Part shown: positions 1 through 64,000 of the stretch, one piece after another
How the letters are laid out: each line of letters begins with the position of its first letter
Numbering within the stretch: the first letter of the stretch is position 1
Source: Candidatus Omnitrophota bacterium
Lineage (GTDB): Bacteria; Omnitrophota; Gorgyraeia; 2-01-FULL-45-10
Assembly (NCBI GenBank): GCA_041650935.1
Contig: JBAZKH010000001.1
Location: forward strand, 347,337-411,336
Reading direction: 5' to 3'
Length of the DNA stretch: 64,000 nt
Program-made: the position numbers and the translations under genes
Notes under the pieces: model-generated
Databases searched by the model: none
What the model saw: only the letters and a program-made list of their open reading frames with translations
What the model was told of the DNA's origin: nothing

Positions 1-50
1 GCAACGTATATAAAGTAATACTCGTAACGGTGAGCTGGGATAAATAACGG

Positions 51-539
51 ATGGATCGCAAAGGCGTAACGCTGGTCGAATTTATCGTTGTAGTAGTCAT
101 AAGCGGCTTCATAGTCGTGGCGATAGCCTGCCAGTTTGTCGCGGAGTTGACTTTCCGGCAACTGATATCGGATCAAGTTTTCGTCACAAGCGAATCCGCT
201 ATAGCGATGCGCCATATGGTGAGGGTCCTCAGGTACGCGGATCCGTCCAAGACCGTAACCACAGGCGCCAATAAAGTCGAGGTTACCATCGACCATAAGG
301 CCGCGGGCGATAACCTGCCGGAGATAACGGCCAATACCGCGGTCGCTTACCGTCTTAACGGCGCTTTGCTTGAATACCGGTGCGGCTCAGGCGGCTCATA
401 TCGTAAGATCGCCGATAACATATCGGCTTTTTCGTCATCGTGGGATTCCGATAGTATATTGACGCTGGCGCTTACTGCAAAGAAAAAGACGAGGAGCTGT
501 CCGTTAGAGACGAAAGTCCGTTTTCTGGGAGGCGCATGA
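51..539 (+). CDS. Prepilin-type N-terminal cleavage/methylation domain protein (minor pilin/pseudopilin)
   Basis: N-terminus KGVTLVEFIVVVVISG matches the G|FTLxE prepilin motif followed by a hydrophobic helix. It lies in the pilin/pilMNOPQ neighbourhood. Confidence 0.5.
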   Translation: MDRKGVTLVEFIVVVVISGFIVVAIACQFVAELTFRQLISDQVFVTSESAIAMRHMVRVLRYADPSKTVTTGANKVEVTIDHKAAGDNLPEITANTAVAYRLNGALLEYRCGSGGSYRKIADNISAFSSSWDSDSILTLALTAKKKTRSCPLETKVRFLGGA

Positions 540-1531
540 TAGAAAAAGGCATGGCGGGCAATAGAGGCGCGGTCCTTTTGATGGTGATAATATTCGTGAT
601 GGTTACGATAATCGCCGGCGCCGCGCTCTATTTCTCTGTCTATAATTCATATAAATCGTGCGGTATAGGCGAGGTCAATAGGGTGGAGGACTACTATATA
701 GCATACGCCGGCCTTAGTTACGCGTCTATGCTCCTTGCGGATCCGCGAGGCAATTTTGGTTTTTCCACGCTCCAAACCGGTGATAACGAGGGCCCGAAGA
801 CGATCGAGATCAGTTCATCGCAGAATAATACGATGTGGAGGAACCTTGGCCTTACCGGAAACCGGAAGATATCTATTGCCGTAACGGAAGATTCGAGTAC
901 CAGGAAATATAAAGTAGCTTCTACCTCAGGCGGCGTAACGGTATACGATCTCATGGGTCTTTATATAGCTATCCCCAGGACGGGCCAGACGACATGCTAT
1001 GTTGCGGGCGATGACGGTACTTATAATACAGGCGGCCCGGCCTCCGGGACCGAATATTCTTACGATGCTGCCACCGGCATCCTTACCGATAACGTTACGG
1101 GCCTTATGTGGGCGACTAAAAATCAAGGTATTAATGTTACGTGGACGGATGCTATAAAGAAGTGTGGCGAATGTACTGCCGGCGGCTTCCGGGGCTGGAG
1201 GTTGCCTAATATAAAGGAGCTCTTGACGCTGGTCAATTACGGGCATCAAGTCAGGATAGAAGCCGGGGGCCAGCAAGGTTTCGCGTATGGCGAGACGACG
1301 GCAGAGGACGGTGTAGTCGCTTATGATTTCAGTCCGTGGCCTTTAAATACCGACGAGGAGACCCAATATTGGAGCAGTACGACGGCTTTTATCAATACTA
1401 GCCTGTCGTGGTCCGATAACCGCGCGTTTTGCGTTAATTTCGGAACAGGGTTGGTTGTCCATAATAGTATGAAAGATAGTACGAAACCGAAAGATTTACA
1501 ATTTTATATACCGGTCCGCGATAATACGTAA
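536..1531 (+). CDS. PilX/GspK-like minor pseudopilin fused to a C-terminal DUF1566 (Lcl_C, C-type-lectin-like) domain
   Basis: N-terminus NRGAVLLMVIIFVMVTIIAG resembles the GspK/PilX QRG(V/A)ALI... anchor. The C-terminal half carries DUF1566 hallmarks (DNVTGLMW, WRLPNIKELLTLVNYGH, AFCVNFGTG). It overlaps the upstream pseudopilin by 4 nt. Confidence 0.5.
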   Translation: MIEKGMAGNRGAVLLMVIIFVMVTIIAGAALYFSVYNSYKSCGIGEVNRVEDYYIAYAGLSYASMLLADPRGNFGFSTLQTGDNEGPKTIEISSSQNNTMWRNLGLTGNRKISIAVTEDSSTRKYKVASTSGGVTVYDLMGLYIAIPRTGQTTCYVAGDDGTYNTGGPASGTEYSYDAATGILTDNVTGLMWATKNQGINVTWTDAIKKCGECTAGGFRGWRLPNIKELLTLVNYGHQVRIEAGGQQGFAYGETTAEDGVVAYDFSPWPLNTDEETQYWSSTTAFINTSLSWSDNRAFCVNFGTGLVVHNSMKDSTKPKDLQFYIPVRDNT

Positions 1532-1547
1532 GACAGAAGAGGTAAAC

Positions 1548-2258
1548 ATGAAGACTCTGTTCTTGGCAGTATTTCTGTTATTAGCAGGTTCGCTATCTTT
1601 CGCGGATACGGACAGCGTAACGTTAAGGACAATAGTGTCTAAGACGGTTACTATCAAGGGTGTCCCTAAAACGGGACAGGCCGGCTATGTCTACTATAAC
1701 GGTGATGACGGCACGTATAATAAAGGTTATCCGCCCTCCGGCGAAGAATTTTTTTACAATAGCGCTAATGGTATCCTCTATGATAACGCTACAGGGCTCA
1801 TGTGGGCCGTAGGCAATCAAGCCAAAGGATATACCTGGCCAAACGCTATAACTTTTTGTGAAAGTTGCAAAGCGGGTGGCTTTGAAGATTGGAGACTGCC
1901 GAACATAAAAGAGCTCTTGACGCTGGTCAATTACGGGCACCAGCTTTATGGTAATAACTGGGCCGGATATGCGTATGGAGAGACGACGGTGATAGATCGC
2001 TTTTTTACAGCGAGTTCTATACCATGGCAGCTCTTTTCTTATGATACTTCCAGCGGTTATGAGCCAAACTACAGATATTGGAGCAGTACCACAGCTAAGA
2101 AGCTAACAACAAAAAAAAGCAAACTTGAGACAAACCACGCGTTTTGCGTAAACTTTGGTTCCGGCAGGACTCAGCACAGGGAGAAAAAGTACACCTATAC
2201 TGGAACCAGTAAGGATGTTGTATATAATTGCGCTATACCGGTCCGCGGCCCGGATTAA
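1548..2258 (+). CDS. Secreted DUF1566 (Lcl_C) domain protein, paralog of the upstream gene
   Basis: Signal peptide MKTLFLAVFLLLAGSLSFA. DUF1566 motifs present (TGLMWA, WRLPNIKELLTLVNYGH, AFCVNFGSG). A 30-nt stretch is identical to the upstream paralog. Confidence 0.6.
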   Translation: MKTLFLAVFLLLAGSLSFADTDSVTLRTIVSKTVTIKGVPKTGQAGYVYYNGDDGTYNKGYPPSGEEFFYNSANGILYDNATGLMWAVGNQAKGYTWPNAITFCESCKAGGFEDWRLPNIKELLTLVNYGHQLYGNNWAGYAYGETTVIDRFFTASSIPWQLFSYDTSSGYEPNYRYWSSTTAKKLTTKKSKLETNHAFCVNFGSGRTQHREKKYTYTGTSKDVVYNCAIPVRGPD

Positions 2259-2276
2259 AAGAAAAATTTTGGCATC

Positions 2277-2305
2277 TTGACGATATAAGATTTATCAGGT
2301 ATACT
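2277..2305 (+). promoter_or_regulatory. Sigma70-like promoter (TTGACG-N17-TATACT) upstream of the first pilin gene
   Basis: TTGACG at 2277-2282, 17-nt spacer, TATACT at 2300-2305, about 120 nt upstream of the ATG at 2427. Confidence 0.35.
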
Positions 2306-2426
2306 TTTATTAAGGCTATCCATATAGGCCTTAGTTAGGAAATTAGAAATATAGCTATTGGCTTGTATGGATATTTTATGGTCTTTAAAACGCGCCCAAT
2401 CCTGGGAGAAAGGAAGGTGATTCGAT

Positions 2427-2765
2427 ATGTTGATAAAGATGAGGGAGAAAGGCTTTACGCTCGTTGAAATAATGATAGTTGTCGCAATCATCGGTCTATT
2501 AGCGGCGATAGCCATTCCGAACTTCGTCAGGGCCAGGCAGAAGGCCCAGCAGGAAGCGTGTATAGCCAACCTGAGGCAGATAGAAGGCGCCGAACAGGTA
2601 TGGGCAGTGGATGAAGGCAAGGCAGATACCGATACGCCCACATGGGCTAACCTTGTCCCTAATTACATAAGGACGACACCGGCTTGCAAAGCTGGCGGAG
2701 CGTATACGCTTTCGGCGGTCAATGGAAGACCTTCGTGTAATATTACCAATCACACGCTTCCATAA
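2427..2765 (+). CDS. Type IV pilin-like protein (prepilin-type N-terminal methylation domain)
   Basis: Leader MLIKMREKG|FTLVEIMIVVAIIGLLAAIAIPNF is a classic class III signal/prepilin motif. The protein is small (112 aa). Confidence 0.7.
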   Translation: MLIKMREKGFTLVEIMIVVAIIGLLAAIAIPNFVRARQKAQQEACIANLRQIEGAEQVWAVDEGKADTDTPTWANLVPNYIRTTPACKAGGAYTLSAVNGRPSCNITNHTLP

Positions 2766-2806
2766 CGCGCGAGTTCGTAATGGTAATCATGTTTCAATGA
2801 AAAATA

Positions 2807-2850
2807 CAAATAGGGTCCGGCCCCAAATAGGGTCCGGCCCTTTTTGTTTT
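2807..2850 (+). terminator. Direct repeat (AAATAGGGTCCGGCCC x2) followed by a T-tract; probable intrinsic terminator after the pilin gene
   Basis: aaatagggtccggcccc at 2808-2824 repeated at 2825-2840, then tttttgtttt. GC-rich CCGG-centred segments can fold. Confidence 0.35.
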
Positions 2851-2903
2851 GTCTCTCTTCCCTTGACAAAGCCCCGCTCTTATGATAACTTTATATAAAT
2901 ATT

Positions 2904-3260
2904 ATGTATATATTTAGATATAAAGGCTTTACCCTTATCGAAATAATGATCGTCGTCGCTATTATCGCGATTGCGCTGGCGATTGCCATCCCGAATTTCT
3001 TCCGGATAAGCGCCGTCTCTAAGCAGACCGTCTGTATAAATAATCTCAGGAAGATAACCGCGGCAGTCGAGCAGTGGGCGATAGATAACAATATCGCTTC
3101 AGGCGCTAATATCACGACGACCCAGGAAAGCGATATCTATTCCAGCTACCTTCGCGGCGGTAAACCCAAATGTCCGTCCGGCGGGGATTATCTGTTGAAT
3201 CCTGTCGGCACGAATCCCCAGGCACAATGTACTTACGAGGAAGAGGGGCATAAGATATGA
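2904..3260 (+). CDS. Type IV pilin-like protein (second PilA-like paralog)
   Basis: MYIFRYKG|FTLIEIMIVVAIIAIALAIAIPNF prepilin motif. Its stop overlaps the pilM start. Confidence 0.7.
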   Translation: MYIFRYKGFTLIEIMIVVAIIAIALAIAIPNFFRISAVSKQTVCINNLRKITAAVEQWAIDNNIASGANITTTQESDIYSSYLRGGKPKCPSGGDYLLNPVGTNPQAQCTYEEEGHKI

Positions 3261-4264
3261 CGGCCGGCAGCGTAAACAGGGCGGCTATTGATATCGGAAC
3301 CTCTTGTATCAAAATTCTCCAGGCCGCCGGCCCGGCCGACAAACCTGTTGTGAGCGCTGTCGGTTATAAAGAGATCGCCGGCCTTCCCGCCGACGGGATC
3401 GCCGATGCGTTAAAGTCGCTTGTCCAGGAATCCCAGATAAACGCCAAAGATGCCGTTGTCTCGATATCGGGCCCGTCAGTCATAGTCAGGTTCATTTCCC
3501 TGCCCAAGATGGACGAAGCGGCCCTTAAAGGAGCTATACGATATGAGGCCGAAAAGTTCATACCTTACAATATCAGCGATTGCATTATCGACTTTCAAAC
3601 CCTGCGAAAAGACGATAAAGAGAACAAGTTAAATGTGCTGTTGGTAGCCGCGAAACGGGAATATGTCGAGACCAGGATAGGGCTTATAGAGGGCGCCGGA
3701 TTTTCTGTAAAATTGATAGACGTCGACAGTTTCGCGCTTGCCAATGCATTCCGGCGGAATGTTCCCTCGCCGGACCCGGGTAAATCCTGCGCTATCCTGA
3801 ATATAGGGGGCGCTCATACTAATGTTAGTATTTTGAAGGGTGAGTTGATATATTTTGCCCGGGATATCATTATGGGCGGAAATGATTTTACCGCCGCGAT
3901 AGCCAAGAAGCTGGGAATAGGACAGCGGGAGGCGGAGGAGTTTAAGATACAGCCGCCGAAAGAGAAAGAGCCGGATGTGCTGGAATGCGTCAGGGCGGTC
4001 TTCAATGATTTGCTCGATGAGATCAAGCTTTCGTTCGGCTATTACGAGAATCAGGCCGGCAAAGGGATCGATGAGGTCTATATATCCGGCGGTACGGCGA
4101 ATATTATGGGATTGGAAAGCATATTTGTCGAGACGCTGGAATCGAAACCGCTGTTTTGGAATCCTCTCGACTTTGCGGATATGTCCGCCGTTGCCGCAAA
4201 GGCAGACTTTTTTGACAAACGGAAAAACCAGTTTTGTATAGCGGCCGGCTTACTGTCGAGATAA
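3257..4264 (+). CDS. pilM: Type IV pilus assembly ATPase-like protein PilM
   Basis: AIDIGTSCIKIL actin-like N-terminus typical of PilM. About 335 aa, first gene of the pilMNOPQ order. Confidence 0.8.
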   Translation: MTAGSVNRAAIDIGTSCIKILQAAGPADKPVVSAVGYKEIAGLPADGIADALKSLVQESQINAKDAVVSISGPSVIVRFISLPKMDEAALKGAIRYEAEKFIPYNISDCIIDFQTLRKDDKENKLNVLLVAAKREYVETRIGLIEGAGFSVKLIDVDSFALANAFRRNVPSPDPGKSCAILNIGGAHTNVSILKGELIYFARDIIMGGNDFTAAIAKKLGIGQREAEEFKIQPPKEKEPDVLECVRAVFNDLLDEIKLSFGYYENQAGKGIDEVYISGGTANIMGLESIFVETLESKPLFWNPLDFADMSAVAAKADFFDKRKNQFCIAAGLLSR

Positions 4265-4277
4265 AAGGCGTCCTGTT

Positions 4278-4976
4278 ATGATAACGATAAATCTACTGCC
4301 GGAAGAACGCAGGGAAAAAGAATCTTCGCTGTCGAAGTTTACCCTGACTTTCAAAGGGCAGGAGGGGCTCTTCAGGAATCTTGCCATAGCGGCTCTCGCC
4401 GCCCTGATCTGCATGCACATAGTATTATTTTTTGTCGGGGCCAGAAGTACGGCGACCGCCAAGGCCATGTCGCAGAAATACATTGCTCTTGCCCCGGCCA
4501 GGAGAGAATACGAGGCATTGATAACGGAGGTGAGCGTAGCGAACAGGAAGGCAAAGGCTATAGACGACCTTATGGCAAACCGTTTCAGCTGGGCGCAGAA
4601 GCTGAATGAACTGAGTGATTGCGTAGCGCAGGGTGTGTGGCTTACTAATATATCTTATGATGAAAAGCCGAGCGAGGTCTCGGTGCAGGTAAAAGCGGCC
4701 TCGCTTATGAACGGGAAGAAAGAGATAACCAAGACAGAGACCCGGACGCTGAACTTGCGGTACCTGAATATATCCGGATATGCATCGAGCATGGGAGAGC
4801 AGGGGACTGCGCTGATCGGAAAGTTCATCCAGGGCATGAAGGATAACCCATCGTTTTTCCGGGATTTCATCGACATAAAGCTCGAGTCGATAAAATCGGA
4901 AAAGATATTCGACCAGGAAGTGATGAGTTTTAAAATCACATGCTTTTTTAAAACGGGCGGCGGCGCCGTAAAATGA
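4278..4976 (+). CDS. pilN: Type IV pilus assembly protein PilN
   Basis: Starts MITINLLPEER (INLLP signature). Single TM helix. Position after pilM. Confidence 0.7.
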   Translation: MITINLLPEERREKESSLSKFTLTFKGQEGLFRNLAIAALAALICMHIVLFFVGARSTATAKAMSQKYIALAPARREYEALITEVSVANRKAKAIDDLMANRFSWAQKLNELSDCVAQGVWLTNISYDEKPSEVSVQVKAASLMNGKKEITKTETRTLNLRYLNISGYASSMGEQGTALIGKFIQGMKDNPSFFRDFIDIKLESIKSEKIFDQEVMSFKITCFFKTGGGAVK

Positions 4977-5539
4977 ATCTGGGGATAAAATTCAAAGATA
5001 CTAAACAGATAATGCTGGTGGCCGCTTTGGGCGGTGTCCTGATACTGGTCCTATACCTTAAGCTGCTGCTCGTGCCGCAGATACGGAATGTCGCGAAGGA
5101 GTACGAGCGGGCGAGAAAACTGCGTGTCGATGTTACGACGGCGGAGCGCGATATTTCGAGTGTAGACAGCCTAAAGAAACAGATGGCGCAGTATCGTACT
5201 AAGATCGAAAGTTATGAGTCGATGCTGCCTGTCGAGCAGGAGATCCCTAAGCTTCTGGAGGACCTGTCGAGCATGGCCAAGAGATCCGGCGTCAAGATAG
5301 TAGGGATAACGCCGCTGCAGTCCGGAGAGGAAGCCCGCGAAGGGATATACCAGGAGATACCCATACTCGTAAACGCAAGATCCGGCTATCATGAATTGGG
5401 AAAATTTTTGTCCGAACTGGAGAACGCCAGCCGTTTTATGAAAGTCGTCGACCTGGAATTAAAAGAGAATAAGTCTGCTCCCAAAAGGCACGATGTAGAG
5501 GTGCTGGTCGCGACATATAAGCTGATAGGACTTAAATAA
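4973..5539 (+). CDS. pilO: Type IV pilus assembly protein PilO
   Basis: N-terminal TM plus coiled-coil. Overlaps pilN by 4 nt. Position in the pilMNOPQ order. Confidence 0.6.
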   Translation: MNLGIKFKDTKQIMLVAALGGVLILVLYLKLLLVPQIRNVAKEYERARKLRVDVTTAERDISSVDSLKKQMAQYRTKIESYESMLPVEQEIPKLLEDLSSMAKRSGVKIVGITPLQSGEEAREGIYQEIPILVNARSGYHELGKFLSELENASRFMKVVDLELKENKSAPKRHDVEVLVATYKLIGLK

Positions 5540-5540
5540 T

Positions 5541-5915
5541 ATGTCCAGGAAATTCTTTCCGGCAATTTTAGTTTTAAGCATTTTCATTTATCCGGTCTCG
5601 GTGGAGGCCGAAGGGTTCAGGTATGACCCGCACGGAAAGCGTGATCCGATGGTGCCGCTGATAGGCCAGGAGAAGACGGTCGGAGCCGCTATTCCGCTTT
5701 CCGAGGTAGTCTCTATAGATGATGTGAAACTGGAAGGCGTTGTGGCTCAGATGTCAGGACACAGCATGGCGGTAATGAATGGTGAGCTGGTAAAGGAAGG
5801 TTTCAAATCAGGAGAGCTTGAGGTTAAGAAGGTTTTGAAAAAATCCGTAATGCTTACTATAAGCGGAAAAGAATATAAGGTCAATTTGCCCGAAGAAGGA
5901 GGCCAGAAAGAGTGA
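5541..5915 (+). CDS. pilP: PilP-like small lipoprotein/periplasmic protein
   Basis: Signal peptide, 124 aa, immediately upstream of and overlapping the secretin gene. Confidence 0.45.
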   Translation: MSRKFFPAILVLSIFIYPVSVEAEGFRYDPHGKRDPMVPLIGQEKTVGAAIPLSEVVSIDDVKLEGVVAQMSGHSMAVMNGELVKEGFKSGELEVKKVLKKSVMLTISGKEYKVNLPEEGGQKE

Positions 5916-7657
5916 ATAAGAAAGCCGGCGGGATATTTATCGTATTAGCGTTACTTTTTCTGACGGGCCTGTCATTTGCGCAGGACGACAAGCCGCTTTC
6001 CGAAACGCCGGAGTCTCCCGCTAAAGAGGCGCCTGCCGAAGCTCCGCCGGCACCCGTCGAAACTAAACCTGCCGGGACTGCCGCGGTCACTCCGCCTGAA
6101 CCTGCGCCGGCGCGGCCGGATGAGGCGGTTGCGGTCACTCCGCCTGCCGAGGCGGCGAAGCCGATTGAGCCTGCTGTTTCAAGCCCATCCGCCGAAGAGG
6201 CGCCCGCCGAGGAGAAGAAGGAAGACCTTTCTGCCTCGCCGGTCGAACCCGGCAACGTGACGGTGAATTTTAAAGGAGCGGATATCAAGACGGTCCTTGC
6301 TTATATCTCGGAAGTTTCCGGAGTGGATATAGTCCCCGCACCAGATGTAAAAGGGGTCGTAGATCTGAAATTGACGAATAAGCCATGGAAAGTCGCTCTC
6401 GATATAATCCTGAGAAATTACGGGTTCGCGTATGAGCGGGAGGGGGATATCATAAGGGTTGTGACCGTGAGCCAGCTGAAGCAGGAAGAGCTTGCCTCCC
6501 AGGCTTACAATTTGAATTACAGTAAATGCAAAGACGTAGTCGATTCCATAAAGAATATAGTAAGCGAAAAAGGCAAGGTAACGTATGATGAGAGGACGAA
6601 TACGGTCATCGTCACTGATATACCGACAAATCTTTACAAGATAAGCCAGATAATCTCAAGGCTCGATAAGAAGACCCAGCAGGTCCTTATCGAGGCAAGG
6701 GTGATCGAGACGGTGCTTGATGACAGCGAAAAACTCGGTATCGACTGGAATGTCAAGGTAAGCGCGTCGGGCGCAAAGCGGCCTATAACGTTCCCGTTCG
6801 AACAGTTTAAAGCCGGGTTTGGTAAGGATCAAGAAGGGTTGAATTATTTCCCGCAGGTTTTGACCAGTAGCCCGCAGTCGGCTATCGGCGGGTCCGGTGT
6901 TGCCACCACTACATTAGCCGCGGAGTTTCCAAGCACCGCAAGCGGCACATTTGCTTTTCCCTATGCTACAACGGATGACTTTAAGTTCGGCACTCTCGAC
7001 TTCAGCGAGTTTACCGCCGTACTGGAGATGCTTAAATCGAGGTCGAATACAGATACGGTTTCTAACCCGAGGATCGCCACGCTTAATAACCATGAAGCGC
7101 TCATCAATGTCGGCCAGACTCTTAACCTTCCGAAATACGAAAGGAACTCCTCGACCGGCAAGATGGAAATAACCGGTTACGATCCGAAAGACCTGGGCAT
7201 AATATTGAAGGTAACCCCTCATATAAACGATGTTAACGAGATAGTCGTCGATCTTGAGCCGCAGATATCGAGCCTTTTGCGCTATGACACTCTGGATGCT
7301 GCCAGCGGAGTCGTGGCGCCGGTCTTTTCCTCGAGAACGGCAAAGACGCAGGTCATGATAAAAGATAACCAGACTATTTTTATCGGCGGCCTGATACAGG
7401 AGAGCGATGTCGATACGAAGAAGAAGCTCCCGATCATAGGGGACGTTCTGGGAGATGTCCCGTATCTGGGAATGCTCGTTTCGAAAAAGGAGACCATAAA
7501 ACAGAAGACAGAGCTCATATTTTTCATAACGGTTAATATGATGCTGGGAGACCAGGAAGTTAAAGGTACGCCAAAGAGCGAAAATATCTATAACCCGGCC
7601 TTTACTCTTATGAAGACTGCGGGCAAGATTCCCAAAAAGAAGGAAAAAAAGAGATAA
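5912..7657 (+). CDS. pilQ: Type IV pilus secretin PilQ
   Basis: GTG start with RBS. Signal peptide. Pro/Ala/Glu-rich linker. Secretin_N (NFKGADIKTVLAYISEVSGVDIV). C-terminal secretin domain (LPIIGDVLGDVPYLGMLVSKKETIKQKTELIFFITVNMM). Confidence 0.85.
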   Translation: MNKKAGGIFIVLALLFLTGLSFAQDDKPLSETPESPAKEAPAEAPPAPVETKPAGTAAVTPPEPAPARPDEAVAVTPPAEAAKPIEPAVSSPSAEEAPAEEKKEDLSASPVEPGNVTVNFKGADIKTVLAYISEVSGVDIVPAPDVKGVVDLKLTNKPWKVALDIILRNYGFAYEREGDIIRVVTVSQLKQEELASQAYNLNYSKCKDVVDSIKNIVSEKGKVTYDERTNTVIVTDIPTNLYKISQIISRLDKKTQQVLIEARVIETVLDDSEKLGIDWNVKVSASGAKRPITFPFEQFKAGFGKDQEGLNYFPQVLTSSPQSAIGGSGVATTTLAAEFPSTASGTFAFPYATTDDFKFGTLDFSEFTAVLEMLKSRSNTDTVSNPRIATLNNHEALINVGQTLNLPKYERNSSTGKMEITGYDPKDLGIILKVTPHINDVNEIVVDLEPQISSLLRYDTLDAASGVVAPVFSSRTAKTQVMIKDNQTIFIGGLIQESDVDTKKKLPIIGDVLGDVPYLGMLVSKKETIKQKTELIFFITVNMMLGDQEVKGTPKSENIYNPAFTLMKTAGKIPKKKEKKR

Positions 7658-7689
7658 AAATAAAGTTAACTTTTAAAAAGACCGCGGAT

Positions 7690-7956
7690 ATGCGGTTCAT
7701 TTCGCATCTGGATTTAGTGAGGTTGTTCCAAAGAGCTTTGCGCAGGGCCGGCCTTCCTGTTACAATCACCAAAGGTTTTACTCCCCGCCTTAAGGTGAGC
7801 ATAACCCGGGCATTGAAGTTAGGCGTCGAGAGCGAAAGCGAGGAAGCGGTAGTGTGGATGGACGAGCCGGTGGCGCGAGAAAAGATTATGGATGCTATAA
7901 ACGAACAATTGCCGGAAGGAGTTAAAGTGACCGGCGCCGAAGGAGACGTATCATAA
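7690..7956 (+). CDS. Short DUF2344/TIGR03936-like (radical-SAM-linked) protein
   Basis: RFISHLDLVRLFQRALRRAGLPV...GFTPRLKVSITRALKLGVESESE matches the N-terminal signature of the DUF2344 family commonly found beside rng. Only 88 aa; it overlaps the rng start. Confidence 0.4.
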   Translation: MRFISHLDLVRLFQRALRRAGLPVTITKGFTPRLKVSITRALKLGVESESEEAVVWMDEPVAREKIMDAINEQLPEGVKVTGAEGDVS

Positions 7957-9461
7957 TGCAGAGAGATATATTTATAAATATCGCCCAGCACGAGAAACGC
8001 GTGGCGATACTGGAGAATAAACGCATCGAGGAGTTTTATGTCGAGAGGCCTGACTACGTGAACCTCGTGGGTAATATTTATAAAGGCAGGGTGGAGTCCG
8101 TCCTGCCGGGGATGGGCGCCGCGTTCGTGAGTATGGGGCTCGAGAAGAACGGTTTTCTTTATGTTGCCGATGTAGTGACGGGCGCGGCCAGTTACGAAAA
8201 GCTGTTGGAAGAAGGCGCCGACGAGGAGATAGAGAGGATGGAGTCGAAGAAGCCGTACCCTTCTATCGCGGAACTTCTCAAAAAAGGCGATGAGGTCGTC
8301 GTCCAGGTAGTGAAAGAACCAATAGGTACCAAGGGCGCCAGGCTTACGACGCATATAAGTATACCGGGCAGGTTTCTCGTCCTTATGCCTTTCGATAACC
8401 ATATAGGGCTCTCCAAGAGGATAGAATCCAGGGAGGAGAGGGACAGGATCCGCAAGATCATGGAGGAGCTGAAACTGCCCAAAGATATCGGATTCATCGT
8501 CCGCACTGCCGCCCAGGGCGCCAGCCAGAAGGATTTTTTCAGGGAGTCGAGATATCTCCTAAACCTCTGGCAGAATATAAAGGCGCGGGCGAGACGGGCT
8601 AAACCCCCGCAGCTTATACACCAGGAGTACGATCTTGTTTTGAGGGTGGCCAGAGATATATTCACCTCGGATGTCTCCAAGCTGGAGATAGATTCAAAAG
8701 CCGATTTTAAACGCATATCGAGGTTTTTACGCATACTTGCCCCGCATCTCCGGCCAAGACTTAAGTTCCACGGTGAGAGGACGCCGCTATTCGAAAAGTT
8801 AGAGATAGAGAAGCAGATCGCCAAGATCTATGACAGGGTCGTCCAGCTTAAATCGGGCGGATACCTGATATTCGACCAGACCGAATCGCTCGTTGCGATC
8901 GATGTGAACTCGGGAAAATTCGTGGGGAAACGGAATCTCGAGGACACGGCGTTCAAGACGAATATCGAATCCGCGGAGGAGATACCGAGACAGTTGAAAT
9001 TGCGCGACCTGGGAGGAATAATCATCATAGATTTTATCGACATGGAATTTGCGGACCACCGGCGCAATGTCGTCAAGACCCTGGAGCGGCATCTTGAGAG
9101 CGACAAGGCCAAGACGAAGATACTCAATATCTCGAGCATAGGCCTTGTGGAGATGACCCGGCAGAGAATGAGAAAGTCTATCGAGGGAAAGAGTTACCAG
9201 AAATGCCCGTATTGCAACGGCCGCGGCATAGTCAAGTCTGTTCCCACGATATCCCTGGAGCTCATGCGTAAGCTCGAACATTCCCTTATGGGCAGCAGGG
9301 CGCGGGACATATTTGTATCTCTCCATCCCGAGGTGGCTTACTATGTGTCGAGCCCGGAGCGCAATATGATAAAACCTCTTGAGCGCAGGTTCCGGAAGAC
9401 GGTGCGGGTAATAGAAGATCCCAACCTGCATATCGAGGATATGAAGATAGAGGAGAAGTAG
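7956..9461 (+). CDS. rng: Ribonuclease G/E family endoribonuclease
   Basis: S1 domain GNIYKGRVESVLPGMGAAFVSMG. RNase E/G catalytic core. About 500 aa. Confidence 0.85.
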   Translation: MQRDIFINIAQHEKRVAILENKRIEEFYVERPDYVNLVGNIYKGRVESVLPGMGAAFVSMGLEKNGFLYVADVVTGAASYEKLLEEGADEEIERMESKKPYPSIAELLKKGDEVVVQVVKEPIGTKGARLTTHISIPGRFLVLMPFDNHIGLSKRIESREERDRIRKIMEELKLPKDIGFIVRTAAQGASQKDFFRESRYLLNLWQNIKARARRAKPPQLIHQEYDLVLRVARDIFTSDVSKLEIDSKADFKRISRFLRILAPHLRPRLKFHGERTPLFEKLEIEKQIAKIYDRVVQLKSGGYLIFDQTESLVAIDVNSGKFVGKRNLEDTAFKTNIESAEEIPRQLKLRDLGGIIIIDFIDMEFADHRRNVVKTLERHLESDKAKTKILNISSIGLVEMTRQRMRKSIEGKSYQKCPYCNGRGIVKSVPTISLELMRKLEHSLMGSRARDIFVSLHPEVAYYVSSPERNMIKPLERRFRKTVRVIEDPNLHIEDMKIEEK

Positions 9462-9489
9462 GGCGTAAAAAAAAGAATAAGAGATACGT

Positions 9490-11304
9490 ATGTGGAAGAT
9501 ACTGTTTCTGGCCATTCTTGCCGCCGCGATAATCCTCAGTATTCCGACATTTAAGAAAGCGCTGCGAACAAACCTTGCCCTGAATACTCAAATTACCGGC
9601 TTGACTGAAAAGTTTGACGCCGGTCACGTCAATGCCGTCCGTAGTATAGAAGAATTCAAGAGTAAGTGCAAGAGCGCCGCGGATAGCGGTACAAAGGCTG
9701 CTTCAACGGACGAAAAAACAATTGAGGGTATAGTCATACACCTCAAGCATGGCGGTGTTGTAAGCGGAAAACTGCTGGCCAGGCGCGGCGACGAATACGA
9801 AGTAGAAGGCAAGACCGGAAAATATGTCATATTGAAGAGCCAGATCGACCATGTAGAGTCTAAAAAGGCGGACGAGGTGATGTGGCATTATAAACACAGC
9901 GTCGTTGTGAAAAAGACAAGCGGCGTGGTGCTCGACGGTGAAATAGCGGGTGTTGATAACGACAAATTAACGATGTCGTTCGATGAGGGCGGGGGCGGTA
10001 TGGAGATGGCTGTTAACAGGAAGGATGTGAGCCATCTTATCTTCGCGCCGATATGTAACAAAGAGAGCGCCGATACGGAGGCGCGCCTGAAGGGGCTCTT
10101 CCCGAAGATGTCGGTTTATAAAGAGGATAATTTTACGCTATTGACGGATGCAGACCCCGCGTGGATCAAATACTATGTAAAGGAATTGAATAACCAGTAC
10201 GCGGAAATATATTTTAAGTTTTTCGATCTTTTCAGGAACCGCAAACAGGAAGGGCAGAACTTCGTGATCCTTTTCGATGATCCCGAAGGTTACATAAAAT
10301 ATACCGTTGCCTCGCTGGGCCCTATGGATGCTTTAGGCTATTTCAATCCCGACGACAGGACGCTTTTTATATATAATGGGTGGGGTGCCAGGATCGAAAA
10401 GATATATCGCGAGTACATCGAAAGGCTTTGCGCGGGCATTGATGAAATCGCTAAGGCGGACAAGACAAGGCTCGACGACGGCGGGTGGAGGATCGTCGTC
10501 GACGGCTATGCGAAGGAACAGAAGGATGTTTTTTGGAAATGGTACAACGTGCACAAAAGGATAGCGCTTGAAGAGACATTCGAAGTGATGCGGCATGAAT
10601 TTGCGCATGAGATATTCCATAATTGGGGACTACAGGGCATAGTTGTGTCGCGCCCTAAGGTAGATAAAGATGCGATGGCTGCCAAAGAGAGGGAGATATT
10701 GGACGCGCTGGGCAGCTCCGACCAGGAAAAAGTAGAAGGCGTTTTCAAAGATCTATATAAGATGAAGAAGGATTATTATAAAGATTTTGAGATGAGCGCG
10801 GCGAATTCCTGGCTGGCGGAGGGTCTGGCATGCTACTGCGAGACGTCCCCGATAGGGGCCGTAAATGAAAGGTTCCTTGCCGGGTACCAGGAGATGAACG
10901 AGAAGAACAGAATAAACCCGCTTGAGTTTCTGACGAATTTCAAAAAAGGGAGTTTTACGGGCCTGGAATACCAGGCCGTGCTGGATGGTTACGCGGAAAG
11001 CTGGGGGCTTGCCAAATTCCTTGTCGATAAGTATCCGGCGCAATTCATCGATTACCAGAAGCGCATGGCGGACCGGATGGTGCAGAAGAAGATTGCCGCG
11101 GGCGCGGAGGATGATTTTAATATGCTGCTGAAATGCCTTGGCAAAGATCTGCCGGCCCTGGAGAATGAGTTTAAAGAATATATGAGCCGCTTCGAGAAAG
11201 TGGATGATCCGTTCGTCAAGATGGTCCTGGAGTACGAAAAGACGTACGATGAGTTTAGGGAGGTCCAGCAGAAGCGGGAGAAGAAGTATATCTATTTTAA
11301 ATAA
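9490..11304 (+). CDS. Putative membrane-anchored zinc metallopeptidase (HExxH...EGxA gluzincin-like; DUF1570-like)
   Basis: N-terminal TM helix. HEFAHEIFH motif followed by WLAEGLACYCE (candidate third ligand Glu). Confidence 0.45.
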   Translation: MWKILFLAILAAAIILSIPTFKKALRTNLALNTQITGLTEKFDAGHVNAVRSIEEFKSKCKSAADSGTKAASTDEKTIEGIVIHLKHGGVVSGKLLARRGDEYEVEGKTGKYVILKSQIDHVESKKADEVMWHYKHSVVVKKTSGVVLDGEIAGVDNDKLTMSFDEGGGGMEMAVNRKDVSHLIFAPICNKESADTEARLKGLFPKMSVYKEDNFTLLTDADPAWIKYYVKELNNQYAEIYFKFFDLFRNRKQEGQNFVILFDDPEGYIKYTVASLGPMDALGYFNPDDRTLFIYNGWGARIEKIYREYIERLCAGIDEIAKADKTRLDDGGWRIVVDGYAKEQKDVFWKWYNVHKRIALEETFEVMRHEFAHEIFHNWGLQGIVVSRPKVDKDAMAAKEREILDALGSSDQEKVEGVFKDLYKMKKDYYKDFEMSAANSWLAEGLACYCETSPIGAVNERFLAGYQEMNEKNRINPLEFLTNFKKGSFTGLEYQAVLDGYAESWGLAKFLVDKYPAQFIDYQKRMADRMVQKKIAAGAEDDFNMLLKCLGKDLPALENEFKEYMSRFEKVDDPFVKMVLEYEKTYDEFREVQQKREKKYIYFK

Positions 11305-11312
11305 GATGCCGC

Positions 11313-11341
11313 TTGACGGGAAAATGACTATATGATATAGT
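11313..11341 (+). promoter_or_regulatory. Sigma70-like promoter (TTGACG-N17-TATAGT) for the rplU-rpmA-obg operon
   Basis: TTGACG at 11313-18, 17-nt spacer, TATAGT at 11336-41, then an AGGAGG RBS before the ATG at 11372. Confidence 0.45.
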
Positions 11342-11371
11342 AATTTTTCTCAATTTCAAGGAGGTATTATC

Positions 11372-11695
11372 ATGTATGCAGTACTGGAAACTGGCGGTAA
11401 ACAATATAAGGTTGCGAAAAACGACGTGATCCTCGTCGAGAAGATAAATGCCAAGGCCGGCGGTGAGGTGAAACTCTCCCATGTCCTCCTGGCTAAAGAG
11501 GGTAATTCCATACATGTGGGAAATCCTTACCTTAAGGGGACGCATGTGGTATGCGAGTCGTTGGGAGAAGTGCGGGGGAATAAGGTCATAGCGTTTAAGT
11601 ACAAGAAGCGCAAGAGCGAAAAGAAGAAGATAGGCCATCGGCAGTCGTATACGAAACTCAAAGTAAAAGAGATCGAGATAGCGAAGATAAGCTAA
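11372..11695 (+). CDS. rplU: 50S ribosomal protein L21
   Basis: [14 protein letters not shown]... canonical L21 N-terminus. Confidence 0.9.
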
Positions 11696-11732
11696 GAAGG
11701 CCGGATCAACTAAAATAGCTAAAGGTGATAAA

Positions 11733-11963
11733 ATGGCGCACGTAGTCAATGGCAGAGACGGACAACCTAAAAATCTGGGTGTAAAACGTTATAGTGATCA
11801 GGTCGTCAAGGCGGGGAACATATTGCTGCGGCAGAGGGGCTTGCGTTTCAAGCCGGGCCGCAACGTAGGTACGGGCAGGGATGGCACGCTCTTCGCCCTG
11901 GTAGACGGCAAAGTGCATTTCGCGCCCAATAAGGTTGTCAGCGTAATCCAGACCAAGAAGTAA
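11733..11963 (+). CDS. rpmA: 50S ribosomal protein L27
   Basis: MAH...[22 protein letters not shown]...[16 protein letters not shown] matches L27. Confidence 0.85.
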
Positions 11964-12949
11964 TGGACCGGACAGGGTTCATAGACGAAGCAAGAATATT
12001 CGTAAAGGCCGGCGACGGCGGCGACGGCTGCAGCAGTTTATACCGCGACCGCGTCAACAGGATCGGTACGCCCGACGGCGGACCGGGCGGCGGCGGCGGT
12101 AATATAGTATTTGAAGCCGATGGTAATATCCACACCCTCTTAGATTTCCAGTACAGGCAGCATTTCAAAGCCGAATCTGGATTAAACGGCAGTTCCAATC
12201 ACAAGAAGGGGGCCAGAGGCAAAGATCTGCACATCAAAGTTCCTCCCGGCACCATAATAAGAGACGCAGGAACCGGCCTTCTCATGCGGGATCTTGCCCG
12301 CCCGGGCGATAGCGCCGTAATAGCAAGAGGCGGCGGCGGCGGCCGGGGTAATTCCCGGGCCCGTGAGGCGCTTAAAGGCGCTCCCGGCGAGGAGACGACC
12401 GTAACGCTGGAGCTGAAGCTGATAGCGGATGTCGGTATAATAGGTTATCCCAATGCAGGAAAGTCGACGCTTATCTCTAAGATATCGGCGGCCCGTCCAA
12501 AGATAGCCAGCTATCCGTTTACGACCAAGGCGCCTGTGCTGGGCATGATAAAACTTTATGAGGATTCGATCCTCGTCGCGGATATCCCGGGCCTGATAGA
12601 GGGCGCTCACAAAGGGCGCGGCCTGGGGCATAAATTTTTGCGGCATGTCGAGCGGACAAAGGTTCTTTTACACCTGATCGATGCCGCCGCGGCCGATTGC
12701 CGTGACCCGTATTCGGATTACATAAAACTCAATAAAGAACTGAAGGAGTATTCGAAGGAACTGGCAGGGAAAGATCAGGTTATAGTTCTCAATAAGGCCG
12801 ATTGCCCGCAGGCGGAAGAGAATATCAAGGCGTTTAAGAAAAAACTCAGGGGCAAAAAACCGGTTATAATATCGGCCCTTACGGGCGCGGGCGTAAAAGA
12901 ACTGCTTTGCATCGTATATAAAAGCGTGAAGAAAAATGAAAAAAAATAG
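11963..12949 (+). CDS. obg: GTPase Obg/CgtA
   Basis: FIDEARIFVKAGDGGDGC... glycine-rich Obg fold, then GTPase motifs GYPNAGKST. Confidence 0.9.
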   Translation: MDRTGFIDEARIFVKAGDGGDGCSSLYRDRVNRIGTPDGGPGGGGGNIVFEADGNIHTLLDFQYRQHFKAESGLNGSSNHKKGARGKDLHIKVPPGTIIRDAGTGLLMRDLARPGDSAVIARGGGGGRGNSRAREALKGAPGEETTVTLELKLIADVGIIGYPNAGKSTLISKISAARPKIASYPFTTKAPVLGMIKLYEDSILVADIPGLIEGAHKGRGLGHKFLRHVERTKVLLHLIDAAAADCRDPYSDYIKLNKELKEYSKELAGKDQVIVLNKADCPQAEENIKAFKKKLRGKKPVIISALTGAGVKELLCIVYKSVKKNEKK

Positions 12950-14024
12950 ACGGATCGTGGTCAAGGTCGGTACAAAGGTCATAACATCGCGGGATCGCGG
13001 GCTCGATGCTGATCGCGTAGACGGTATAGCATATCAGGTAGAAGCCGTAATGGCTCGAGGCATAGATGTAATTCTTGTGACCTCAGGCGCAATAGGCGCG
13101 GGCATGCAGGTTCTTAATATGAAGAAGAGGCCTTCAGATATTGCGTCCCTCCAGGCGGCCGCGGCCGTCGGGCAATATCATATGATGTATTTATACGGCG
13201 AATTCTTAAAGAAAAGACAATATAATGTTGGCCAGATACTTTTGACTCAGGAGGATTTTAACGATAGAAAACGATATCTGAATATCAAACATACTATCAA
13301 TGCGCTATTGAAGCATAAGATCATACCAGTCATAAACGAAAATGATACAGTCGCTACGGAAGAGATAAAATGCGGAGATAATGACAGGCTCTCAAGCCTT
13401 GTTGCCGATCTCTGCGAGGCAGATCTCCTTATACTTTTAACAGACGTCGATGGTTTACTTGATAGTGGCGGAAAACTTGTCCGTGAGGTGCCGGAGGTTA
13501 CCGCCCAGGTTTTAAAGATGGGCGGACGGAGCCATTGCGATCTTGGAACAGGGGGCATGGCAACAAAGCTAGAGGCTGCTAAGAATGTCACCACAGCGGG
13601 CATCGATTGTGTTATCGCTAACGGCAAAGAAGATCATATTATTACCAAGATAGTGGATGGGAAAACCGTTGGGACTAGATTCGCGGGGAAAGGGGATAAA
13701 GCTCTTGCGCGGAAACGCTGGATAGCATACTCGTCAAGACCGAAAGGAACGGTATCGGTTGACGATGGCGCAGTGATTGCTCTCATTGAAAAGAACAAAA
13801 GTCTTTTAGCCTCCGGCATAGTGGGCGTTATCGGAAATTTCCGGGCAGGAGATGTCATTAGCATATCCGATAAGAAGGACAGGGAGATAGCAAAAGGCGT
13901 AACAAATTATTCAACTCATGAGCTAGCAAAGATAAAGGGTCTTAAGACAGGCGCGTTTAAGGCCGTCCTGGGCATCAAGGGTCCAGATGAAGTAATACAC
14001 AAAAATAACCTGGTGATACTATGA
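12936..14024 (+). CDS. proB: Glutamate 5-kinase (with PUA domain)
   Basis: RIVVKVGTKVIT...ILVTSGAIGAG amino-acid-kinase motifs. C-terminal PUA. Confidence 0.9.
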   Translation: MKKNRRIVVKVGTKVITSRDRGLDADRVDGIAYQVEAVMARGIDVILVTSGAIGAGMQVLNMKKRPSDIASLQAAAAVGQYHMMYLYGEFLKKRQYNVGQILLTQEDFNDRKRYLNIKHTINALLKHKIIPVINENDTVATEEIKCGDNDRLSSLVADLCEADLLILLTDVDGLLDSGGKLVREVPEVTAQVLKMGGRSHCDLGTGGMATKLEAAKNVTTAGIDCVIANGKEDHIITKIVDGKTVGTRFAGKGDKALARKRWIAYSSRPKGTVSVDDGAVIALIEKNKSLLASGIVGVIGNFRAGDVISISDKKDREIAKGVTNYSTHELAKIKGLKTGAFKAVLGIKGPDEVIHKNNLVIL

Positions 14025-15274
14025 ATGCTAAAGGTATAGAGGCGCTTGCAAGGAAGGCCAAAGGCGCATCCAGGCGGCTTGCGCTTATAGATACTAAGAC
14101 TAAGAACAAGGCGCTTGTTGCCATGGCCGCCGCTTTGAGAAAGAGCGCCCCATACATAATGCGCGAAAATAAGCGGGATCTTGAAGCGGCCCGCCGGAAA
14201 GGGCTTTCGCCGGCGCTGATCGATCGGCTTACATTGACCGGGAAGAGGATAGCGTCTATGGCCGATGCCCTTGCGCAGGTAGCCGGCCTGGAAGATCCCG
14301 TTGGGAAGGTTGCCGGGACCACAAAGAGGCCGAACGGGCTTCTCATAAAGAAGATAAGGGTGCCTATAGGCGTAATACTCATAATTTATGAGTCGCGGCC
14401 GAACGTTACGAGCGACTGTATCGGGCTATGTCTGAAATCGTCGAATGCCGTTATCCTGCGCGGCGGAAGCGAGGCCGTCCGCTCGAATGTAGCCATATTT
14501 AATATCCTGAATAAGACGGCTGTTAAGTGCAAAATACCCGCAGGCGCTATCTCGATAGTCGACGATACGGATCGGCGGTTGATCGATGAACTATTGGTCC
14601 AGGAGGGCGTGATAGATTTAGTTATTCCCAGGGGCGGGGAATCGCTTATAAGGGAAGTTGCCAAAAAATCGCGCATCCCTGTCATAAAACATTATAAGGG
14701 TGTTTGCCACACCTACATCGATGCGGATGCGGATCTTGAGATGGCGGCGGATATCGCGTTCAACGCGAAGGTGCAGCGCCCCGGCGTATGCAATGCGATG
14801 GAGACGCTCCTGGTCGACCGCAAAATCGCGCGGGCTTTCCTGCCCTCGATGGTCAGGCGCTTCCGGGATGCCGGAGTCGAGATACGCGGCTCAAAAGAGG
14901 TAAGGGCTATCGCGCGCGGCGTGAGACCGGCGTCGGAAGATGATTGGTATGCGGAATATCTCGATCTCGTTCTGTCGGTAAAGATTGTAAACGGCGTCGA
15001 TGAGGCGATAGACCACATAATGAAGTACGGCTCCTGCCATTCCGATGCCATTGTGACGCGGAATAAGACCCGCGCGGCGAAATTCCTGAAAGAAGTCGAT
15101 TCCGCGTGCGTCTACCTTAATGCTTCGACACGCTTTACGGACGGAGAAGAATTCGGCAAGGGCGCGGAGATAGGCATCTCTACCGATAAGATACACGCGC
15201 GCGGGCCGATGGGGCTCGAGGAGCTGACATCGTATAAGTATGTTGTGTATGGGGACGGACAAGTGAGAAAATAA
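14021..15274 (+). CDS. proA: Gamma-glutamyl phosphate reductase
   Basis: Aldehyde-dehydrogenase-family ProA. Overlaps the proB stop. Confidence 0.9.
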   Translation: MNAKGIEALARKAKGASRRLALIDTKTKNKALVAMAAALRKSAPYIMRENKRDLEAARRKGLSPALIDRLTLTGKRIASMADALAQVAGLEDPVGKVAGTTKRPNGLLIKKIRVPIGVILIIYESRPNVTSDCIGLCLKSSNAVILRGGSEAVRSNVAIFNILNKTAVKCKIPAGAISIVDDTDRRLIDELLVQEGVIDLVIPRGGESLIREVAKKSRIPVIKHYKGVCHTYIDADADLEMAADIAFNAKVQRPGVCNAMETLLVDRKIARAFLPSMVRRFRDAGVEIRGSKEVRAIARGVRPASEDDWYAEYLDLVLSVKIVNGVDEAIDHIMKYGSCHSDAIVTRNKTRAAKFLKEVDSACVYLNASTRFTDGEEFGKGAEIGISTDKIHARGPMGLEELTSYKYVVYGDGQVRK

Positions 15275-15398
15275 TGACAAATTTCAAACCAAATCAATCA
15301 TTTAAATCCCAAGTTCAAATTCCAAATATTTAAATATTTATCATTGATGATTGATTTGTCATTTGGATTTTGTCATTTGAAATTTCTAAGGAGTTGGT
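15275..15398. repeat. About 120-bp AT-rich imperfect palindrome in the proA-nadD intergenic region
   Basis: Perfect 16-nt palindrome AAATATTTAAATATTT at 15325-15340, flanked by inverted arms (tgacaaatttcaaaccaaatcaatcat ... atgattgatttgtcatttgg...tttgaaattt). Confidence 0.4.
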
Positions 15399-15968
15399 AT
15401 GAGAATAGGAATATTAGGCGGTACCTTTAACCCGATACATATAGGGCATCTGATACTTGCGGAGGAAGCCCTTGCGAAATTGAAGCTCGATAAAGTCGTA
15501 TTTGTCCCCACATACATCCCGCCGCATAAGAATGTAGACTCCTCCGTAAAGCCTAAGGACCGGCTGAAGATGGCGGAGCTTGCCATTGCGGATAATACCT
15601 CGTTCGAAGTCTCTACGTTTGAGCTCGATTCGCGGAAGAGGTCGTATTCCGTAGATACATTAAGGGCCTTCAGGAGCCTCTACGGCGAGACCGCCCAGCT
15701 CTTTTTTATTACAGGGTCGGACCTGTTGAAGGATCTGTTTTCATGGAAGAACGTCAATGAAATATTCAAAATGTCCAAGTTCATAGTGGCTAACAGGCCG
15801 GGCTACCCCGTCAAAGATGTGCCGGAAGATGTGGAGACGGTGGTGATAACGCCCATAGAAGTTTCATCGGAAGATATACGCAGGCGCCTCAAGGAGGGGC
15901 GTTCTATAAGATACCTGGTCCCGGAGAAGGTGAGGGGCTATATAACAAAGCACAACCTGTATAAGTGA
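15399..15968 (+). CDS. nadD: Nicotinate-nucleotide adenylyltransferase
   Basis: MRIGILGGTFNPIHIGHL (H/T-x-G-H motif). Confidence 0.85.
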   Translation: MRIGILGGTFNPIHIGHLILAEEALAKLKLDKVVFVPTYIPPHKNVDSSVKPKDRLKMAELAIADNTSFEVSTFELDSRKRSYSVDTLRAFRSLYGETAQLFFITGSDLLKDLFSWKNVNEIFKMSKFIVANRPGYPVKDVPEDVETVVITPIEVSSEDIRRRLKEGRSIRYLVPEKVRGYITKHNLYK

Positions 15969-16020
15969 ACGGGCAGTTTAAGATAGCTTGTTTGCAATCG
16001 TGTCAACAAATACCGGCAAG

Positions 16021-16803
16021 TTAATGGTGTGAGCGAGTAAACAGCCGGGTAATCCGCGCGGCTTTTCCGGCCTGGCCGTTCTTTTCGTAAAGATACGCCA
16101 AAAATTCCAGCATCTTTACGCGATCGGATAACGCGAGGCTTAGTTCATATTTTACCTCATCTATCGCTTCGCGCGTCTTCCCGTTTTTATCATATATGAC
16201 AGCCAGGGCTTGATGTACATGCGTCATTGACCTGTCCTGCGCGGCAAGCGCCTTAAATCCCGAGAGAGCCTTACCGGTCTGCCCCGACATAAAATATGCA
16301 TGAGCCAAATTGAACCGCGCGCGCTTATGACGCGGATCGAAAGAAAGCGCATTTTCGTATTCCGCTATTGCCGAACTTAGGTCATTAGCCGTAGTAAACG
16401 AATATCCGAGGTTGTAATGTATATCAGGGTCATCCGGGTATCTTCCCGCCATCGAAGCCAAAAGCGACCTGTCGTCTTTCCAAAAGAATGTTGCCGCAAA
16501 TGATGAGGCGGCGAAAGCAGCGACTAAGATAGAAAATATCCCGCAGCTTATTATCTTTCGAGGTGTTGACAGCCTGTCCGTTATTCTTACTAAGAACAAA
16601 ACGGCAAAAGCCGAGATCCCGATCAGAGGTAAGGCAAGGAATCTCAATCCCATCAGCGTCGCAATAAATAAGATATGGACCGAACCGATTACCGTCCACC
16701 CCATGAAGAAGATCTCCTTTTTGAACGCGGTGCCATACCTGAGAAAATAATATGATAGAAAGGCGGTCAAGATTACCGTTGAAGCTATACCTGTGAAATC
16801 CAA
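16021..16803 (-). CDS. Membrane-anchored tetratricopeptide-repeat protein
   Basis: N-terminal multi-TM segment, then TPR-like repeats (YNLGYSF..AIAEYENALSFDP, FNLAHAYF...). Confidence 0.55.
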   Translation of the reverse strand: MDFTGIASTVILTAFLSYYFLRYGTAFKKEIFFMGWTVIGSVHILFIATLMGLRFLALPLIGISAFAVLFLVRITDRLSTPRKIISCGIFSILVAAFAASSFAATFFWKDDRSLLASMAGRYPDDPDIHYNLGYSFTTANDLSSAIAEYENALSFDPRHKRARFNLAHAYFMSGQTGKALSGFKALAAQDRSMTHVHQALAVIYDKNGKTREAIDEVKYELSLALSDRVKMLEFLAYLYEKNGQAGKAARITRLFTRSHH

Positions 16804-16923
16804 AGGCTCGACACCCGGGACTTTGAAAGCCTGGATAGCAACCGGGAACGGGAAGATTGTCGATTTGATATAGTAGGGGATGCTTTCAGCCGTTTTAAGA
16901 AGAAATTATAGCATAAATCACCC

Positions 16924-16952
16924 TTGACCTTAGGGCGAATATAGTGTATAAT
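16924..16952 (+). promoter_or_regulatory. Sigma70-like promoter (TTGACC-N17-TATAAT)
   Basis: TTGACC at 16924-29, 17-nt spacer, TATAAT at 16947-52. It sits upstream of the GGAGGTG RBS and the ATG at 16983. Confidence 0.45.
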
Positions 16953-16982
16953 TTTAGCAATTTAAAGGGAGGTGAGATAGTA

Positions 16983-17126
16983 ATGGCAGAAATAGGATAT
17001 TGCGTAAAGTGCAAAGCGAAGAAAGAGATGAAGGATACACAGAAAGTAACTATGAAGAATAAACGCCAGGCAATGAAGGGGAAATGCACCACCTGCGGCA
17101 CTGGTATGTATAAGATAATGAAATAA
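16983..17126 (+). CDS. Small zinc-ribbon protein (CxxC...CxxC; DUF5679-like)
   Basis: MAEIGYCVKCKAKKEM...GKCTTCGTGMYKIMK. I chose the internal ATG with the strong RBS over the 16944 ORF start. Confidence 0.5.
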   Translation: MAEIGYCVKCKAKKEMKDTQKVTMKNKRQAMKGKCTTCGTGMYKIMK

Positions 17127-17221
17127 AATAGGGGAAGAGTTTTATAAAAGCTAAGAATCTGGCGCTGGCCATAGCCGGCGCCGCCTCGGACAAAAAGGCG
17201 CTCGACATTATCATCATTAAA

Positions 17222-17578
17222 ATGAAGAAGATGTCGAGCGTCTGCGACTATTTTGTTATAGCAAGCGGTACTTCTACTACCCACGTCAGAGCGCTATCCG
17301 ATAATATAATCAAAAGCCTGAAAGAGAAGGGGCTGCCGGTTCGACATGTTGAAGGCGAACGGGAAGCCTCGTGGGTATTATTGGATTTCGGTGATGTGGT
17401 TTGCCACCTATTCCTTAAGGATACGAGAGCCTTCTATAATTTAGAAAAACTCTGGGTCAGGGCGCCGCAGGAGTCTTTTGAGGAGCCGCGAAAGCGTAGT
17501 TCGCCGCTCCGCCGTAAAAAGAAGCCGGCTAAAACCAGGGCGAAGAATAAAAAGAGACGTAAAAGAACAGCAAAGTAA
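17222..17578 (+). CDS. rsfS: Ribosome silencing factor RsfS (Iojap-like); true start probably upstream with a non-ATG codon
   Basis: Conserved core SSVCDYFVIASGTSTTHVRAL. In-frame upstream codons encode LALAIAGAASDKKALDIIII, which matches the RsfS N-terminus but contains no ATG. Lys/Arg-rich C-terminal tail. Confidence 0.8.
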   Translation: MKKMSSVCDYFVIASGTSTTHVRALSDNIIKSLKEKGLPVRHVEGEREASWVLLDFGDVVCHLFLKDTRAFYNLEKLWVRAPQESFEEPRKRSSPLRRKKKPAKTRAKNKKRRKRTAK

Positions 17579-17579
17579 A

Positions 17580-19259
17580 ATGCAATATGGCGGAATCGAA
17601 AAGAACCTTGCTTCTATCATTGAGCGGTCTGTAGCCGAACTTTTCGCAGAACGCGGCCTCGCAACCCCCTTACCCTCCGAACTCAAAGCAGAGATAGAGA
17701 TCCCGAAAGAGAGAAGCCACGGCGACCTGTCCACGAATATAGCTATGCGCGGGGCAAGGTTTGCGCGCGTTTCGCCCATGGAATTGGCCGGCGCGGTCAA
17801 AATAAAGCTCGATAGCGCGTGCGGCGGGCCGGCAGGCGCGATAGAGCGCGTTGAGGTCAAACCGCCCGGTTTCATAAATTTTTTCCTTTCCAAAGATTTC
17901 CTGTGCAAGGTGCTCCTCCACATAAAACGCGAAAAACATAATTTTGGGCGTTCGAGCATCGGCCGCGGCGTAAAGACGCAGGTGGAATTTGTAAGCGCGA
18001 ACCCGACAGGGCCCCTTACGATAGCGCACGGCCGCCAGGCCGCTATCGGCGATGCGCTTGCCAACATACTTGAATTCTCCGGTTATAAGGTCACCAGGGA
18101 ATATTACCTGAACGACGAAGGCACCCAGATGAATATCCTGGGTAATTCCATAATGGCCCGCTACAGGGAGCTCCTGGGCGCCGCGCCGGCCTTCCCGCCG
18201 GACGGATACAAAGGCGCCTACGTAGTCGATATAGCCAAAGACTTTAAGAAGAAATACGGAAAAAAATATCTGGATACGGATGATATAAAACCTTTCAGGG
18301 AGTTCGGCCTGCGCTGGATACTGAACGATATAAAGAAGGACCTCAAGGATTTCGGCGTTAAGTTCGATGTCTGGTACAGCCAGAGAGGCCTAAGGAAATC
18401 CGGAAAGGTCGAGAAGGCCATAGCCGTTTTAAGAGAGCGGGGCTATATCTATGAGCAGGAGAATGCGGTCTGGTTCAAGTCGACCGCGTTCGGTGACGAT
18501 AAAGACAGGGTTGTGATAAAGTCCGACGGCAGTATGACATATCTGGCGCCGGATATAGCTTATCACCTGGAGAAGTACAGGAGAGGCTTCAAGAAGATTA
18601 CGGATATATGGGGCCCGGACCACCACGGTTACATCCCGCGGCTGAAGGCGGCCATCCAGGCGCTGGGGTTTGCCGAAGAGTCGATAACGGTGCTGATAGT
18701 GCAGTTGGCCACGCTTTATCGCGGAGGACAGGTGGTGTCGATGTCGACCAGGGCGGGCGAATTCGTCACCCTTCGCGAAGTGATGGACGAAATCGGCAAG
18801 GACGTCTCCAGGTTCGCGCTCTTCATGCGCCGTATCTCGAGCCATCTCGATTTCGACCTTGACCTCGTCAAGAAAGAATCTTCCGAAAATCCCGTATACT
18901 ATATCCAGTATGCCCACGCGCGGATATGGTCGATCCTGGAATACGGCAGGCGCGCTCACATAATTACGGCCAAATTTGACTCAAGGCTCCTGAAAGAAAC
19001 GGAGGAGCACGAGCTTCTAAGAACATTGCGTCAGTTCCCGCTTATCGTGAACCTGAGCGCCAAAGTGCAGGAGCCGTATATAATATTGCAGTATCTTCAG
19101 GACCTCGCGGCATCGTTCCACTCCTTCTACAATAAGCACAGAGTTGTCAGCGGCGATGTGAGCCTGACCAAGTCCCGGCTGGTGCTGGTCGATTGCGTCA
19201 GGATAGTGCTGGCTAACGGTTTGAAATTGCTGGGTGTTTCGCTTCCGCGAAAAATGTAG
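17580..19259 (+). CDS. argS: Arginine--tRNA ligase
   Basis: MQYGGIEKNLASIIE... class I ArgRS, DALR anticodon-binding C-terminus. Start 1 nt after the rsfS stop. Confidence 0.9.
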   Translation: MQYGGIEKNLASIIERSVAELFAERGLATPLPSELKAEIEIPKERSHGDLSTNIAMRGARFARVSPMELAGAVKIKLDSACGGPAGAIERVEVKPPGFINFFLSKDFLCKVLLHIKREKHNFGRSSIGRGVKTQVEFVSANPTGPLTIAHGRQAAIGDALANILEFSGYKVTREYYLNDEGTQMNILGNSIMARYRELLGAAPAFPPDGYKGAYVVDIAKDFKKKYGKKYLDTDDIKPFREFGLRWILNDIKKDLKDFGVKFDVWYSQRGLRKSGKVEKAIAVLRERGYIYEQENAVWFKSTAFGDDKDRVVIKSDGSMTYLAPDIAYHLEKYRRGFKKITDIWGPDHHGYIPRLKAAIQALGFAEESITVLIVQLATLYRGGQVVSMSTRAGEFVTLREVMDEIGKDVSRFALFMRRISSHLDFDLDLVKKESSENPVYYIQYAHARIWSILEYGRRAHIITAKFDSRLLKETEEHELLRTLRQFPLIVNLSAKVQEPYIILQYLQDLAASFHSFYNKHRVVSGDVSLTKSRLVLVDCVRIVLANGLKLLGVSLPRKM

Positions 19260-19272
19260 TATCGCATAATTT

Positions 19273-21165
19273 ATGTTCGAATCGATCAAGATCTACCCGG
19301 GCGAAGAGATCGATGTCGAAAAGCTCTCGCTCGACCTGGTCAATTACGGTTACCACGCCTGTAAGCGCGTCTCCGAAGAGGGCGATTTTGCCCGCGTCGG
19401 AGATACGGTCACAATCTATCCGGTTACGTTCGAATACCCCCTCAGAATAGAGCTTCTCCATAATCGTGTCGAAAGGATAAGAAGCGTCGACCCGATCACG
19501 TACGAAAGCATCCAGGACCATACGGTTGCGATAATACTGCCGATAAGCGGACTCGTCAAACGCAGGATACGCCGCAAAGAGCTCGGTCTGGCCGTGGAAT
19601 CGCCCATAGATAACTTTGTCGATATAGAACCAGGCGATTATGTTGTCCACGTCGACCATGGCATAGGTACTTACCTCGGCATCGAGAAGGTGAAGATCGA
19701 CAAGAAATATGTCGATCACCTGGCGGTCGAATATGCCGGCGGCGAGAGGCTCTACCTGCCGTTTGACGACCTCGACAAACTCCATAAGTACCTCGGATTC
19801 GAAAAGAAACTGCCCAGGCTTTCCAGGCTCGGCTCGAAACTCTGGCGGAGCGCCAAGGAGCGCGCCAGGAAGGGCGTCTATAAGGTTGCCGTCGAGCTTT
19901 TGGAGATACAGGCAAAACGTTCCGCCGCCGCAGGCCATAAATTCTCCGGCGATACGGAATGGCAGAGAGAGCTCGAGGAGGACTTTCCGTATAAAGAGAC
20001 AGCCGACCAGGTTAAAGCGTCCGCCGAGGTCAAGGGCGACATGGAGAGTTCCCATCCGATGGACAGGCTCCTCTGCGGCGACGTCGGTTACGGCAAGACG
20101 GAAGTCGCCCTGAGGGCCGCCTTCAAGGCGGTTATGGGCAATAAACAGGTTGCTATTCTCGTCCCGACGACTATACTCGCGGAACAGCATTTCAATACCT
20201 TCACGACCAGGATGAAGCGTTTCCCGGCGCGGGTCGAGATGCTTTCGCGCTTCCGCACGGATGAGGAGCAGTCCTCGATCATAAAGGGGATAGCCGCCGG
20301 CTCGGTCGATATCATAATTGGCACCCACCGCCTGATATCCGGCGATATAAAATTCAGGGACCTGGGTCTCGTCATAATCGACGAGGAACAGCGCTTCGGC
20401 GTACGGCATAAGGAGCACCTGAAACGGATGCGTTTTACCGTAGATGTCCTTACTCTTACCGCGACCCCGATCCCGAGAACGCTTTACCTGGCGCTCATGG
20501 GCGGCAGGGATATCTCCGTTATAAATACGCCGCCGTCCGAAAGGCTGCCGGTCGAGACTAAGGTTACGTATTACGACGAGGCTCTTATCCGCGACGCTAT
20601 CATAAAAGAAAAGCACCGCGGCGGCCAGATATTCTTCGTCCACAACAGGATCAAGGGTATAGGCAGGATAGCCCAGGCGCTTGCCGCGCTGGTGCCGGAG
20701 ATCTCTATAGCGGTGGGCCACGGCAGGATGCCGGAGAAGGAGCTTGAAGAGACGATGATGAAATTTATCAAAGGCGAGATAGACTGCCTTGTCTCGACGA
20801 CAATAATAGAGTCCGGCATAGATATACCGAACGCCAACACTATAATAATAAACCGGGCGGATATGTTCGGTCTCTCGGAGCTCTACCAGCTTCGCGGCCG
20901 GGTGGGCCGGTTCACGCGTTCGGCGCACGCGTATCTGCTCATACCGAAGAATTTCGTATTGAATTCGGAGTCGCAAAAGAGGCTCGTGGCTATAAAGAAG
21001 TTCCAGGAACTCGGCTCGGGATTCAAGCTTGCTATGGAGGACCTGCAGATCCGCGGCGCGGGCAATCTTTTAGGTGTCGAGCAGCACGGTTTTATAAACG
21101 CGGTGGGTTTCGATCTCTACTGCCGTCTGCTTAAGACCGCGATAGACAATATGAAGAAACCGTAA
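19273..21165 (+). CDS. mfd: Transcription-repair coupling factor Mfd, truncated form (lacks N-terminal UvrB-homology D1a/most of D2 and C-terminal D7)
   Basis: D2 tail (GDFARVGDTVTIYPVTFEYPLRIELL). RNAP-interacting domain (GDYVVHVDHGIGTYLG). Helicase motifs (DVGYGKTEVALRAAF, DEEQRFGV, QLRGRVGR). Ends after GFDLYCRLL. Confidence 0.8.
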   Translation: MFESIKIYPGEEIDVEKLSLDLVNYGYHACKRVSEEGDFARVGDTVTIYPVTFEYPLRIELLHNRVERIRSVDPITYESIQDHTVAIILPISGLVKRRIRRKELGLAVESPIDNFVDIEPGDYVVHVDHGIGTYLGIEKVKIDKKYVDHLAVEYAGGERLYLPFDDLDKLHKYLGFEKKLPRLSRLGSKLWRSAKERARKGVYKVAVELLEIQAKRSAAAGHKFSGDTEWQRELEEDFPYKETADQVKASAEVKGDMESSHPMDRLLCGDVGYGKTEVALRAAFKAVMGNKQVAILVPTTILAEQHFNTFTTRMKRFPARVEMLSRFRTDEEQSSIIKGIAAGSVDIIIGTHRLISGDIKFRDLGLVIIDEEQRFGVRHKEHLKRMRFTVDVLTLTATPIPRTLYLALMGGRDISVINTPPSERLPVETKVTYYDEALIRDAIIKEKHRGGQIFFVHNRIKGIGRIAQALAALVPEISIAVGHGRMPEKELEETMMKFIKGEIDCLVSTTIIESGIDIPNANTIIINRADMFGLSELYQLRGRVGRFTRSAHAYLLIPKNFVLNSESQKRLVAIKKFQELGSGFKLAMEDLQIRGAGNLLGVEQHGFINAVGFDLYCRLLKTAIDNMKKP

Positions 21166-21174
21166 AATTGCTAT

Positions 21175-21205
21175 TTCCACCCCGGGGTGGAATGTGGAAA
21201 ATTTT
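21175..21205 (+). terminator. GC-rich perfect palindrome hairpin downstream of mfd (candidate terminator)
   Basis: TTCCACCCCGGGGTGGAA at 21175-21192 (18-nt perfect palindrome), followed by tgtggaaaatttt. Confidence 0.4.
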
Positions 21206-21270
21206 ACCCGAGCGCCCCTGTGAACTACAATGCCACGTCGCATTAGATTGATTCGAAAAATTTCTAAGCT

Positions 21271-21298
21271 TTGCATATATGAGAAAATATAGTATAAT
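21271..21298 (+). promoter_or_regulatory. Consensus sigma70 promoter (TTGCAT-N16-TATAAT) abutting the start codon; predicts a leaderless mRNA
   Basis: TTGCAT at 21271-76, TATAAT at 21293-98. Only 5 nt (taggc) before the ATG at 21304, and no RBS. Confidence 0.5.
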
Positions 21299-21303
21299 TA
21301 GGC

Positions 21304-21942
21304 ATGTTAAAAGATTTCGGGTACTATGCACACGTACGCAAGGACCTGGCCGGGCTCGTCCCGGAAGGGGTCTCGCGCGTTCTTGACGTGGGTTGCGGTA
21401 TCGGGAGTTTCGGCGCTTTTCTGAAGAGCCGTAGAGAGCGGCCCATCGAAGTCGTCGGCATCGAACTCGATGCGGACGCCGCCAGGCAAGCGGAAAAGAA
21501 CCTTGATAATGTTATCGTAGGAGATGCGGGGACGATCGAACTGCCTTTCGATAAAGGATATTTCGATTGTATAATATACGGCGACATCCTCGAACACCTG
21601 GCGGACCCGTGGGCGGTTTTGGCGGGGCATAAGGAATTCTTAAGACCGGGAGGCTGGATCGTGGCGAGCATACCGAATATCGCGCATTACAAGACGCGCC
21701 GTATGCTTCGCAGGGGCGAGTGGAATTACGAAGATGCCGGGATACTCGACAGGAGCCATCTCCGGTTCTTTACGATAAAAAGCATAAAGCAGATGTTTAA
21801 AGACGCGGGTTTTAAAATAATAGCCATCGACCATGCGATACGCGCCTCAAAGTTCAGGCGGGGAATAAACAAAATCTTTAAAAATTGTATTATCGATTCT
21901 ATCGCGGAGCAGTATCTGGTTACCGCTCAAAGGAACGATTGA
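21304..21942 (+). CDS. Class I SAM-dependent methyltransferase
   Basis: VLDVGCGIGSF (motif I), IIYGDILEHL, LRPGGWIV motifs. Confidence 0.7.
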   Translation: MLKDFGYYAHVRKDLAGLVPEGVSRVLDVGCGIGSFGAFLKSRRERPIEVVGIELDADAARQAEKNLDNVIVGDAGTIELPFDKGYFDCIIYGDILEHLADPWAVLAGHKEFLRPGGWIVASIPNIAHYKTRRMLRRGEWNYEDAGILDRSHLRFFTIKSIKQMFKDAGFKIIAIDHAIRASKFRRGINKIFKNCIIDSIAEQYLVTAQRND

Positions 21943-21944
21943 AT

Positions 21945-22808
21945 ATGAAGAGAATAATGCCGGCAATTATAGCCGTTACGGTCATATCGGGCGTCATTGC
22001 CTGTGGATGCGCCAAAAAAGAGGCGGCGGGCAATGAAGTGCTTGCGCGGGTGAGCAGTACCGTCATTACCGAAAAGGACCTGAAAGCGCGGATAACGAAA
22101 ATGCCCGCTTATTACCAGAATATAGTCTCGAAAAACCCCAAACGATATGTCGAGGACATTATTGTCGAAACGCTTTGTTATGAAGAAGGCGTCAGGAGAG
22201 GCATCGACAGGGATAAAGAAGTAAAAGAACTGGTAAATGAGGCGCGGAAGAAGATAGTCATGGCTAAGCTTGTGAAGAACGATGTCGAGGATAAGATAGC
22301 CGTTACGGAAGACGAGATGAAAAAGTTCTACGATGAGCACAAGGATGAGTTCAAGACGCCTGCAATGTGGAGGGCTTCCCACATACTGGTTTCGGATGAA
22401 AAAGAGGCATGGTCGCTTTTAGACGAGCTTGCCAAGGGCGCGAAATTCGATGAGCTTGCCCGGACGCATTCTATCGATGCGACCGCGAGCCGCGGAGGCG
22501 ACGTGGGGTTCTTCAGGTCGGCCCAGCTCGTTCCGGATTTCGAGAACGCATGCCTTAAACTGGAAGTCGGGCAGACCAGCGGTATAGTCCGGACGCAGTT
22601 TGGATACCACATTATAAGGCTGACGGATAAGAAAGATCCCGGCGTAAAGCCTTACCCGGATGCGCGGCGCGCCATAGAAGCGGAACTGAAGAAGGTTAAG
22701 CATGCTGAACTCTTTGACGCGCTCGTTATGAAATTGAAGGCCAAGTATGGCGTTGAGGTGAACGAAAAGTTCTTTGAGCGGCAGGAAAAGGCGGCTACCC
22801 CGAAATGA
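21945..22808 (+). CDS. Parvulin-type peptidyl-prolyl isomerase lipoprotein (PrsA/SurA-like)
   Basis: Lipobox ...VIAC. Rotamase domain (WRASHILV...GGDVGFF...GYHIIRL). Confidence 0.7.
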   Translation: MKRIMPAIIAVTVISGVIACGCAKKEAAGNEVLARVSSTVITEKDLKARITKMPAYYQNIVSKNPKRYVEDIIVETLCYEEGVRRGIDRDKEVKELVNEARKKIVMAKLVKNDVEDKIAVTEDEMKKFYDEHKDEFKTPAMWRASHILVSDEKEAWSLLDELAKGAKFDELARTHSIDATASRGGDVGFFRSAQLVPDFENACLKLEVGQTSGIVRTQFGYHIIRLTDKKDPGVKPYPDARRAIEAELKKVKHAELFDALVMKLKAKYGVEVNEKFFERQEKAATPK

Positions 22809-23749
22809 AAAAAGCGATTCTATCTATTATTATGCTGGCATGTATGGCCGGATTCTCCCGGGCCGAGGTTATCGATAAGGTCGCGATAGTCGTTAACGAT
22901 GAGATAATAACGGACCGCGAGATAGCAAGACAGCTTGCGCCTGTATATGAGAAGTATAAGACGTTATATAGCGGCCAGAAACTTGTCGAACACCTTGAAG
23001 AGGCCAGGCAGAGGATAGCCCAGCAGATGATCGAGGATAAGCTTTTGTACAGTGAGGCCAAGAAGCAGAACATCCAGGTGGACGAGAAAGACGTCGATAT
23101 GAAGGTGCAGGATGTCGTTAAGAGCGCGGGTTCCAGGACAAATTTCGATCGCGCGCTTGTGGAGCAGCAGCTGACGTTAAAGGATCTCAAGGACCGGTAT
23201 CGCCAGCAGCTTATGCTGCGCAGGGTCATCGACAGGAAAGTCGGCGGCGTTATTATGGTTACGCCGGTCGAGATAGAGGCTTATTATAATAAAAATACGG
23301 AGCAATTCCAGCAGCCGGAGAGAGTGAAGCTGAAGAATATACTGATAAGTCTCAGGAGATACCCGGATCCGGCGCGTGCGCTCAAGCTTGCCAAAGATGT
23401 TTTGAAACGCTTGCGCGAGGGATGCGATTTCGACGGGCTCGCGAAACTTTATTCCGACGGCCCCGGCGCGGCCGAAGGAGGCGCTATGGGATACGTAAAG
23501 CGCGGGGACCTTATGCCGGAGATCGAAAAAGCGATATTTGTCCTCTCACCCGGAGAGACGACCGATATCATCCAGACGAGCCTCGGCTATCATATATTCA
23601 AAGTAGAGGAGAAAGAAGCCGCCAAGTCCCTTCCCTTATCGGAGGTCCGGCAAGAGGTGGAGATGGCCGTCTATAAATCTAAAGCGGATACGAAGATAAA
23701 GGGATGGATTGAGAATCTCAAAAAGAATGCGTACATTGCGTTCAAATAG
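22805..23749 (+). CDS. surA: Periplasmic chaperone/PPIase SurA
   Basis: Signal peptide. SurA N-terminal domain. One parvulin domain (GYHIFKV). Synteny with pdxA-rsmA. Confidence 0.7.
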   Translation: MKKAILSIIMLACMAGFSRAEVIDKVAIVVNDEIITDREIARQLAPVYEKYKTLYSGQKLVEHLEEARQRIAQQMIEDKLLYSEAKKQNIQVDEKDVDMKVQDVVKSAGSRTNFDRALVEQQLTLKDLKDRYRQQLMLRRVIDRKVGGVIMVTPVEIEAYYNKNTEQFQQPERVKLKNILISLRRYPDPARALKLAKDVLKRLREGCDFDGLAKLYSDGPGAAEGGAMGYVKRGDLMPEIEKAIFVLSPGETTDIIQTSLGYHIFKVEEKEAAKSLPLSEVRQEVEMAVYKSKADTKIKGWIENLKKNAYIAFK

Positions 23750-24602
23750 GGCGCGCATCGCGATAACGATGGGTGACCCTTCCGGCATAGGGCCGGAAGT
23801 TGTGTTAAAAACGCTGGCAAGCCCGAAGGTAAGGGGGCTTGCCGATTTTTTAGTTATAGGGGAGACCTCATCGACCGCCTCGCGGCTGGGCGCAGGACGG
23901 GCCGCGCTGGAGTATGTCGATAAAGCGCTGGAACTTATAAGGGACGGCCAGGCCGATGCGCTAGTGACCGCGCCTGTTAATAAGGCGTCGATAAGGCAGG
24001 CGGGTTTCCCGGGCTTCCAGGGCCACACGGAATATATGGCCGCTAAATTTGCCGTCAAGGATTTCGCCATGATGTTCGTCGGGGAAAAATTGAAGGTCAT
24101 TCCCGTTACGCGCCATGTGCCGCTAAAAAGCGTCTCCGCCATCCTGACGCCCGGCTTGATTTATCGGACCATAGCGCTTACCCGAAAATCACTCAAGGAA
24201 TATTTCCGCATAAAGGCTCCGCGGATAGCCGTTTGCGGGCTCAATCCTCACGCCGGCGAAATGGGCGCGTTTGGAGACGAGGAACGGCGCAAAATCGGTC
24301 CTGCGGTAAAGAAGGCATCGGCATTCGGCCATATTTACGGGCCTTTGCCGGCGGACGCGGTATTTTACGATGCGCTGAACGGCCGCTACGATGCGGTGGT
24401 GACGATGTACCACGACCAGGGGCTCGCCCCGTTCAAGATGCTCTACTTCGACAGCGGCGTCAACCTTACCCTCGGACTGCCGTTTATCAGGACCTCTCCC
24501 GATCATGGCACGGCCTTTGATATTGCCGGTAAAGGCATCGCCGATCCGGGCTCGATGATCGAGGCCGTCAGACTGGCGTGCAGGCTGGTGAGCCGCGGCT
24601 AA
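23709..24602 (+). CDS. pdxA: 4-hydroxythreonine-4-phosphate dehydrogenase
   Basis: RIAITMGDPSGIGPEV signature. Start uncertain (ATG at 23709, 23727 or 23769). Overlaps the surA end. Confidence 0.85.
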   Translation: MRISKRMRTLRSNRARIAITMGDPSGIGPEVVLKTLASPKVRGLADFLVIGETSSTASRLGAGRAALEYVDKALELIRDGQADALVTAPVNKASIRQAGFPGFQGHTEYMAAKFAVKDFAMMFVGEKLKVIPVTRHVPLKSVSAILTPGLIYRTIALTRKSLKEYFRIKAPRIAVCGLNPHAGEMGAFGDEERRKIGPAVKKASAFGHIYGPLPADAVFYDALNGRYDAVVTMYHDQGLAPFKMLYFDSGVNLTLGLPFIRTSPDHGTAFDIAGKGIADPGSMIEAVRLACRLVSRG

Positions 24603-24623
24603 GGAACAGTCACTTTTTAAAAT

Positions 24624-25493
24624 ATGCTGACCAAGACTCAACTTAAAGAGATCTTCGCCCGGTACGGTTTCGCTCCGTTGAAGAAGCTGGGGGAGAATTA
24701 TCTTATCGATGGTAACATACGCGGCAAAATACTCTCCGCCGCCGCAGTTTCGAAGGACGATCTCGTCCTTGAAATAGGTCCGGGGCTTGGAGCATTGACG
24801 ATCGATCTTGCCGAAACAGGCGCCAGGGTTATTGCCGTCGAAAAAGATAAACTGGCCTGCAAGGTACTTAAGGAGCTTGCAGGCCATAGCTTCCCGAATC
24901 TCGAGATCATCAATGGTGACATATTGAAATTTACGCCGGACGCGGCAGGGCGCGGGAGGCGGATGAAGGTTGTCGGCAACCTCCCGTATTATATTACCAG
25001 CCCGGTCATAGAGTATATTTTACAGAACAGGCGGGTGATAGAGTCCGCGGTGATAATGGTCCAGAAGGAGGTTGCTTTACGTCTCCTCGCCGGACCCGGT
25101 TCGGATGATTACGGCTCGCTGAGCTGTTTTGTGCAGTATTATGCGCACCCGGAGTATGTCTATACGGTGAAGCGTACCTGCTTCTATCCGGCGCCCGAGG
25201 TCGATTCGGCCATAGTGAAGCTCGGGCTTTTCGACAGGGCGCAGGTGCAGGTTAAGGACGAGAGCCTCTTCTTCAAGGTGGTGCGCGGCGCGTTTAACCA
25301 GAGGCGAAAGACGATCCTGAACTCATTATCGCGCGCGGCGGTGCTCGATCTGCCCAAAGCGGAAGTCGAAGCGCTTCTCCAGACTGCCGGCATCGATCCG
25401 GCGTCGCGGCCGGAGAGGTTGAATATATTCGACTTTGCGCGGATAAGTAATGCCGTCGCGATTCGCAAAATTGACAAAGCCGGTATAGTATGA
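24624..25493 (+). CDS. rsmA: 16S rRNA (adenine1518/1519-N6)-dimethyltransferase RsmA/KsgA
   Basis: GQNFLIDGNI-like NYLIDGNI. VLEIGPGLGALT motif I. Confidence 0.9.
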   Translation: MLTKTQLKEIFARYGFAPLKKLGENYLIDGNIRGKILSAAAVSKDDLVLEIGPGLGALTIDLAETGARVIAVEKDKLACKVLKELAGHSFPNLEIINGDILKFTPDAAGRGRRMKVVGNLPYYITSPVIEYILQNRRVIESAVIMVQKEVALRLLAGPGSDDYGSLSCFVQYYAHPEYVYTVKRTCFYPAPEVDSAIVKLGLFDRAQVQVKDESLFFKVVRGAFNQRRKTILNSLSRAAVLDLPKAEVEALLQTAGIDPASRPERLNIFDFARISNAVAIRKIDKAGIV

Positions 25494-25518
25494 TAATTTA
25501 TAATAAAAAGGTGAACGC

Positions 25519-25815
25519 ATGAAAACGATCGATAAGAAGACGGTGGAAAAAGTTGCTCATCTTGCGAGGATCGAGCTGGACCATAAAGAGCTTGAGCTTT
25601 ACAGCGGGCAATTAGGCGCTATCATATCGTATATATGCAAATTAAACGAATTAGATACGGCTGATGTAGTCCCCACGACACACGTCCTGGCGACGCTTAA
25701 GAACGTCTTCAGGAAGGACGTCCTGAAAAGCTCCATCACCCCGGACGAGGCTCTCGGAAACGCTCCCGCGAGAGAGGGCGATTTCTTCAAAGTTCCACAG
25801 ATTATAGAATCCTGA
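25519..25815 (+). CDS. gatC: Glu-tRNA(Gln)/Asp-tRNA(Asn) amidotransferase subunit C
   Basis: 98 aa. VAHLARIELD... GatC pattern. Precedes gatA. Confidence 0.85.
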   Translation: MKTIDKKTVEKVAHLARIELDHKELELYSGQLGAIISYICKLNELDTADVVPTTHVLATLKNVFRKDVLKSSITPDEALGNAPAREGDFFKVPQIIES

Positions 25816-25843
25816 GCGCAGTGGCGGGATAGAAGGCAGGTAG

Positions 25844-27286
25844 ATGGAAAAATTATATTCGTTTACGGCTCACAGGCTTAAAGAGTTGATGGCGAAGGGT
25901 GAAGTTTTGCCTTCGGCGGTCCTCGACCAGTTATTCGCCAGAGTGGAGAAGCTGGACCCCGGGATAAGGGCCTTCGTCCTTTCCAATAAAGAGAAAGCGA
26001 AGGCCGCCGCGGACAATCCTGCTTCTAAAAGAGGAAAGCTTGCGGGCATACCGGTTCTCTTAAAGGACAATATTTGCGTGAAAGGGGAAGCGACGACGTG
26101 CGCTTCCAGGATATTGGCCGGGTTTAAACCGCCGTATGACGCGACGGTGGCAAAACGGCTGAAGGCCGAGGGCGCCATCCTTATCGGCAAGGCGAATATG
26201 GACGAATTCGCGTTCGGCTCGTCCTGCGAGACGTCGTGCTATGGCCCGACTAGAAATCCGTGGGACACCACGTGTATCCCGGGCGGCTCCAGCGGCGGCT
26301 CGGCGGCGGCAGTGGCGGCGGACGAAACGATAATGGCGCTGGGTTCGGACACGGGCGGCTCGATACGTCAGCCGGCCGCGCTCTGCGGGGTGGTGGGGAT
26401 GAAGCCGACTTACGGCAGGGTCTCGCGATACGGCCTGATAGCGTTTGCCTCGTCTTTAGACCAGATAGGCCCGATCACCAAGGATGTCGAGGACGCGGCG
26501 CTGCTTTTGAGCGTCATAGCCGGATACGACGAGATGGATTCGACATCCGTCGACCTGCCTGTTCCCGACTATTCGAAATCGCTCGCCAGGGACGTCAAAG
26601 GTATGCGCATCGGGGTGCCTAAAGAGTATTTTATAGAGGGTATCGACAAAGAGGTCGATAATAGCGTAAGGGCGGCGATCGAAAAATTCAAATCGCTGGG
26701 CGCGGCGGTAAAAGAGATCACCCTGCCGCATACGGAATATGCTGTCAGCGCCTATTACATAGTAGCTCCCGCGGAGGCGAGCTCTAACCTGGCCAGGTTC
26801 GACGGCGTCCAGTACGGCTTGAGGGCGCTCACCGAAGATATGATCGACATGTATATAAAGACGCGGTCGCAGGGATTCGGCAACGAGGCAAAGCGAAGGA
26901 TACTTCTCGGCACTTACTGTCTTTCGACGGGATATTATGACGCATACTATATCAAGGCCCAGAAAGTCAGGACAAAGATACGGGCGGATTTCGACAGGGC
27001 GTTTTCCGAATTCGATTGCATAATAACTCCGACTTCGCCGACACCCGCCTTTAAGATCGGAGCCAGAGCGGGCGATCCGCTTGCCATGTACCTGTCGGAT
27101 GTCTATACGATACCGGCTAATCTGGCGGGGCTGCCGGCTATCTCCATTCCGTGCGGGTTCTCCGGAAGCGGGCTCCCGATAGGGATGCAGATACTCGCGA
27201 AGCCTTTTGCGGAAGAGACTATATTCCGCGCGGCGTATACATTCGAGCAGGCTACCGATTTTCACAAAAGAAAACCCAACCTATGA
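25844..27286 (+). CDS. gatA: Glu-tRNA(Gln) amidotransferase subunit A
   Basis: Amidase signature [13 protein letters not shown]. Confidence 0.9.
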
Positions 27287-28719
27287 GCGCATACGAAACG
27301 GTTATAGGGCTCGAGGTCCACCTGCAGCTCGCGACGAAGACAAAGGCCTTCTGCGGCTGTTCGACCAGGTTCGGCCAGAAACCGAATTCGCAGGTCTGCC
27401 CGGTCTGCCTGGGTTTCCCGGGGAGCCTGCCGTCCCTGAATGAGGAGGCGTTCCGTTTTGCCATCAAGGTGGCGCTTGCGCTTAACTGCCGGATACAATC
27501 ACTGGTGAAGTTTGACAGGAAGAATTATTACTATCCCGACCTGCCGAAGAATTTCCAGATATCGCAGTACGATATGCCGCTTTCGTATGACGGGTTTATC
27601 GATATCGCCGTAGAGGGCGGCGGGAATAAGAGGATCAGGATCAAACGCGTCCATATGGAAGAAGATGCGGGCAAGCTCATGCATCCCGAAGGCGGGGACC
27701 ACAGCCTGGTCGATTACAACCGGTGCGGCATGCCGCTTCTTGAAATAGTCACCGCCCCCGATATCGGCTCCCCCCAGGAAGCTTATGATTACTTGACCAA
27801 ATTAAAATCGATCCTCGGTTATCTCAGGGTTTCCGACTGTGATATGGAGAAAGGTTCGCTGAGATGCGACGCGAATATTTCGTTAAGGCCAAAAGGCGAG
27901 CGGCGCCTTGGGACGAAAGTCGAGCTTAAAAACATGAACTCATTCAAAGGCGTCCGCAGCGGCCTTGAATATGAAGCGCGGCGGCAGGCGTCAGCGATCA
28001 CGGACGGCGAAAAGATAATCCAGGAGACCCGGCTGTGGGATGCGGACAGGGGCAGTACGAGTTCGATGCGTACAAAAGAAGAGGCCGAGGATTACAGGTA
28101 TTTCCCGGAACCGGATCTTGTGCCGTTTGTGATCGAGCGGGACCTGATCGACGAGGTACGCGCGTCTCTGCCGGAGCTCCCGGAGGCCAGGGCGGAGAGG
28201 TTCAGGAAAGCATTCGGACTCTCGGACTACGATGCGGGCGTCTTGACGGGCCAGATAGATCTTGCCGATTATTTCGAAGCGTGCGTAAAGATATACCCGA
28301 ACGCTAAAGTTGCGGCGAACTGGATAATGGGCGATGTTATGGCGGCCATAAACGCGAAGAATGCCGATATACGGGAACTGGCTCTCGCGCCGGCGGCTCT
28401 CGCGGCGCTTCTTAAGATGATCGATTCCGGAGCGATAAGCGGCAAGATGGCCAAAGATATCCTGGCCGAGGCGATAGAGACGGGAGCCGGACCCGAAGAT
28501 ATCGTGAAGGAGAAAGGTCTCGCGCAGATAAGCGATACCGCGGCGATCGAGGCGGTTGTGCGGAATGTTCTGGTTAAAGAGGCTAAAAGCGTCAGCGATT
28601 ATAAGGGCGGCAAGAAAGCCGCGTTCGGCTTCCTGGTGGGCCAGATAATGAGAGAGACGAGAGGCAAAGCAAATCCTGCCCTTGTAAACGAGATACTGAA
28701 GAAGAACCTGGGAGAATAA
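27283..28719 (+). CDS. gatB: Glu-tRNA(Gln) amidotransferase subunit B
   Basis: [20 protein letters not shown] overlap with the gatA stop. Confidence 0.9.
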
Positions 28720-28724
28720 TTGTT

Positions 28725-30008
28725 ATGACCCGGCCATACAGGATAGCGCTTTTCGCGTTGCTATTTTTAATGATTGCGTCGCTTGCGATAGGCGGTTACG
28801 ACAAAGAGCGCAGGGATAAGGTAAAATCTCCGGGCGACGCGCTTTACGGCCAGCTTGAATTATTAGGAGACGCGATAAGTATCGTGAGGACCGACTATGT
28901 CGATGAAGTCGATTCCAGGAAGCTGATATACGGTGCGATGAGGGGTATGCTCGCAGGACTCGATGATTACAGCCAATTTATGGACCCGCAGGAATTTGAA
29001 GAGATCGAATTCGAGACTAAAGGCGAATTCGGCGGCGTCGGTACCGAGATATCGCTTAAAGACGGTATCCTTATGGTGGTAACCCCCCTTGTAGGGACCC
29101 CGGCTGAAGCGGCGGGGATAAAGCCGGGGGATAAGATAGTGAAGATAGACGGCAAGCTTACCAGGGACATAACGCTCAATAACGCGGTTGGCCAGATGCG
29201 CGGTAAGCCGGGCACGGTCGTCCATCTTACGATATGGCGCGAAAAGGGCGAGAAGATCCTCGAGATCCCGATAAAGAGGGCAATTATAAAGATAAAGAGC
29301 ATCAAGGACGCGGGCATTATCGAAGATAAAATAGGATATATAAGGCTCGTGCAATTCCAGGAGAGCACCGCGCGCGAACTCGACGCGGCGCTTAAAAAGC
29401 TCGAGTCTAAAGGTATGGATTCGCTCATCCTCGACCTGAGGTATAACCCGGGCGGCCTGCTCGACGGGGCGCTTGATGTGGCGGAGAGGTTCCTCTCCGC
29501 AGATAAAATTATAGTTTCGATGAAGTCGCGGGTTAAAGATCAGGATGCGGAGTATAAATCGAGCGGCCGTTTCACGCATCCGGACTATCCGCTGATAGTC
29601 ATGGTAAATGAAGGGTCGGCAAGCGCTTCCGAGATAGTCTCCGGCGCCGTGCAGGACAATAAGCGCGGCCTTGTGCTTGGGACGAAGACTTTCGGTAAGG
29701 CCTGTGTGCAGACCGTCATCCCATTAAAGGACTCTTCGGCATTGAGACTTACGACCGCAGTCTATCTCACGCCTTCCGGAAAGCTCATAAAGGATGAGGG
29801 GATAGCGCCGGATATCGTCATCCCGTTAGCGGAGCCGGAGTGCGATCAGTCTGAAAAAGAGATTTCCGCGGATATCTTCGAAAAGGTGTCCGGCGGCAAG
29901 GGCGAAAAAGAAGAGACTCCTTTCGAGGAGCAGTTGAAGCGGGACAACCAGCTTGCGGCCGCGCTCAACCTGATGAAAGCTATAAAAGTATATAGCCGGG
30001 GTAAATAA
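28725..30008 (+). CDS. ctpA: Carboxyl-terminal processing protease (S41, PDZ-containing)
   Basis: PDZ (GIKPGDKIVKIDG). S41 catalytic region (NEGSASASEI...). Confidence 0.85.
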   Translation: MTRPYRIALFALLFLMIASLAIGGYDKERRDKVKSPGDALYGQLELLGDAISIVRTDYVDEVDSRKLIYGAMRGMLAGLDDYSQFMDPQEFEEIEFETKGEFGGVGTEISLKDGILMVVTPLVGTPAEAAGIKPGDKIVKIDGKLTRDITLNNAVGQMRGKPGTVVHLTIWREKGEKILEIPIKRAIIKIKSIKDAGIIEDKIGYIRLVQFQESTARELDAALKKLESKGMDSLILDLRYNPGGLLDGALDVAERFLSADKIIVSMKSRVKDQDAEYKSSGRFTHPDYPLIVMVNEGSASASEIVSGAVQDNKRGLVLGTKTFGKACVQTVIPLKDSSALRLTTAVYLTPSGKLIKDEGIAPDIVIPLAEPECDQSEKEISADIFEKVSGGKGEKEETPFEEQLKRDNQLAAALNLMKAIKVYSRGK

Positions 30009-30896
30009 GTGAATAGCAGGAAAATTTTAATAGCGCTTTCCATCCTGGTGCTGGCCCTGGCGGCTTTTTACCTGGGCCAGAGGACTACCGCGCCCGGGAA
30101 ACGGCCGGCCGGCAAAAAAGCGGTTGCCGGCGCGCGGGCGGCGCGGCGGAAGTCTGCGGCGTTACCGGCGCCTGCCGAGCCCCGCCGGCACGCCAGGGCA
30201 GCGATCGTGATCGACGATTTCGGCTATAACACAAATAACCTTAAAGCTCTCTACGACATCAAAGAGCCGCTGACATTTTCCATACTGCCGAACCTGCCTC
30301 ACTCGCGCGATGTTGCCCGGAGCGCCAAAGAACATGGGTACGAAGCGATACTCCACCTGCCGATGGAGTCGGTCCGCAACGACGTCAGGGAGGAGCCCGG
30401 CACTATAAAGCCGGGCGAGGACAGGAAACAGGTTATTGCCCAGCTTGTGAAAGATATCGAATCCGTGCCCGGGTTGACGGGCGTCTCCAACCATATGGGC
30501 TCGAAGGCGACGGAAGACAAGACGCTTATGACGGACATATTCTCTTACCTGAAGAAACGGAACCTCTACTTTTTCGACAGCCTTACATCCGAGAAATCGA
30601 TTTGCCGGGAAGCGGCCGCCGATGTCGGATTGCGTTTTGCCAGAAGGGACGTATTCCTGGACAACTCGAGCGGTGTGGAGCAGATCGAAAAGGAGCTTGC
30701 GGATTTCGAAAAACTTGCATTGAAGCGCGGTTATGCCATTGCCATATGCCACGACAGGAAGAATACTGTGCTTGCGCTGGCCAAGAGCATACCGCGCATG
30801 GCAAAAGACGGCATAGAGTTCGTGTATCTTTCGGAGATGACTAATCCCCCTGCCGCGTTGGGGATTGGCCCCGAGCGTAACCGGGGGGGCCAATAA
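30009..30896 (+). CDS. Divergent polysaccharide deacetylase family protein (YibQ-like)
   Basis: AIVIDDFGYN motif typical of YibQ/DUF610. N-terminal TM plus basic linker. Confidence 0.65.
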   Translation: MNSRKILIALSILVLALAAFYLGQRTTAPGKRPAGKKAVAGARAARRKSAALPAPAEPRRHARAAIVIDDFGYNTNNLKALYDIKEPLTFSILPNLPHSRDVARSAKEHGYEAILHLPMESVRNDVREEPGTIKPGEDRKQVIAQLVKDIESVPGLTGVSNHMGSKATEDKTLMTDIFSYLKKRNLYFFDSLTSEKSICREAAADVGLRFARRDVFLDNSSGVEQIEKELADFEKLALKRGYAIAICHDRKNTVLALAKSIPRMAKDGIEFVYLSEMTNPPAALGIGPERNRGGQ

Positions 30897-30897
30897 T

Positions 30898-31947
30898 ATG
30901 CTGACCCTCGGCATAGAGACTTCATGCGACGAAACGAGCGCGTCGCTCACGGACGCTCGCAAAGTCCTTGCCAACATAGTCTCTTCCAGCGTACATCTGC
31001 ACAAAAAGTACGGAGGCGTTGTTCCTGAAATAGCTTCACGGTTCCACGTCGAATATATAATCGAGGTCCTGGAGAAGGCGCTTGACGACGCGGACAGGAC
31101 TTTGGATGACGTAAAGCTTGTGGCTGTCACCAGCGGCCCCGGGCTGGTCGGCGCGCTCCTCACGGGCATTTCCACGGCAAAGTCGCTGAGTTATAGCCTG
31201 GGCCTGCCGATCATCGGGGTAAACCACATCCTTGCGCATCTCTACAGTTCATTTCTCGGTAAAGATAGAGAACATATGCCGGCCTTTCCTTTTGTGGGCC
31301 TGGTCGTTTCGGGCGGACATACGGCGCTATTCTATTGTGAGGCTATAGGGCGTGAGCGCATGCTTGGCTCGACCCAGGACGATGCTGTCGGCGAAGCTTA
31401 CGATAAGGTGGCCAAGATACTCGGGTTGGGATATCCGGGCGGGCCGGTTATCGACCGCCTTGCCAGGAGATCATCCGCCGGCGCGCGGATAAAATTTCCC
31501 AGAAGCTACCTGGGCAAAGAGTCGCTCGACTTCAGTTTTAGCGGCATAAAGACGGCGGTCCTCTACTACGTCAATAATTTACGAAATACGAAGCTCAGCC
31601 GGCCGGTTACAAAAGATATCTGCTATGCGTTCCAGGAAGCTGCTCTCGACGCGCTTGTCGAGAAGACGCGCAGGGCCTGCGAGGCGACCGGCGCGCGGCG
31701 CGTGGTGATAGGCGGCGGCGTATCCGCCAACTCGAGGCTCCGGGAGAAGATGGAGGAGCTTGCCGCATTTTCTTCTATGAAAATATATTTTCCCGAGTTA
31801 AAATATTGTATGGATAACGCGGCTATGATCGGCTTTCTCGGCGAAACGCTTTATAGAAAGGGTGCTCGCTCGGACCTTTATCTTTCGGCTGAACCTAACC
31901 TGGAGTACGGGAATAGGCAGGCGCTGACAAAACTGGGAGATTTATGA
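30898..31947 (+). CDS. tsaD: tRNA N6-adenosine threonylcarbamoyltransferase TsaD
   Basis: MLTLGIETSCDETS Kae1/TsaD N-terminus. Confidence 0.9.
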   Translation: MLTLGIETSCDETSASLTDARKVLANIVSSSVHLHKKYGGVVPEIASRFHVEYIIEVLEKALDDADRTLDDVKLVAVTSGPGLVGALLTGISTAKSLSYSLGLPIIGVNHILAHLYSSFLGKDREHMPAFPFVGLVVSGGHTALFYCEAIGRERMLGSTQDDAVGEAYDKVAKILGLGYPGGPVIDRLARRSSAGARIKFPRSYLGKESLDFSFSGIKTAVLYYVNNLRNTKLSRPVTKDICYAFQEAALDALVEKTRRACEATGARRVVIGGGVSANSRLREKMEELAAFSSMKIYFPELKYCMDNAAMIGFLGETLYRKGARSDLYLSAEPNLEYGNRQALTKLGDL

Positions 31948-32615
31948 TAAATGACTGGACGATATTGTTAAGGCTTGTCCTTGCGGCGATATTCAGCGGT
32001 GTCATCGGTTTCGAACGCGAATTTCACGGCAGGGCCGCCGGCTTCCGGACCCATATTCTTTTATGCATCGGTTCCACGCTCGTGATGCTGACGTCGATGC
32101 ATATCTTCGACATCTACGCTTCCAGGATTGCCGTCGATCCCGCGAGGATAGCGGCGGGCGTAATTACCGGCATAGGCTTCCTGGGCGCGGGCACGATAAT
32201 GCATTGCAAATCGGCGGTACGCGGCCTTACGACCGCGGCGAGCTTGTGGGTCGTTGCCGGTATAGGGCTGGCCGTCGGATCCGGCCTGTATTACGGGGCT
32301 TTTCTTACTACGCTCTTGACAATGATCACACTTATGATATTCTCAAGGATAGAGCATGTGATGATCCGGAAGGACTGGTACAGGACGATAATTATAGATA
32401 CAAAAGACGGCGTCGAACAGCTAAGGGCTATAAGGGAGATATTCGGGGACTACAGGACGAATATAACGGATTTCGAAGTCGAGCGGTCCAAGGATGGGAC
32501 GAATATGCTGCTTAAGGTCGGCCTGAAACTGCACGAGACACGATATGCCGAAAGGATATTAGAGGACCTGGGCCGGCTGGACGGCGTGAAGCGCGTAAAA
32601 TGGGAGACGGAATGA
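31944..32615 (+). CDS. MgtC/SapB family membrane protein
   Basis: ILLRLVLAAIFSGVIGFEREFHGRAAGFRTHILLCIGSTL MgtC signature. Confidence 0.75.
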   Translation: MINDWTILLRLVLAAIFSGVIGFEREFHGRAAGFRTHILLCIGSTLVMLTSMHIFDIYASRIAVDPARIAAGVITGIGFLGAGTIMHCKSAVRGLTTAASLWVVAGIGLAVGSGLYYGAFLTTLLTMITLMIFSRIEHVMIRKDWYRTIIIDTKDGVEQLRAIREIFGDYRTNITDFEVERSKDGTNMLLKVGLKLHETRYAERILEDLGRLDGVKRVKWETE

Positions 32616-32690
32616 GATAGTCCCCCGCTGCGGGACTAAAGAAATAGCGGCCCGGGACGATTTTTGCTTCGCAAAAATCGGAGGTGGATT

Positions 32691-33233
32691 ATGATGGGGA
32701 AAAAGGATAAGAAGCAAGAGGTGGAGAAGGTCCTGGATGTAGATGCCTCGATGCAGGGGTCGCTTTCCTTTAAAGACCCTGTGAATTTGCGGATTAACGG
32801 AAGGTTCGAAGGAGTATTGAACGCGAAGGGGAACCTGATGATAGGCGAAAACGCCTCGGTAAGCGCGGATATCACGGGAGAATCCATCGTAGTGGCCGGC
32901 AAGGTGAACGGCAATATAACCGCCCAGAAGGAGCTGAAGCTCATAGCTCCCGCGTGCGTTGTCGGCGACATAAACACGCCGCTTTTGAGTGTCGCGGAAG
33001 GCGCTATTCTCGAGGGACAATGCAGGATGCTTGCGCATTCCAAGCCCGAAGAGTTCCGCAGGGAGAATGTCATGATGACGCCGGAAGAGCTTGCGAAATA
33101 TCTCGAGGTCGAAGTCGGAGTGATCTCCGACTGGGTAAATTCCGGCAGGATCCCGGGGATGAAGGAAGGGGATACGTGGCGGTTCGACCGCAGCAGGATC
33201 GACGCATGGGTCGCGGAGGGGAAGATAAAGTAG
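32691..33233 (+). CDS. Bactofilin-domain protein fused to a C-terminal excisionase-type helix-turn-helix (HTH_17) domain
   Basis: Bactofilin beta-helix repeats (NGRFEGVLNAKGNLMIGENASVSADITGESIVVAGKVNGNITA...). C-terminus MMTPEELAKYLEVEVGVISDWVNSGRIPGMKEGDTWRF. GGAGGTG RBS before the ATG at 32691. Confidence 0.6.
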   Translation: MMGKKDKKQEVEKVLDVDASMQGSLSFKDPVNLRINGRFEGVLNAKGNLMIGENASVSADITGESIVVAGKVNGNITAQKELKLIAPACVVGDINTPLLSVAEGAILEGQCRMLAHSKPEEFRRENVMMTPEELAKYLEVEVGVISDWVNSGRIPGMKEGDTWRFDRSRIDAWVAEGKIK

Positions 33234-33244
33234 GGTGAGATAGG

Positions 33245-33295
33245 GTCGCGTCGTTCGTATATCGACGAAATACGAAATACTAACGACGAACGACG
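33245..33295. promoter_or_regulatory. Inverted repeat (CGTCGTTCGT...ACGAACGACG) with ACGAAATAC direct repeats upstream of the HTH gene; candidate operator
   Basis: 10-bp arms at 33249-33258 and 33286-33295 with a 27-nt AT-rich loop. Confidence 0.3.
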
Positions 33296-33316
33296 AAAGA
33301 AGGGTCAGACTGAGAA

Positions 33317-33715
33317 ATGCCTGAGAAATTACTGAGTATCAAAGAAGTCGCGGATTACCTCAAGATAACCGAGGAAGAAGTGAAGCGCCTTGTCGACGTG
33401 GGCGAAATACCCGCCTATAAGATAGGCGACACATTCCTGCGGTTTCGGAGGGAACAGATAGACGCGATAAAGGCGGACATCTCCGATATAGAGACCGCGG
33501 CGGCGCAGGTCCGCCCGGCCCCGCCAGTCAAAGAGAGCCCGCCTCTCCACCCATACACAGACCTTGAGCGGGACATAAAACGGAAAGAACCGTCGACGCG
33601 CCGGTATGACTATACCGTCGCGGAGAGGGTGAAAGATTTCTTCTATTTCAACGATTTTTACATCATATCATTTATCCTGATAGCGTTTTTAATGTACCTC
33701 ATATTCAAGACCTAG
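33317..33715 (+). CDS. Excisionase-family HTH (HTH_17) DNA-binding protein with a C-terminal transmembrane helix
   Basis: LSIKEVADYLKITEEEVKRLVDVGEIPAYKIGDTFLRF. C-terminal FYFNDFYIISFILIAFLMYLIF. Confidence 0.55.
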   Translation: MPEKLLSIKEVADYLKITEEEVKRLVDVGEIPAYKIGDTFLRFRREQIDAIKADISDIETAAAQVRPAPPVKESPPLHPYTDLERDIKRKEPSTRRYDYTVAERVKDFFYFNDFYIISFILIAFLMYLIFKT

Positions 33716-33722
33716 AGTCGAA

Positions 33723-34463
33723 ATGACAGATAAAATTACCAGGATGCTGGAGGATTTTAGAGCAAGCCGCGTCTCGCCCGAAAAGATCCGCCGGACATTG
33801 AAGGACCTGCCGTACCAGGATATCGGTTTCGCCAATATCGATAATCACAGGGCTTTAAGGAGGGGTTTCCCCGAAGTCGTTTTCGGTAAGGGGAAGACCG
33901 TCGAACAGGTCGTAAAGATCTCGCAAAAAATTATAAGCCACGACGGCATCCTGCTCGTCACCCACGCCGACAAAAAAGCTTACCTGAAACTGAAAAAGCG
34001 TTATCCCCGCGTCAAATTCGATGAACGGGCAAAGATCATAAGCTACAGAAGAAGCAAGCCTCTCCTCAAAGCGGGTACGGTACTTATAATAACCGCGGGG
34101 ACTGCCGATCTGCCGGTTGCCGCGGAGGCGAAAGCGACGCTGGAGATCATGGGTAACCCCGTAGGGTTATTATGCGACGTCGGCGTCGCGGGCCTGCACA
34201 GGATCCTGGACAAGCGCGAACGGCTGGAGGCGGCGGGTGTCATCATAGTCATAGCGGGAATGGAAGGCGCGCTCGCGAGCGTCATAAGCGGGCTCGTCTC
34301 GAAACCCGTAATCGCCGTCCCGACGAGCGTCGGTTACGGCGCGTCGTTCGGCGGTATCGCGCCGCTCTTGACGATGATGAATAGTTGTTCGCCGGGGATC
34401 GCCGTCGTCAATATCGATAACGGCTTCGGCGCGGCGTACTTCGCCAGTCTCATCAACAGATGA
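33723..34463 (+). CDS. larB: Nickel-pincer cofactor biosynthesis protein LarB (PurE-like carboxylase)
   Basis: PurE-like C-terminal domain (VIIVIAGMEGALASVISGLVSKPVIAVPTS). About 246 aa, typical LarB. Confidence 0.75.
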   Translation: MTDKITRMLEDFRASRVSPEKIRRTLKDLPYQDIGFANIDNHRALRRGFPEVVFGKGKTVEQVVKISQKIISHDGILLVTHADKKAYLKLKKRYPRVKFDERAKIISYRRSKPLLKAGTVLIITAGTADLPVAAEAKATLEIMGNPVGLLCDVGVAGLHRILDKRERLEAAGVIIVIAGMEGALASVISGLVSKPVIAVPTSVGYGASFGGIAPLLTMMNSCSPGIAVVNIDNGFGAAYFASLINR

Positions 34464-34467
34464 TATT

Positions 34468-36603
34468 ATGAAAATAGCGTATCTCGACTGTTTCAGCGGC
34501 ATATCGGGGGACATGACCATAGGCGCGTTCCTCGACGCAGGCCTTAGCCTCAAGGTCCTTACGCGAGAGCTCGCAAAGCTTAAGCTGAAAGGATACAAGC
34601 TCAGGACGCGTAAGGTGACCCGCGGTGTTATCGCGGGGACAAAATTCGACTGCATAAGCGCCGGCACGGGGCATGGCCACCATTCGCTTCGAAGCATAAA
34701 CGTTCTTATCGACAGGAGCGCGCTTAAATACAGGGTAAAAGAGACCGCTAAGGAGATATTCCGCGCCATAGCGGCCGCGGAGATGAAGGTCCACGGCAAG
34801 CTCAAGCCGGGAGACGTTATTTTTCATGAGCTTGGCGACATCGATTCTATCGTCGACATAGTCGGCGCGGCCATTGCTATCGACGAACTGGGCATAGACG
34901 CGGTCTATTCTTCCGGCGTGAATATGGGCCGTTCGATCGCCGCTACCAGGCACGGCAATATCCCGGTGCCGTCGCCGGCGAGCCTGGAACTTTTAAAGGG
35001 TTTCCCGGTTTCGATCCTGGAGATAGGGGCGGAACTTGTCACTCCGACGGGCGCAGGCATCCTGAAGGTCCTTTCGAAAGCCGCCGGGGCGGTACCGCAA
35101 ATGGAGATTTCGGCGATAGGTTACGGCGCCGGCTCGAAAGAGATAGGCGAGCGGCCGAACCTTCTGCGCGTCCTGATCGGCGTGGCGGAGAGTCCGTTCA
35201 AAGAAGATAACGTCTATGTGGCCGAGACGAATGTCGACGATATGAATCCCCAGCACGTCGGTTATACGATCGATAAATTACTCGGCGCGGGCGCTCTCGA
35301 CGCGTACGTAACCAATATACAGATGAAGAAATCGCGCCCGGCATTTAAATTGACAGCCATTACGGACCCGGCAAAATTACAGCGGATCGCTCATATAATA
35401 TTTACCGAAACGCCGGCAATAGGCCTGCGTTTTTTCTCAGCCGGCAGGATGAAACTAGACAGGAGCCTTAAAACGGTGCGTACTGCTTACGGTAAAGTGA
35501 GCGTTAAGGTGAGTAAGGGCCCGGGCGGCTTATTGACCGTCTCGCCGGAGCATGATGAATGTGTCCGGGCGGCGGGTAAGCGGAAAGTCCCGCTCCGCAA
35601 GGTCTACGAAGCGGCAAAGTTCGCCGCCAGGTCGGCGCTGATGCTTATAATAGCAGGCGCTTTCCTGTCGTCCTGGTCGCTTGTCTTCGCGGACACGGTA
35701 ATTACAAGCAATGGGGAAGAGATAAAGGGTATCGTCCTGGAGGACTATAAGGACCGCATGATCCTGTCTACGGCAAGCGGCGAGAGGACGATAATGAAGT
35801 CCGATATAAAGGAATTATACTACGACGAGGAAGTGGATAACCTCGTCAAACTCGCCGAGCAGGCAAAGGAGCGTCGCGACTACATAAGGGCGCTTACGTA
35901 TTACGACATGGCTTTTAAGGTAAATCCGAATTCCAAGGCCGCGAAGGACGGGCTCGTCTTCCTGGAGGGTTACCTCTTCAGGAAAGAACAGGCGCAGAAA
36001 GAGGATGACGTTAGGAAACGCGAAGATCTCGAGCGTCTCCAGAGGACCGCGGCGATCGAACCTCCGAAGGTGGAGGAGGTCCCGGAGAAGGCCGCGAGGC
36101 TGAAAAAGGCGATAGGGATAACCTTTGAGATAGCGGGCGGTTTCCCGTGCGTGGCAAACGTCCAGCGGAATTCACCGGCCGAAGATGCCGGCATAAAGGC
36201 AGGCGACAGGCTGGTCGCGATCTGGGCGCGGCTTACCGGCTATATGGAACTGAAAGATCTCCTCGACGCGTTCCTCGACAAGCCGTCGCTGGAGCTTAAA
36301 TGCACCATAGAGAGGACGGTCTATATCCGCCTGCCGCCTTTGAAACTTGTGGCCCCGGGCGCCGGCGAGCTCATCGGCGCATCCCTCGCGATGGAATTCG
36401 ACGGTCTCACCGTCTCGTCGGTCCGCGCGAACGGCGCCGCCGCCGAGGCCGGTTTGAAAAAAGGCGATCTGGTTACCTTTATAAACGGGAAACAGACGCG
36501 TTATATGCCGTTAAATAAAGCGATAAGCCTTATAAGAAGATCGAAGGGCGATACGGTGGAATTTGTATTGAGAAGAGAAGTCCTAATGTGGAGGAGGAGT
36601 TAA
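34468..36603 (+). CDS. larC: LarC-family nickel insertion protein (DUF111) fused in-frame to a hydrophobic segment and tandem PDZ domains
   Basis: MKIAYLDCFSGISGDM LarC N-terminus. After about 390 aa comes MLIIAGAFLSSWSLVFA, then two PDZ-like domains (GIKAGDRLVAI, GLKKGDLVTFINGK). No stop codon between the parts. Confidence 0.65.
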   Translation: MKIAYLDCFSGISGDMTIGAFLDAGLSLKVLTRELAKLKLKGYKLRTRKVTRGVIAGTKFDCISAGTGHGHHSLRSINVLIDRSALKYRVKETAKEIFRAIAAAEMKVHGKLKPGDVIFHELGDIDSIVDIVGAAIAIDELGIDAVYSSGVNMGRSIAATRHGNIPVPSPASLELLKGFPVSILEIGAELVTPTGAGILKVLSKAAGAVPQMEISAIGYGAGSKEIGERPNLLRVLIGVAESPFKEDNVYVAETNVDDMNPQHVGYTIDKLLGAGALDAYVTNIQMKKSRPAFKLTAITDPAKLQRIAHIIFTETPAIGLRFFSAGRMKLDRSLKTVRTAYGKVSVKVSKGPGGLLTVSPEHDECVRAAGKRKVPLRKVYEAAKFAARSALMLIIAGAFLSSWSLVFADTVITSNGEEIKGIVLEDYKDRMILSTASGERTIMKSDIKELYYDEEVDNLVKLAEQAKERRDYIRALTYYDMAFKVNPNSKAAKDGLVFLEGYLFRKEQAQKEDDVRKREDLERLQRTAAIEPPKVEEVPEKAARLKKAIGITFEIAGGFPCVANVQRNSPAEDAGIKAGDRLVAIWARLTGYMELKDLLDAFLDKPSLELKCTIERTVYIRLPPLKLVAPGAGELIGASLAMEFDGLTVSSVRANGAAAEAGLKKGDLVTFINGKQTRYMPLNKAISLIRRSKGDTVEFVLRREVLMWRRS

Positions 36604-36605
36604 AT

Positions 36606-37220
36606 ATGGCAGATAATACCGCCGCAAAACCGCGCTTTAAAAGAAAACAGCTTATAGTAGCAAGAAGGTTCCAGCTTAAGTACGCCGGTATAATCTTAGG
36701 GCTCATGTTCATTACGGCAGGTTTTTGTTCGTACGCGATATATTATACTACCATGATACTTTTCGGCGAGAAGCTCGCAAATGTCTATCCACAGGGCCAG
36801 TTGATATCGATCGTCCGGACGGTAAATTTCAGGATACTTATAAGCATGCTTGTGATATCGCCGCTTATAGGTTTCCTGGGCATCTACCTTTCACATAAGA
36901 TAGCCGGTCCTATATACAGGATCGAAAAGTTCCTCGGGAGCATGGCCTCGGGCGATCTGTCTACGCGCATAACCTTAAGGCGAGGCGACGAAATGGTCTC
37001 GCTGGCCGATTCCATAAACAGGCTCACCGACAGCTTGTCCCAGAGAGTCTCTTCCGAAAGGGCCCACATCGAGCATCTACTCGCACAACTCTACGCTTTG
37101 AGAGAGATGGTCAACTCATCGGCTAAAGACAAGGACAGGATGAATGCCTCTATCGAGGCTCTCGATGGCGAAATCCGGCTCCTCAATAGCGAGTTGGAGA
37201 AGTATAAGATTAAAGGATAA
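36606..37220 (+). CDS. HAMP-domain membrane protein
   Basis: Two TM helices, then HAMP (IAGPIYRIEKFLGSMASGDLSTRI) and a coiled coil. GGAGGAGGAG RBS. Confidence 0.55.
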   Translation: MADNTAAKPRFKRKQLIVARRFQLKYAGIILGLMFITAGFCSYAIYYTTMILFGEKLANVYPQGQLISIVRTVNFRILISMLVISPLIGFLGIYLSHKIAGPIYRIEKFLGSMASGDLSTRITLRRGDEMVSLADSINRLTDSLSQRVSSERAHIEHLLAQLYALREMVNSSAKDKDRMNASIEALDGEIRLLNSELEKYKIKG

Positions 37221-37222
37221 AA

Positions 37223-37287
37223 GGGACGGTTCTATTTAATCTTTATTCGGCTCGATCACCTACTCTGAAGAGCTAGTCCCCCAGCCG
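37223..37287 (+). repeat. Copy 1 of the conserved non-coding leader preceding an orphan Rhs C-terminal cassette
   Basis: gggacggttctatttaatctttattcggctcgatcacctactctgaagagctagtcccccagccg. Near-identical copies at 38957, 39076 and 39253. Stop codons in all frames. Confidence 0.6.
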
Positions 37288-37314
37288 TTCAAATTCAACG
37301 GTAAGTACGGCGTA

Positions 37315-37803
37315 ATGCATGAGCCGAACGGCTTCTACTACATGCGCGCTAGGTACTACGACCCTGATGTATGCAGATTCATATCGGAGGATCCGAGCGG
37401 GTTTAGCGGGGGAGACGTTAATCTATATGCCTACTGCGGGAATAATCCGATAAACTTCGCGGATCCGTTTGGGTTGTGCGCTGAGGGCGGTGGAGGTTGG
37501 ACAGAAACCGCCCTGCAAGGTATTGGCATTGCGCTTATTGGTTTAACTGCGGATGATGCAACCGGTATAGGCGTTTTAGATGATCCATTAATACCTGTTT
37601 TAGTTGCGGCTGGCGTTGGGGTTGCTGTAATACAGGCAGCAAACAATAGTGGTAGTGGTAACGGGGCGGAGGAGGAGAAAGAGCATAGAAAAAAACATCC
37701 CAAAGACCACGACAAACATACTAAAGCTCAAGGACATAGCAGTAAAAAAAATAGTAAAGCAAAAGAGCGACTTATAAAAGAAGGAAAGTGGTTTTTTCAA
37801 TAA
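37315..37803 (+). CDS. Orphan Rhs/YD-repeat core tip (…YYDPDVCRFISEDPSGFSGGDVNLYAYCGNNPINFADPFGL) fused to a variable C-terminal toxin domain (glycine-zipper hydrophobic segment plus basic tail)
   Basis: Canonical RHS-repeat-associated core terminal motif ending DPxGL, then a non-conserved CT (37477-37803). The in-frame ORF opens only at 37277, so no full Rhs body upstream. Confidence 0.6.
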   Translation: MHEPNGFYYMRARYYDPDVCRFISEDPSGFSGGDVNLYAYCGNNPINFADPFGLCAEGGGGWTETALQGIGIALIGLTADDATGIGVLDDPLIPVLVAAGVGVAVIQAANNSGSGNGAEEEKEHRKKHPKDHDKHTKAQGHSSKKNSKAKERLIKEGKWFFQ

Positions 37804-37836
37804 TAAAAATAGTAACCAAAAATGGCGCAATGACTA

Positions 37837-38949
37837 ATGCAAAAACAAATTAATGCAATTAAAATGGGACAGAGATATTTATATGGTGACGATGGCTACA
37901 AAAAAAATTATAAAAAAGCGTTTAAATATTTGATGATTGGTGCCAATGCCTCTAACGCAGAATGTCAAAACGATATTGGATATTGCTATGATATGGGATT
38001 TGGAGTTAAAAAGAATCTTAAGCGTGCAATAGAGTGGTATTTAAAAGCAGCAGCCAAAAGAGATAAAGTTGCGTTGTGCAATTTAGGCATAGCGTATGAG
38101 TTCGGAAACGGAGTGAGCATAAATTATAAAAAGGCATTTCAATTTTATCGTAAATCCGCAACATTAGAGCATGCTGATGCACAGTGTAATTTGGGAACGA
38201 TGTATTTAGATGGGTTAGGAACAAAACAAAACTTACGTGAAGGAATTAAGTGGATAAGAAAAGCAGCATTAAATGGTGATTCTAAGGCTCAATATAATCT
38301 TGGAATGGCATATTTAGATGGGGAAGGAGTCAAGATAGATAAACAGGTTGCACTTGGTTGGTTAAAAAGAGCAGCGAGACAAGGGCATATAAAGGCGAGA
38401 AGAAGAATAGGCGTTATCCTACGAAAAAGAAATAGAGAAATAAAGGGGCATTCTACAAAGGCAGGCGAAGGTATGAATGACAGGGCTAAAGAAATCAATT
38501 TTTCAGAACTATTACCTATTTCTAAGATGAAGGGGGATGGCAGAGAAGATACCGCTAGACTTAAAGAAATGCACAAAGAAGCCGTTAATTATATTACATC
38601 TTTTTCTTGGTGTAAAAAAATTGAAGAAAAATATTTTGGTTTAGGTGTCGGAGATATTATAGGAATATATCTGTTTAAGATTCAGCCCTCTAAATCTGAC
38701 ATAAATAAATGGGTTTGGGTTGTGGTCGGAGATTTGCCTCCTGCCTACCTTGTCGTTGATAGGTCTCCTGACCCTGCCTCTGCATTAAATTCATACATAA
38801 GAGAGATGGATGAATGGGTTCAGGCGGTTAAAAAAGGTAAGCCAGTGGATGGTTTAATTCCCGTCAATGCACCTCCGACTGCTGAAAACGCTAAATTATT
38901 AAAAACTCGTTTAAAATTTCTCAAAAAAGAAATCTTGCCCTATTCTTAA
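37837..38949 (+). CDS. Sel1-like repeat (SLR) protein; putative immunity protein for the adjacent Rhs-CT toxin
   Basis: At least five Sel1 repeats (AIEWYLKAA...NLGIAYEFGNGV, AFQFYRKSA...NLGTMYLDGLG, GIKWIRKAA...NLGMAYLDGEG, ...). Markedly AT-rich compared with flanking genes. Immediately downstream of the toxin CT. Confidence 0.55.
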   Translation: MQKQINAIKMGQRYLYGDDGYKKNYKKAFKYLMIGANASNAECQNDIGYCYDMGFGVKKNLKRAIEWYLKAAAKRDKVALCNLGIAYEFGNGVSINYKKAFQFYRKSATLEHADAQCNLGTMYLDGLGTKQNLREGIKWIRKAALNGDSKAQYNLGMAYLDGEGVKIDKQVALGWLKRAARQGHIKARRRIGVILRKRNREIKGHSTKAGEGMNDRAKEINFSELLPISKMKGDGREDTARLKEMHKEAVNYITSFSWCKKIEEKYFGLGVGDIIGIYLFKIQPSKSDINKWVWVVVGDLPPAYLVVDRSPDPASALNSYIREMDEWVQAVKKGKPVDGLIPVNAPPTAENAKLLKTRLKFLKKEILPYS

Positions 38950-38956
38950 GAATAGA

Positions 38957-39075
38957 GGGGACGGTTCTATTTAATTTTTATTCGGCTCGATCACCTACTC
39001 TGAAGAGTCAGTCCCCCAGCCGTAATTAATGGTGCCAACCCAGAAGGTGCCACCCATTGCAGTACAGGAGATAAA
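38957..39075 (+). repeat. Copy 2 of the orphan-cassette leader, joined directly to the trailer element (RHS tip deleted)
   Basis: Leader at 38957-39022, then taattaatggtgccaacccagaaggtgccacccattgcagtacaggagataaa. Confidence 0.55.
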
Positions 39076-39252
39076 GGGTTCTATTTAATTTTTATTCGGC
39101 TCGATCACCTACTCTGAAGAGTTAGTCCCCCAGCCGTTCAAATTCAACGGTAAGTACGGAAACGGATCCGGTAAATGGGGTAATGGTGCTAACCCAGAAT
39201 GGGTAATGGTGCCAACCCAGAAGGTGCCACCCATTGCAGTACAGGAGATAAA
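39076..39252 (+). pseudogene. Copy 3: leader plus truncated RHS tip (FKFNGKYG only) plus internally duplicated trailer
   Basis: Leader at 39076-39136. RHS tip at 39137-39159, then diverges. ggtaatggtgc(t/c)aacccagaa is tandemly duplicated. Confidence 0.5.
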
Positions 39253-39549
39253 GGGTTCTATTTAATTTTATTTAATTTTTATTCGGCTCGATCACCTACT
39301 CTGAAGAGCTAGTCCCCCAGCCGTTCAAATTCAACGGTAAGTACGGCGTAATGCATGAACCAAACGGCTTCTACTACATGCGCGCCAGGTACTACGACCC
39401 TGATGTATGCAGGTTTATCTCGGAGGATCCGAGCGGGTTTAGCGGGGGAGACGTTAATCTATATGCCTACTGCGGGAATAATCCGATAAACTTCGCGGAT
39501 CCGTTTGGAATGTGGTAATGGTGCCAACCCAGAAGGTGCCACCCATTGA
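39253..39549 (+). pseudogene. Copy 4: leader plus complete RHS core tip ending DPFGMW-stop with no toxin domain, plus trailer
   Basis: Leader at 39253-39323 with a tttaatttta duplication. Tip ATG at 39351; stop at 39517-39519 two codons after DPFG. Synonymous-only differences from copy 1 in the tip. Confidence 0.55.
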
Positions 39550-39606
39550 GACGCATTGTGTCCCCGGGATTCGCGAGGCGAAAATCAAAATGATAAAAAG
39601 GACAGG

Positions 39607-40467
39607 TTATCTTCTTCGGATCCTGCGTACTGCCGCGCCCGCTAAACCAAACCCCAGAAGAAGGAAAGTCGAGGGTTCCGGAACAGAGTCGATGGAGCCT
39701 CTCACAGATACCCAATCCTTGACGCAGGTAACCTTGCTGACGTAGGTCTCGTAAGCAGTCCCGTATTCGGCATCCTCAAGCTCCGGGAATAGACTTTTGT
39801 CAATCCTGCCTTCCAGTATATAGGTATCTCCCGTCACCCCGGGTTCAATAGATCCCACACACTTATTATATACTTCGTATGTACCAAGGAGCGTATCGTC
39901 ATAATAATAAGTCCAGACGCCGTTAACGTAGCTACCATTGGCTACGGTAATTGGAAAAGTGTATGGCGACCCGTTATAATGCGCGGCCGTCGTCCAGACA
40001 GTATTCGTGCGATATACGCCCTTGGTCGATAGAGCGTTGATCGGAAGGGGGCAAAGGTCGAGCGCGTATGTGTACTTGCCGGTCTTAAGCAGGTCGTTGG
40101 AGGTCTTGCCGCTAAAATCGAGGAAGATACTCTCATGCGCCCATCCGTAACTGTAAGAATTCGATGATACGACGGCAAAATAGATAGAGTCACCGCGATC
40201 GTCGAAGTATACCGCTTCTATATCATATACCTCATTAAAAGGATCCGACCATGTATTGTTCGTATTGTCCTGGACGACATAGTCGACGCTCGAGCTGGTT
40301 GGAGTCCAATTCGTGAAAGGAGTAACGCCCCAGTCGCTAAGATCGCCGTTAAGCTGATATGATGAGTCCGCGAAAGAATTGCCGGCAAACAGGATAATAG
40401 CGCCTATGACTACCAAATACCTGAATATTGCGGCCAAGACCTTCTTTTCTCTATTTCCGGTAGGCAT
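39607..40467 (-). CDS. Secreted PEP-CTERM sorting-domain protein
   Basis: N-terminal signal peptide. C-terminal VPEPSTFLLLGFGLAGAAVRRIRRR (PEP motif plus TM plus Arg cluster). AGGAGG RBS. Confidence 0.7.
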   Translation of the reverse strand: MPTGNREKKVLAAIFRYLVVIGAIILFAGNSFADSSYQLNGDLSDWGVTPFTNWTPTSSSVDYVVQDNTNNTWSDPFNEVYDIEAVYFDDRGDSIYFAVVSSNSYSYGWAHESIFLDFSGKTSNDLLKTGKYTYALDLCPLPINALSTKGVYRTNTVWTTAAHYNGSPYTFPITVANGSYVNGVWTYYYDDTLLGTYEVYNKCVGSIEPGVTGDTYILEGRIDKSLFPELEDAEYGTAYETYVSKVTCVKDWVSVRGSIDSVPEPSTFLLLGFGLAGAAVRRIRRR

Positions 40468-40678
40468 ATATCATCCTCCTTATTTTTAATTTTTACCCAT
40501 TAGTTATAGGCTTTCTACATCTATATTATCAATTATATTTAAGCAATAATCGTGCCAATATAACGGTTGTTTATAACTAATTGCAGGGGAAAGGGTTGAA
40601 AGTTAATGCATAATAGGCCATGACAATCTTCTGTGTAGTTTTTACAGTACATATAAGAGCAAAAAAAGGACACGCCAC

Positions 40679-40706
40679 TTGACAATGCCGCTTTATAATG
40701 TATACT
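40679..40706 (+). promoter_or_regulatory. Sigma70-like promoter (TTGACA-N16-TATACT) upstream of the small HTH gene
   Basis: TTGACA at 40679-84, TATACT at 40701-06, in an AT-rich 340-bp divergent intergenic region. Confidence 0.35.
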
Positions 40707-40814
40707 TTGTATTATCCTATACTAGTCTGTATCAATAAAGTATAACTAATACCAATACCTTGGCATCACTCGGCATCGATCCCGGGTGAAGTCGAGGGGT
40801 GAGGTGGTGTTGGT

Positions 40815-41012
40815 ATGCCAGAAGACATTGTCTTCACGGTTCAGGAAGTCGCTAAATACCTGAGGATGCAGCCCGTCACTATCTATAAGCACGCTAAGTG
40901 CGGGCGGCTTCCCTGTTTCAAGGTAGGGGCCAACTGGCGATTTAAGAAGTCCACAATAGACCGCTGGATATCTGAACAGGAAGAAAAAGAGAGTAACGGG
41001 CACTCAATATAA
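40815..41012 (+). CDS. Excisionase-family HTH (HTH_17) DNA-binding protein
   Basis: FTVQEVAKYLRMQPVTIYKHAKCGRLPCFKVGANWRFKKSTIDRWI. Confidence 0.6.
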   Translation: MPEDIVFTVQEVAKYLRMQPVTIYKHAKCGRLPCFKVGANWRFKKSTIDRWISEQEEKESNGHSI

Positions 41013-41062
41013 TACCCAATTTCGATTTCGAGATTGGGTATTATTATTTGCTACCTTTTTTT
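41010..41062 (+). terminator. Intrinsic terminator hairpin after the HTH gene
   Basis: aatacccaatttcga-ttt-cgagattgggtatt (15-bp stem, 1 mismatch), followed by tattatttgctaccttttttt. Confidence 0.45.
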
Positions 41063-41139
41063 GATGTTCGACAGGCAAAAGGCGGGATATGGGCGAGCAA
41101 CTGTCGGAGATGAGGTAGCAGTAGAAGGGGAGATGACTT

Positions 41140-42396
41140 TTGTCTGCAAATAACGCCGATAAGAGGGTTGTGGTAACCGGCATAGGCGTTTTGGCGTCTA
41201 ACGGCATCGGTAAGGACGCGTTCTGGCGGGCGCTTCGCGAAGGCAGGTCAGGCATCGGGCCGGTATCGCTATTCGATACGAGCGCGACCAGGGCGAAGCT
41301 TGCCGGAGAGATTGCCGGCTTTCATCCCGAAGAGTTCCTGGGCGCTAAGGGCCTGAGGACGTTCGACAGGGCGACGCGGCTCGTCCTCTCCGCCGCGAAA
41401 CTGGCGTTGGACGATGCCGGATTGAATGTGCCGCTTGACGAGGAGGTCTCTGCCAGGACGGGCGTATCCCTCGGTTCGACTTTGGGCAGTGTCCGTTCTA
41501 TAAGCGAATTCGACAAAGAGGGCCTGCGGAGCGGGCCGCGATCGGTCAACCCGGCATTATTCCCGAATACCGTCATAAACGCGCCGGCGAGCCAGGTCTC
41601 GATACGCTTCAATATCAAGGGTTTCAACGCTACGATATCCACGGGCTTCTCGGCGGGCCTCGACGCTATAGATTACGCGGCCAATTTTATAAAATTGTAT
41701 GATTACGATATCGTCCTCGCGGGCGGCATCGAAGAACTCTGCGAGCAGACCTTCCTGGGTTTTCATAAGATAGGGCACCTGGCGGGTTCGCGCGACGGCA
41801 AAGCCGAAATAGACTGCCCATTTGACAAGAGGCGTAACGGCATAATCCTGGGCGAAGGCGCATGCATATTAATATTGGAAGAAGCGGGCCGCGCTATGGA
41901 CAGGGGCGCTAAGATTTACGCCGAAGTCCTGGGATATGGGACTAGTTTCGATCCGGAGAGCAGGAATATATACAGCCCGAGAGCAAAGGGCGCTTCCAGG
42001 GCCATAAGTTTGGCTCTCGAGGACGCGCGGCTTGCCTCCGGGGATATAGACTACGTCTCGGCGACCGCCAACTCGACGCTCGATTGCGACGTGATGGAGA
42101 CCAGGGCCATAGAGGCCGTTTTCGGCGATAAGGCGAAGGCAGTCCCGGTCAGCGCCATAAAGTCGATGACCGGCGATACGTTTAGCGCGGGCGGCGCCAT
42201 GAACGTGGCCGCGTCGATCGGCGCGATGGAGGGCGGTTTTCTCCCGCCGACCATCAACTATAGGGAAGCGGATGACCGGTGCGGGCTCGATTGTGTGCCG
42301 AATACCGCGCGGGCGGCCGCTATCGACAAGGTTCTCGTAAACTCTTTTACGCCGACCGGCATAAATTCGAGCCTGGTGATAGGACGATATGCTTAA
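41140..42396 (+). CDS. Beta-ketoacyl synthase-like protein lacking the Cys-His-His triad (chain-length-factor / KS-beta-like partner)
   Basis: Full KAS fold (FabF-like), but the active-site Cys position reads TISTGFSAG (Phe), the His positions read SATANST (Ala) and KSMTGDTFSAGG (Asp). TTG start with RBS. Confidence 0.7.
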   Translation: MSANNADKRVVVTGIGVLASNGIGKDAFWRALREGRSGIGPVSLFDTSATRAKLAGEIAGFHPEEFLGAKGLRTFDRATRLVLSAAKLALDDAGLNVPLDEEVSARTGVSLGSTLGSVRSISEFDKEGLRSGPRSVNPALFPNTVINAPASQVSIRFNIKGFNATISTGFSAGLDAIDYAANFIKLYDYDIVLAGGIEELCEQTFLGFHKIGHLAGSRDGKAEIDCPFDKRRNGIILGEGACILILEEAGRAMDRGAKIYAEVLGYGTSFDPESRNIYSPRAKGASRAISLALEDARLASGDIDYVSATANSTLDCDVMETRAIEAVFGDKAKAVPVSAIKSMTGDTFSAGGAMNVAASIGAMEGGFLPPTINYREADDRCGLDCVPNTARAAAIDKVLVNSFTPTGINSSLVIGRYA

Positions 42397-43123
42397 AGAT
42401 AGAGTTGCGATAGTTACGGGAGGCGCCCGCGGTATAGGAAAGGCCATCGTCCTTGAGCTTGTAAAAAGCGGCGCAAAAGTCGTCTTTACATACCTGAAGA
42501 GCGAGGCGGCTGCTGCCGAACTCTTGGACCGGATAAAAAAGTCGGGCGGTGAGGCCGCGGCGGTCAAGTCGGATTCGAAAGATTTTGTGGAAGCCAGGGC
42601 GGCCGTGAAAGAGACGCTCAATAAATTCGGCAGGATCGACATCCTTGTCAATAATGCCGGGATAATAAAGGATAAGGCGCTGATGATGATGGAGCCCGCG
42701 GAGTGGCAGGATGTTATAGATACCAATCTTACGGGATACTTCAACATGGCGAAGGCGTGCATCGTTACGATGATGAAACAGCGGAGCGGCAATATCATAA
42801 ACATCTCTTCGGTTGCCGGCATAGTAGGGACGCCGCGCCAGGTGAATTACGCGAGCGCCAAAGCGGGAATAACCGGTCTTACCAAGTCCCTGGCCAAAGA
42901 GGTCGCTTTATATAATGTCAGGGTCAATGCCGTCGCGCCGGGCTACATAGAGACCGATATGACAAGCGCGCTGAAGAACAGGGATAGCCTCCTGAAATTT
43001 ATTCCTTCCGGCAGGTTCGGGACGCCGGAAGAGGTTGCGCGGGCGGTCTCATTCCTTGCCGGCGAAGAATCCGCGTATATAACCGGCCAGGTCATAAAGG
43101 TCGACGGCGGGCTGGCGATATGA
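42389..43123 (+). CDS. fabG: 3-oxoacyl-ACP reductase (SDR family, FabG-like)
   Basis: VAIVTGGARGIGKAI cofactor motif. NAG, YxxxK (YASAKAG) catalytic motifs. Confidence 0.8.
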   Translation: MLKDRVAIVTGGARGIGKAIVLELVKSGAKVVFTYLKSEAAAAELLDRIKKSGGEAAAVKSDSKDFVEARAAVKETLNKFGRIDILVNNAGIIKDKALMMMEPAEWQDVIDTNLTGYFNMAKACIVTMMKQRSGNIINISSVAGIVGTPRQVNYASAKAGITGLTKSLAKEVALYNVRVNAVAPGYIETDMTSALKNRDSLLKFIPSGRFGTPEEVARAVSFLAGEESAYITGQVIKVDGGLAI

Positions 43124-43782
43124 AAATGAAAATATTAAAAGTCACTATAATAATAGGGATGCCATTACTGGTTATCGCGCTGTTTTTAGCCGGCCCCGCA
43201 ATTAAAGGAAAACTCTTATTCAGCGCATTTATTCTCCTTGCCGTATTTGAAAGAGCGTGGGAGGGTTTGTGCACGAGTAGGGATAAGGATTCCGATAAGA
43301 TCGAGGGAGACTGGACTCTTCCTATTTCGGCGTTATCCTATATTATTCTTGTCATTCTTTGTTTGGCCGAATTCTACTCTGTTCCGCGGATACCAAATCT
43401 GATTATTGCTTCTATGGGTTTATGTGTTTACGTCTCGTCGATCGCTTTGCGCTTATGGTCGATCAATTCTCTGGGCGATCAATGGTCGATACATATTATC
43501 GGCGCAGATAAGCTAAACGGCCAAAGGCGCCTTGTGTGCAAAGGTCCATATAGATATATACGGCATCCCGTTTATCTCGGGATCATATTGGAGCAGATAA
43601 GTATCCCGCTAGCCGCAAATTTATATTATACGGCAATAATTGCAGCGTGCTTCGCAATACCGTTTCAGATCATTAAAGCAAGGCTGGAAGAGGGGGAGAT
43701 GGAAAAACGTTTGGGCGCCGTCTATAAAGAATATATCAGCAAAACCCCCCGCTTTAATATATTCAATATGAGGCATGCATGA
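43120..43782 (+). CDS. Membrane methyltransferase of the isoprenylcysteine carboxyl methyltransferase (ICMT)/PEMT-like family
   Basis: Multi-TM. C-terminal RLVCKGPYRYIRHPVYLGIILE signature of the ICMT/phospholipid methyltransferase family. Confidence 0.5.
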   Translation: MKMKILKVTIIIGMPLLVIALFLAGPAIKGKLLFSAFILLAVFERAWEGLCTSRDKDSDKIEGDWTLPISALSYIILVILCLAEFYSVPRIPNLIIASMGLCVYVSSIALRLWSINSLGDQWSIHIIGADKLNGQRRLVCKGPYRYIRHPVYLGIILEQISIPLAANLYYTAIIAACFAIPFQIIKARLEEGEMEKRLGAVYKEYISKTPRFNIFNMRHA

Positions 43783-44798
43783 ATAAGCTCGTCTGGATAG
43801 GGCATTATATAGAGGCTAAAGACGCGTTCCGGTTTAATAACTTCACATCCCCGTCCAGGTTAATTAATAAGATGTTTATCGAAGTAAATAAAAGAATGCC
43901 GCCCTATATATTTTCACAGCTCGAAAATAGCGCCAGGGCGATAAAAATTTACGGCGTCATAGCGCCCCTATTGCCGTCCGAGATCGCATCCGCCAGTAAG
44001 GCGCGGCAATTTGATCTTATCGGGCGGGCCATCGATATCGCCAACCGCGTGGGAGCCGGCCAGATCGGCCTGGCCGCCTTATTTGCTTCCCTGTGGGAAG
44101 ACGGCGCAGGCATTAAAGAGCTCACCGATGCGCATATTACGACAGGGAAAAACCTGATCGCGGCGCTGGTCCTGGATTATATATCGAAAGGCATCGGGCT
44201 TCTTGGCAGGGACCTTAAAGACCTGACAATAGGTATTATCGGATACAGGAACCGGATAGCCAAAATATTTGTAACTCATTATCTGGATAAAGTAAAGATG
44301 ATCCTGGCCGATGACGGCGGCGAGAAGGTATCTTTTAACGACATATTCAGCAAGTCTGACGCCATTATTGTAACGACGATGGGGGTCGGTTTGGCGGACT
44401 ACATAGATAAGATAAAGCCGGGAACAATAGTCTGCGATATCGTCGTGCCTTATCACTTAACCACGGAGATAAGAAAAAGGCGTAAAGATGTATTTGCCTT
44501 TGAAGGGGTCTGGTCAAGATACAAAGATCTGGATACCTATACCGGGAAGGATATAAAGAGGTTGTTTCCCGGCAATGTGATACCGGCTTGTATGGGAGAG
44601 CCGATAATATTGGCTCAGGAAAAGCGGCTTGGTAATTTTTCGCTGGGCGGCAATATTAATCACGACAATGCGCTGCTTATGCGTTCTATGATTGCAGGCA
44701 ACGGATTCGATTTCTTTGGTTTTAAACAGGGCGGCGGGGTCTATTCGCAGGGCGATATTGACAAAATGAAGGTTTCTTACTCATTGCAAAGGAGGTGA
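43779..44798 (+). CDS. Hypothetical protein with a putative Rossmann-like NAD(P)-binding segment
   Basis: LTIGIIGYRNRIAKIFV and AIIVTTMGVG resemble dinucleotide-binding motifs. No confident family assignment. Confidence 0.35.
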   Translation: MNKLVWIGHYIEAKDAFRFNNFTSPSRLINKMFIEVNKRMPPYIFSQLENSARAIKIYGVIAPLLPSEIASASKARQFDLIGRAIDIANRVGAGQIGLAALFASLWEDGAGIKELTDAHITTGKNLIAALVLDYISKGIGLLGRDLKDLTIGIIGYRNRIAKIFVTHYLDKVKMILADDGGEKVSFNDIFSKSDAIIVTTMGVGLADYIDKIKPGTIVCDIVVPYHLTTEIRKRRKDVFAFEGVWSRYKDLDTYTGKDIKRLFPGNVIPACMGEPIILAQEKRLGNFSLGGNINHDNALLMRSMIAGNGFDFFGFKQGGGVYSQGDIDKMKVSYSLQRR

Positions 44799-44802
44799 GA
44801 GA

Positions 44803-45060
44803 ATGAAAGTGATAGCGGCAGATGTTCTTGAAAAAGAGATTCGCTCGATAGCGGCAGAGGTATTGGAGTTGGATGAGGGCAGGATCACGCCCGGCGCGAA
44901 ATTTGTGGAAGACCTGGGTATGGATTCGATGATGGCCCTGGAAATACTGGCGGCGGCCGAGAAGAAGTTTGGGATCAAGATCCCGGAGGAGTATCTTACA
45001 AAAGTGACGAGTGTCGGCAGTATGGTTGAAATTGCTCAAAAGATCATGACGGGAAAGTAG
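44803..45060 (+). CDS. Acyl carrier protein
   Basis: 85 aa. DLGMDSMMALEI phosphopantetheine-attachment motif. Confidence 0.8.
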   Translation: MKVIAADVLEKEIRSIAAEVLELDEGRITPGAKFVEDLGMDSMMALEILAAAEKKFGIKIPEEYLTKVTSVGSMVEIAQKIMTGK

Positions 45061-45063
45061 GAT

Positions 45064-46281
45064 ATGGGTTACGGGAGAGTTGTTGTTACCGGCATAGGCA
45101 TAATTTCCTCTATAGGGATAGGCGTGGATGAATTCTGGTCTAATTTAATAGCCGGTAAATCCGGCATAAGCGCGGTCGAATCTTTCGATACATCAAAATA
45201 CGAAAATCATAGAGGCGGTGAAGTTAAAGGTTTCAACCCTTTGGATTTTATAAACGAAACTAAGATAAAAAACACGGGAAAAACATCGCAGTTTGGGATT
45301 GCCGCAGCCAGGCTGGCGATTAAAGATAGCCGGTTAAGTATCGATTCAACGATATCCGGCCGAATGGGCGCTATTATGGGAACGACTATGGCCGATTCGC
45401 AGAGGCTGGAGGAGATGGATAAAGTGTGGATAGAATCCGGGGAAAAGGAAGTGGATCCGGCCCTTATATCTCAGTATCCGGGTAACTCCATATCTGCCGC
45501 TATCGGATTTGAGTTAGGCTTGAAAGGGGTGGTATCGGTCATACCTACGGCCTGTTCGGCCGGTAATTATTCGATAGGCTATTCTTATGATCTGATCCGA
45601 ATGGGGAAGATGGATGCGATGCTGGCCGGCGGGTCCGATTCTTTTTCACGGGTTGCTTTTACGGGATTTAACAGACTTTTTGCCGTTGCGCCGGAAAAAT
45701 GCCAGCCCTTCGATAAAAACAGGAAAGGCATGATAGTTGGAGAGGGGGCGGGAGTGCTATTACTGGAATCGCTGGATAACGCTTTGAATCGAAAAGCAAA
45801 AATATATACCGAAATATCAGGATATGCCTTGAGCTGTGACGCGCATCATATGACAGCCCCGTCGCCCGACGGTATATCGAAAGTGATAAAAAAAGCTATC
45901 AAAAATTCCGGGATAGATCCCGATGATGTTGATTACGTATCCGCTCACGGCACCGGCACGCTGGCAAATGATAAAGCAGAGTGTCAGGCTATCGCGGAAG
46001 TGTTTAAAGAAAGGTATAAAAAAATACCCGTAAGCTCGATCAAGTCTATGCTGGGTCACACGATGGGCGCGGCAAGCGCCATAGAGGCCGCCGCCTGCTG
46101 TCTCGCTATAAAGAATAGCATGGTTCCCCCGACCATTAATTACGAAACACCGGATCCCGAATGCGATATCGACTGCGTGCCGAACAGGGCGCGCAAGTAC
46201 GATGTCCGGGTAGCGCTTAATAATTCACTGGCATTCGGCGGAAATAACGCATGTTTGGCGGTAAGGAAAATAAATTCATGA
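45064..46281 (+). CDS. Beta-ketoacyl-ACP synthase (FabF/KS-alpha-like, catalytically intact)
   Basis: Active-site PTACSAG, SAHGTGT and KSMLGHTMGAAS (Cys-His-His present). Confidence 0.85.
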   Translation: MGYGRVVVTGIGIISSIGIGVDEFWSNLIAGKSGISAVESFDTSKYENHRGGEVKGFNPLDFINETKIKNTGKTSQFGIAAARLAIKDSRLSIDSTISGRMGAIMGTTMADSQRLEEMDKVWIESGEKEVDPALISQYPGNSISAAIGFELGLKGVVSVIPTACSAGNYSIGYSYDLIRMGKMDAMLAGGSDSFSRVAFTGFNRLFAVAPEKCQPFDKNRKGMIVGEGAGVLLLESLDNALNRKAKIYTEISGYALSCDAHHMTAPSPDGISKVIKKAIKNSGIDPDDVDYVSAHGTGTLANDKAECQAIAEVFKERYKKIPVSSIKSMLGHTMGAASAIEAAACCLAIKNSMVPPTINYETPDPECDIDCVPNRARKYDVRVALNNSLAFGGNNACLAVRKINS

Positions 46282-46724
46282 TAAATCCGGGAATAGGAAA
46301 AGTGTTAAATATATTGCCTCAACGGTATCCTTTTCTATTCATTGACAGGATAGTAGAATTCGAAAAAGGGAAAAAGGTTGTTGTCCTGAAGAATGTGACA
46401 GCCAATGAGAGTTATTTTACCGGTCATTTTCCGCAGCGTCCCGTAATGCCCGGGGTGCTCCTGATAGAAACTATGGTCCAGGCCGGAATGATCTTTTTGA
46501 GTTTAAATTCTTTAGCGGATATAAAGGACGCGAAAAGCGCGGATATCTATTATCTATGCTCGGTTAAGGCCCGTTTTTTAAAACCTGCCGCGCCGGGCGA
46601 TCAGGTTTTTGTAGAGATCGCGCCTGTAAAAACGACAAAAGATCTTGGTATAGTGAAGGCTGTAGCTATGGTGGATGGGAAAGAGATAGCGCGGGCCGAG
46701 ATAGCGGGAGCGCGGCAGAAATAG
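46278..46724 (+). CDS. fabZ: 3-hydroxyacyl-ACP dehydratase FabZ-like
   Basis: LPQRYPFLFIDRIV...GHFPQRPVMPGVLLIETMVQ hot-dog dehydratase motif. Overlaps the KS stop. Confidence 0.8.
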   Translation: MINPGIGKVLNILPQRYPFLFIDRIVEFEKGKKVVVLKNVTANESYFTGHFPQRPVMPGVLLIETMVQAGMIFLSLNSLADIKDAKSADIYYLCSVKARFLKPAAPGDQVFVEIAPVKTTKDLGIVKAVAMVDGKEIARAEIAGARQK

Positions 46725-46737
46725 TCATGAGGCGCAT

Positions 46738-47328
46738 ATGGATACCGGTGAGCTTTTTTCATTGTTAAAAGATAGGCGGACGGTACGGTTATATCAAAAA
46801 AAACAGATCCCCAGGGCTCTGGTAGAAAAAATTATTGATGCGGGGCGCTGGGCATCGTCGCTTCACGGATTTCAACCATGGAAGTTCTTTGTAGTCAGGA
46901 AAGAGGAGACGATCAAGGCTATAGCCGGAGATGCCTTTAACAGGTCTAAAAAGTTATATGCGGGGTACAACTTTATATTGCGCTCAACAGGTGAAACGAT
47001 CGCGAACGCTCCCACGGTAATAGTGATCTATGACAAAGGTTTGATACAAAAAAAGATGAACAAGATGGGGGGTACGTACCGCAAGTGCGCAAAGATCTCG
47101 GAAGTCCAGGCGATTTCCGGCGCGATACAAAATATGATCCTGATGGCGCACGCCCTCGGAGTGGTATCGTGCTGGCTGGTCTTCCCGATATTTTGTGAAA
47201 AGGCTGTTAATAAATTGTTGGGATTCGACGGACAAATGATTGCGATGTTAACCTTAGGATATCCTGCCGAAGCCGGCGTTAGATCGGCGAGGAAGCCTAT
47301 AGATGAAACGGTTGGATATGTCGAATGA
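46738..47328 (+). CDS. Nitroreductase-family (FMN-dependent) oxidoreductase
   Basis: LLKDRRTVRLYQKK...RWASSLHGFQPWKFFVV nitroreductase-fold signature. Confidence 0.65.
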   Translation: MDTGELFSLLKDRRTVRLYQKKQIPRALVEKIIDAGRWASSLHGFQPWKFFVVRKEETIKAIAGDAFNRSKKLYAGYNFILRSTGETIANAPTVIVIYDKGLIQKKMNKMGGTYRKCAKISEVQAISGAIQNMILMAHALGVVSCWLVFPIFCEKAVNKLLGFDGQMIAMLTLGYPAEAGVRSARKPIDETVGYVE

Positions 47329-48791
47329 ACGATAAATATGATGTGGTAATAATCGGTTCCGGGATAGGCGGCTTAATTTGCGCCTGTTACCTGGCCAAAG
47401 CAAAGCAGAGCGTCTTAGTCATAGAACAGCATAATGCGCCGGGAGGGTATTGCACCTCTTTCAGTAGAGGGAAATACAGGTTCGATGTCGGAGTGAGATA
47501 TTTTGCGGGTATTGAAAAAGGAACCATGGGAAGGATCCTTGACGAACTTAGCATTAAAAAAACATTGGGTTTTAGACAATTCGATCCGACCGATAAGATA
47601 ATCGATCCCGATGGCGTAACGTATCTGCGGGCTAATCCTGATGATACGATCATCGGATTACAAAAAGAATTTCCCTGCGAAAAAGAAAATATACGAAAAT
47701 TATTCCGGTTTATGATGGATCCCGATTTTTTAAATATCTACAGCAAGGTAAAGAAGATGTCGTTTGCGGAGGTAATAAACAGCCATTTTTCCGATGAGCG
47801 ATTAAGGTTTATTATGAATTCTTTGATATTCTGCAACAATGGGTTAGCGGCAGACGAAGTAAGCGCCGTTTTCGCGATTATCATATTCCGTAATTATTTA
47901 TTGGACCCGGGATATTATCTTGCCGGAGGCGTCCAAAGTTTCCCGGACGCGCTGGTATCCATGCTCCGGCAATACGGAGGCGAGTTGAAATTATCTACCA
48001 AGGTTACAAGGATCATTACGAAGGATTCAATAGTAAAGGGCGTGGAATGTGAAGATGGCTCAGTATTCGATTCCGACACGGTCGTTGCCAATGTCGACGC
48101 AACCCAGGTTTTTACAAAATTATTGGATATTAAGTCCAGGGAGGCATCGGTAGTTAATATGCTGGAGCCGTCCAATTCGACATTTATCGCTTATATCGGG
48201 TTAAGCTGCAATATCAGCGGGCATCTCTCGGATCAATGCGGGATCCTCTATTTCTCGAGCCATAATGTTAAAGACCTGAGGATCCCAAAGAAGGATTATG
48301 GCCCGGAGAACGCTTTCATGAACGGTATTATTTGTGAATTCCCGTCATTGCATGATCCTGCATCGGGAGCTTCCGGCAACTCTTCGGTCACTTTAGCGAT
48401 CCAGGCTCCTTTCAAACCGGGATGTGAATGGGAAAAGATGAGGAAAGATTTCGAAACGCGGATAATCGAAAAAGCGGAAAAAGAAATATTCAAATTCCAA
48501 TTCAAAAAATATATCGAGCTTGCATTGACAGCAATTCCCGACACCTTATTAAGGTACACTTCCAATCGGGCAGGCGCATTATTTGGTTGGGCATCGCTCA
48601 GGAATCAGGTAAACATGTCCATTCTCCCTCCCAGGACTACGATCGAGGGTTTGTATTTGGCCGGACATTGGTGCACGATAGGTTCCGGCCATGGCGGCGT
48701 AACCGGAGTTGCTTTGTCGGGAAGGAAGACGGCCGAGATCATTATGAAGCAAAAGAGTAAGGACTGGGGATATGCCATACTTAAACCATAA
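47325..48791 (+). CDS. Phytoene-desaturase-like FAD-dependent oxidoreductase (CrtI/COG1233 family)
   Basis: N-terminal YDVVIIGSGIGGLICACYLAKAKQSVLVIEQHNAPGGYC FAD-binding fold. About 488 aa. Confidence 0.75.
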   Translation: MNDKYDVVIIGSGIGGLICACYLAKAKQSVLVIEQHNAPGGYCTSFSRGKYRFDVGVRYFAGIEKGTMGRILDELSIKKTLGFRQFDPTDKIIDPDGVTYLRANPDDTIIGLQKEFPCEKENIRKLFRFMMDPDFLNIYSKVKKMSFAEVINSHFSDERLRFIMNSLIFCNNGLAADEVSAVFAIIIFRNYLLDPGYYLAGGVQSFPDALVSMLRQYGGELKLSTKVTRIITKDSIVKGVECEDGSVFDSDTVVANVDATQVFTKLLDIKSREASVVNMLEPSNSTFIAYIGLSCNISGHLSDQCGILYFSSHNVKDLRIPKKDYGPENAFMNGIICEFPSLHDPASGASGNSSVTLAIQAPFKPGCEWEKMRKDFETRIIEKAEKEIFKFQFKKYIELALTAIPDTLLRYTSNRAGALFGWASLRNQVNMSILPPRTTIEGLYLAGHWCTIGSGHGGVTGVALSGRKTAEIIMKQKSKDWGYAILKP

Positions 48792-48808
48792 ACATAGAGG
48801 GTTTAGAC

Positions 48809-50983
48809 ATGTGGCTTAATGTTTTTGGAGTAGGAAGTATCTGTATCGTTATCTCGAGTATCTTGATGGGGATAACTGTTTTTGCGAAAAGCCAGGATAA
48901 AAAACTTGGTAATGTATGGGGCTTTTTCTGCATTGCGGTGACCCTCTTCGGGATCGGTACATTTATGGTCTCTATTATTCCGGCTTCATCATATTCTAAC
49001 GCGTTATTTTGGTGGCAGGTGGCATATCAGGGGGCTATATTTTCGGTAGTTTTCTTTAGCCATTATGTAATCAACTATCTGAAATTGGACAAAAAGATAT
49101 TCATACGTTCCATATATTTCATGGCTTTCGTATTTTCATTTTTTAATTGGTATAAAAATTCCGAATATTTGATCGGCAATATGTATTTTGTTTTTGGGCA
49201 GTTTTATTGCCCGGATTGGATCAAGTATAAAAATCCGATCTGGCTGGTCATGTACATAACGTTTTTCATATTTCTACTCGGTTATACCTTTTGGCTTTTA
49301 CTTCGAAGTTACCTATCCTCGCCAAGCGCAGATCGTAATCAGCTAAAATATTTCATGCTGGGCTCTGTCTTCGGATGGGTAGGCGCGCATGCTGATTTTT
49401 TGATCTGCTTTAGGGTGCCGCTCTATCCGTTCCTCCATTTCTGCGTCGCTTTTTATACCATAATCTTTACATATGCCATAGTGCGCTACCAGCTTATGGC
49501 TATAGAAGTTATCGTGCGCAAGACCCTTGTCTTTGCAGGGTTATTAGCCTCGGTATTTGCGATGCTTATCCTACCGACCTTGATCCTCCAGGAATATATA
49601 TTCAGGAGTGCCGGCGCCGGCGGCAAGATCGTAGGTTTTGTAATAAGCGGCATCATAATCATCCTTACAATGCATCGGATCGAGTCTTTCCTTATCAATG
49701 TCACGGATAAATACCTCTTCCAGAAGAAATACGATTACAAGGCATTACTGCGGACATTTACGAACGAGGTCCTGACGGTGCTCGAGCTGGATAAGCTGGT
49801 GAACCTGACGGTCGATAAGCTGTCGGATATCATAAAACTTAATTCGGCGGCAGTCTTGCTCTTCAATGAAGAGGAACAGCAGTTCGAAGTTGCGGCACAG
49901 CGAAACGTAAAAGACCCGGACGTTAAGCTTATCCGGCCAGACGGTATAGTGACTTTTATGGAAGCTACGCAGGGCTATCTTCTGGTAAAAGAACTCATCG
50001 CCAGGAAGATATCTATTCCCGCGGCGATCCGGGAAATAATAGATAAGCTGAGCGCGGAACTGGTTATCCCTATGGTGATGCACGAGAAGCTTATAGGCAT
50101 ATTGTCTCTGGGCAAGAAGAAGTCGGATGAAGATTATTCGGAGGACGACCTCGACATACTACTGCCTTTGGCGAGGACGCTCGCGATAGCGATCTCGAAC
50201 GCCCAGCTCTTCGACGAGCTGGGCAAGACGCAGGCCGACGCGGCGCAGAAGGATAAGATGGCGGTCATCGGCACGCTCTCAGCCGGGATAAACCATGAGA
50301 TATGTAATCCGTTAGGCATAGCGCGCGGCCAGTGCGAGGCGTTCCTCTTAAACCTCAAAGACGGCCTTTACAAGTCCAAGACCAACGAGGAGCTTCTTAC
50401 CAAAGCCAGGGAGATAATGGCGAAGGTGATCCATGAGACCGACAGAGCGACCGCTATTACGAAGAAGCTTTCCCAGTTTGCCAAGCCGTCGAAAGGGGAC
50501 CTGGAGTGGGTGAATGTAGAAAAAGAGGTAGACGATGTCCTGGGTCTTGTGGGTTACGAATTGAAGCTGGAGAAGATCGAGTTCGAGAAACATATCTCTA
50601 CGACACTGCCTCAGATATTCGTGGACAGGAAACAACTGCAGGAGGTTCTCTTCAACCTTGTCCGCAATGCCGGACAGGCCATAGGCGAGAAGGGCAAGGT
50701 TATAATTACCGCGAAAGAAGAGAGGAATAAGGTAATTATCGATATCAAGGATACGGGCAGCGGCATACCGCCCGACAAGGTCAAGGAGCTATTCAATCCG
50801 TTCTTTACGACGAAAGAACCCGGTAAAGGGACGGGCCTGGGGCTTTTTATCGTCAGCCGTGTCGTAGAGCGGAACGGCGGCCGTATCTACCTTAAAGAGA
50901 CGAAGGTGGGCGAGGGGACGACGTTTACGCTCGAATTCCCGGTGGCGAGTAAGAGTGAGGTGACGCAAGCGGAGAAAAGTTAA
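48809..50983 (+). CDS. Membrane sensor histidine kinase (multi-TM sensor, GAF, HisKA, HATPase_c)
   Basis: About 7 TM helices. GAF region. HEICNPL H-box. DTGSGIP...GTGLGL ATPase motifs. Confidence 0.8.
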   Translation: MWLNVFGVGSICIVISSILMGITVFAKSQDKKLGNVWGFFCIAVTLFGIGTFMVSIIPASSYSNALFWWQVAYQGAIFSVVFFSHYVINYLKLDKKIFIRSIYFMAFVFSFFNWYKNSEYLIGNMYFVFGQFYCPDWIKYKNPIWLVMYITFFIFLLGYTFWLLLRSYLSSPSADRNQLKYFMLGSVFGWVGAHADFLICFRVPLYPFLHFCVAFYTIIFTYAIVRYQLMAIEVIVRKTLVFAGLLASVFAMLILPTLILQEYIFRSAGAGGKIVGFVISGIIIILTMHRIESFLINVTDKYLFQKKYDYKALLRTFTNEVLTVLELDKLVNLTVDKLSDIIKLNSAAVLLFNEEEQQFEVAAQRNVKDPDVKLIRPDGIVTFMEATQGYLLVKELIARKISIPAAIREIIDKLSAELVIPMVMHEKLIGILSLGKKKSDEDYSEDDLDILLPLARTLAIAISNAQLFDELGKTQADAAQKDKMAVIGTLSAGINHEICNPLGIARGQCEAFLLNLKDGLYKSKTNEELLTKAREIMAKVIHETDRATAITKKLSQFAKPSKGDLEWVNVEKEVDDVLGLVGYELKLEKIEFEKHISTTLPQIFVDRKQLQEVLFNLVRNAGQAIGEKGKVIITAKEERNKVIIDIKDTGSGIPPDKVKELFNPFFTTKEPGKGTGLGLFIVSRVVERNGGRIYLKETKVGEGTTFTLEFPVASKSEVTQAEKS

Positions 50984-51017
50984 GGCTGCTGACTGAAATT
51001 AAGATGAGCGAGGAACT

Positions 51018-51395
51018 ATGACACAGACTAAGCCGCGGATTGTTGCGATAGACGACGAAGCAGAATTTATACAAATGCTGCAGGAGTATTTCGAGCCGCG
51101 CGGATACGAATTACATGTCGCGGTGCGCGGCGCGAGAGGTATCGAGCTTGTGAAGGAGAAGAAGCCGGATGTCCTGCTGATGGACCTGAAGATGCCCGGG
51201 ATCGACGGTGACGAGGTGTGGAAATTACTGCAGTCGATGTCGCCGCCGCCAAAGGTGATATTTGTCACGGCTTATGATGACGGCGGCAAGACGAAAGCGA
51301 GGCTTCTCAAGATGGGCGCGTACGCCTGTCTCGACAAACCGATATCATCGCTCAAGGATTTGGAGGGACTTATAAACAAGGCCTTTACGTCGTAA
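51018..51395 (+). CDS. Single-domain response regulator (CheY-like receiver)
   Basis: IVAIDDE...DVLLMDLKMPGIDG receiver motifs. Confidence 0.8.
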   Translation: MTQTKPRIVAIDDEAEFIQMLQEYFEPRGYELHVAVRGARGIELVKEKKPDVLLMDLKMPGIDGDEVWKLLQSMSPPPKVIFVTAYDDGGKTKARLLKMGAYACLDKPISSLKDLEGLINKAFTS

Positions 51396-51448
51396 TAGGT
51401 TTCCTGGTTATTGGTGGTTTCATGATAATATAGTCATGGAGGAGAGCG

Positions 51449-51805
51449 ATGAAGAAGATACTGGTAGTCGACGACGAACGCGACATATGCGACTTTGTGC
51501 AGAGCTTCTTCAGGGAGAGGGGATATGATGTCCTTACGGCTTCGAGCGGTGAGGATGCGTTAACGGCAGTTAAAAATGACAGGCCCGACCTGATCCTTCT
51601 CGACATAAAGATGAAGGGTATGGACGGTATAGCGGCGCTGAAACATATCAAAGATCTTGATAAGAAGATAAAGGTTGTTATGGTGACGGCTCTCGAGGAC
51701 CAGGAGAGGATGGACGAGGCCTGCAGGCTTGGCGCATGCGAATATATAACAAAACCACTCGTTCTCGACCATCTGGAGCGCGCCGTGGAAAATAATTTAA
51801 AATAA
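51449..51805 (+). CDS. Single-domain response regulator (CheY-like receiver)
   Basis: ILVVDDE...DLILLDIKMKGMDG receiver motifs. Confidence 0.8.
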   Translation: MKKILVVDDERDICDFVQSFFRERGYDVLTASSGEDALTAVKNDRPDLILLDIKMKGMDGIAALKHIKDLDKKIKVVMVTALEDQERMDEACRLGACEYITKPLVLDHLERAVENNLK

Positions 51806-51820
51806 AGGAGAAGCCGTTTA

Positions 51821-53170
51821 ATGGATAAACCTAGAAAAGCGCCAAGCTGGGATAAGCTCCATAATATATTTGTGGAGAACTCCGTGAGCCGGAACGGAAA
51901 TCTTTCCGGCCAGGCAGGGGATCCGGCTAACGAAAGGTTGCAGATGGCGAACCCGACTCCAAAATACGACTACCAGGCTTTCCTGGAGAAGGCGTCCAGG
52001 ACCATGATAAGGTTCAAGAAGCCGGAACATCTCATCAAGATGATCGTGAAGACGATCGACGAGCAGCTCAAGGTTACGCACACGGCAGTTTTGCTCTTCA
52101 AGGAACACAGGCACTCATATATCCTTATAGATTCCAAAGGTTCGCAGGGCGTAAAGATACCGATAGGGTTCATAAAATTGGTGGCGGACAACCCGCTCAT
52201 CAGCGTATTCAGCGAAAAGCAGAGTTACCTTATATCAGAGACGGGCATACTGCGTTATGACGATGTCATCCTGGGCCTGCGGAATCGCGAGATACTGGAA
52301 CGCCAGCCCGAACTTTACGACAAGCTCCTGCTCATAAAAAAGCAGATGGACCTTATAAAGGCGAGGCTCTGCGTGCCGTGTTATTTCAAACGCGACCTCC
52401 TGGGTGTGCTCGTCCTGGGCGAGAAGATCTCGGGCGAGACGTTTACAAGGGAGGAGATGGGCTTCTTCGTCACGCTGGCCAACGATGCCGCGATGGCGAT
52501 CGCGAACGCGCTCCTCATCGAGAACTTACAGCAGAAGATCGAGGAGATAAAAGAGCTATATGTCCGCGAGCACCGCATATTTATCCATACGGCGATAGCG
52601 ATGGCCGCGGCGATCGACGCGCGGGACCCGTATACGCACGGCCACACAGAGCGCGTCACGACATATTGCCTGGCGATCGCCAGGGAGCTCGAGGGTATCC
52701 CCGAGATGGCGGGCTACAAGAATTTCAGGGAGACGCTGCAAATAGCGGCGCTTCTCCATGACATAGGTAAGATCGGCGTTCCCGACCACATCCTGAACAA
52801 ACACGGTAAGCTGGCGCCGGAGGAGTTCGAAGAGATAAAGAAGCATTCGATAATCGGCGCGACGATCCTCCATCCGATCAAGGAACTGGCCGACGTCGCG
52901 CGCGAGGTGCGCCACCATCAGGAGTGCTTCGACGGTTCCGGTTATCCGGACGGGCTTAAAGGTATCGATATACCGCTGATCGCGCGGATCATCTCCGTCG
53001 CGGATGCGTTCGACGCCATCACTACCGACCGGCCCTACAAGAAGAAAAAGAGGATAGAGGACGCGATAGCGGAGATTAAGCGTTGCTCGGGCGCGCAGTT
53101 CGATCCTGTCATAGTGAGCGCGTTCCTGCTGGCTTACGAAAAAGGGAACATTATAACCGGCAGCAATTAA
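51821..53170 (+). CDS. GAF-domain HD-GYP phosphodiesterase (c-di-GMP)
   Basis: HTERVTTY...LLHDIGKIGVPD (HD) and FDGSGYPDGLKG (GYP). Confidence 0.8.
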   Translation: MDKPRKAPSWDKLHNIFVENSVSRNGNLSGQAGDPANERLQMANPTPKYDYQAFLEKASRTMIRFKKPEHLIKMIVKTIDEQLKVTHTAVLLFKEHRHSYILIDSKGSQGVKIPIGFIKLVADNPLISVFSEKQSYLISETGILRYDDVILGLRNREILERQPELYDKLLLIKKQMDLIKARLCVPCYFKRDLLGVLVLGEKISGETFTREEMGFFVTLANDAAMAIANALLIENLQQKIEEIKELYVREHRIFIHTAIAMAAAIDARDPYTHGHTERVTTYCLAIARELEGIPEMAGYKNFRETLQIAALLHDIGKIGVPDHILNKHGKLAPEEFEEIKKHSIIGATILHPIKELADVAREVRHHQECFDGSGYPDGLKGIDIPLIARIISVADAFDAITTDRPYKKKKRIEDAIAEIKRCSGAQFDPVIVSAFLLAYEKGNIITGSN

Positions 53171-53441
53171 TTTCTTGTTTATCGCTATAAATCCACTATA
53201 ATAGATACTTATATAAACAGAGAGGTTTCATCTTGGCTAATGCGAGCGGAACCCCAGTTTCTCAGTCCTCTGATTTGAGAGGATTTTATAAAGGTAATTA
53301 TAGGTAAATGAAAGGCTTGCGTACGAAAGCCTTTCTTAAAATGTTAAGACATCAAAAATATAGTTTTTCTTTGTTGACAACCTTGGTTTTTGTGATAACC
53401 TTATCTATACTTTAGTAGAATTTTGGAAGGAACAGATTAAA

Positions 53442-53474
53442 ATGCTTGGCAGGTTTGCCAGGCATTTTTGTTTT
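53442..53474 (+). terminator. Strong intrinsic terminator hairpin 50 nt upstream of the HEAT-repeat gene start
   Basis: ATGCTTGGCA-GGTT-TGCCAGGCAT (10-bp stem with one G·U), then TTTTGTTTT. Confidence 0.5.
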
Positions 53475-53527
53475 ATAAATAAGGAGATTAAGTAAGTTAG
53501 CAATATAAAAACATGGGAGGATTAGAA

Positions 53528-56500
53528 ATGAAAATCCGTGAAAGAACAATATCTGTTGTCGTAATAATGTGTTTTATATTCAATCATATTACTTTTGCTT
53601 CAGAGGTGCAGACTAATACATCCACGCTGGCGCCATTGACCCGGTTCGATCGAATGACAGGCAAAGAGTTTAAGGAAGCCGCGCAGATCCAGATAGGGAT
53701 TACTGAAGCGTTGAAAGGGATCGACGTATTAACTCTCGCCAATATCCGAACGCTGGGCGAACGGTCATTTTCGGAAAAGACCGTATTTTCCTCAAAAGTA
53801 GCCGGCATTATAAATTTCGACCAGGCCCTCGAAGAAAAATTACAAGATGAAAATATAGCGGCAGGTAAGGACTTTTATATATTTAAGGCCCGCATCCCCG
53901 GAAAAGACGGCCAGGATGACAGATGGTACTACTGCCTGCTTTCTAAGGTTAAAACGGATGAGAGGCATTCTATATCCGTTGTGCCGGAAACCTTGATGAG
54001 AAAAGCCTTAAAAAAAGGCACTGTAAAGTTTGCCCATGGATCGATCGACGGCAAAGACAGGGAGATCGTAGAACTATATACAGCACACGAGATAACTACA
54101 TCGAATTGCGAAGCTATAGATCCATGGATAGCCGAGCGCATGGAAAGAGGAGAGTACGCAGTAGATGCCCTTACAGCCGTAATAGACCCTCTTTATAATA
54201 ATGCACAGAAGAAGATGTCCAATCCCGCAGGCTATGACAATGTTCTCGGCCGTATTTATTTATACCTTGAACAACTTGGAGTAGGTCGGGAAAACATAGA
54301 AAGCATTAAGAACGTCTTTGGAGGCGTAGACCGGTTGGAAGGTACTATCATACTTATACCGTATGACGAAGGCGCCCTGCCCGCCATAACCATAAATGGC
54401 CAGCGAGTGATGGTGACCGCCCACTCAAGCCAGTTTGCCACATATATCTTACTGCCAAGGCCGTTATATCAAAACATTTCCGAAGACAAGCCCTGGAATA
54501 TCGACGTAGAAGCGATAATAGAAAAAGATCTGATCCATGAAATAGGCGCCAGGTGCGGACTTAAAACAACAATTAAAGACGGAAGGCTTTGGAATTTATT
54601 GGATGAAGCCGTTAGCTCTTTAAAAGAAAAGCGTCGAATAGAATCTATCGCCGGCTTACAAAATCTCTCCCCAGTTGATTTCCTTAATTTGGAATTGAGG
54701 AACGACTATGCCGCCGGAGGTATAGATAAGAAAAGTATATTCAAAAGGATCATGGCGCTGGTACTGGCTGGTGCAACAAGTATTCTCTCCTCGTGTAGCA
54801 AGCCGGTAGATAAGGTAACTCAGAAAACAGAGATTGGCCAACAGAAGGAAGCGAAGCGGAATACAGAAGGAAAATCCACCGAAATGATTCGCGAGTCTAT
54901 ACAAGAACCGGCCGTTGTCAATAATGAAACAAAGCCCAAGGTATCTTCGTTGACGCCGGCACAATTAGAAAAGCTGGTCAGAGAGATGCCGCCGATGGGG
55001 CCGGGTGTGGTTACAGGAAATGATAATGAAAGTAAGGAAGAAGAATACGGGTCGGTATCAATTGAAGAAAAAGTTAGACAAATTTTCGGTGAGGCGCGTC
55101 AACTTAATAGTTCAAGCGATTTTTATGAGGAAGAACGTGAGGCAATAGTTAGAAAATTAGCTAAAATTGGCAATCCCGCAGTTCCTGTGTTAATAACCGC
55201 AGTTGAAAAAAGTATTTATCCGGACGATTTTTATGTGATCGAATGTTCCATTATAGCACTTGGCGAAATCAGGGATGACAGGGCTGTGGACATATTGATT
55301 AAGTATCTGGAGCAAAATTATGAAAAGAAAATAGGGAATCCTGATACACCACCATTTGATAATTTTATAGCAGAAGCGCTTGGTAAAATAGGTAACAAAA
55401 AAGCAGTTTCTATTCTAGTAAAATTGTTAAATAAAAAAGACACATATTATTATTACCAAAATAAAGTAGTAGAGGCTCTAGGTGCAATAGGTGATGCAAG
55501 CGCGGTGCGGCCTATAATTAGAAGTTTAGATGAAAGGTCTGGGGCATTAAATCTTGCGTGGACTGTGGCTTTGGGCAGGATTGGGAGCGATGAAGCTATA
55601 GAAGTCTTAGTTCGTTTACTGACAAATGGCGATGTGGGAACTAAGAGTGTTGCAGCAATAGGACTGGGCTTAGCACGTGATGTGCGTGCCGTTAAACCTT
55701 TGGTCGATATATCGTTAAAAAGCAGTAACAAAGAAATAAGGGGCTATGCCACAAATATTCTTTTATCATGGCATGAGCGCAGTGCAATTGCAAGGGAGTA
55801 TCTTATTGCCCAATATGGTGATAAATATATTGAAGTATTAAATGCACATAAATTGATCTCGATAGGTGATTTTGACAAATTACTTAAGCTATATGGGGAT
55901 ATTGGTGTCGATGTGCTTATTGATGCTATTAGCGCAGAAACGCTTCCCTACGTTGGGCCTTTGCGATCTTGTGATTTGTTTAAATCACATATTTCAAAAT
56001 ACGATAAATCGGAATTTCTTAGACTTATTAAAAAATTTAATGGAAAAAACAGGGCCGTGCTTCTTTTGTTGTATTGTAATAGTAAAAGCGTGTTTGGATG
56101 GATTACGGATACAGAAAAAGAAGAACTTCTTGAAGCTTGGGGAGTTGAAGAGGAAATTGCGGGAGTCTTTGACAATAAAAGCTACATCGAAATTTTGAAC
56201 GCATTATCTGATCTTAACCCCGAAACTACCTTAAAAATCATAGGCCCTGTTACTAGTCCTTTAATTAGAGGCACGGTTCGTGGTACGAGCAGTGCATCTG
56301 AGTATGTCGCAGGGTTCGTCGGAGATGCCAGAATGTTGACGTTAATGCAAGTATCAACGCCTGTAAAATTATTAGCAAAAAACAAAAAATTGTCCATGTC
56401 AGGATATGTTGATGGGAGAACTCATTTTGGCATACGCATTCCACCAGTTATATGGACTATAAACGATGAAAAGCAACTAATAAAATTACTGTCAAGTCCA

Positions 56501-57784
56501 TACGAATTTTTTAGATATGCAGCTGCAAAGGCGTTGCAAGAGATAGAAGAACAAAATGTATTAAGGAATGATCTTGCGCAATTACTAAGAAATATTCAAA
56601 GTGATAAATTTGACACGCGATATAAAGCGCTTTATTTGTTTGGTACGAGAAATACTATCCCAGCAGAGTGCGTGCCGTATTTAATGAAAGTTTTTGACGA
56701 AAATAATTGGTGGGTACACCAATTAGTTGAACAGGCCTTGGTCAAAATAGGCAAGCCCGCAGTTGCACCCATTCTTGAAATGGCGCAGCATACAAGATGG
56801 CTTACCAGAAAAAGAGCAGCCCATGCTTTAGGAGAGATGGGCAGCGCAGCTATAGAGGCTTTGCCGGTCTTGAGATCAATGAGGGACAATGATAATGATG
56901 AAGCAGTTAGAAAAGAAGCGGGTGAGGCGATTAATAAGATCGAAAAAGAAAGTGTAGATAAAGCACAGAAAGCAAATATCCGTGACAAAGTCAACCGGTC
57001 AGGATTATTGGATGAAAAAGGGTTAGTTAGAGAAGTAAGCGACGCTACTTTTGACAGGCTTTGGAACGGCGAATCAATCGATACGAAAAACCCGGCTGTC
57101 GATACAAGAATAAACGATACTACGATGTCTGTTCTTGCGATGCTGGGCGTATTCGCATTCCCGAAACCAGATGATTCAGAAATAGAGGCTATTGCTGCCA
57201 GGATAAAGGAGCAGGAAATAGAAGTGTTTATGCCCACCTCGTTATTTCCGAAAGATACATTGCGAATATTTAAAAATGGCTTAGGACGTGTTTTTGGAGA
57301 TAGACTCAGGGTATATAACAATCTATCAGATCTTGCGCCGATGATTAAAAATCCCGAGAAATCAGTTGTTATGACGGTCGATCTTAATAATAATGAGGTT
57401 ATGGCCGTAAGAGACTCTTTTAACCATTTAAAAAGTGTAAGATTTATGAACTTTGAGCGGATAGATGTTGAAAAATTTATCGGTCAAGGAGTGTATGAAA
57501 ATTATATATCGGATACCCTTAGTAAATTGCTTGTCGCGCGGGCAATAAGCAGAGAAGAAGCAAACGATGAAAGCTCACCTTATTATAGATTACTGGCCCA
57601 TCTGTTATCCGGCCATATGCCAAAAAAAGAAATAGGCGACTATATTAATCAAATAGTAAACGATGGAATGGATCCGATCGTTAAGCTTCTTAATCTGATA
57701 AAACAGGTTTTGAAGGCTATGCCTATAGAAGCTTATAAATATGAGCAACTAAAGACGGCGGTTCAGGTGTTGTGGGCTGCATAA
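53528..57784 (+). CDS. Very large secreted HEAT-repeat (PBS-lyase-type) protein with an internal lipobox
   Basis: GGGAGGA RBS and signal peptide MKIRERTISVVVIMCFIF. Multiple HEAT repeats (ALGEIRDDRAVDILIKYL, ALGKIGNKKAVSILVKLL, ALGAIGDASAVRPIIRSL, ALGRIGSDEAIEVLVRLL...). Internal MALVLAGATSILSSC at 54752. Strongly AT-rich compared with neighbours. Confidence 0.55.
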   Translation: MKIRERTISVVVIMCFIFNHITFASEVQTNTSTLAPLTRFDRMTGKEFKEAAQIQIGITEALKGIDVLTLANIRTLGERSFSEKTVFSSKVAGIINFDQALEEKLQDENIAAGKDFYIFKARIPGKDGQDDRWYYCLLSKVKTDERHSISVVPETLMRKALKKGTVKFAHGSIDGKDREIVELYTAHEITTSNCEAIDPWIAERMERGEYAVDALTAVIDPLYNNAQKKMSNPAGYDNVLGRIYLYLEQLGVGRENIESIKNVFGGVDRLEGTIILIPYDEGALPAITINGQRVMVTAHSSQFATYILLPRPLYQNISEDKPWNIDVEAIIEKDLIHEIGARCGLKTTIKDGRLWNLLDEAVSSLKEKRRIESIAGLQNLSPVDFLNLELRNDYAAGGIDKKSIFKRIMALVLAGATSILSSCSKPVDKVTQKTEIGQQKEAKRNTEGKSTEMIRESIQEPAVVNNETKPKVSSLTPAQLEKLVREMPPMGPGVVTGNDNESKEEEYGSVSIEEKVRQIFGEARQLNSSSDFYEEEREAIVRKLAKIGNPAVPVLITAVEKSIYPDDFYVIECSIIALGEIRDDRAVDILIKYLEQNYEKKIGNPDTPPFDNFIAEALGKIGNKKAVSILVKLLNKKDTYYYYQNKVVEALGAIGDASAVRPIIRSLDERSGALNLAWTVALGRIGSDEAIEVLVRLLTNGDVGTKSVAAIGLGLARDVRAVKPLVDISLKSSNKEIRGYATNILLSWHERSAIAREYLIAQYGDKYIEVLNAHKLISIGDFDKLLKLYGDIGVDVLIDAISAETLPYVGPLRSCDLFKSHISKYDKSEFLRLIKKFNGKNRAVLLLLYCNSKSVFGWITDTEKEELLEAWGVEEEIAGVFDNKSYIEILNALSDLNPETTLKIIGPVTSPLIRGTVRGTSSASEYVAGFVGDARMLTLMQVSTPVKLLAKNKKLSMSGYVDGRTHFGIRIPPVIWTINDEKQLIKLLSSPYEFFRYAAAKALQEIEEQNVLRNDLAQLLRNIQSDKFDTRYKALYLFGTRNTIPAECVPYLMKVFDENNWWVHQLVEQALVKIGKPAVAPILEMAQHTRWLTRKRAAHALGEMGSAAIEALPVLRSMRDNDNDEAVRKEAGEAINKIEKESVDKAQKANIRDKVNRSGLLDEKGLVREVSDATFDRLWNGESIDTKNPAVDTRINDTTMSVLAMLGVFAFPKPDDSEIEAIAARIKEQEIEVFMPTSLFPKDTLRIFKNGLGRVFGDRLRVYNNLSDLAPMIKNPEKSVVMTVDLNNNEVMAVRDSFNHLKSVRFMNFERIDVEKFIGQGVYENYISDTLSKLLVARAISREEANDESSPYYRLLAHLLSGHMPKKEIGDYINQIVNDGMDPIVKLLNLIKQVLKAMPIEAYKYEQLKTAVQVLWAA

Positions 57785-58049
57785 TTTAACAATTAAGAGC
57801 ATAAAAAACCAAAGAAGCAAATGCCAGATTGCCAGATAATCGTGATAAAATAGGTATTATAAAGATCATTAAATAGGAAATTCAAAGGAGTCATAGCTCG
57901 ACCACCCCTAAAAGGCACCATTATTTGCCACGATTTTACTTGGTGAGGTTATGTAGAGATGGACTATTGTGGGTCTATGATCGCGAAAAAAAATGAGTAC
58001 AGGCAACAAGCTCCAGTTAATAGAAGCAATTTCTTCCCGGGATAAACTC

Positions 58050-58085
58050 TTGCCGGGAACGCGGCTTTCCCGGCAATGTTTTTGG
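58050..58085 (+). terminator. Intrinsic terminator hairpin
   Basis: TTGCCGGGAA-cgcggct-TTCCCGGCAA (10-bp perfect stem), then TGTTTTTGG. Confidence 0.5.
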
Positions 58086-58358
58086 TATAAAATATAACTT
58101 TTTATCACTTTCAACGACGCCGGATCCACAGGTACTTAATCAATCTCTTTACTAAATCCCTGATCACGGAATTAAGAGCCCTCATCGGCAATAGGGAGTA
58201 CGCCAAGGCCATGAAACTGGTCTATCGTGAAGGCGTGCTTGAGCGGGAGATCCCGGAAGACGATCTTCCGACCATAGAAGCCGACCTTATCCTTTACGCG
58301 CGCTGCGCCAATTGGGATGTGAAGAAGTAAAGATTCTTGCGTGTGAATATTATTGCTA

Positions 58359-58387
58359 TTGACATTTTTCCCGCCAGCAATTAATAT
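58359..58387 (+). promoter_or_regulatory. Consensus sigma70 promoter (TTGACA-N17-TAATAT) abutting the start codon; predicts a leaderless mRNA
   Basis: TTGACA at 58359-64, TAATAT at 58382-87. Only 6 nt before the ATG at 58394, and no RBS. Confidence 0.45.
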
Positions 58388-58393
58388 TAGCGC

Positions 58394-60316
58394 ATGCCGC
58401 ATACTGCAAAATTCATAATTACTTCATTAATCGCATTATCTTTAGCGCTCTCCTGCCCGGTGCATGCCGCGGAATTCGATGAGTTCCTCGATAAGGTCGA
58501 GCGGCAAGCCTTCGATTATTTCATGAACGAAACCTTCGCGAATACGGGCCTTACCCTGAACACGACCGAAGAGTGCGCGCCGGCTACGAACGCGGCATCC
58601 GGCTTTATGCTTTCCGCCCTGGTGATAGGCTCGGAACGCGGCTGGATTACGCGGGAGGAGGCGTATTCGCTCGCGCTCAAGACTCTCAGGACATTCAGGG
58701 AACTCGAGGAGACGGAAGGGTTTACCTACCACTATATCAATGTCAGAAATTGCAGCAGGATGTGGTCCAGCGAAGTCAGCTGCATAGATACGGCCATATT
58801 CCTCGCGGGGGCGATCACCGCCGGCGAATATTTCAAGGGTACGGAAGTCGAAAGCATCGCCGATGAACTTTACAGGCAGACCAACTGGCAGTGGTTTCTA
58901 GACGGAGAAAAGACCCTGCAGATGTCGTGGAAACCCGAGAAGGGATTTTCCGGCCGTATCGATTCGTTTTCGGAAGGTATATTATGTTACATACTTGCCA
59001 TGGGATCGCCTGCATACGCGATCCCTCCGGATTGCTGGGATTCGTTCGTAAGACCCGTCTCCGCTTATGGTGGATCCAGGATGATCTACGTCGCCGACGG
59101 CAGTCTCTTCCAGTACCTCTTTCCTCTGGCGTGGCTTGATCTCCGCGGAAAGCATGACAAATACGCCGATTACTGGCAGAATGCGGTCAAGGCCGTCAGG
59201 GCCAACAAGCGGTTCTGCCGGGATAAGGCGGGATCGAATATGTCGTACCAGGAAGGCTATTGGGGCCTGAGTGCTTCGTTCTTTCAGGGCGGATACAGGA
59301 ACTTCGGGGCAAAACCCGGCCGGAATTTTCACGACGGAACGATAGCGCCCTACGCGGTGGCCGGCTCGATACCGCTTGCGCCGGACTTCGCCATAGCCGA
59401 TTACAAATATATGTATGACAAAGTGCCGAATGCGCTCGGCAAATACGGCTTGACCGATGCCTTCAATATCGGGCAAAGATGGGCATCGCCTCATTATATA
59501 TCGATAGACCAGGGCTTGACCCTGCTTATGATAGAGAATTACCGCTCCGGCCTTATATGGCAATACTTCATGCGGAATAAGCATGTGGAGAAGGGCATCG
59601 CGTTGGCGGGGTTTAAGCCCGGCTGGCAGGGCGAGCCTTCGGGTTTGTGTACGACCTCCGGCAACCCCGGCGATAAAGTCGTCGTTAAAAAGATCGCCCT
59701 TCCGAAAAAGATCGACGGAGATATCGCCGAATGGGAAACCGATCCCGCCGCCGCGCGGATCGTACTTACGACGAAGGATAACCGGAACGTAGAGATGACC
59801 GTGGGATATGTGAGGGATGATAATGAATTGAGCGGCGCCTTCTATCTGGGCCATGACGGTCGTAATCTTTATATCGCCGGACGCGTCAAAGACGACAATA
59901 TCGTTGTCTCTCATACAGGCGGTAATATTTACAAAGATTCATGCGTAGAGCTATATTTCGATACCAATAAAGACGGGTTCTATTTCGACAGAAACCCCGG
60001 CGACTACCAGTTCGGTTTCACGCCGCCGGCATCCGGAAATGCCCCGCAGGCCTGGGCGTGGGGAAATATACAAAAAGCGCCGGATAATATAACCTACGCG
60101 CTAAAGCCGGCAGACGGCGGTTATACGATAGAGGCCAGGATACCTTTCGAGGCAGTCAAAGGTTTTGGTCCCGGTAAGAATAGAGAGATCGCGTTTTCGG
60201 TGTCGATCCACGGCAAGAACAAAAATAATAAGTCCAGGAAACTCAACTGGTCGATAGATGCTTTCAGCGAACCGGAAAAGATCCGTTTCGGGACGCTCGA
60301 ATTAAGTAATGAATAG
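58394..60316 (+). CDS. Secreted glucoamylase-like glycoside hydrolase (DUF3131/Glycoamylase family) with C-terminal CBM9-like domain
   Basis: Signal peptide. GFMLSALVIGSERGWITREEAYSLALKTLRTF resembles DUF3131. C-terminus (DGDIAEWETD...LYIAGRVKDDNIV...CVELYFDTNKDG) resembles CBM9/DOMON-like modules. Confidence 0.55.
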   Translation: MPHTAKFIITSLIALSLALSCPVHAAEFDEFLDKVERQAFDYFMNETFANTGLTLNTTEECAPATNAASGFMLSALVIGSERGWITREEAYSLALKTLRTFRELEETEGFTYHYINVRNCSRMWSSEVSCIDTAIFLAGAITAGEYFKGTEVESIADELYRQTNWQWFLDGEKTLQMSWKPEKGFSGRIDSFSEGILCYILAMGSPAYAIPPDCWDSFVRPVSAYGGSRMIYVADGSLFQYLFPLAWLDLRGKHDKYADYWQNAVKAVRANKRFCRDKAGSNMSYQEGYWGLSASFFQGGYRNFGAKPGRNFHDGTIAPYAVAGSIPLAPDFAIADYKYMYDKVPNALGKYGLTDAFNIGQRWASPHYISIDQGLTLLMIENYRSGLIWQYFMRNKHVEKGIALAGFKPGWQGEPSGLCTTSGNPGDKVVVKKIALPKKIDGDIAEWETDPAAARIVLTTKDNRNVEMTVGYVRDDNELSGAFYLGHDGRNLYIAGRVKDDNIVVSHTGGNIYKDSCVELYFDTNKDGFYFDRNPGDYQFGFTPPASGNAPQAWAWGNIQKAPDNITYALKPADGGYTIEARIPFEAVKGFGPGKNREIAFSVSIHGKNKNNKSRKLNWSIDAFSEPEKIRFGTLELSNE

Positions 60317-60355
60317 AATACCACAAAAGATGCCCGCTATGTTATAATTGCCGAT

Positions 60356-61453
60356 ATGCGGAAAACATTAATATGGCTATTGGCAATGATCATAATTATC
60401 GCAGTGCCTCTCATTGCCCTCGAAGGCACGCTAAGGCTCTTCTTCGGGTTCCCCCACGGTTCATTCAATTTTCTCCTCTCCGCCAAGGACGGCCTATACC
60501 CGCGCAATGAGACAATTATAATGGAATACGGTTTTAAGCCGTATACGGTTGTGACAAATTCTTACGGTATGCGCGGCAAGGAAGTGCAGCTGCAAAAGAC
60601 GCCGGGGGTCAAAAGGATAGTTACGCTCGGCGATTCCGTTACCGACGGTTATTTTGTGGCCAACAAAGAGACCTACCCGTCGTATCTGGAAGATATACTT
60701 GTCTCGGACGGGCGTAAAGCCGAGATATTGAGTGTGGCGCGGGGCGGAGGATCCATCGATAAAGAGTTAGCCATGTTAAAGATCATTATGCCGCTAAAGC
60801 CCGATATCGTAATTTTAGTTTTTGTCACTAACGATATATTCGAGATAATGGGCAAGAAGAGGAGCGATTTGCTCTATATGAAATTCCGCGGCGTGCCTGC
60901 GCAGATACCCGAATGGTTCCTTACAAAGACAGCGATAGGCGAGCTCATCGGAGACATAAAATTGAGGATAAAGTACAAAAATTATAAACTCTTCAAGAGA
61001 GGGCAGAAAGGCGGGGAGAGGGAATCGGTCCTGGACAGGCTCGGGAGGAGATACGACGAGAATGTCGCGCTATTTAAGAAGACGACGGTTGTCAGCGACG
61101 GCAAGGTGCTGAACGAGCCGTTTACCTGCGAGACGGAGAACGCTATTCTTAATTATCTGGCCGCACTTGACGGGATGAAGAGCTTCTGCGCGGCTAATGA
61201 TACAAGACTCGTCCTTGCCTATTTCCCAAGCTACTCGCAGGTTTACGACCCTACCGTTACGATGAAGATGAGGGATGTGTTAAAGGAAGAATGCGGGAAG
61301 TTATCGATACCGTTCCGGGACCTTACGGGCGCTTTCAGGGCCGTGGGGAACGGGAAAGTACTCTATTTCGCGCCATTCGACTTTCACTGTAATGCCGAAG
61401 GCAACAAGCTTATCGCTTCGGAGATAGCGGAATTGGTAAAGTCTTACCTATAA
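60356..61453 (+). CDS. SGNH/GDSL-family hydrolase (membrane-anchored)
   Basis: N-terminal TM. IVTLGDSVTDGYF block I. FVTNDIFE block. Confidence 0.6.
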   Translation: MRKTLIWLLAMIIIIAVPLIALEGTLRLFFGFPHGSFNFLLSAKDGLYPRNETIIMEYGFKPYTVVTNSYGMRGKEVQLQKTPGVKRIVTLGDSVTDGYFVANKETYPSYLEDILVSDGRKAEILSVARGGGSIDKELAMLKIIMPLKPDIVILVFVTNDIFEIMGKKRSDLLYMKFRGVPAQIPEWFLTKTAIGELIGDIKLRIKYKNYKLFKRGQKGGERESVLDRLGRRYDENVALFKKTTVVSDGKVLNEPFTCETENAILNYLAALDGMKSFCAANDTRLVLAYFPSYSQVYDPTVTMKMRDVLKEECGKLSIPFRDLTGAFRAVGNGKVLYFAPFDFHCNAEGNKLIASEIAELVKSYL

Positions 61454-61454
61454 G

Positions 61455-63281
61455 ATGAAAAATATATACATCCTGGGCATATCTGCCTTCTATCACGATG
61501 CGGCCGCCGCGCTTATCGGGGACGGTGAGATCCTGGCCGCCGCGCAGGAAGAGAGATTTACACGGATAAAGCACGACCCCGGTTTTCCCAAGAATGCCAT
61601 AGCCTACTGCCTTCGCGAAGCCGGCATAAAAGAACCGGACCTGGCCCTGGTCGCTTTTTACGAGAAGCCTTTTATCAAATTCGAGAGACTCCTGGAGACC
61701 TGCTTCGCCTGTGCCCCGTCCGGACTCAACGCTTTCATAGCGGCGATGCCCGCCTGGATAAAACAGAAGCTCTTTATAAAGGATCATATTTCCGAAGAGC
61801 TTGGTTATAGCGGCACCATAATATTTCCCGAGCATCACCATTCCCATGCGGCAAGCGCATTCTATCCCTCGCCGTTCGACAGGGCCGCTATCCTCACGGT
61901 AGACGGAGTAGGCGAGTGGGCCACGGTAAGCTTTGGTAAGGGGAGCGGCAATTCACTGCGGCTCGATTCGGAGATACGGTTCCCGCATTCCCTTGGGCTC
62001 CTATATTCCGCCTTTACCTACTATTGCGGTTTCAAGGTTAATTCCGGAGAGTATAAGCTGATGGGCCTGGCGCCTTACGGCGAACCCAGATATGTCGATA
62101 AGATACTCGATAATATCATAGACCTTAAGGATGACGGTTCGTTCAGGCTGAATATGAAGTACTTCAACTATTGCGCCGGACTCACGATGACTAACGCAAA
62201 CTTCGATGCTCTCTTCGGCGGCCGGCCGCGCAAGCGTGAAACTAAGATCGATAAGAGGCACATGGATATAGCCCGTTCCATCCAGGCTGTTACAGAGACG
62301 GTCATAATGAGGATGGTCCGGCACGTCTATAAAGCGACAGGTGAGGAGAATCTCTGTCTGGCAGGCGGCGTCGCCTTGAACTGTGTCGCTAACGGGAAGA
62401 TATTGCGCGAGGGACCTTTTAAGAGGATATGGATACAGCCTTCGGCCTCTGACGCGGGCGGAGCCCTGGGGGCCGCTCTTATAGGCTGGTATGAATATAT
62501 GGGTAAGCCGCGCGCGGCAGCCGGCCGCGATAAAGATTTTCAGAAAGCCAGCCTCCTGGGCCCCTCATTCTCCGACGACCAGATAGAAGCGTACCTGAAT
62601 ACGAATAACCTGCCGTATGAAAAGATCGGCCGCGGCGAGATCCCGAAAGTGGCCGCCGGACTCCTCGCCGGCCAGAAAGTGGTCGGCTGGTTCCAGGGCA
62701 GGATGGAGTTCGGGCCGCGCGCTCTCGGCGCGAGGAGTATCCTGGGCGACCCGCGTTCCCGGGAGATGCAGTCTGTCATAAACCTGAAGATAAAGTTCAG
62801 GGAGTCGTTCAGGCCATTTGCGCCTACGGTGCTTCTGGAGAAGGCGGGCGAATATTTCGGGCTCAATTGCGAGAGCCCTTACATGCTCATCGTGTCGCCG
62901 GTAGCGGAAAGCAAGAGGGACAGGACAAGCGCCTCCGCCGATTTTGCGGGATTCGACAAGCTTAAAGCGAAACGGTCCGAGATACCCGCCGTTACCCATG
63001 TGGATTACTCGGCAAGAGTGCAGACGGTAAAGAGGGCGGATAACGAGCTCTATTATGAATTACTGGACCGGTTTTATAAGGACCATGGATGCCCGATGGT
63101 TATAAATACTTCTTTCAATGTAAGGGGCGAGCCGATCGTCTGCTCGCCGGACGATGCTTACAGGTGTTTTATGAGAACTAATATGGACTATCTGGTCATG
63201 GGCTCTTTCCTGATCGATAAGACGAGACAGCCGCGGGAGCTGTTGAAGCTGGAAGAGGTAAATAAATTCGAATTGGATTGA
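61455..63281 (+). CDS. NodU/CmcH-family O-carbamoyltransferase
   Basis: ILGISAFYHDAAAAL, FPEHHHSHAASAF, DGVGEW motifs of Carbam_trans_N. C-terminal Carbam_trans_C. Confidence 0.85.
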   Translation: MKNIYILGISAFYHDAAAALIGDGEILAAAQEERFTRIKHDPGFPKNAIAYCLREAGIKEPDLALVAFYEKPFIKFERLLETCFACAPSGLNAFIAAMPAWIKQKLFIKDHISEELGYSGTIIFPEHHHSHAASAFYPSPFDRAAILTVDGVGEWATVSFGKGSGNSLRLDSEIRFPHSLGLLYSAFTYYCGFKVNSGEYKLMGLAPYGEPRYVDKILDNIIDLKDDGSFRLNMKYFNYCAGLTMTNANFDALFGGRPRKRETKIDKRHMDIARSIQAVTETVIMRMVRHVYKATGEENLCLAGGVALNCVANGKILREGPFKRIWIQPSASDAGGALGAALIGWYEYMGKPRAAAGRDKDFQKASLLGPSFSDDQIEAYLNTNNLPYEKIGRGEIPKVAAGLLAGQKVVGWFQGRMEFGPRALGARSILGDPRSREMQSVINLKIKFRESFRPFAPTVLLEKAGEYFGLNCESPYMLIVSPVAESKRDRTSASADFAGFDKLKAKRSEIPAVTHVDYSARVQTVKRADNELYYELLDRFYKDHGCPMVINTSFNVRGEPIVCSPDDAYRCFMRTNMDYLVMGSFLIDKTRQPRELLKLEEVNKFELD

Positions 63282-63287
63282 TCCGAT

Positions 63288-63692
63288 ATGGCAAAACCGC
63301 GTGCGGAATTAAAAGATCTGAGGCAGTTCGGGTTGGCGTCGGCCGGAATATTTCTGGCGCTGGGCGCAGTCAACTATTTCAAATGCCGGGCAACCTGGTA
63401 TACATGGTTCCTCGGCCTCGGCGTCGTCACCGCCCTGATGGCCCTGGCGGCCCCAAAGAGCATGAAACCGGTGTTTATAATATTCAAGAAGGTTGGGCAT
63501 GCCATCGGTTGGATAAACACAAGGATCATCCTTGCGTTAATATACTTTTTGTTTATTACGCCGATAGCTATTGTCATGAAGGCCCTGGGCAAAGATCCTC
63601 TTAACAGGAAGATAGATAAAGATATCACAAGTTACTGGGTGAAGCATGCGCCTGCAGTATCGCCCAAAGAGAGGTTGGAAAAGCAATTTTAA
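63288..63692 (+). CDS. SxtJ-like small membrane protein (carbamoyltransferase-associated)
   Basis: 134 aa, 3-4 TM helices, immediately after the carbamoyltransferase. Confidence 0.45.
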   Translation: MAKPRAELKDLRQFGLASAGIFLALGAVNYFKCRATWYTWFLGLGVVTALMALAAPKSMKPVFIIFKKVGHAIGWINTRIILALIYFLFITPIAIVMKALGKDPLNRKIDKDITSYWVKHAPAVSPKERLEKQF

Positions 63693-63703
63693 GAAGGAGA
63701 ACT

Positions 63704-63862
63704 ATGAGCAAAACATCATTATTCAGGGAGTTATGGGATTTCCTAAAGGTCCGCAAAAAGATGTGGATGGTCCCGGTAGTCATCTTACTGTTACTTCTTG
63801 GCCTTTTGATAGTCTTTACCGAATCATCCGCCTTAGCGCCTTTTATATATACGCTTTTTTGA
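63704..63862 (+). CDS. DUF5989-like small membrane protein (52 aa), not in the supplied ORF track
   Basis: AAGGAGA RBS, then ATG at 63704. MSKTSLFRELWDFLKVRKKMWMVPVVILLLLLGLLIVFTESSALAPFIYTLF-stop. Family is typically adjacent to SxtJ-like/carbamoyltransferase genes. Confidence 0.5.
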   Translation: MSKTSLFRELWDFLKVRKKMWMVPVVILLLLLGLLIVFTESSALAPFIYTLF

Positions 63863-63880
63863 TCTCCGGGAGACGTTCCG

Positions 63881-64000
63881 ATGCCAAAACTTGATAAGAC
63901 TCTTTCGCGATTGATCCCCGCCGGCCCCATCAGGGAGATGTTAAAGTCCGCTTTCTACAAATTTTATTATAACAACAAGCATGTCGCGGGGAACGGTTTC
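63881..64000 (+). CDS. 5' end of an unidentified CDS (partial, runs off the window)
   Basis: ATG at 63881. Open frame to the window end (MPKLDKTLSRLIPAGPIREML...). Confidence 0.3.
   Translation, partial: MPKLDKTLSRLIPAGPIREMLKSAFYKFYYNNKHVAGNGF

What the first reader, a model, noticed from the sequence alone, without database searches (positions are those of the whole stretch)
536..2258. Pilus-associated lectin-like module: PilX/GspK-like pseudopilin fused to DUF1566, plus a secreted DUF1566 paralog, inside the minor-pilin/pilMNOPQ cluster
The order is: pseudopilin (51-539), PilX/GspK-anchor-DUF1566 fusion (536-1531), secreted DUF1566 (1548-2258), two PilA-like pilins, pilMNOPQ.

DUF1566 (Lcl C-terminal domain) is a C-type-lectin-fold domain. 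Its fusion to a GspK/PilX-type pseudopilin anchor suggests a tip-located adhesin or glycan-binding subunit of a type IV pilus or T2SS-like fibre. I do not recognise this as a described arrangement.
Basis: partly seen in the sequence, partly recalled or inferred. Interest (0 to 1): 0.6.

Follow-up and report, generated by a model that had tools for sequence, protein, structure and literature searches.

The report
Pilus-tip subunit carrying a lectin-like head
In an uncultured Omnitrophota bacterium, a small tip-type subunit of the type IV pilus is fused to a lectin-like DUF1566 domain and followed by a secreted copy of that domain. This is a new variant of the known "modular pilin" way of putting an adhesin on a pilus tip.

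Summary
ORFs 51-539, 536-1531 and 1548-2258 exist as described. Both DUF1566 (Pfam Lcl_C) hits are well above threshold, and two pilin genes plus pilMNOPQ follow.

No PilX or GspK model matches the N-terminus of the 331-aa protein. Other evidence supports a K-type (PilX/GspK-like, Glu5-less) minor pilin:
- About 68 homologue clusters share a class III signal peptide, with Gly at -1 in 57 of 57 aligned members, a basic leader of 5-12 residues and no Glu at +5.
- AlphaFold2 (pLDDT 90) gives a 57-residue helix plus a small sheet.
- The gene always follows two canonical prepilin genes.

Upstream DNA shows the window starts inside a tandemly duplicated cassette. Cassette A is I-J-K plus a secreted DUF1566. 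Cassette B is I-J-K::DUF1566 plus a secreted DUF1566. Nine loci show K followed by, or fused to, DUF1566, and the fusion point is the mature N-terminus of the secreted form.

Best reading: a tip-displayed adhesin in the PilY1 slot. The ligand is unknown.

Modular pilins with lectin modules are established, and a pilin-DUF1566 architecture is already listed in a published dataset. I rate this a new variant of a known kind, of moderate interest.

The parts
1..47 (+). 3' end of the I-like (PilV/GspI-like) minor pilin gene of cassette B. The full gene is L001 2112-2465 (117 aa, leader MRNRRAG|VTLIEL, Glu5 present).
   Evidence: (N_methyl E 8.5e-7). Family alignment A11. The profile hits pilin N-termini in the PDB at E about 1e-4.
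51..539 (+). J-like (PilW/GspJ-like by position and size) minor pilin, 162 aa, leader MDRKG|VTLVEF, Glu5 present. Its stop overlaps the start of the next gene (ATGA).
   Evidence: (N_methyl 22.2 bits). NCBI names it a prepilin-type N-terminal cleavage/methylation domain protein.
536..1531 (+). K-type modular minor pilin fused to DUF1566, 331 aa.
536..568 (+). Putative class III leader (MIEKGMAGNRG) ending in the family-invariant Gly11. Predicted prepilin-peptidase cleavage lies after it. Mature +5 is Met, not Glu.
   Evidence: Gly in 57/57 members, K/R at -2 and -3 in 47/57 each, no Glu at +5.
569..955 (+). Pilin module (aa 12-140): alpha1 helix at aa 10-66, then strands 88-92, 112-119, 124-131 and 134-140. 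It is 37% identical to the stand-alone 126-aa K gene of cassette A.
   Evidence: (pLDDT 89.9).
935..955 (+). First strand after the fusion junction (GVTVYDLM region, aa 134-140). AlphaFold2 predicts it as a strand immediately after the last pilin-module strand (124-131). It corresponds to the mature N-terminal strand of the secreted DUF1566 proteins (putative docking strand).
959..1036 (+). Low-confidence, probably flexible, linker (aa 142-167) that includes the IPRTGQ motif.
   Evidence: pLDDT below 50.
1037..1528 (+). DUF1566 / Lcl_C module (aa 168-331; Pfam match at aa 182-311, bases 1079-1468) with a variable, low-confidence loop at aa 236-262.
1548..2258 (+). Secreted DUF1566 paralogue, 236 aa. 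Type I signal peptide is aa 1-19 (1548-1604). The mature N-terminal strand DTDSVTLRTIVSKT is at 1605-1646. Lcl_C is aa 76-216 (1773-2195). It is 46% identical to the DUF1566 part of the fusion.
   Evidence: (P0002).
2427..2765 (+). PilA-like pilin 1 (112 aa, KG|FTLVEIM).
2904..3260 (+). PilA-like pilin 2 (118 aa, KG|FTLIEIM).
3257..7657 (+). pilM (3257-4264), pilN (4278-4976), pilO (4973-5539), a small pilP-like ORF (5541-5915) and the pilQ secretin (5912-7657).

Best explanation
The 331-aa protein is a modular minor pilin of a type IVa pilus. It has four parts: a Glu5-less class III signal peptide of the PilX/GspK (K) subtype, a very small pilin module, a linker of about 25 residues that is probably flexible, and a DUF1566 (Lcl_C, C-type-lectin-like) module.

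It is the third gene of an I-like/J-like/K-like minor-pilin cassette. The cassette occurs twice in tandem between pilC and the pilA genes. After cleavage by the prepilin peptidase, the three minor pilins would form the priming and tip complex with K on top. The DUF1566 module would then sit at the extreme tip as a ligand-binding head.

In the unfused version (cassette A and several other loci), the DUF1566 protein is exported by Sec. Its gene sits directly after K, the position PilY1 has in classical systems. I infer that it docks on K through its mature N-terminal beta-strand, which is exactly where the fusions join the two proteins. The second, secreted DUF1566 (1548-2258) would join the fused one at the tip, perhaps as a hetero-oligomer.

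The likely role is attachment to surface polymers of other cells, in a phylum thought to be host-dependent.

Shown: domain content, family-wide signal-peptide features, predicted fold, synteny, and recurrence of the fusion. Inferred: cleavage, tip location, docking by strand addition, and any ligand.
For: Domain content:
- Lcl_C hits are far above threshold in both ORFs.
- The N-module is 37% identical to a stand-alone 126-aa gene in the upstream paralogous cassette.

Family of the N-module:
- An exhaustive HMMER search finds 69 cluster representatives (68 besides the query itself). Most are stand-alone proteins of 115-145 aa. Four more are fusions to DUF1566 and four are fusions to other modules.
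- The family shows Gly at -1 in 57/57, a basic 5-12 aa leader, +1 F/Y/A/S/V, Leu at +3 in 55/57, never Glu at +5, then at least 20 uncharged residues.
- The most frequent weak NCBIfam hit is GspK (5/58, best E 8e-4). In Pfam, PilX_N is hit by 2/41 members.

Structure:
- AlphaFold2 of aa 1-137 gives pLDDT 89.9, with helix 10-66 and a 4-strand sheet.
- The full-length model shows pilin module, disordered linker and DUF1566 module.

Synteny:
- Two N_methyl pilins always precede K.
- K is followed by or fused to DUF1566 in 9 loci.
- One of these loci sits directly after the PilB- and PilC-type genes.

Fusion junction:
- The junction equals the mature N-terminus of the secreted forms. Compare ...SFA|EEIEIRAIVPKP with ...TFSAGQIRIAAIVPKP.
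- The motif is absent from 118 other DUF1566 proteins.

Literature:
- PilX and GspK lack Glu5 and cap the tip. [quoted passage not shown]
- Modular pilins present lectin modules at the tip (PMC8179133, PMC9934059).
- Lcl-CTD is C-type-lectin-like and binds sulphated glycosaminoglycans (PMC11162425).
Against: - No curated pilin, PilX or GspK model matches the query itself. Family-level hits are weak and below cut-offs.
- The I and J labels rest on order, size and Glu5 only.
- No prepilin peptidase was looked for in the rest of the genome.
- Lcl lacks the Ca2+/carbohydrate motifs of true C-type lectins, so 'lectin' may be the wrong word.
- No experiment exists for any member of this family.
Confidence: 0.62

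Rival explanations
1. The DUF1566 proteins are cargo rather than tip fixtures. The machine works like a type II secretion system in this respect: the K-capped filament pushes Sec-exported DUF1566 proteins through the secretin, and they then stay on the cell surface or are released. The fused form would be a derived, tethered variant.
For: - The prototype DUF1566 protein, Lcl, is a T2SS-dependent exoprotein that ends up on the bacterial surface (PMC11162425).
- GspK is proposed to contact T2SS substrates, and PilY1 has been called an analogue of a T2SS substrate (PMC7541494).
- Omnitrophota giant proteins are encoded downstream of T2SS-like loci with small class III signal peptide genes (bioRxiv 10.1101/2023.11.21.568195). 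The same K family precedes a giant ORF in L007.
Against: - Covalent fusion to a pilin module, which probably arose twice, argues for stable association with the filament rather than release.
- The cluster is pilMNOPQ plus PilA-like pilins, which is T4aP-type, not gspC/L/M.
Confidence: 0.17
2. The N-terminal segment is an uncleaved signal anchor. The protein is an inner-membrane-tethered periplasmic DUF1566 protein, for example an assembly or cell-wall-binding accessory, that never enters the filament.
For: - No pilin HMM hit for the query.
- No Glu5.
- No structural match in the PDB by Foldseek.
Against: - An invariant Gly after a basic leader in 57/57 members has no explanation in a plain anchor.
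- The helix is 57 residues long and packs on a beta-sheet as in pilins.
- There is strict synteny behind two canonical prepilins.
- Lack of Glu5 is itself the hallmark of PilX/GspK.
Confidence: 0.12
3. The fusion ORF is an assembly or frameshift artefact that joins a K gene and a DUF1566 gene.
For: The closest relatives (cassette A, the P0121 locus) have separate genes.
Against: - The identical protein is on record from several sources, including a 710-kb contig and an independent Logan assembly.
- Four other cluster representatives have the same architecture. One was seen on three contigs from three samples.
- The signal-peptide-coding segment is cleanly absent and the frame is continuous.
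Confidence: 0.02

Closest known systems
Modular type IV pilins: Streptococcus sanguinis PilC (pilin + Ig-like + ConA-like lectin module) and PilB (pilin + vWA); ETEC CofB (PMC8179133, PMC9934059)
   Same: - A small N-terminal pilin module acts as carrier, joined by a short linker to a grafted ligand-binding module that is not specific to pili.
- Tip location is predicted, together with a partner minor pilin.
- A pilin-DUF1566 architecture (IPR012902-IPR011460) is already listed in Dataset S1 of PMC8179133.
   Different: - The carrier here is the Glu5-less K-type subunit, which no N_methyl/IPR012902 model detects, so surveys of that kind would miss it.
- The grafted module also exists as a separate Sec-secreted protein in sister cassettes.
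- The organism is a diderm Omnitrophota bacterium with a pilMNOPQ machine.
PilX/GspK (K subunit) with PilY1 in T4aP tip complexes (Myxococcus xanthus, Pseudomonas aeruginosa; PMC7541494)
   Same: - The K subunit lacks Glu5 and is encoded after the I- and J-type minor pilins.
- A type I signal peptide adhesin gene lies directly downstream of K.
- There are several paralogous cassettes with different adhesin heads.
   Different: - The K module here is only about 125 aa, with no GspK alpha-domain and no PF14341 or PF03934 match at threshold.
- No H-type (FimU/GspH) gene was seen in the cassette.
- The downstream protein has no PilY1 beta-propeller. It is a protein of about 215-245 aa with a DUF1566 domain, and in cassette B it is covalently fused to K.
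Legionella pneumophila Lcl (collagen-like adhesin with C-terminal DUF1566; PMC11162425)
   Same: - It shares the Pfam domain (Lcl_C).
- It is exported through a type-4-filament machine (T2SS), exposed on the surface and has an adhesin role.
   Different: - Lcl has a collagen-like stalk and forms a trimer.
- It is not encoded in a pilin cassette and is not fused to a pilin.
- Sequence similarity is too low for a direct PDB sequence hit.
T2SS-like loci with small class III signal peptide genes upstream of Omnitrophota giant genes (bioRxiv 10.1101/2023.11.21.568195)
   Same: Same phylum. The same K-like family, in I-J-K triads, sits immediately upstream of a giant secreted ORF in L007.
   Different: In the window, the slot after K holds small DUF1566 proteins instead of a giant protein.

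Membership tests
Type IV pilin / class III signal peptide proteins | Short hydrophilic or basic leader ending in Gly, followed by about 20 hydrophobic residues | tested here: met
   Query has MIEKGMAGNRG|AVLLMVIIFVMVTIIAGAALY. In the family, Gly is present in 57/57, K/R at -2 and -3 in 47/57 each, and at least 20 uncharged residues follow.
Type IV pilin / class III signal peptide proteins | Match to the N_methyl motif (PF07963 / TIGR02532) with Glu at +5 | tested here: not met
   No hit even at E<=10. The +5 position is never Glu. This is the known exception for the K/PilX subtype (PMC7541494).
Type IV pilin / class III signal peptide proteins | Long N-terminal alpha1 helix packed on an antiparallel beta-sheet | tested here: inconclusive
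Type IV pilin / class III signal peptide proteins | Cleavage by prepilin peptidase and incorporation into the filament | not testable with these tools
   Needs experiment.
GspK (T2SS minor pseudopilin K; PF03934, NF037980) | Sequence match at the curated threshold, and the large alpha-domain inserted in the pilin fold (about 320 aa) | tested here: not met
   The query has no hit. 5/58 family members give weak N-terminal hits, best E 8e-4. The module is only about 125 aa with no inserted domain.
PilX (PF14341 PilX_N) | Match to the PilX N-terminal model | tested here: not met
   The query has no hit. 2/41 family members give weak hits, best E 0.003.
K-type tip subunit (functional class) | Lacks Glu5, and is encoded after I-type and J-type minor pilins that keep Glu5 | tested here: met
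   The order of genes of about 115 aa, 165-175 aa and 125 aa is conserved in the window/L001 (twice), L006, L007 (twice), L009, L010, L014 and the P0155 locus. The I and J labels are by position and size only.
DUF1566 / Lcl_C (PF07603) | Pfam match above the gathering score | tested here: met
   67.7 and 74.1 bits against a cut-off of 34.9.
C-type-lectin-like fold | Structural similarity to CTLD proteins | tested here: inconclusive
Modular pilin (as defined in PMC8179133) | N-terminal pilin module, then a linker, then a functional domain not specific to pilus biology | tested here: met
   Pilin module aa 12-140, linker aa 142-167 (pLDDT below 50), DUF1566 module aa 168-331. This depends on the pilin assignment above.
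PilY1/PilC adhesins (IPR008707 beta-propeller) | C-terminal PilY1 beta-propeller domain | tested here: not met
   Only Lcl_C is found in the proteins encoded after K. The analogy is by gene position and signal peptide type only.
DGR variable protein (DUF1566 is a known DGR target) | Near-identical template/variable repeat pair | tested here: not met
   No such repeat in window 1-8000. The only related pair is the 71%-identical paralogous stretch 1138-1248 / 1832-1942.
DGR variable protein (DUF1566 is a known DGR target) | Nearby reverse transcriptase | not tested
   A reverse transcriptase was not searched for exhaustively.

The most novel reading that the evidence does not exclude
Omnitrophota type IV pili may use the small K-type pilin as a universal socket. 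Sec-exported effectors of quite different kinds would carry a short N-terminal beta-strand tag (A|EE-[IV]-x-[IV]-x-A-I-V-P-K-P) that adds to the K pilin sheet and loads them on the pilus tip. The effectors seen next to K are DUF1566 heads, tail-fibre-like proteins with a Peptidase_S74 chaperone domain, and perhaps the phylum's giant proteins. The K::DUF1566 fusions would be the 'Rosetta stone' that reveals this interface. The pilus would then be an exchangeable, phage-tail-fibre-like host-recognition device.
Probability: 0.25. Interest if true: 0.75.

Novelty: new variant of a known kind. Interest (0 to 1): 0.5.

Why it matters
How non-pilin adhesins such as PilY1 are held on the minor-pilin tip complex is still poorly defined. 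Here the same pair of proteins exists both split (K plus a secreted DUF1566) and fused (K::DUF1566), with the junction at the mature N-terminus. That points to a specific interface that can be tested.

The K-type carrier is invisible to the N_methyl signature used in published surveys of modular pilins, so such surveys undercount tip-adhesin diversity.

For Omnitrophota, which are thought to attach to or prey on other cells and which nearly all encode T4aP, this gives a concrete candidate for the recognition head. It also links the minor-pilin cassettes to the phylum's giant proteins.

Tried and rejected
- **Direct HMM assignment of the N-terminus.** Pfam and NCBIfam were run at E up to 10 and gave nothing for the query.
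- **Profile against PDB sequences.** Only a geopilin N-terminus was hit, at E 0.62.
- **Profile-profile comparison with the window's own PilA.** It aligns Gly with Gly, but at a probability of only 6.6%.
- **PDB sequence search with the DUF1566 half.** No Lcl hit.
- **Wider surveys of related loci.**
  - Word-indexed profile search: 6 proteins.
  - Metagenome scan: 2 loci.
  - The association counts therefore come from 12 contig look-ups, not a census.
- **Homologues of the J-like ORF.** Only the protein itself was found.
- **Diversity-generating retroelement.** Considered because DUF1566 is a known DGR target. No template/variable repeat was found in 1-8000.
- **Assembly artefact.** Rejected, because the fusion recurs in independent samples.
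- **P0164 (1182 aa).** This hit in the family search is a PKD-repeat protein that matches only the beta part, so it is spurious.
Full report
**1. What is in the sequence**

- ORF 51-539 (162 aa, MDRKG|VTLVEF...) passes the Pfam N_methyl cut-off.
- ORF 536-1531 (331 aa) overlaps its stop codon (ATGA). It carries Lcl_C/DUF1566 (PF07603) at aa 182-311, E 1.4e-18.
- Two canonical pilins (2427-2765, 2904-3260), pilM, pilN, pilO, a small pilP-like ORF and a secretin follow.
- The rest of the window is housekeeping: arginyl-tRNA synthetase, Mfd, LarC, FabF and others.

NCBI names the 331-aa protein as coming from a Candidatus Omnitrophota MAG, on a 710-kb contig.

**2. The window starts inside the cluster**

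A Logan contig that carries the identical protein (L001) extends 2.4 kb upstream. It shows the end of a PilC/T2SSF gene followed by two paralogous four-gene cassettes.

| Cassette | I-like | J-like | K-like | After K |
|---|---|---|---|---|
| A | 115-aa pilin | 164-aa pilin | 126 aa, no Pfam hit (MVRDKKG\|SLLIIAMIF...) | 216-aa secreted DUF1566 |
| B | 117-aa pilin (its end is window 1-47) | 162-aa ORF 51-539 | 331-aa ORF | 236-aa secreted DUF1566 |

The first 131 residues of the 331-aa protein align with the whole 126-aa protein at 37% identity. The remainder aligns with the secreted DUF1566 proteins minus their signal peptides. The 331-aa protein is therefore 'K-like protein + mature DUF1566 protein'.

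**3. Is the N-terminal module a pilin?**

Direct HMM evidence is negative for the query. An exhaustive HMMER search of 1.8 billion cluster representatives with aa 1-145 found 69 representatives, 68 besides the query itself. Most are stand-alone proteins of 115-145 aa. In the alignment of 58 members:
- the putative -1 position is Gly in 57 of 57 aligned sequences;
- -2 and -3 are Lys or Arg in 47 of 57 each;
- leaders are 5-12 residues long;
- +1 is F, Y, A, S or V, and +3 is Leu in 55 of 57;
- +5 is never Glu;
- at least 20 uncharged residues follow.

This is a class III signal peptide of the subtype that lacks Glu5, which is characteristic of PilX and GspK (PMC7541494). Weak family-level hits point the same way. 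GspK is the NCBIfam model hit by the most members (5 of 58, best E 8e-4). PilX_N is hit by 2 of 41. None reach curated thresholds.

Synteny is consistent. In every locus with upstream sequence, the K-like gene follows a pilin of about 110-120 aa and a pilin of about 165-177 aa, both with Glu5. Profiles of those two families hit pilin N-termini in the PDB at E about 1e-4, but no specific GspI/J or PilV/W entry.

I conclude that the module is a K-type minor pilin by features and position. It is not a demonstrable member of the GspK or PilX families.

**4. Architecture of the fusion**

The full-length model (pLDDT 75) has three parts:
- a confident pilin module, aa 10-140;
- a low-confidence linker, aa 142-167;
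- a DUF1566 module, aa 168-331, mostly pLDDT 70-93, with one variable low-confidence loop at aa 236-262.

**5. The association recurs**

Among the family representatives, four others (P0152, P0155, P0156, P0159) are K::DUF1566 fusions. Each is followed by a secreted DUF1566 gene and, where visible, preceded by the I-like and J-like genes. P0156 is on three contigs from three samples.

Stand-alone K genes are followed by one or two secreted DUF1566 genes in four places:
- cassette A;
- the P0121 locus, which lies directly after the PilB- and PilC-type genes;
- the P0126 locus;
- L010.

That makes nine loci in all.

An unbootstrapped NJ tree of the K modules places the window's fusion with the stand-alone A3 and P0121 proteins. 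The other four fusions fall in a separate clade. This suggests two independent fusion events.

Other family members are fused to different modules: a Gly-rich domain, or domains with no Pfam match. Others are followed by different secreted proteins: a Peptidase_S74 tail-fibre-like protein in L013, or a giant ORF of more than 2,859 aa after two tandem triads in L007. West-Roberts et al. reported T2SS-like loci with small class III signal peptide genes upstream of Omnitrophota giant genes.

**6. The junction**

After signal-peptide cleavage, the secreted DUF1566 proteins encoded next to K start with a conserved strand-like motif:
- SFA|EEIEIRAIVPKP (L002)
- EEIKIAAIVPKP (L005)
- EEIEVRAIVRRP and EEIKVAANVRRP (L010)
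- EEVEIRFIVPKP (L014)
- DEVVLKAIVPKT (cassette A)
- DTDSVTLRTIVSKT (window 1605-1646)

The S74-type protein of L013 starts with EEVKLTTILPQQ.

In fusion P0156 the K module ends ...TSTYTFS and continues AGQIRIAAIVPKP. The fusion point is thus the mature N-terminus. In the window's protein the corresponding segment (GVTVYDLM, aa 134-140) is predicted as a further beta-strand directly after the last strand of the pilin module.

I fitted a regular expression to these examples after the fact. It has no hit in 52,794 residues of 118 other DUF1566 proteins. In 38,420 residues of six-frame window translation, its only hit is the known one.

From this I infer that the effector's N-terminal strand docks on K, and that the fusion makes the contact covalent. 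This is an inference. Shared ancestry of the DUF1566 paralogues explains part of the motif's conservation.

**7. Mechanism and rivals**

*Best reading (0.62).* A K-type modular minor pilin displays a DUF1566 ligand-binding head at the tip of a T4aP. The secreted paralogue joins it there, in the role PilY1 plays elsewhere.

*Rivals.*
- DUF1566 proteins are exported cargo, as Lcl is for the Legionella T2SS. Confidence 0.17.
- The N-terminus is an uncleaved signal anchor. Confidence 0.12.
- The fusion is an assembly artefact. Confidence 0.02.

The ligand is unknown. 'Lectin' is a fold label, not a shown activity.

**8. Novelty**

Modular pilins, including lectin-bearing ones predicted at the tip, are established (PMC8179133, PMC9934059). 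Dataset S1 of the former lists IPR012902-IPR011460, which is pilin-DUF1566, in 7 proteins, plus 2 with two copies.

Four things are new here:
- The carrier is a K-type subunit that the N_methyl signature does not detect.
- Split and fused forms coexist, and this pinpoints a likely docking interface.
- The cassette is tandemly duplicated.
- The effector slot after K is interchangeable in Omnitrophota.

I rate this a new variant of a known kind, with interest 0.5.

Noticed in passing
L007 4326-7393 and 7485 onward (GCA_030154545.1, JASEYN010003479.1): Two tandem I-J-K-like triads of the same K family, with a divergently oriented canonical pilin between them. They are followed directly by a giant ORF (more than 2,859 aa, type I signal peptide, almost no Pfam domains). 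PilZ and response-regulator genes lie upstream.
   Followed up: partly
L013 680-1606; L006 731-1915: Secreted proteins with a C-terminal Peptidase_S74 (endosialidase-chaperone, phage tail-fibre-like) domain are encoded next to the minor-pilin triads. The L013 protein starts, after its signal peptide, with EEVKLTTILP, which resembles the N-terminal motif of the K-adjacent DUF1566 proteins.
   Followed up: partly
L001 156-2049 (2.4 kb upstream of the window): A complete paralogous cassette (I-like 115 aa, J-like 164 aa, stand-alone K-like 126 aa, secreted DUF1566 216 aa) sits directly after the 3' end of a PilC/T2SSF gene. The window therefore cuts the minor-pilin region in half.
   Followed up: yes
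P0129, P0130, P0134, P0162 (family members): The same K-type module is fused to other C-terminal modules: a Gly_rich_2 domain in P0162, and about 110-180 aa with no Pfam match in the others. P0130 is followed by three unannotated genes of about 180-220 aa.
   Followed up: partly
window 1229-1366 (aa 232-277 of the fusion) and window 1940-2090 in the secreted paralogue: The stretch between the conserved VNYGHQ and YWSSTT motifs differs strongly in length and sequence among the three DUF1566 paralogues. In the fusion it contains the low-confidence loop of the model (aa 236-262). It may be the specificity-determining surface.
   Followed up: no
window 2277-2305: The best sigma-70-like match of the region (10 of 12) lies in the 168-bp gap between the secreted DUF1566 gene and the first pilA-like gene. 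This would give the major pilins their own promoter. It is a consensus match only.
   Followed up: no
window 53513-57784: A 1,423-aa ORF made largely of HEAT/PBS-lyase-type repeats. It is unrelated to the finding.
   Followed up: no
window 9490-11304: A 604-aa ORF with an N-terminal hydrophobic segment and no Pfam match at E<=1e-5, just downstream of the pil cluster and an RNase E/G-like gene.
   Followed up: no

What the first reader, a model, noticed from the sequence alone, without database searches (positions are those of the whole stretch)
37477..37803. Novel Rhs-CT toxin candidate: glycine-zipper hydrophobic segment followed by a His/Lys-rich basic tail
After the DPFGL autoproteolysis motif, the 109-aa CT is CAEGGGGWTETALQGIGIALIGLTADDATGIGVLDDPLIPVLVAAGVGVAVIQAANNSGSGNG…EEEKEHRKKHPKDHDKHTKAQGHSSKKNSKAKERLIKEGKWFFQ.

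It carries GxxxG/AxxxG-like packing motifs, as in membrane-depolarising effectors, plus a strongly basic tail. No nuclease, deaminase or peptidase motif is visible. This is a plausibly membrane-targeting polymorphic-toxin tip without an obvious named family.
Basis: inference. Interest (0 to 1): 0.6.

Follow-up and report, generated by a model that had tools for sequence, protein, structure and literature searches.

The report
Orphan Rhs toxin tip with immunity gene
This is a stranded end-piece of a bacterial Rhs toxin gene plus its protection gene, and the part most likely to be the toxin is the short basic tail, an unnamed peptide module found in many phyla, rather than the greasy glycine-rich segment.

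Summary
The sequence is as described: after DPFGL (37462-37476) comes a 108-aa tip (37477-37800) with two hydrophobic helices and a His/Lys-rich tail, then a Sel1-repeat gene. It matches no Pfam, NCBIfam, PHROG or PDB family.

Three points change the reading.
1. This is not a complete Rhs. Only the 79-aa RHS-associated core fragment is present, behind an in-frame stop. It lies next to LarC and HAMP genes in a Candidatus Omnitrophota MAG. Two stubs and a second, tip-less copy of the same fragment follow it.
2. The tip has two independent modules. The hairpin (ADDATGIGxxDDxLIP) also occurs in front of other tails. The tail is a divergent member of a widespread C-terminal mini-module (EHTKxxRPSTxDKHT…W), which also occurs without any hairpin.
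3. The downstream gene family follows the tail, not the hairpin. In 19 of 21 tail-bearing loci the next gene is a TPR, Sel1 or third-family protein. One Sel1 is 47% identical to ours. Hairpin-plus-other-tail loci carry a different neighbour.

The best reading is an orphan toxin/immunity cassette from a low-GC donor. The tail specifies toxicity and immunity, and the hairpin helps membrane insertion. The tail's target is unknown.

The parts
37228..37239 (+). 5' boundary of the repeated unit, with an in-frame TAA at 37237-37239
   Evidence: The frame translation reads GSI*SLFGSITYSEE. The stop sits where relatives have the conserved Tyr of Y-x-Y-[DT]-P-F-G. All four copies share this boundary.
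37240..37476 (+). RHS repeat-associated core fragment (79 aa), ending in DPFGL at 37462-37476. The first ATG is at 37315. NCBI's gene model starts at about 37255 on a non-canonical codon.
   Evidence: TIGR03696 E = 2.4e-23, profile positions 4-76 of 76. GC3 is 0.658, like host genes. There are 1425 relatives of the 187-aa query (core fragment plus tip), most matching only the core part.
37477..37650 (+). Module A: a hydrophobic helix-loop-helix (aa 1-58). Helix 1 is at 37498-37560, the acidic loop ADDATGIGVLDD at 37549-37584 and helix 2 at 37579-37650.
   Evidence: Kyte-Doolittle 19-residue mean is 2.06 at aa 37-55. AF2 gives helices 8-28 and 35-58. Relatives P0121, P0003, P0002, P0123, P0125, P0126 and P0127-P0133 share the DD-x-T-x-x-G core, most with a following DD-x-x-I-P, and carry different tails.
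37651..37677 (+). Gly/Ser/Glu linker (SGSGNGAEE)
   Evidence: Predicted disordered. It is not conserved in relatives.
37678..37803 (+). Module B: the basic His/Lys tail (aa 68-108, KEHRKKHPKDHDKHTKAQGHSSKKNSKAKERLIKEGKWFFQ) plus the stop codon. The core motif H-x-K...DKHT is at 37684-37722.
   Evidence: 57% identical over 56 aa to P0122, which has no hairpin. It aligns to the EHTKxxRPSTxDKHT...W module of 20+ loci. Ours has HPKD where most have RPST.
37837..38448 (+). Putative immunity gene, Sel1-repeat domain (aa 1-204)
   Evidence: PF08238 E = 7.8e-46. AF2 solenoid with pLDDT 72-92. 47% identical over 181 aa (E = 8e-54) to the Sel1 gene that follows a tail-B Rhs in a Pyrinomonadaceae MAG, L030. 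No signal peptide. GC3 is 0.27.
38449..38949 (+). Extra C-terminal domain of the Sel1 protein (aa 205-370), of unknown family
   Evidence: Only a weak DUF4826 hit (E = 0.1). AF2 pLDDT is below 50. It is absent from the Sel1 partners in L010, L021, L030 and L031.
38963..39025 (+). Stub 1 of the RHS-core fragment (63 nt), joined to the 33-nt element
39077..39159 (+). Stub 2 of the RHS-core fragment (83 nt, internally deleted), joined to the same element
39264..39518 (+). Second full copy of the RHS-core fragment (96% identical). It ends DPFGMW-stop and has no tip (NCBI MFA5142866.1).
39516..39548 (+). 33-nt element TAATGGTGCCAACCCAGAAGGTGCCACCCATTG. Its 29-nt core GGTGCC...CCCATTG recurs exactly at 39031, 39208 and 39520, each after a core-fragment copy.
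   Evidence: Three exact matches against 0 expected. No Rfam hit.

Best explanation
This is an orphan Rhs toxin/immunity cassette in a Candidatus Omnitrophota genome. A native-composition, 5'-truncated RHS-core fragment is fused at DPFGL to a foreign low-GC block. That block encodes a two-module tip and a Sel1-repeat partner.

Module B, the basic tail, is a divergent member of a widespread, unnamed, roughly 40-aa C-terminal module (core E-H-x-K...[DN]-K-H-[TE], usually EHTKxxRPSTxDKHT, then a basic stretch with a Trp). I infer that it is the part conferring toxicity and recognised by the Sel1 partner. It probably acts in the cytoplasm on a conserved polyanionic target such as nucleic acid or the ribosome.

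Module A, the hydrophobic hairpin with a conserved acidic loop, is inferred to be an accessory membrane-insertion module. Its strongly hydrophobic second helix would insert into the target's inner membrane, and the membrane potential would help draw the cationic tail inward.

In this genome the cassette lacks the YD shell and any secretion domain, so it cannot be delivered as encoded. It most likely serves as a silent reserve for recombination, as a retained immunity gene, or both.

Shown: the anatomy, modularity, composition break, co-occurrence statistics and absence from named families. Inferred: toxicity, the target, the hairpin's role and the expression state.
For: Orphan status:
- In-frame stop at 37237, and only a 79-aa core fragment.
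- Upstream genes are LarB, LarC-PDZ and a HAMP protein. The window holds no YD repeats.
- There are four copies or stubs of the fragment.
- Among the 120 best relatives listed, none outside this locus exceeds 81% identity to the query.

Foreign cassette: GC3 is 0.658 in the core fragment and 0.27-0.30 in the hairpin, tail and Sel1 gene. The break falls exactly at DPFGL|C (GC profile).

Modularity:
- The hairpin occurs with at least four other tails: P0003, P0121, P0126 and P0130.
- The tail occurs directly after DPxGL (L010, L021, L031), after non-hydrophobic linkers (L009/P0122, L017), and after other hydrophobic segments (L013, L015, L034, L029, P0036).

The partner tracks the tail:
- Of 21 distinct tail-bearing loci, 8 are followed by one TPR family, 5 by Sel1 proteins and 6 by a third family of about 180 aa. 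Two are unclassified.
- The L030 Sel1 is 47% identical to ours.
- Hairpin plus tail X (L037, L039) is instead followed by a different HEIxHH family (E = 5e-8 between the two).

The tail is a real, selected peptide:
- Only synonymous changes in HDKHTKAQGH against a 62%-GC relative.
- The free-standing 48-aa homologue in SR1 shows 22-23 synonymous against 7 non-synonymous codon differences, while its upstream intergenic DNA is unalignable.

Hydrophobic pre-toxin segments precede a recognised toxin domain in relatives: the L004 main Rhs and P0120 carry such a segment followed by Ntox37 (PF15535, E = 1e-7). This parallels the Tde1 glycine zipper needed for translocation (PMC10240207).

The partners have no signal peptide or transmembrane segment.
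Against: - No experiment exists, so toxicity of either module is unshown.
- Our tail lacks the otherwise near-invariant R-P-S-T (it has H-P-K-D), so it may be a decayed or functionally shifted variant.
- The invariance of RPST/DKHT among L007-L036 is partly forced by the DNA pattern used to find them. Only P0122, P0123, P0125, P0036 and P0134 are pattern-independent.
- The TPR and Sel1 partners are themselves strongly basic (pI 9.4-10.9). This is awkward for simple sequestration of a basic peptide.
- The closest tail relative (P0122/L009) is paired with a TPR gene, not a Sel1 gene.
- Free-standing tail homologues in SR1 (next to serS) and in a Coriobacteriia phage head module have no adjacent partner gene. 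The peptide is therefore not intrinsically lethal to its producer, or it is not a toxin in those settings.
- Many contexts are short metagenomic contigs.
- The AF2 model is low-confidence.
Confidence: 0.55

Rival explanations
1. One reading: the hairpin is itself the killing activity. It would be a small pore or ionophore that dissipates membrane potential. The basic tail would only anchor or orient it (positive-inside), and the Sel1 protein would neutralise it before export.
For: - One clear transmembrane-grade helix plus a second hydrophobic helix.
- A conserved acidic loop (ADDATGIGxxDD) that could line a cation path.
- Several related Rhs tips are almost entirely hydrophobic and Gly-rich, with no other domain: P0011, P0031, P0048 and P0064.
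- Known precedents are EsxX (PMC12744356), the CDI ionophores (PMC11630599) and Tox-WTIP (PMC3482391).
- EsxX has a cytoplasmic immunity family as well as a membrane one (PMC12744356).
Against: - The partner gene family follows the tail, not the hairpin.
- The hairpin is combined with unrelated tails, including globular-looking ones such as P0126.
- The tail occurs with its partners in loci with no hydrophobic segment at all: L009, L010, L017, L021 and L031.
- No Pfam glycine-zipper family hit and no GxxxGxxxG run.
- Two helices against the five-helix bundles of CDI ionophores (PMC11630599).
- No membrane-protein partner.
Confidence: 0.2
2. The cassette is expressed internally as a type II toxin-antitoxin-like pair. 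A 162-182-aa product would be made from 37255 or 37315 and regulate the producer's own growth, as shown for Salmonella orphan Rhs.
For: - An intact ORF of 162 aa from ATG 37315, annotated as a 182-aa protein by NCBI.
- The Sel1 gene starts 33 nt after the stop, on the same strand.
- Precedent in PMC7043789.
Against: - No sigma-70-like promoter or terminator was found on the + strand in 36900-39700. This is a weak test for this phylum.
- No convincing Shine-Dalgarno sequence lies before 37315.
- The surrounding stubs indicate decay rather than maintenance.
Confidence: 0.12
3. The tail module is not a toxin at all. It would be a nucleic-acid- or partner-binding peptide tag used in several contexts. 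The TPR, Sel1 and class-3 genes would be chaperones or adaptors rather than immunity proteins, and the window copy would be a non-functional relic.
For: - Free-standing homologues under purifying selection in SR1 next to serS.
- Free-standing homologues immediately upstream of scaffold and major-capsid genes in a Coriobacteriia viral contig.
- TPR and Sel1 folds are classic peptide-binding chaperones (from my own knowledge).
- The class 1 and class 2 partners are basic, like the tail.
- The locus is littered with truncated copies.
Against: - The module occupies the toxin position, the extreme C-terminus after DPxGL, in at least eight bona fide RHS proteins from Myxococcus, Planctomycetota, Acidobacteriota and others. 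In several, nothing else lies after the core.
- In 19 of 21 tail-bearing loci the next gene belongs to one of three recurrent families, which is the canonical toxin-immunity layout.
- The cassette has the low-GC composition typical of Rhs tips.
Confidence: 0.13

Closest known systems
Orphan Rhs-CT/immunity modules of Enterobacteria (Poole et al. 2011, PMC3150448; Koskiniemi et al. 2014, PMC3967940)
   Same: A fragment of rhs core homology ends in the DPxGL-type motif and is fused to a variable tip. An immunity gene follows, the composition breaks at the core/tip junction, and there are several tandem remnants.
   Different: There is no full-length rhs upstream or anywhere in the 64-kb window. 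The fragment is only 79 aa. The host is a Candidatus Omnitrophota MAG. The tip is a non-enzymatic two-module peptide.
Tde1 N-terminal glycine-zipper translocation segment (Ali et al. 2023, PMC10240207)
   Same: A short Gly-rich hydrophobic segment lies N-terminal to the payload. In Tde1 this segment permeabilises the membrane and is needed for delivery but not for the payload's own activity. That matches the hairpin's position ahead of interchangeable tails, and the position of other hydrophobic Gly-rich segments ahead of Ntox37 in related Rhs proteins.
   Different: There is no sequence similarity. Ours is a helix-acidic loop-helix with a conserved ADDATGIGxxDDxLIP motif rather than consecutive GxxxG repeats. 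It sits after the Rhs cleavage site rather than at a protein N-terminus. Its function is untested.
Small membrane-depolarising polymorphic toxins: CDI ionophores (PMC11630599), EsxX (PMC12744356) and Tox-WTIP (Zhang et al. 2012, PMC3482391)
   Same: A small, hydrophobic, non-enzymatic C-terminal tip of a polymorphic toxin. Tox-WTIP is also a two-helix unit found on RHS proteins.
   Different: The RxxR and WxTIP motifs are absent. There are two helices rather than a five-helix bundle. The partner is a soluble Sel1 protein rather than a membrane protein. The partner family follows the tail.
Very small non-catalytic toxin domains such as Ntox38 (33-43 aa) and the poorly described Ntox39 ('several basic residues', RHS-associated, Firmicutes) in Zhang et al. 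2012 (PMC3482391)
   Same: A tip of about 40 residues without a recognised catalytic domain, inferred to act by binding a cellular component. Ntox39 is described as basic and RHS-linked.
   Different: Ntox38 is hydrophobic, actinobacterial and carries PxhhG. Identity with Ntox39 could not be tested: no model or alignment was available and no Pfam hit was obtained. The tail module here spans many phyla and has three partner families.

Membership tests
Rhs/YD-repeat polymorphic toxin (full-length) | RHS repeat-associated core domain ending in the DPxGL-type motif | tested here: met
   TIGR03696 E = 2.4e-23, profile positions 4-76 of 76. DPFGL is at 37462-37476.
Rhs/YD-repeat polymorphic toxin (full-length) | YD-repeat shell and an N-terminal secretion or trafficking domain in the same ORF | tested here: not met
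   An in-frame stop at 37237 lies immediately after the HAMP gene. No YD motif occurs in any frame of the window. No RHS Pfam hit on the five large ORFs scanned.
Rhs/YD-repeat polymorphic toxin (full-length) | Variable C-terminal tip with a compositional break, followed by an immunity gene | tested here: met
   GC3 falls from 0.658 to 0.29 at DPFGL|C. The Sel1 gene starts 33 nt downstream. Partner families recur across loci.
Orphan Rhs-CT/immunity module | Core-homology fragment plus tip plus immunity gene, lacking the 5' bulk of rhs | tested here: met
Orphan Rhs-CT/immunity module | Located downstream of a full-length rhs whose core can recombine with it | tested here: not met
   None in the window. 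Among the 120 best relatives listed, none outside this locus exceeds 81% identity to the query. An exact-pattern scan of metagenome contigs found nothing. The rest of the 710-kb contig and the MAG could not be read.
Glycine-zipper membrane proteins or toxins | Consecutive (G/A/S)xxxGxxxG repeats, or a Pfam Gly-zipper family match | tested here: not met
   No Pfam hit at E <= 1. Only isolated small-xxx-small pairs and one GxxxAxxxA.
Glycine-zipper membrane proteins or toxins | Membrane permeabilisation or depolarisation | not testable with these tools
   Needs expression and membrane-potential assays.
CDI-type ionophore toxins | Five-helix membrane-spanning bundle with a polytopic membrane immunity protein (PMC11630599) | tested here: not met
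   AF2 gives two helices plus a disordered tail. The partner is a soluble Sel1 protein.
Tox-WTIP pore-forming domain | Two transmembrane helices with RxxR in the first and Wx[ST]IP in the second (PMC3482391) | tested here: not met
   Neither motif is in the 108-aa sequence.
Ntox37 (PF15535) | Pfam model match, with an HWDVQ-type C-terminal motif as seen in the two matching relatives | tested here: not met
   No hit for our tip. The L004 main Rhs and P0120 do match.
Unnamed basic tail module defined here (EHTKxxRPSTxDKHT...W) | Core E-H-x-K ... [DN]-K-H-[TE] followed by a basic stretch with an aromatic residue near the C-terminus | tested here: met
   KEHRKKHPKDHDKHT...KWFFQ aligns with 19 relatives. 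H, K and H are invariant. It is 57% identical to P0122.
Unnamed basic tail module defined here (EHTKxxRPSTxDKHT...W) | R-P-S-T in the centre of the motif | tested here: not met
   Ours reads H-P-K-D. P0123 and P0036 also deviate. The invariance in the other loci is partly forced by the search pattern.
Unnamed basic tail module defined here (EHTKxxRPSTxDKHT...W) | Followed by a TPR (class 1), Sel1 (class 2) or class 3 partner gene | tested here: met
   A Sel1 partner, 47% identical over 181 aa to the L030 partner. 19 of 21 loci follow this rule.

The most novel reading that the evidence does not exclude
The roughly 40-residue basic tail would be a new, minimal, linear-motif polymorphic toxin. 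It would work by binding a universally conserved cytoplasmic polyanion or machine such as DNA, RNA or the ribosome. It would be neutralised by three unrelated partner families. Its free-standing relatives would be genuine small proteins of SR1/Absconditabacteria and of Coriobacteriia phage head modules, so a housekeeping or phage nucleic-acid-binding peptide would have been weaponised. The hydrophobic hairpin would be a portable, membrane-potential-assisted self-translocation device for such cationic payloads.
Probability: 0.3. Interest if true: 0.7.

Novelty: new member of a known kind. Interest (0 to 1): 0.45.

Why it matters
Rhs tips are a proven source of new toxic activities and of tools such as DddA-derived base editors (from my own knowledge). 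A toxin module of only about 40 residues would be among the smallest polymorphic-toxin payloads, given that it is conserved from Myxococcus to Planctomycetota, Acidobacteriota, Bacteroidota and Bacillota and has three dedicated partner families. It could be tested directly as a synthetic peptide.

The separable hairpin bears on an open question: how Rhs and T6SS-type payloads cross the target's inner membrane.

The locus also shows that Omnitrophota, a phylum with proposed host-dependent lifestyles (from my own knowledge), carries Rhs cassette remnants and a retained immunity gene. That is evidence of past or ongoing interbacterial conflict.

For this particular window the practical conclusion is modest. 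It holds a stranded cassette, not a deployable weapon.

Tried and rejected
Family and structure searches on the tip
- Pfam, NCBIfam, PHROGs, PDB sequence and profile searches and Foldseek on the tip or tail all returned nothing.
- AF2 of the tip was too low in confidence (pLDDT 59) for fold inference.
- AF2 of the Sel1 protein resolved only the solenoid. The C-terminal domain stayed below pLDDT 50, so I did not run fold searches on it.

Homology searches
- The exhaustive 1.8-billion-protein search with the tip found only 9 relatives.
- The word-indexed profile search with the tail alignment was almost empty, with 9 candidates, probably because of low complexity. A degenerate DNA pattern replaced it.
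- The profile search with the hairpin alignment gave only seven short proteins.

Locating the source and a parent gene
- Exact-protein contig look-ups for the window ORF failed.
- A genome-collection scan for the tip found nothing.
- An exact DNA scan for the core fragment in metagenome contigs found nothing. A parent rhs could therefore not be located.

Other checks that led nowhere
- The partner proteins of L004 and L002 have no BLASTP similarity to our Sel1 protein. This led to recognising three partner classes rather than one.
- tblastn of tail peptides and of the Sel1 C-terminal domain against phage and plasmid collections found no match.
- A full-text search for the motif strings found no paper.
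- The supplement of Zhang et al. held no Ntox39 alignment.

Ideas considered and dropped as untestable or unsupported
- Resemblance of the tail to an HKD/PLD motif. It fits only our variant.
- Resemblance to AT-hook or PrAMP PRP motifs. These are absent from our variant.
- Resemblance to the N-termini of bL27, bL33, bL35 or ArfA. These are composition-level resemblances recalled from memory, not tested.
- Resemblance of the hairpin loop to the K+-channel TVGYG filter. The spacing is wrong.
- Resemblance of the hairpin to the PT-TG pre-toxin domain. There is no Pfam hit.
Full report
**1. What is at the coordinates**

The ORF 37315..37803 (+) encodes 162 aa. Read in frame from 37240, the sequence is SLFGSITYSEELVPQPFKFNGKYGVMHEPNGFYYMRARYYDPDVCRFISEDPSGFSGGDVNLYAYCGNNPINFADPFGL. 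The upstream part is a near-complete RHS repeat-associated core domain (TIGR03696, E = 2.4e-23, profile positions 4-76 of 76).

The tip itself hits nothing:
- Pfam at E <= 1 and NCBIfam
- PDB by sequence
- PHROGs
- Foldseek against PDB with the AF2 model

Hydropathy gives one clear transmembrane-grade segment (aa 37-55, Kyte-Doolittle 19-residue mean 2.06) and a weaker one (maximum 1.53). There are only scattered small-xxx-small pairs. AF2 predicts helices at aa 8-28 and 35-58, a disordered stretch at 59-94 and a short terminal helix, with low confidence (pLDDT 59). The gene 33 nt downstream (37837-38949) has five Sel1 repeats (E = 7.8e-46).

**2. It is an orphan fragment, not a complete Rhs**

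- An in-frame TAA at 37237 lies just after the stop of a HAMP-domain gene (36588-37220). Upstream of that are a LarC-PDZ fusion and LarB.
- The TAA sits where relatives have the conserved Tyr of Y-x-Y-[DT]-P-F-G.
- No YD repeat or other RHS motif occurs in any frame of the 64-kb window, except a second copy at 39384-39509. None of the five large ORFs scanned is an Rhs.
- The exact protein is on record from a 710,442-bp contig of a Candidatus Omnitrophota MAG. NCBI annotates a 182-aa and a 75-aa 'RHS repeat-associated core domain-containing protein' on either side of the Sel1/TPR gene.

The 75-aa gene is a 96%-identical second copy of the core fragment (39264-39518). It ends DPFGMW-stop and has no tip. 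Between the two full copies lie two stubs of the same fragment (38963-39025 and 39077-39159). The stubs and the second full copy are each joined to the same 33-nt element, whose 29-nt core occurs three times exactly against 0 expected. The region has no Rfam match.

GC3 is 0.658 in the core fragment, similar to LarC (0.674) and the HAMP gene (0.597). It drops to 0.27-0.30 in the hairpin, the tail and the Sel1 gene, and the break falls exactly at DPFGL|C. This is the classic signature of an Rhs tip/immunity cassette acquired from elsewhere. Orphan modules of this kind are known (PMC3150448, PMC3967940).

I could not find a parent rhs:
- Among the 120 best relatives listed, none outside this locus exceeds 81% identity to the query.
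- An exact DNA scan of metagenome contigs found nothing.
- Contig look-ups for the window ORF failed.

**3. The tip is two modules**

An exhaustive search of 1.84 billion representative proteins with the 108-aa tip returned nine proteins. They split cleanly into two groups.

Hairpin relatives:
- P0121, P0003, P0002, P0123, P0125 and P0126 match aa 1-57 only (67-74% identity for the closest).
- They share the DD-x-T-x-x-G core, most with a following DD-x-x-I-P.
- They then continue into unrelated tails.
- A profile search added seven short proteins with the same motif.

Tail relatives:
- P0122 matches aa 52-107 only (57% identity) and has no hairpin. Its tail follows a short acidic linker after DPDGF.
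- Against the DNA of this 62%-GC relative, the stretch HDKHTKAQGH differs only at synonymous positions.
- P0123, P0125, P0036 and P0134 carry recognisable versions of the tail.

I then scanned for a degenerate DNA pattern encoding H-x-K-x-x-R-P-S-T-x-D-K-H-T. It found 15 metagenome loci, 15 loci in species-representative genomes and one viral contig. In these the module (EHTK[GN]xRPSTxDKHTKPRPGR..KKK..W..) takes four forms:
- The extreme C-terminus of bona fide RHS proteins. Examples are Myxococcus llanfair…ochensis AM401 and MAGs of Schlesneria, Pyrinomonadaceae and others.
- Directly after DPxGL (L010, L021, L031).
- After hydrophobic Gly-rich segments (L013, L015, L034, and L029/L026 with a signal peptide).
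- After a Pro/Gly linker (L017).

One caveat applies. The invariance of RPST/DKHT in these loci is partly imposed by the pattern. The pattern-independent relatives conserve only E-H-x-K…[DN]-K-H-[TE]. Our copy has H-P-K-D in place of R-P-S-T.

**4. The neighbouring gene follows the tail**

I translated the gene downstream of every tail-bearing ORF and compared them all against all. The 21 distinct loci divide as follows.

| Downstream gene | Loci |
|---|---|
| Class 1: one TPR family, …GEGIRxARSxVND.RYR… (pairwise E = 1e-83 to 1e-13) | 8 |
| Class 2: Sel1-repeat proteins, including the window | 5 |
| Class 3: acidic family of about 180 aa (one borderline Hfq-like Pfam hit) | 6 |
| Unclassified | 2 |

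- The Sel1 gene after the Pyrinomonadaceae Rhs (L030) is 47% identical to ours over 181 collinear residues (E = 8e-54). That is clearly closer than the other Sel1 partners.
- Two loci with the same hairpin but a different tail (P0003/L037 and P0121/L039) are followed by a different 156-166-aa family with an HEIxHH motif (E = 5e-8 between them).
- Hairpin plus tail B is followed by class 1 TPR (L004, and L040 as a partial match) or by Sel1 (the window).

The partner gene therefore co-varies with the tail and is indifferent to the hairpin. By the usual logic of polymorphic toxins, this marks the tail as the module that needs neutralising.

Related Rhs proteins also place a hydrophobic Gly/Ala-rich segment in front of a recognised toxin domain. 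The main Rhs of L004 and P0120 both carry such a segment followed by Ntox37 (PF15535, E = 1e-7). In L004 the orphan immediately downstream carries our hairpin, the tail and a TPR gene. Among the 89 nearest RHS-core relatives with tips of at least 40 aa, 13 begin with a transmembrane-grade segment.

**5. Likely mechanism**

The shown facts are given above. The following is inference.
- The partners lack signal peptides and transmembrane segments. This suggests neutralisation in the producer's cytoplasm and a cytoplasmic site of action.
- The tail is cationic (net +9 over 41 aa, five His) and predicted disordered. It has a strictly conserved short motif, typical of a peptide that folds on a conserved target.
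- I favour a polyanionic target (nucleic acid or ribosome) but have no direct evidence.
- The hairpin's second helix could insert N-out/C-in, with the membrane potential helping to pull the cationic tail inward. This is analogous in role, not in sequence, to the Tde1 glycine zipper, which is needed for translocation but not for DNase activity (PMC10240207).
- In this genome, without the shell, delivery is impossible. The cassette is most plausibly a silent reserve, a retained immunity gene, or both. Internal expression as a TA-like pair (PMC7043789) is a minority alternative.

**6. What does not fit**

- The class 1 and class 2 partners are strongly basic (pI 9.4-10.9; our Sel1 domain has net charge +23). 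Only class 3 is acidic.
- The closest tail relative is paired with a TPR gene, not a Sel1 gene.
- Our motif is degenerate at RPST.
- Free-standing tail homologues exist without a partner gene:
  - A 48-aa gene after serS in SR1/Absconditabacteria-like genomes is under clear purifying selection. It shows 22-23 synonymous against 7 non-synonymous codon differences, while the upstream intergenic DNA is unalignable.
  - A roughly 52-aa gene lies immediately upstream of scaffold and major-capsid genes in Coriobacteriia genomes and an IMG/VR contig.
- These observations keep alive the rival view that the peptide is a general binding module rather than a toxin in its own right.

**7. Comparison with known families, and novelty**

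- The locus works like an orphan Rhs-CT/immunity module. It lacks the defining neighbourhood of a full-length rhs.
- It is not a member of the glycine-zipper Pfam families, Tox-WTIP, the CDI ionophores or Ntox37. The defining features were tested and not met.
- The tail may or may not correspond to Zhang et al.'s barely described Ntox39 ('several basic residues', RHS, Firmicutes; PMC3482391). No alignment was available, and no paper prints the motif.
- I rate it a new member (an unnamed toxin-tip family with its partner families) of a known kind of system.
- Interest is moderate. The orphan itself is ordinary. The tail module, its three partner families and its free-standing relatives are worth a specialist's follow-up.

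Noticed in passing
window 38963-39548: Two truncated stubs and one full, tip-less copy (ending DPFGMW-stop) of the 249-nt RHS-core fragment. Each is joined to the same 33-nt element TAATGGTGCCAACCCAGAAGGTGCCACCCATTG. Stub 2 looks like an internal deletion of the full copy and contains a tandem duplication of part of the element. It is probably recombination scars, but the element itself is unexplained and has no Rfam hit.
   Followed up: partly
window 38449-38946: The Sel1 partner protein carries an extra C-terminal domain of about 165 aa (…WVWVVVGDLPPAYLVVDRSPDP…). This domain is absent from the Sel1 partners of other tail-bearing loci. It gives only a weak DUF4826 hit (E = 0.1), AF2 pLDDT is below 50, and there is no tblastn hit in plasmids. 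It could be a second, fused immunity domain.
   Followed up: partly
L012, L014, L016, L024, L025, L033 (SR1/Absconditabacteria-like); L023 (Peribacteria): A free-standing 48-aa basic gene (MAEHTKNARPSTYDKHTSRSKKLNKQEKVKNGSYTSGGSPKGRHRKDK) homologous to the toxin tail lies just after serS. It shows 22-23 synonymous against 7 non-synonymous codon differences between lineages, with unalignable upstream DNA. It is a real, unannotated small protein.
   Followed up: partly
L022, L027, L028 (Coriobacteriia genomes); L041 1060-1218 (IMG/VR contig): A gene of about 52 aa (M[AK]EHTKGARPST[WH]DKHTDRDKGR.QKKIKDNP.WIDQGKRTNS.RNKARK) related to the tail lies immediately upstream of phage scaffold and major-capsid genes in L022 and L041, and within a few kb of such genes in L027 and L028. 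This hints at a nucleic-acid- or capsid-associated role for the peptide family.
   Followed up: partly
L004, L008, L009, L015, L032, L034, L035 and L010, L021, L030, L031, plus window 37837-38448: The TPR and Sel1 proteins encoded after the basic tail are themselves strongly basic (pI 9.4-10.9), whereas the third partner family is acidic (pI 4.2-4.8). This is unexpected if all three simply sequester a cationic peptide.
   Followed up: no
L037 1243-1743; L039 529-999: Loci with the same hairpin but a different tail (…PPEPPKGWWQETLEKLADVLDELQQ and …PPDKGPMKWAYIVYKVIDAITNILG) are followed by a distinct 156-166-aa family with an HEIAHH/HEIGHH motif (E = 5e-8 between the two). This may be a second unnamed tail/partner pair.
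   Followed up: no
L004 1-6454: A full-length Rhs has a DUF2341/LamG-like N-terminus. After DPSGN it has a linker, a hydrophobic segment and an Ntox37 domain. A 94-aa gene follows, then an orphan carrying our hairpin, the basic tail and a TPR gene. It is a textbook main-plus-orphan array for this tip family.
   Followed up: partly
window 34468-36603: LarC (nickel-pincer cofactor insertion, aa 4-380) is fused to a C-terminal extension of about 330 aa containing a hydrophobic segment and two PDZ domains. This is an unusual architecture for LarC.
   Followed up: no
window 39607-40467 (-): A PEP-CTERM-anchored protein is encoded convergently, immediately after the cassette array. The GC-poor intergenic region at about 40450-40750 (31% GC) flanks it.
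   Followed up: no
window 37689-37695 and 37744-37751: A7 and A8 homopolymer runs lie inside the tail-coding region. These are slippage-prone, but the frame is intact relative to P0122.
   Followed up: no

Follow-up and report, generated by a model that had tools for sequence, protein, structure and literature searches.

Gene content and limits of the unit

The window, a 64-kb stretch of DNA from a MAG of the uncultured phylum Candidatus Omnitrophota, carries on its plus strand (to which all coordinates below refer) a unit that runs from a small HTH_17 gene (start, 40815) to an HD-GYP gene (end, 53170) and so begins upstream of a block of nine biosynthetic genes. All nine ORFs that a preliminary description had placed in this block (41140-48791) are present at those positions and in the order given, and they are indeed tightly packed, neighbouring biosynthetic genes either overlapping by 4-8 bp or being separated by 3-17 nt. 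The same gene set was found again in eight further Omnitrophota-type loci (L001, L003, L006, L008, L010, L012, L013 and L017) and, apart from these, in the distant locus L015 with a different kind of kinase; this recurrence argues that the arrangement is not due to chance. The locus lies among housekeeping genes (GatB...TsaD-MgtC-LarB-LarC) and is conserved vertically across the phylum. Phylum-wide conservation, homology to anammox Cluster I and the presence of an AAR-like release enzyme had all been missed by the preliminary description.

The first gene of the unit encodes a 65-amino-acid DNA-binding protein of the HTH_17 (excisionase/MerR-like) family (40815..41012; PF12728, 1.7e-14), a candidate regulator of the unit. 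Genes of this type, encoding 62-72 amino acids, stand directly upstream of the first ketosynthase gene in L008, L010, L012, L013 and L017 and upstream of the dehydratase gene in L001, and are retained in L013 and L017 despite a different context further upstream. A sigma-70-like promoter (TTGACA-16-TATACT, 11/12; 40679..40706), a match to the consensus only, precedes the HTH_17 gene of the window; in total, sigma-70-like sites are no more numerous in the region than shuffling leads one to expect. Folding and comparison revealed a conserved stem-loop with a U-rich tract, terminator- or attenuator-like, directly after the HTH_17 stop codon (41009..41044; stem of 16-17 bp, -21.2 kcal/mol, z = -6.8), which six loci share at this position and in which both sides of the stem have changed with pairing kept in 8 of 14 pairs. 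This terminator-like hairpin falls between the HTH_17 gene and the biosynthetic genes and makes a single transcript across the unit less certain. Another terminator-like hairpin (13-bp stem and T-run; 53439..53468), picked up by consensus scan only, follows the last gene.

The ketosynthase pair and the chain-building enzymes

The unit is built around two ketosynthases, one inactive and the other apparently active, as the preliminary description had recognised. KS1 (41140..42396; PF00109, 1.8e-38; PF02801, 2.6e-26) has lost all three catalytic residues (Cys to Phe, His to Thr and His to Asp) and retains the Lys, whereas KS2 (45064..46281; Pfam, 1.7e-41 and 1e-37) is FabF-like with an intact Cys-His-His triad. 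The best solved-structure match of both is PDB 9s5h, the anammox amxFabF2/amxFabFmut heterodimer from the putative ladderane Cluster I: KS2 matches chain B (515 bits, E 9e-154, 58% identity) and KS1 matches chain C (380 bits, E 1.6e-112, 46-49% identity), which is itself 90% identical to Brocadia proteins, with Iga11 (366 bits) and various FabFs (274-341 bits) as the next-best structures for the pair. Neighbour-joining trees resolve an active and an inactive clade, each containing both anammox and Omnitrophota sequences, so the duplication is older than the split between them. KS2 and KS1 are orthologue-types of amxFabF2 and amxFabFmut and do not belong to the APE, aromatic-PKS or housekeeping FabF types. 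Relatives 66-85% identical to KS1 fall into more than 120 clusters at the 90% identity level; all the named ones are Omnitrophota. The two anammox proteins assemble into a heterodimer whose decarboxylation of malonyl-ACP requires both subunits and which prefers C6-C8 probes (bioRxiv 10.64898/2026.05.19.726425); this anammox-specific pair exists beside a canonical FabF in anammox genomes. KS2 falls below the cut-off of the FabF equivalog model TIGR03150 (443 vs 494) and above that of the broad subfamily model NF005589 (426 vs 387).

The remaining chain-building genes resemble those of fatty acid synthesis to varying degrees. The FabG-like 3-ketoacyl-ACP reductase (KR, 42389..43123; adh_short_C2, 1.5e-65), present in every Omnitrophota locus but L017, narrowly exceeds the TIGR01830 cut-off (301 vs 298 bits) and reaches 264 of the 340 bits required by the flexirubin FlxB model. 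The dedicated acyl carrier protein (ACP, 44803..45060; PP-binding, 2.2e-15; DSM motif) scores below the AcpP equivalog cut-off (60.8 vs 70.45); it is 43% identical to Brocadia amxACP, and its best PDB match is amxACP (7qv0_D, 64 bits) by a slight margin over other ACPs. The FabZ-like 3-hydroxyacyl-ACP dehydratase (DH, 46251..46724; 4.7e-30), whose true start is likely to be the second ATG at 46278, overlapping the KS2 stop codon, lies above the NF000582 cut-off and at 17 bits on the ApeI-like model (cut-off 28.5); it shows no specific likeness to amxFabZ, yet is 46% identical to the Brocadia protein. DH occurs only in the window, L001, L006 and L015; as most Omnitrophota loci are without it, chain-building must rely partly on enzymes encoded elsewhere.

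Two flavoproteins complete the biosynthetic block. The nitroreductase-fold FMN protein (46738..47328; 2.3e-28) is a variable accessory, found in the window, L003, L010, L012, L013 (in two copies) and L017 and not in L001 or L008. The CrtI-superfamily/amine-oxidase protein (PDH, 47325..48791; 3.3e-24), present in every related locus, is a homologue of the phytoene-dehydrogenase-like protein of Brocadia Cluster I (32% identity over the full length of 487 amino acids, E 3e-72), and its best curated or solved matches are far weaker (crtI_fam, 107 bits; CrtD 4rep, 79 bits). Omnitrophota PDHs differ from one another as much as they do from the anammox PDH. Mean pairwise identity among loci is 80% for HTH_17, 70% for KS1, 68% for KR and 63% for KS2, and 37% for each of the two flavoproteins.

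Chain release and the signalling module

The preliminary description had correctly located the fourth ORF but listed it as an unknown Rossmann protein; comparison of profiles and predicted structures allows more to be said. ORF4 (43779..44798; 339 amino acids) has no Pfam match, and its profile matches PigE (7.5e-10), whose N-terminal domain is an AAR-like thioester reductase (PMC8341465), and AAR (3.4e-6). It aligns by hhalign at 99.9% with the protein in the same slot of L010, a canonical AAR-like protein that matches AAR at 6e-30, and its AF2 model (pLDDT 92.5) retrieves TAD (9e4s, E 3e-16) and AAR (6jzq, TM 0.72) as top Foldseek matches. ORF4, in which Cys271 is invariant, is a divergent AAR/PigE-N/TAD-fold protein and probably takes the chain off the ACP. 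Its dinucleotide loop is degenerate (GYRNRIA instead of GATGDIG); only one of the three glycines in the NADPH loop of AAR is kept, so reductive release by this variant is uncertain. An ICMT/PEMT-family integral-membrane methyltransferase (43120..43782; PF04140, 2.5e-14) adjoins ORF4-type proteins wherever they occur (the window, L001, L003 and L006) and is missing where a canonical AAR-like protein (L010 and L013) or an NAD_binding_4 thioester reductase (L017 and L008, the latter matching MxaA at 1e-32) fills the release slot; in L012 the slot holds a LuxD-like hydrolase-methyltransferase fusion. These release types are spread across the KS1 tree and are interchangeable between close relatives: the KS1 proteins of L008, L013 and the window are 74-79% identical, yet the three loci have three different release systems.

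The preliminary description had also noted a kinase, two CheY-like proteins and an HD-GYP protein that might regulate the cluster. These genes are present and linked to it: they encode a HisKA_7TM-GAF-HisKA-HATPase sensor histidine kinase (48809..50983), two stand-alone receivers (51018..51395 and 51449..51805) and a GAF-HD-GYP protein of the c-di-GMP phosphodiesterase type (51821..53170; HD_5, 1e-39; HDIGK and HHQECFDGSGYP motifs). The kinase gene comes immediately after the final biosynthetic gene in every Omnitrophota locus that reaches that far (the window and L001, L003, L008, L010, L012, L013 and L017); the preceding gene is usually that of PDH, replaced in L012 and L013 by the hydrolase-methyltransferase fusion or a second nitroreductase, and in L001 and L003 the PDH and kinase genes overlap by 4 bp. 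In L015 a MASE8-PAS hybrid membrane kinase occupies the same position. Regulation of the cluster by this module is doubtful, because both receivers lack a DNA-binding output and the module's output domain is HD-GYP, that is, c-di-GMP hydrolysis; it is no less likely that the lipid feeds the sensor than that the sensor controls the lipid genes.

Receiver 1, receiver 2 and the HD-GYP protein have mean identities of 71%, 67% and 71%, respectively. Compared with the window's closer relatives, the 7TM domain of the kinase is 25-31% identical and the GAF domain and kinase core 68-80%; the latter two are 43-59% identical in comparison with the more distant L003. Transmembrane regions generally diverge faster than soluble domains, and the contrast is therefore at most suggestive. 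Divergence of PDH did not co-vary with that of the 7TM domain (Spearman 0.13, 21 pairs).

A probable specialised lipid and its possible role

The preliminary description's view of a specialised type II FAS/PKS-like cluster with its own ACP, centred on an active/inactive ketosynthase pair, rather than a plain housekeeping fab operon, holds, and a specialised pathway is very likely. We agree, too, that the product cannot be named from sequence. Our tentative explanation is that the unit makes a specialised lipid, reduced or methylated on release, that is coupled to, and probably sensed by, the co-transcribed kinase. KS2 and KS1 would form a KS/chain-length-factor-like heterodimer, by analogy with the anammox orthologues for which this has been demonstrated, and would elongate an acyl chain held by the dedicated ACP, possibly priming itself through malonyl-ACP decarboxylation and drawing on a FabD presumably encoded elsewhere for malonyl loading. 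The beta-carbon would be processed by KR and DH; as the cluster has no gene for an enoyl reductase, the chain should retain oxygen functions or double bonds, and the two flavoproteins may further desaturate, isomerise or saturate it. ORF4 would then take the chain off the ACP as an aldehyde or, with the obligatorily paired ICMT, as a methylated neutral product. The biosynthetic genes are probably co-transcribed with those of the kinase, receivers and GAF-HD-GYP protein, and in the likeliest scheme the hydrophobic product would enter the membrane, be sensed by the 7TM domain and, through a phosphorelay, change the level of c-di-GMP. That the lipid is the ligand of the 7TM domain is conceivable, and we hold this part more loosely; if so, the product would be a self-produced lipid cue and not a bulk membrane lipid.

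Vertical conservation across the phylum in a housekeeping area, together with relatives in a cluster believed to make membrane lipids, fits a structural role as well. The product might be an unusual fatty alcohol, aldehyde or ester of the cell envelope, for example ether-linked as in anammox lipids, with the kinase monitoring the state of the membrane in the manner of DesK and adjusting c-di-GMP, not acting as a signal receptor. Strong conservation of KS1, KR and KS2, the alcohols or aldehydes for ether lipids that reductive release would yield, and the negative co-variation test are all consistent with such a lipid. However, no locus contains an acyltransferase, glycerol-linking or ether-forming gene, the exchange of release chemistry among very close relatives and the low identity of the flavoenzymes are unusual for a core membrane component, and the sensor genes are linked to the pathway by translational coupling and do not control it through a DNA-binding regulator; we consider a structural lipid somewhat unlikely.

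Readings in terms of better-known pathways fare worse than a sensed specialised lipid. A housekeeping fabG-acpP-fabF locus with extra genes would account for the KR-ACP-KS2 order of several loci, for the scores of KS2, KR and DH on NF005589, TIGR01830 and NF000582, and for the conserved housekeeping setting, but is very improbable: KS2 and ACP miss the FabF and AcpP equivalog cut-offs, the inactive KS partner, PDH homologue and release enzyme are integral to the unit, and genes for FabD, FabH, enoyl reductase, Acc and Pls are found neither in the cluster nor in the 64-kb window. Moreover, the KS pair groups with an anammox pair that co-exists with canonical FabF, and in an older antiSMASH survey OP3 bins averaged two 'fatty acid' clusters each (PMC5383146). 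The aryl-polyene or flexirubin comparison drawn in the preliminary description finds no support here and is most improbable. A KS/CLF-like pair with ACP, KR and DH and without an enoyl reductase follows aryl-polyene logic too, and KR has some affinity to FlxB; yet the scores of the ketosynthases on NCBIfam polyketide or other KS models are far below those on FabF models and against the anammox pair, and DH scores poorly on the ApeI-like model. The gene content of the cluster and related loci contradicts this reading, no locus having genes for aryl-starter synthesis or activation, a thioesterase, an acyl- or glycosyltransferase or LolA/MMPL export.

The closest known system is anammox Cluster I, with which the unit has homologues of four of six genes in common. 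Clusters in Omnitrophota MAGs have been labelled 'ladderane' by antiSMASH (PMC9902471), and a radical-SAM partner encoded elsewhere could in principle allow this cluster to make ladderanes or similar cyclobutane lipids. Such a product is, however, hardly to be expected: ladderanes have so far been found in anammox bacteria only, the Omnitrophota operon lacks a counterpart of the Cluster I gene for a B12 radical-SAM enzyme, and the search for a B12-binding or radical-SAM domain was negative both for the proteins tested from the whole 64-kb window and for the genes called in each Omnitrophota locus. Unlike Cluster I, the Omnitrophota loci have release enzymes and signalling genes in place of the radical-SAM genes. 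On the homology and gene anatomy observed here, there is little doubt that the cluster represents, in Omnitrophota, a gene module otherwise studied only in a relative, the core of anammox Cluster I.

Gene content and the ketosynthase pair

ORF listing and profile searches confirm that nine tightly packed genes lie on the + strand at 41140-48791, in the following order: a ketosynthase without the catalytic triad (KS1, 41140-42396); a FabG-like KR; an ICMT-family membrane methyltransferase; a 339-residue protein without a Pfam match (ORF4, 43779-44798); an ACP; an active ketosynthase (KS2, 45064-46281); a FabZ-like dehydratase (DH); a nitroreductase-fold protein; and a CrtI/amine-oxidase flavoprotein (PDH, 47325-48791), named after the phytoene dehydrogenase homologue of anammox Cluster I. 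KS1 had been called catalytically dead in the preliminary description, and its alignment with KS2 (38% identity) indeed places Phe, Thr and Asp at the Cys-His-His positions of KS2.

Among all PDB sequences, KS2 matches chain B of 9s5h by far the best (515 bits, E 9e-154, 58% identity), ahead of Iga11 (366 bits) and the FabF of B. subtilis (341); KS1 has its best match in chain C of that entry (380 bits, E 1.6e-112, 46-49% identity; next match 274), which is ~90% identical to Brocadia proteins. Entries 9s5h and 9s5i represent the amxFabF2/amxFabFmut heterodimer of anammox Cluster I, a pair resembling a ketosynthase with its chain-length factor, which decarboxylates malonyl-ACP jointly, neither protein doing so singly, and prefers C6-C8 probes (bioRxiv 10.64898/2026.05.19.726425, May 2026). 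In neighbour-joining trees rooted with E. coli FabF, the active ketosynthases form one clade and the inactive partners another, each with anammox and Omnitrophota members; KS2 groups with amxFabF2, and KS1 falls in the clade of the anammox mutant proteins. Thus, the pair either predates the split of these lineages or travelled as a pair. By analogy with 9s5h, KS1 and KS2 probably form a heterodimer that would control chain length. More than 120 clusters at 90% identity are 66-85% identical to KS1, and all of the named ones belong to Omnitrophota. The position of the missing Cys is occupied by Phe in the core Omnitrophota loci and by Tyr in one other (L017), whereas anammox proteins have Val, Ile or Thr.

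The preliminary description had also likened the cluster to the type II FAS/PKS-like pathways of aryl polyenes and flexirubins. This likeness is not borne out: the ketosynthase scores, the active-site residue and the gene content all argue against it, as they do against an aromatic PKS. Genes for aryl-starter synthesis or activation, ApeI/ApeP-type dehydratases, thioesterase, acyl- or glycosyl-transferases and LolA/MMPL export are absent from the window's cluster and from related loci, and the DH of the window scores only 17 bits on the ApeI-like model against a cut-off of 28.5. The Gln that chain-length factors of aromatic type II PKSs carry at the Cys position is replaced by Phe, and these loci contain no Polyketide_cyc domain. 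Housekeeping type II fatty acid synthesis is likewise disfavoured: both ketosynthases are nearest to FabF in NCBIfam yet score below its equivalog cut-off (TIGR03150; KS2 443 and KS1 367 against 493.75), the ACP scores below that of AcpP (TIGR00517; 60.8 against 70.45), and FabD, FabH, FabI/K/L/V and Acc are absent from the cluster and from the 64-kb window.

Conserved frame, release slot and divergence of the unit

The gene contexts of eight further Omnitrophota-type loci (L001, L003, L006, L008, L010, L012, L013 and L017) establish that the module is conserved across the phylum in a constant frame: HTH_17; KS1; a slot for a release enzyme, which would off-load the chain; KR; ACP; KS2; in places a nitroreductase; PDH; a 7TM kinase; two REC proteins; and a GAF-HD-GYP protein. 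DH is found in some loci only and is lacking from most of those in Omnitrophota; L017 lacks KR and has a GMC oxidoreductase in addition. The window, L008, L010 and L012 also share upstream synteny (GatB ... TsaD, MgtC, bactofilin-HTH, LarB, LarC, PDZ, HAMP), which indicates that the module has been inherited vertically with these genomes, and the HTH_17 gene is retained beside the module in L013 and L017 despite their differing upstream contexts. Directly 3' of the HTH_17 stop codon (41009-41044 in the window) lies a stem-loop of 14-17 bp with a U-rich tail, conserved at the equivalent position in L001, L008, L010, L012 and L013 (six loci in all), with compensatory changes on both sides at 8 of 14 pairs and the arm sequence AATACCCAAT common to four loci. 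It resembles a terminator or an attenuator that would separate the regulator gene from the pathway; an Rfam scan of the 64-kb window gave no match, hairpin included, and a tRNA scan found none.

Several features of the surroundings were recorded as well. At 33723-37220, LarB-like (AIRC) and LarC-like (Ni_insertion) genes precede the HAMP gene; in the window and L001, LarC and PDZ domains form one fusion protein of 711 residues, the PDZ protein being separate in L008, L010 and L012, and the window showed neither LarE nor LarA. An insertion of lower GC content (0.43; 37315-40467) separates the HAMP gene from HTH_17; it is missing from the syntenic L008, L010 and L012 and contains an uncharacterized 162-residue ORF, a Sel1-repeat protein and a PEP-CTERM protein on the minus strand. 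Directly past the terminator-like hairpin of the operon, a 1423-residue HEAT-repeat protein is encoded at 53513-57784, in a stretch of markedly low GC content (0.39-0.41). Farther away, at 536-2258 and 3257-7657, are two Lcl_C-domain proteins followed by a PilM/N/O/secretin set for a type IV pilus; a 604-residue ORF (9490-11304) has no Pfam match. Nearly all genes at 1-64000 are on the + strand, with GC and AT skew positive throughout and a monotonic rise of the cumulative skew; long antisense ORFs, such as one of 317 residues at 41869-42822 on the minus strand, are probably artefacts of composition.

The release slot of the window holds ORF4 together with the ICMT-family methyltransferase. 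An AF2 model of ORF4 (pLDDT 92.5) has as its top Foldseek matches the carmabin TAD (9e4s, E 3e-16) and AAR (6jzq, TM 0.72); a single-sequence search of the PDB returned PigE as the sole match, AAR and TAD being reached through the profile and the structure model. The invariant Cys271 aligns with AAR Cys294 and PigE Cys296, the acyl-accepting cysteines, at a PACxxE-type position. These results indicate that a release enzyme of predicted AAR fold, bearing the catalytic Cys, is present. The intact NAD(P)H-binding loop GxTGxIG is absent from ORF4, in which GYRNRIA (family consensus GYKNRIS) aligns with the GATGDIG of AAR and of the canonical AAR-like protein of L010; with the loop degenerate, reduction is not assured, and the AAR fold also serves a putative amidating release domain. 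[quoted passage not shown] The product would be released as an aldehyde or as a methylated neutral lipid.

The ORF4 family is tiny, with 12 sequences among 5.8 billion, and scans with its profile yielded one locus in genomes and three in metagenomes, few because the subtype is rare. Elsewhere in Omnitrophota the slot is filled differently. ICMT and ORF4 recur in L001, L003 and L006; a canonical AAR-like protein (PigE 4e-35, AAR 6e-30), which aligns to the ORF4 family with 99.9% probability, takes the place in L010 and L013; a NAD_binding_4 thioester reductase does so in L008 and L017; and in L012 the slot is empty, a LuxD-like hydrolase-methyltransferase fusion being present instead. These types are discordant with the KS1 tree, such that L008, L013 and the window differ in release yet are 74-79% identical in KS1.

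Divergence within the unit is similarly uneven. Mean pairwise identities computed across seven loci are 80% for HTH, 71% for REC1 and for HD-GYP, 70% for KS1, 68% for KR, 67% for REC2, 63% for KS2 and 59% for ACP, falling to 37% for both PDH and the nitroreductase. Among Omnitrophota, the dead KS1 is consistently better conserved than the active KS2, an indication that KS1 is under strong selection for a non-catalytic or otherwise uncharacterized function. The identity of PDH shows no correlation with that of KS1 (r = -0.04). Within the kinase, the 7TM region is only 25-31% identical between the window and its closer relatives, versus 68-80% for the GAF domain and kinase core; the latter parts are 43-59% identical to those of the more distant L003. 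Low identity of PDH, nitroreductase and 7TM region, together with the swapping of release enzymes, suggests that the parts that would set the structure of the product and the membrane sensor domain are the fast-evolving or exchangeable parts of the unit.

Coupling to a membrane kinase and an HD-GYP protein

The sensor kinase, two CheY proteins and HD-GYP protein that the preliminary description had placed directly downstream are indeed there, as a HisKA_7TM-GAF histidine kinase, a pair of stand-alone receivers and a GAF-HD-GYP protein whose HD and GYP motifs are intact (HD_5 1e-39; HDIGK and HHQECFDGSGYP both present, as in HD-GYP phosphodiesterases). The coupling of the cluster to these genes is physically tight; in L001 and L003 the kinase and PDH genes overlap by 4 bp. 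L015, a locus of a distant lineage, has a non-homologous membrane kinase (a MASE8-PAS hybrid) at the same position. In L010 (16624-17374), the gene call for the kinase does not include a 7TM region, and PDH is followed by a gap of 750 bp in which no gene is called; this may reflect a frameshift, an assembly error or a true loss of the sensor domain. Proteins with PilZ domains, which are c-di-GMP receptors, are encoded near the module at L001:18849-19310 and L015:5709-6488 (the latter a REC protein with a weak PilZ match); such neighbours are consistent with a c-di-GMP theme, two loci being far too small a sample.

The 7TM kinase may sense the lipid made by the cluster, with c-di-GMP as the output. 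Four features suggest this: neither receiver carries a DNA-binding output; translation of the kinase is coupled to that of the pathway; in a distant lineage, a membrane kinase that is not homologous takes the same place; and release and tailoring have diversified between close relatives, as they do in lipid autoinducer systems. The data also fit a lipid with a structural role in the envelope, monitored through a DesK-like sensor, and the housekeeping-like conservation of the unit speaks for this alternative. So does the comparison of PDH with 7TM divergence, which showed no correlation (Spearman 0.13) and thus gives no support for a ligand/receptor pair.

In the lipid-sensing model, the core of ketosynthase heterodimer, ACP and PDH would make a short- or medium-chain unsaturated lipid; the chain is probably oxygenated or unsaturated, because no ER is encoded. 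Omnitrophota would release that lipid as an aldehyde, alcohol or methyl ester, with lineage-specific swaps of release enzyme and flavoenzyme defining its exact structure, and the co-transcribed 7TM histidine kinase would have it as cognate ligand and signal through the two receivers to the HD-GYP enzyme. The whole reading, namely a phylum-wide, undescribed system of lipid signalling that unites a lipid core with its cognate 7TM kinase, the core being of the type that anammox bacteria upgraded to ladderanes, is a tentative one, which we regard as possible rather than probable. If it is true, ultra-small bacteria possess a previously undescribed lipid signalling system across a whole phylum, for sensing self, kin or host, and the module is a simpler one of the kind that anammox bacteria turned into a ladderane pathway by adding B12 radical-SAM enzymes. 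A fixed lipid assembly line with a 7TM kinase and an HD-GYP protein is, in any case, a testable candidate for lipid signalling in an uncultured phylum of possibly host-dependent nanobacteria.

Lipid quorum-sensing operons in which the synthase and a membrane kinase are encoded together include rpfF/rpfC/rpfG of Xanthomonas (DSF, with HD-GYP output), phcBSRQ of Ralstonia (methyl esters of 3-hydroxy fatty acids) and cqsA/cqsS of Vibrio, and methyl ester or reduced head groups yield neutral, diffusible lipids. The window resembles these systems in architecture alone, as an analogy: genes for a fatty-acid-derived lipid stand beside a polytopic kinase, receivers and, as in Rpf, an HD-GYP protein. 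In contrast to Rpf and Cqs, the synthase of the window has no sequence relationship to RpfF (a crotonase) or CqsA (a PLP enzyme), and no crotonase domain occurs in the locus; unlike the synthases of all three systems, it is an entire module of ketosynthases and ACP; and its HD-GYP protein has a GAF domain where that of Rpf has REC.

Wider family and comparison with anammox Cluster I

A scan of 1.84 billion representatives found many 50%-identity clusters of inactive ketosynthase partners with x-x-Glu/Asp at the triad positions, and many fusions of a ketosynthase with its dead partner (KSdead). One such fusion protein (P0253) lies in an unrelated aromatic-PKS-like cluster with a Polyketide_cyc domain (L019, a KS-CLF fusion locus) and is uninformative for the Omnitrophota system. 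The core of ketosynthase heterodimer, ACP and PDH occurs in at least three other lineages: L015 (MT, KR, KSdead, DH, KS, ACP and PDH, then its membrane kinase), L018 of Candidatus Poribacteria (KS, KSdead, DH, ACP, PDH and KR) and L016, the only one of these with B12-rSAM genes. L016 (8755-21242; GCA_964409165.1, CAYPCH010000026.1) is Cluster I-like and lies outside named anammox taxa; its two ketosynthase pairs are arranged in the order KS, KSdead (FSE), ACP, DH, KS, KSdead (VSE), followed by two B12-binding rSAMs, a BcrAD/BadFG activase, a PDH-like protein and two HGD-D subunits, with SLH and SpoIIT genes as neighbours. One of its ketosynthases is sister to the Brocadia amxFabF2 in the neighbour-joining tree, and its host is possibly a non-anammox producer of cyclised lipids.

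Active/inactive ketosynthase heterodimers accompanied by ACP, KR and DH, with no ER, are also known from ishigamide biosynthesis (Iga11/Iga12, PDB 6kxd) and from aryl polyenes (ApeO/ApeC). Similarity to these pairs is far below that to the anammox pair; the window has no amide-forming, aryl-starter or export genes, and its PDH and reductive or methylating release are foreign to those systems.

Ladderane biosynthesis has been an open question for more than 20 years. Ladderanes are known from anammox bacteria only, and the main argument for a ladderane role of Cluster I (KustE3603-3608: amxACP, amxFabZ, amxFabF2, amxFabFmut, PDH and B12-rSAM), the putative ladderane cluster, is the statement that it occurs 'exclusively' in ladderane producers (PMC10139942; bioRxiv 10.64898/2026.05.19.726425). 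Surveys based on antiSMASH name 'ladderane' clusters from Omnitrophota and further phyla but do not analyse them (PMC9902471), and we found no description in the literature of the orthology of the ketosynthase pair, the release-enzyme slot or the fixed coupling to a 7TM kinase/HD-GYP module.

The Cluster I locus retrieved from Brocadia (L014) encodes ACP, FabZ, FabF2, FabFmut, PDH and a cobalamin-dependent radical-SAM protein. Sequence comparison establishes that the ketosynthase pair and PDH of the window are homologous to those of Cluster I and that the radical-SAM gene is absent: neither PF02310 nor PF04055 matched a tested protein of the 64-kb window or any gene called in the Omnitrophota loci. 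Shared features are an active ketosynthase with a triad-less partner from the same two orthologous clades; a dedicated ACP (43% identical to that of Brocadia; amxACP is its best PDB match, ahead by only ~5 bits); a PDH-type flavoprotein of equal length (32% identical over the full 487 residues, E 3e-72, the best curated or solved relatives being far weaker: crtI_fam, 107 bits; CrtD 4rep, 79 bits); a FabZ-type DH in the window (46%); and the lack of ER, FabD and FabH in the cluster. The DH, in contrast, is not specifically amxFabZ-like, since it scores slightly higher on canonical FabZ, and the assignment to the amxFabZ type is unsupported. The window further differs in adding KR, the AAR-fold release enzyme with its ICMT methyltransferase, a nitroreductase-fold flavoprotein, a small HTH gene and the co-transcribed module of 7TM kinase, two REC proteins and HD-GYP, and its host is no known ladderane producer. 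Close homologues of the Cluster I ketosynthase heterodimer, ACP and PDH are nevertheless conserved across Omnitrophota without a radical-SAM gene, implying that the core has a more general product and narrowing the ladderane-specific part to the radical-SAM step and perhaps amxFabZ. Clusters free of that step offer simpler material for heterologous reconstitution of the core, and we rate the Omnitrophota cluster as a relative of a known kind of cluster that is itself poorly understood.
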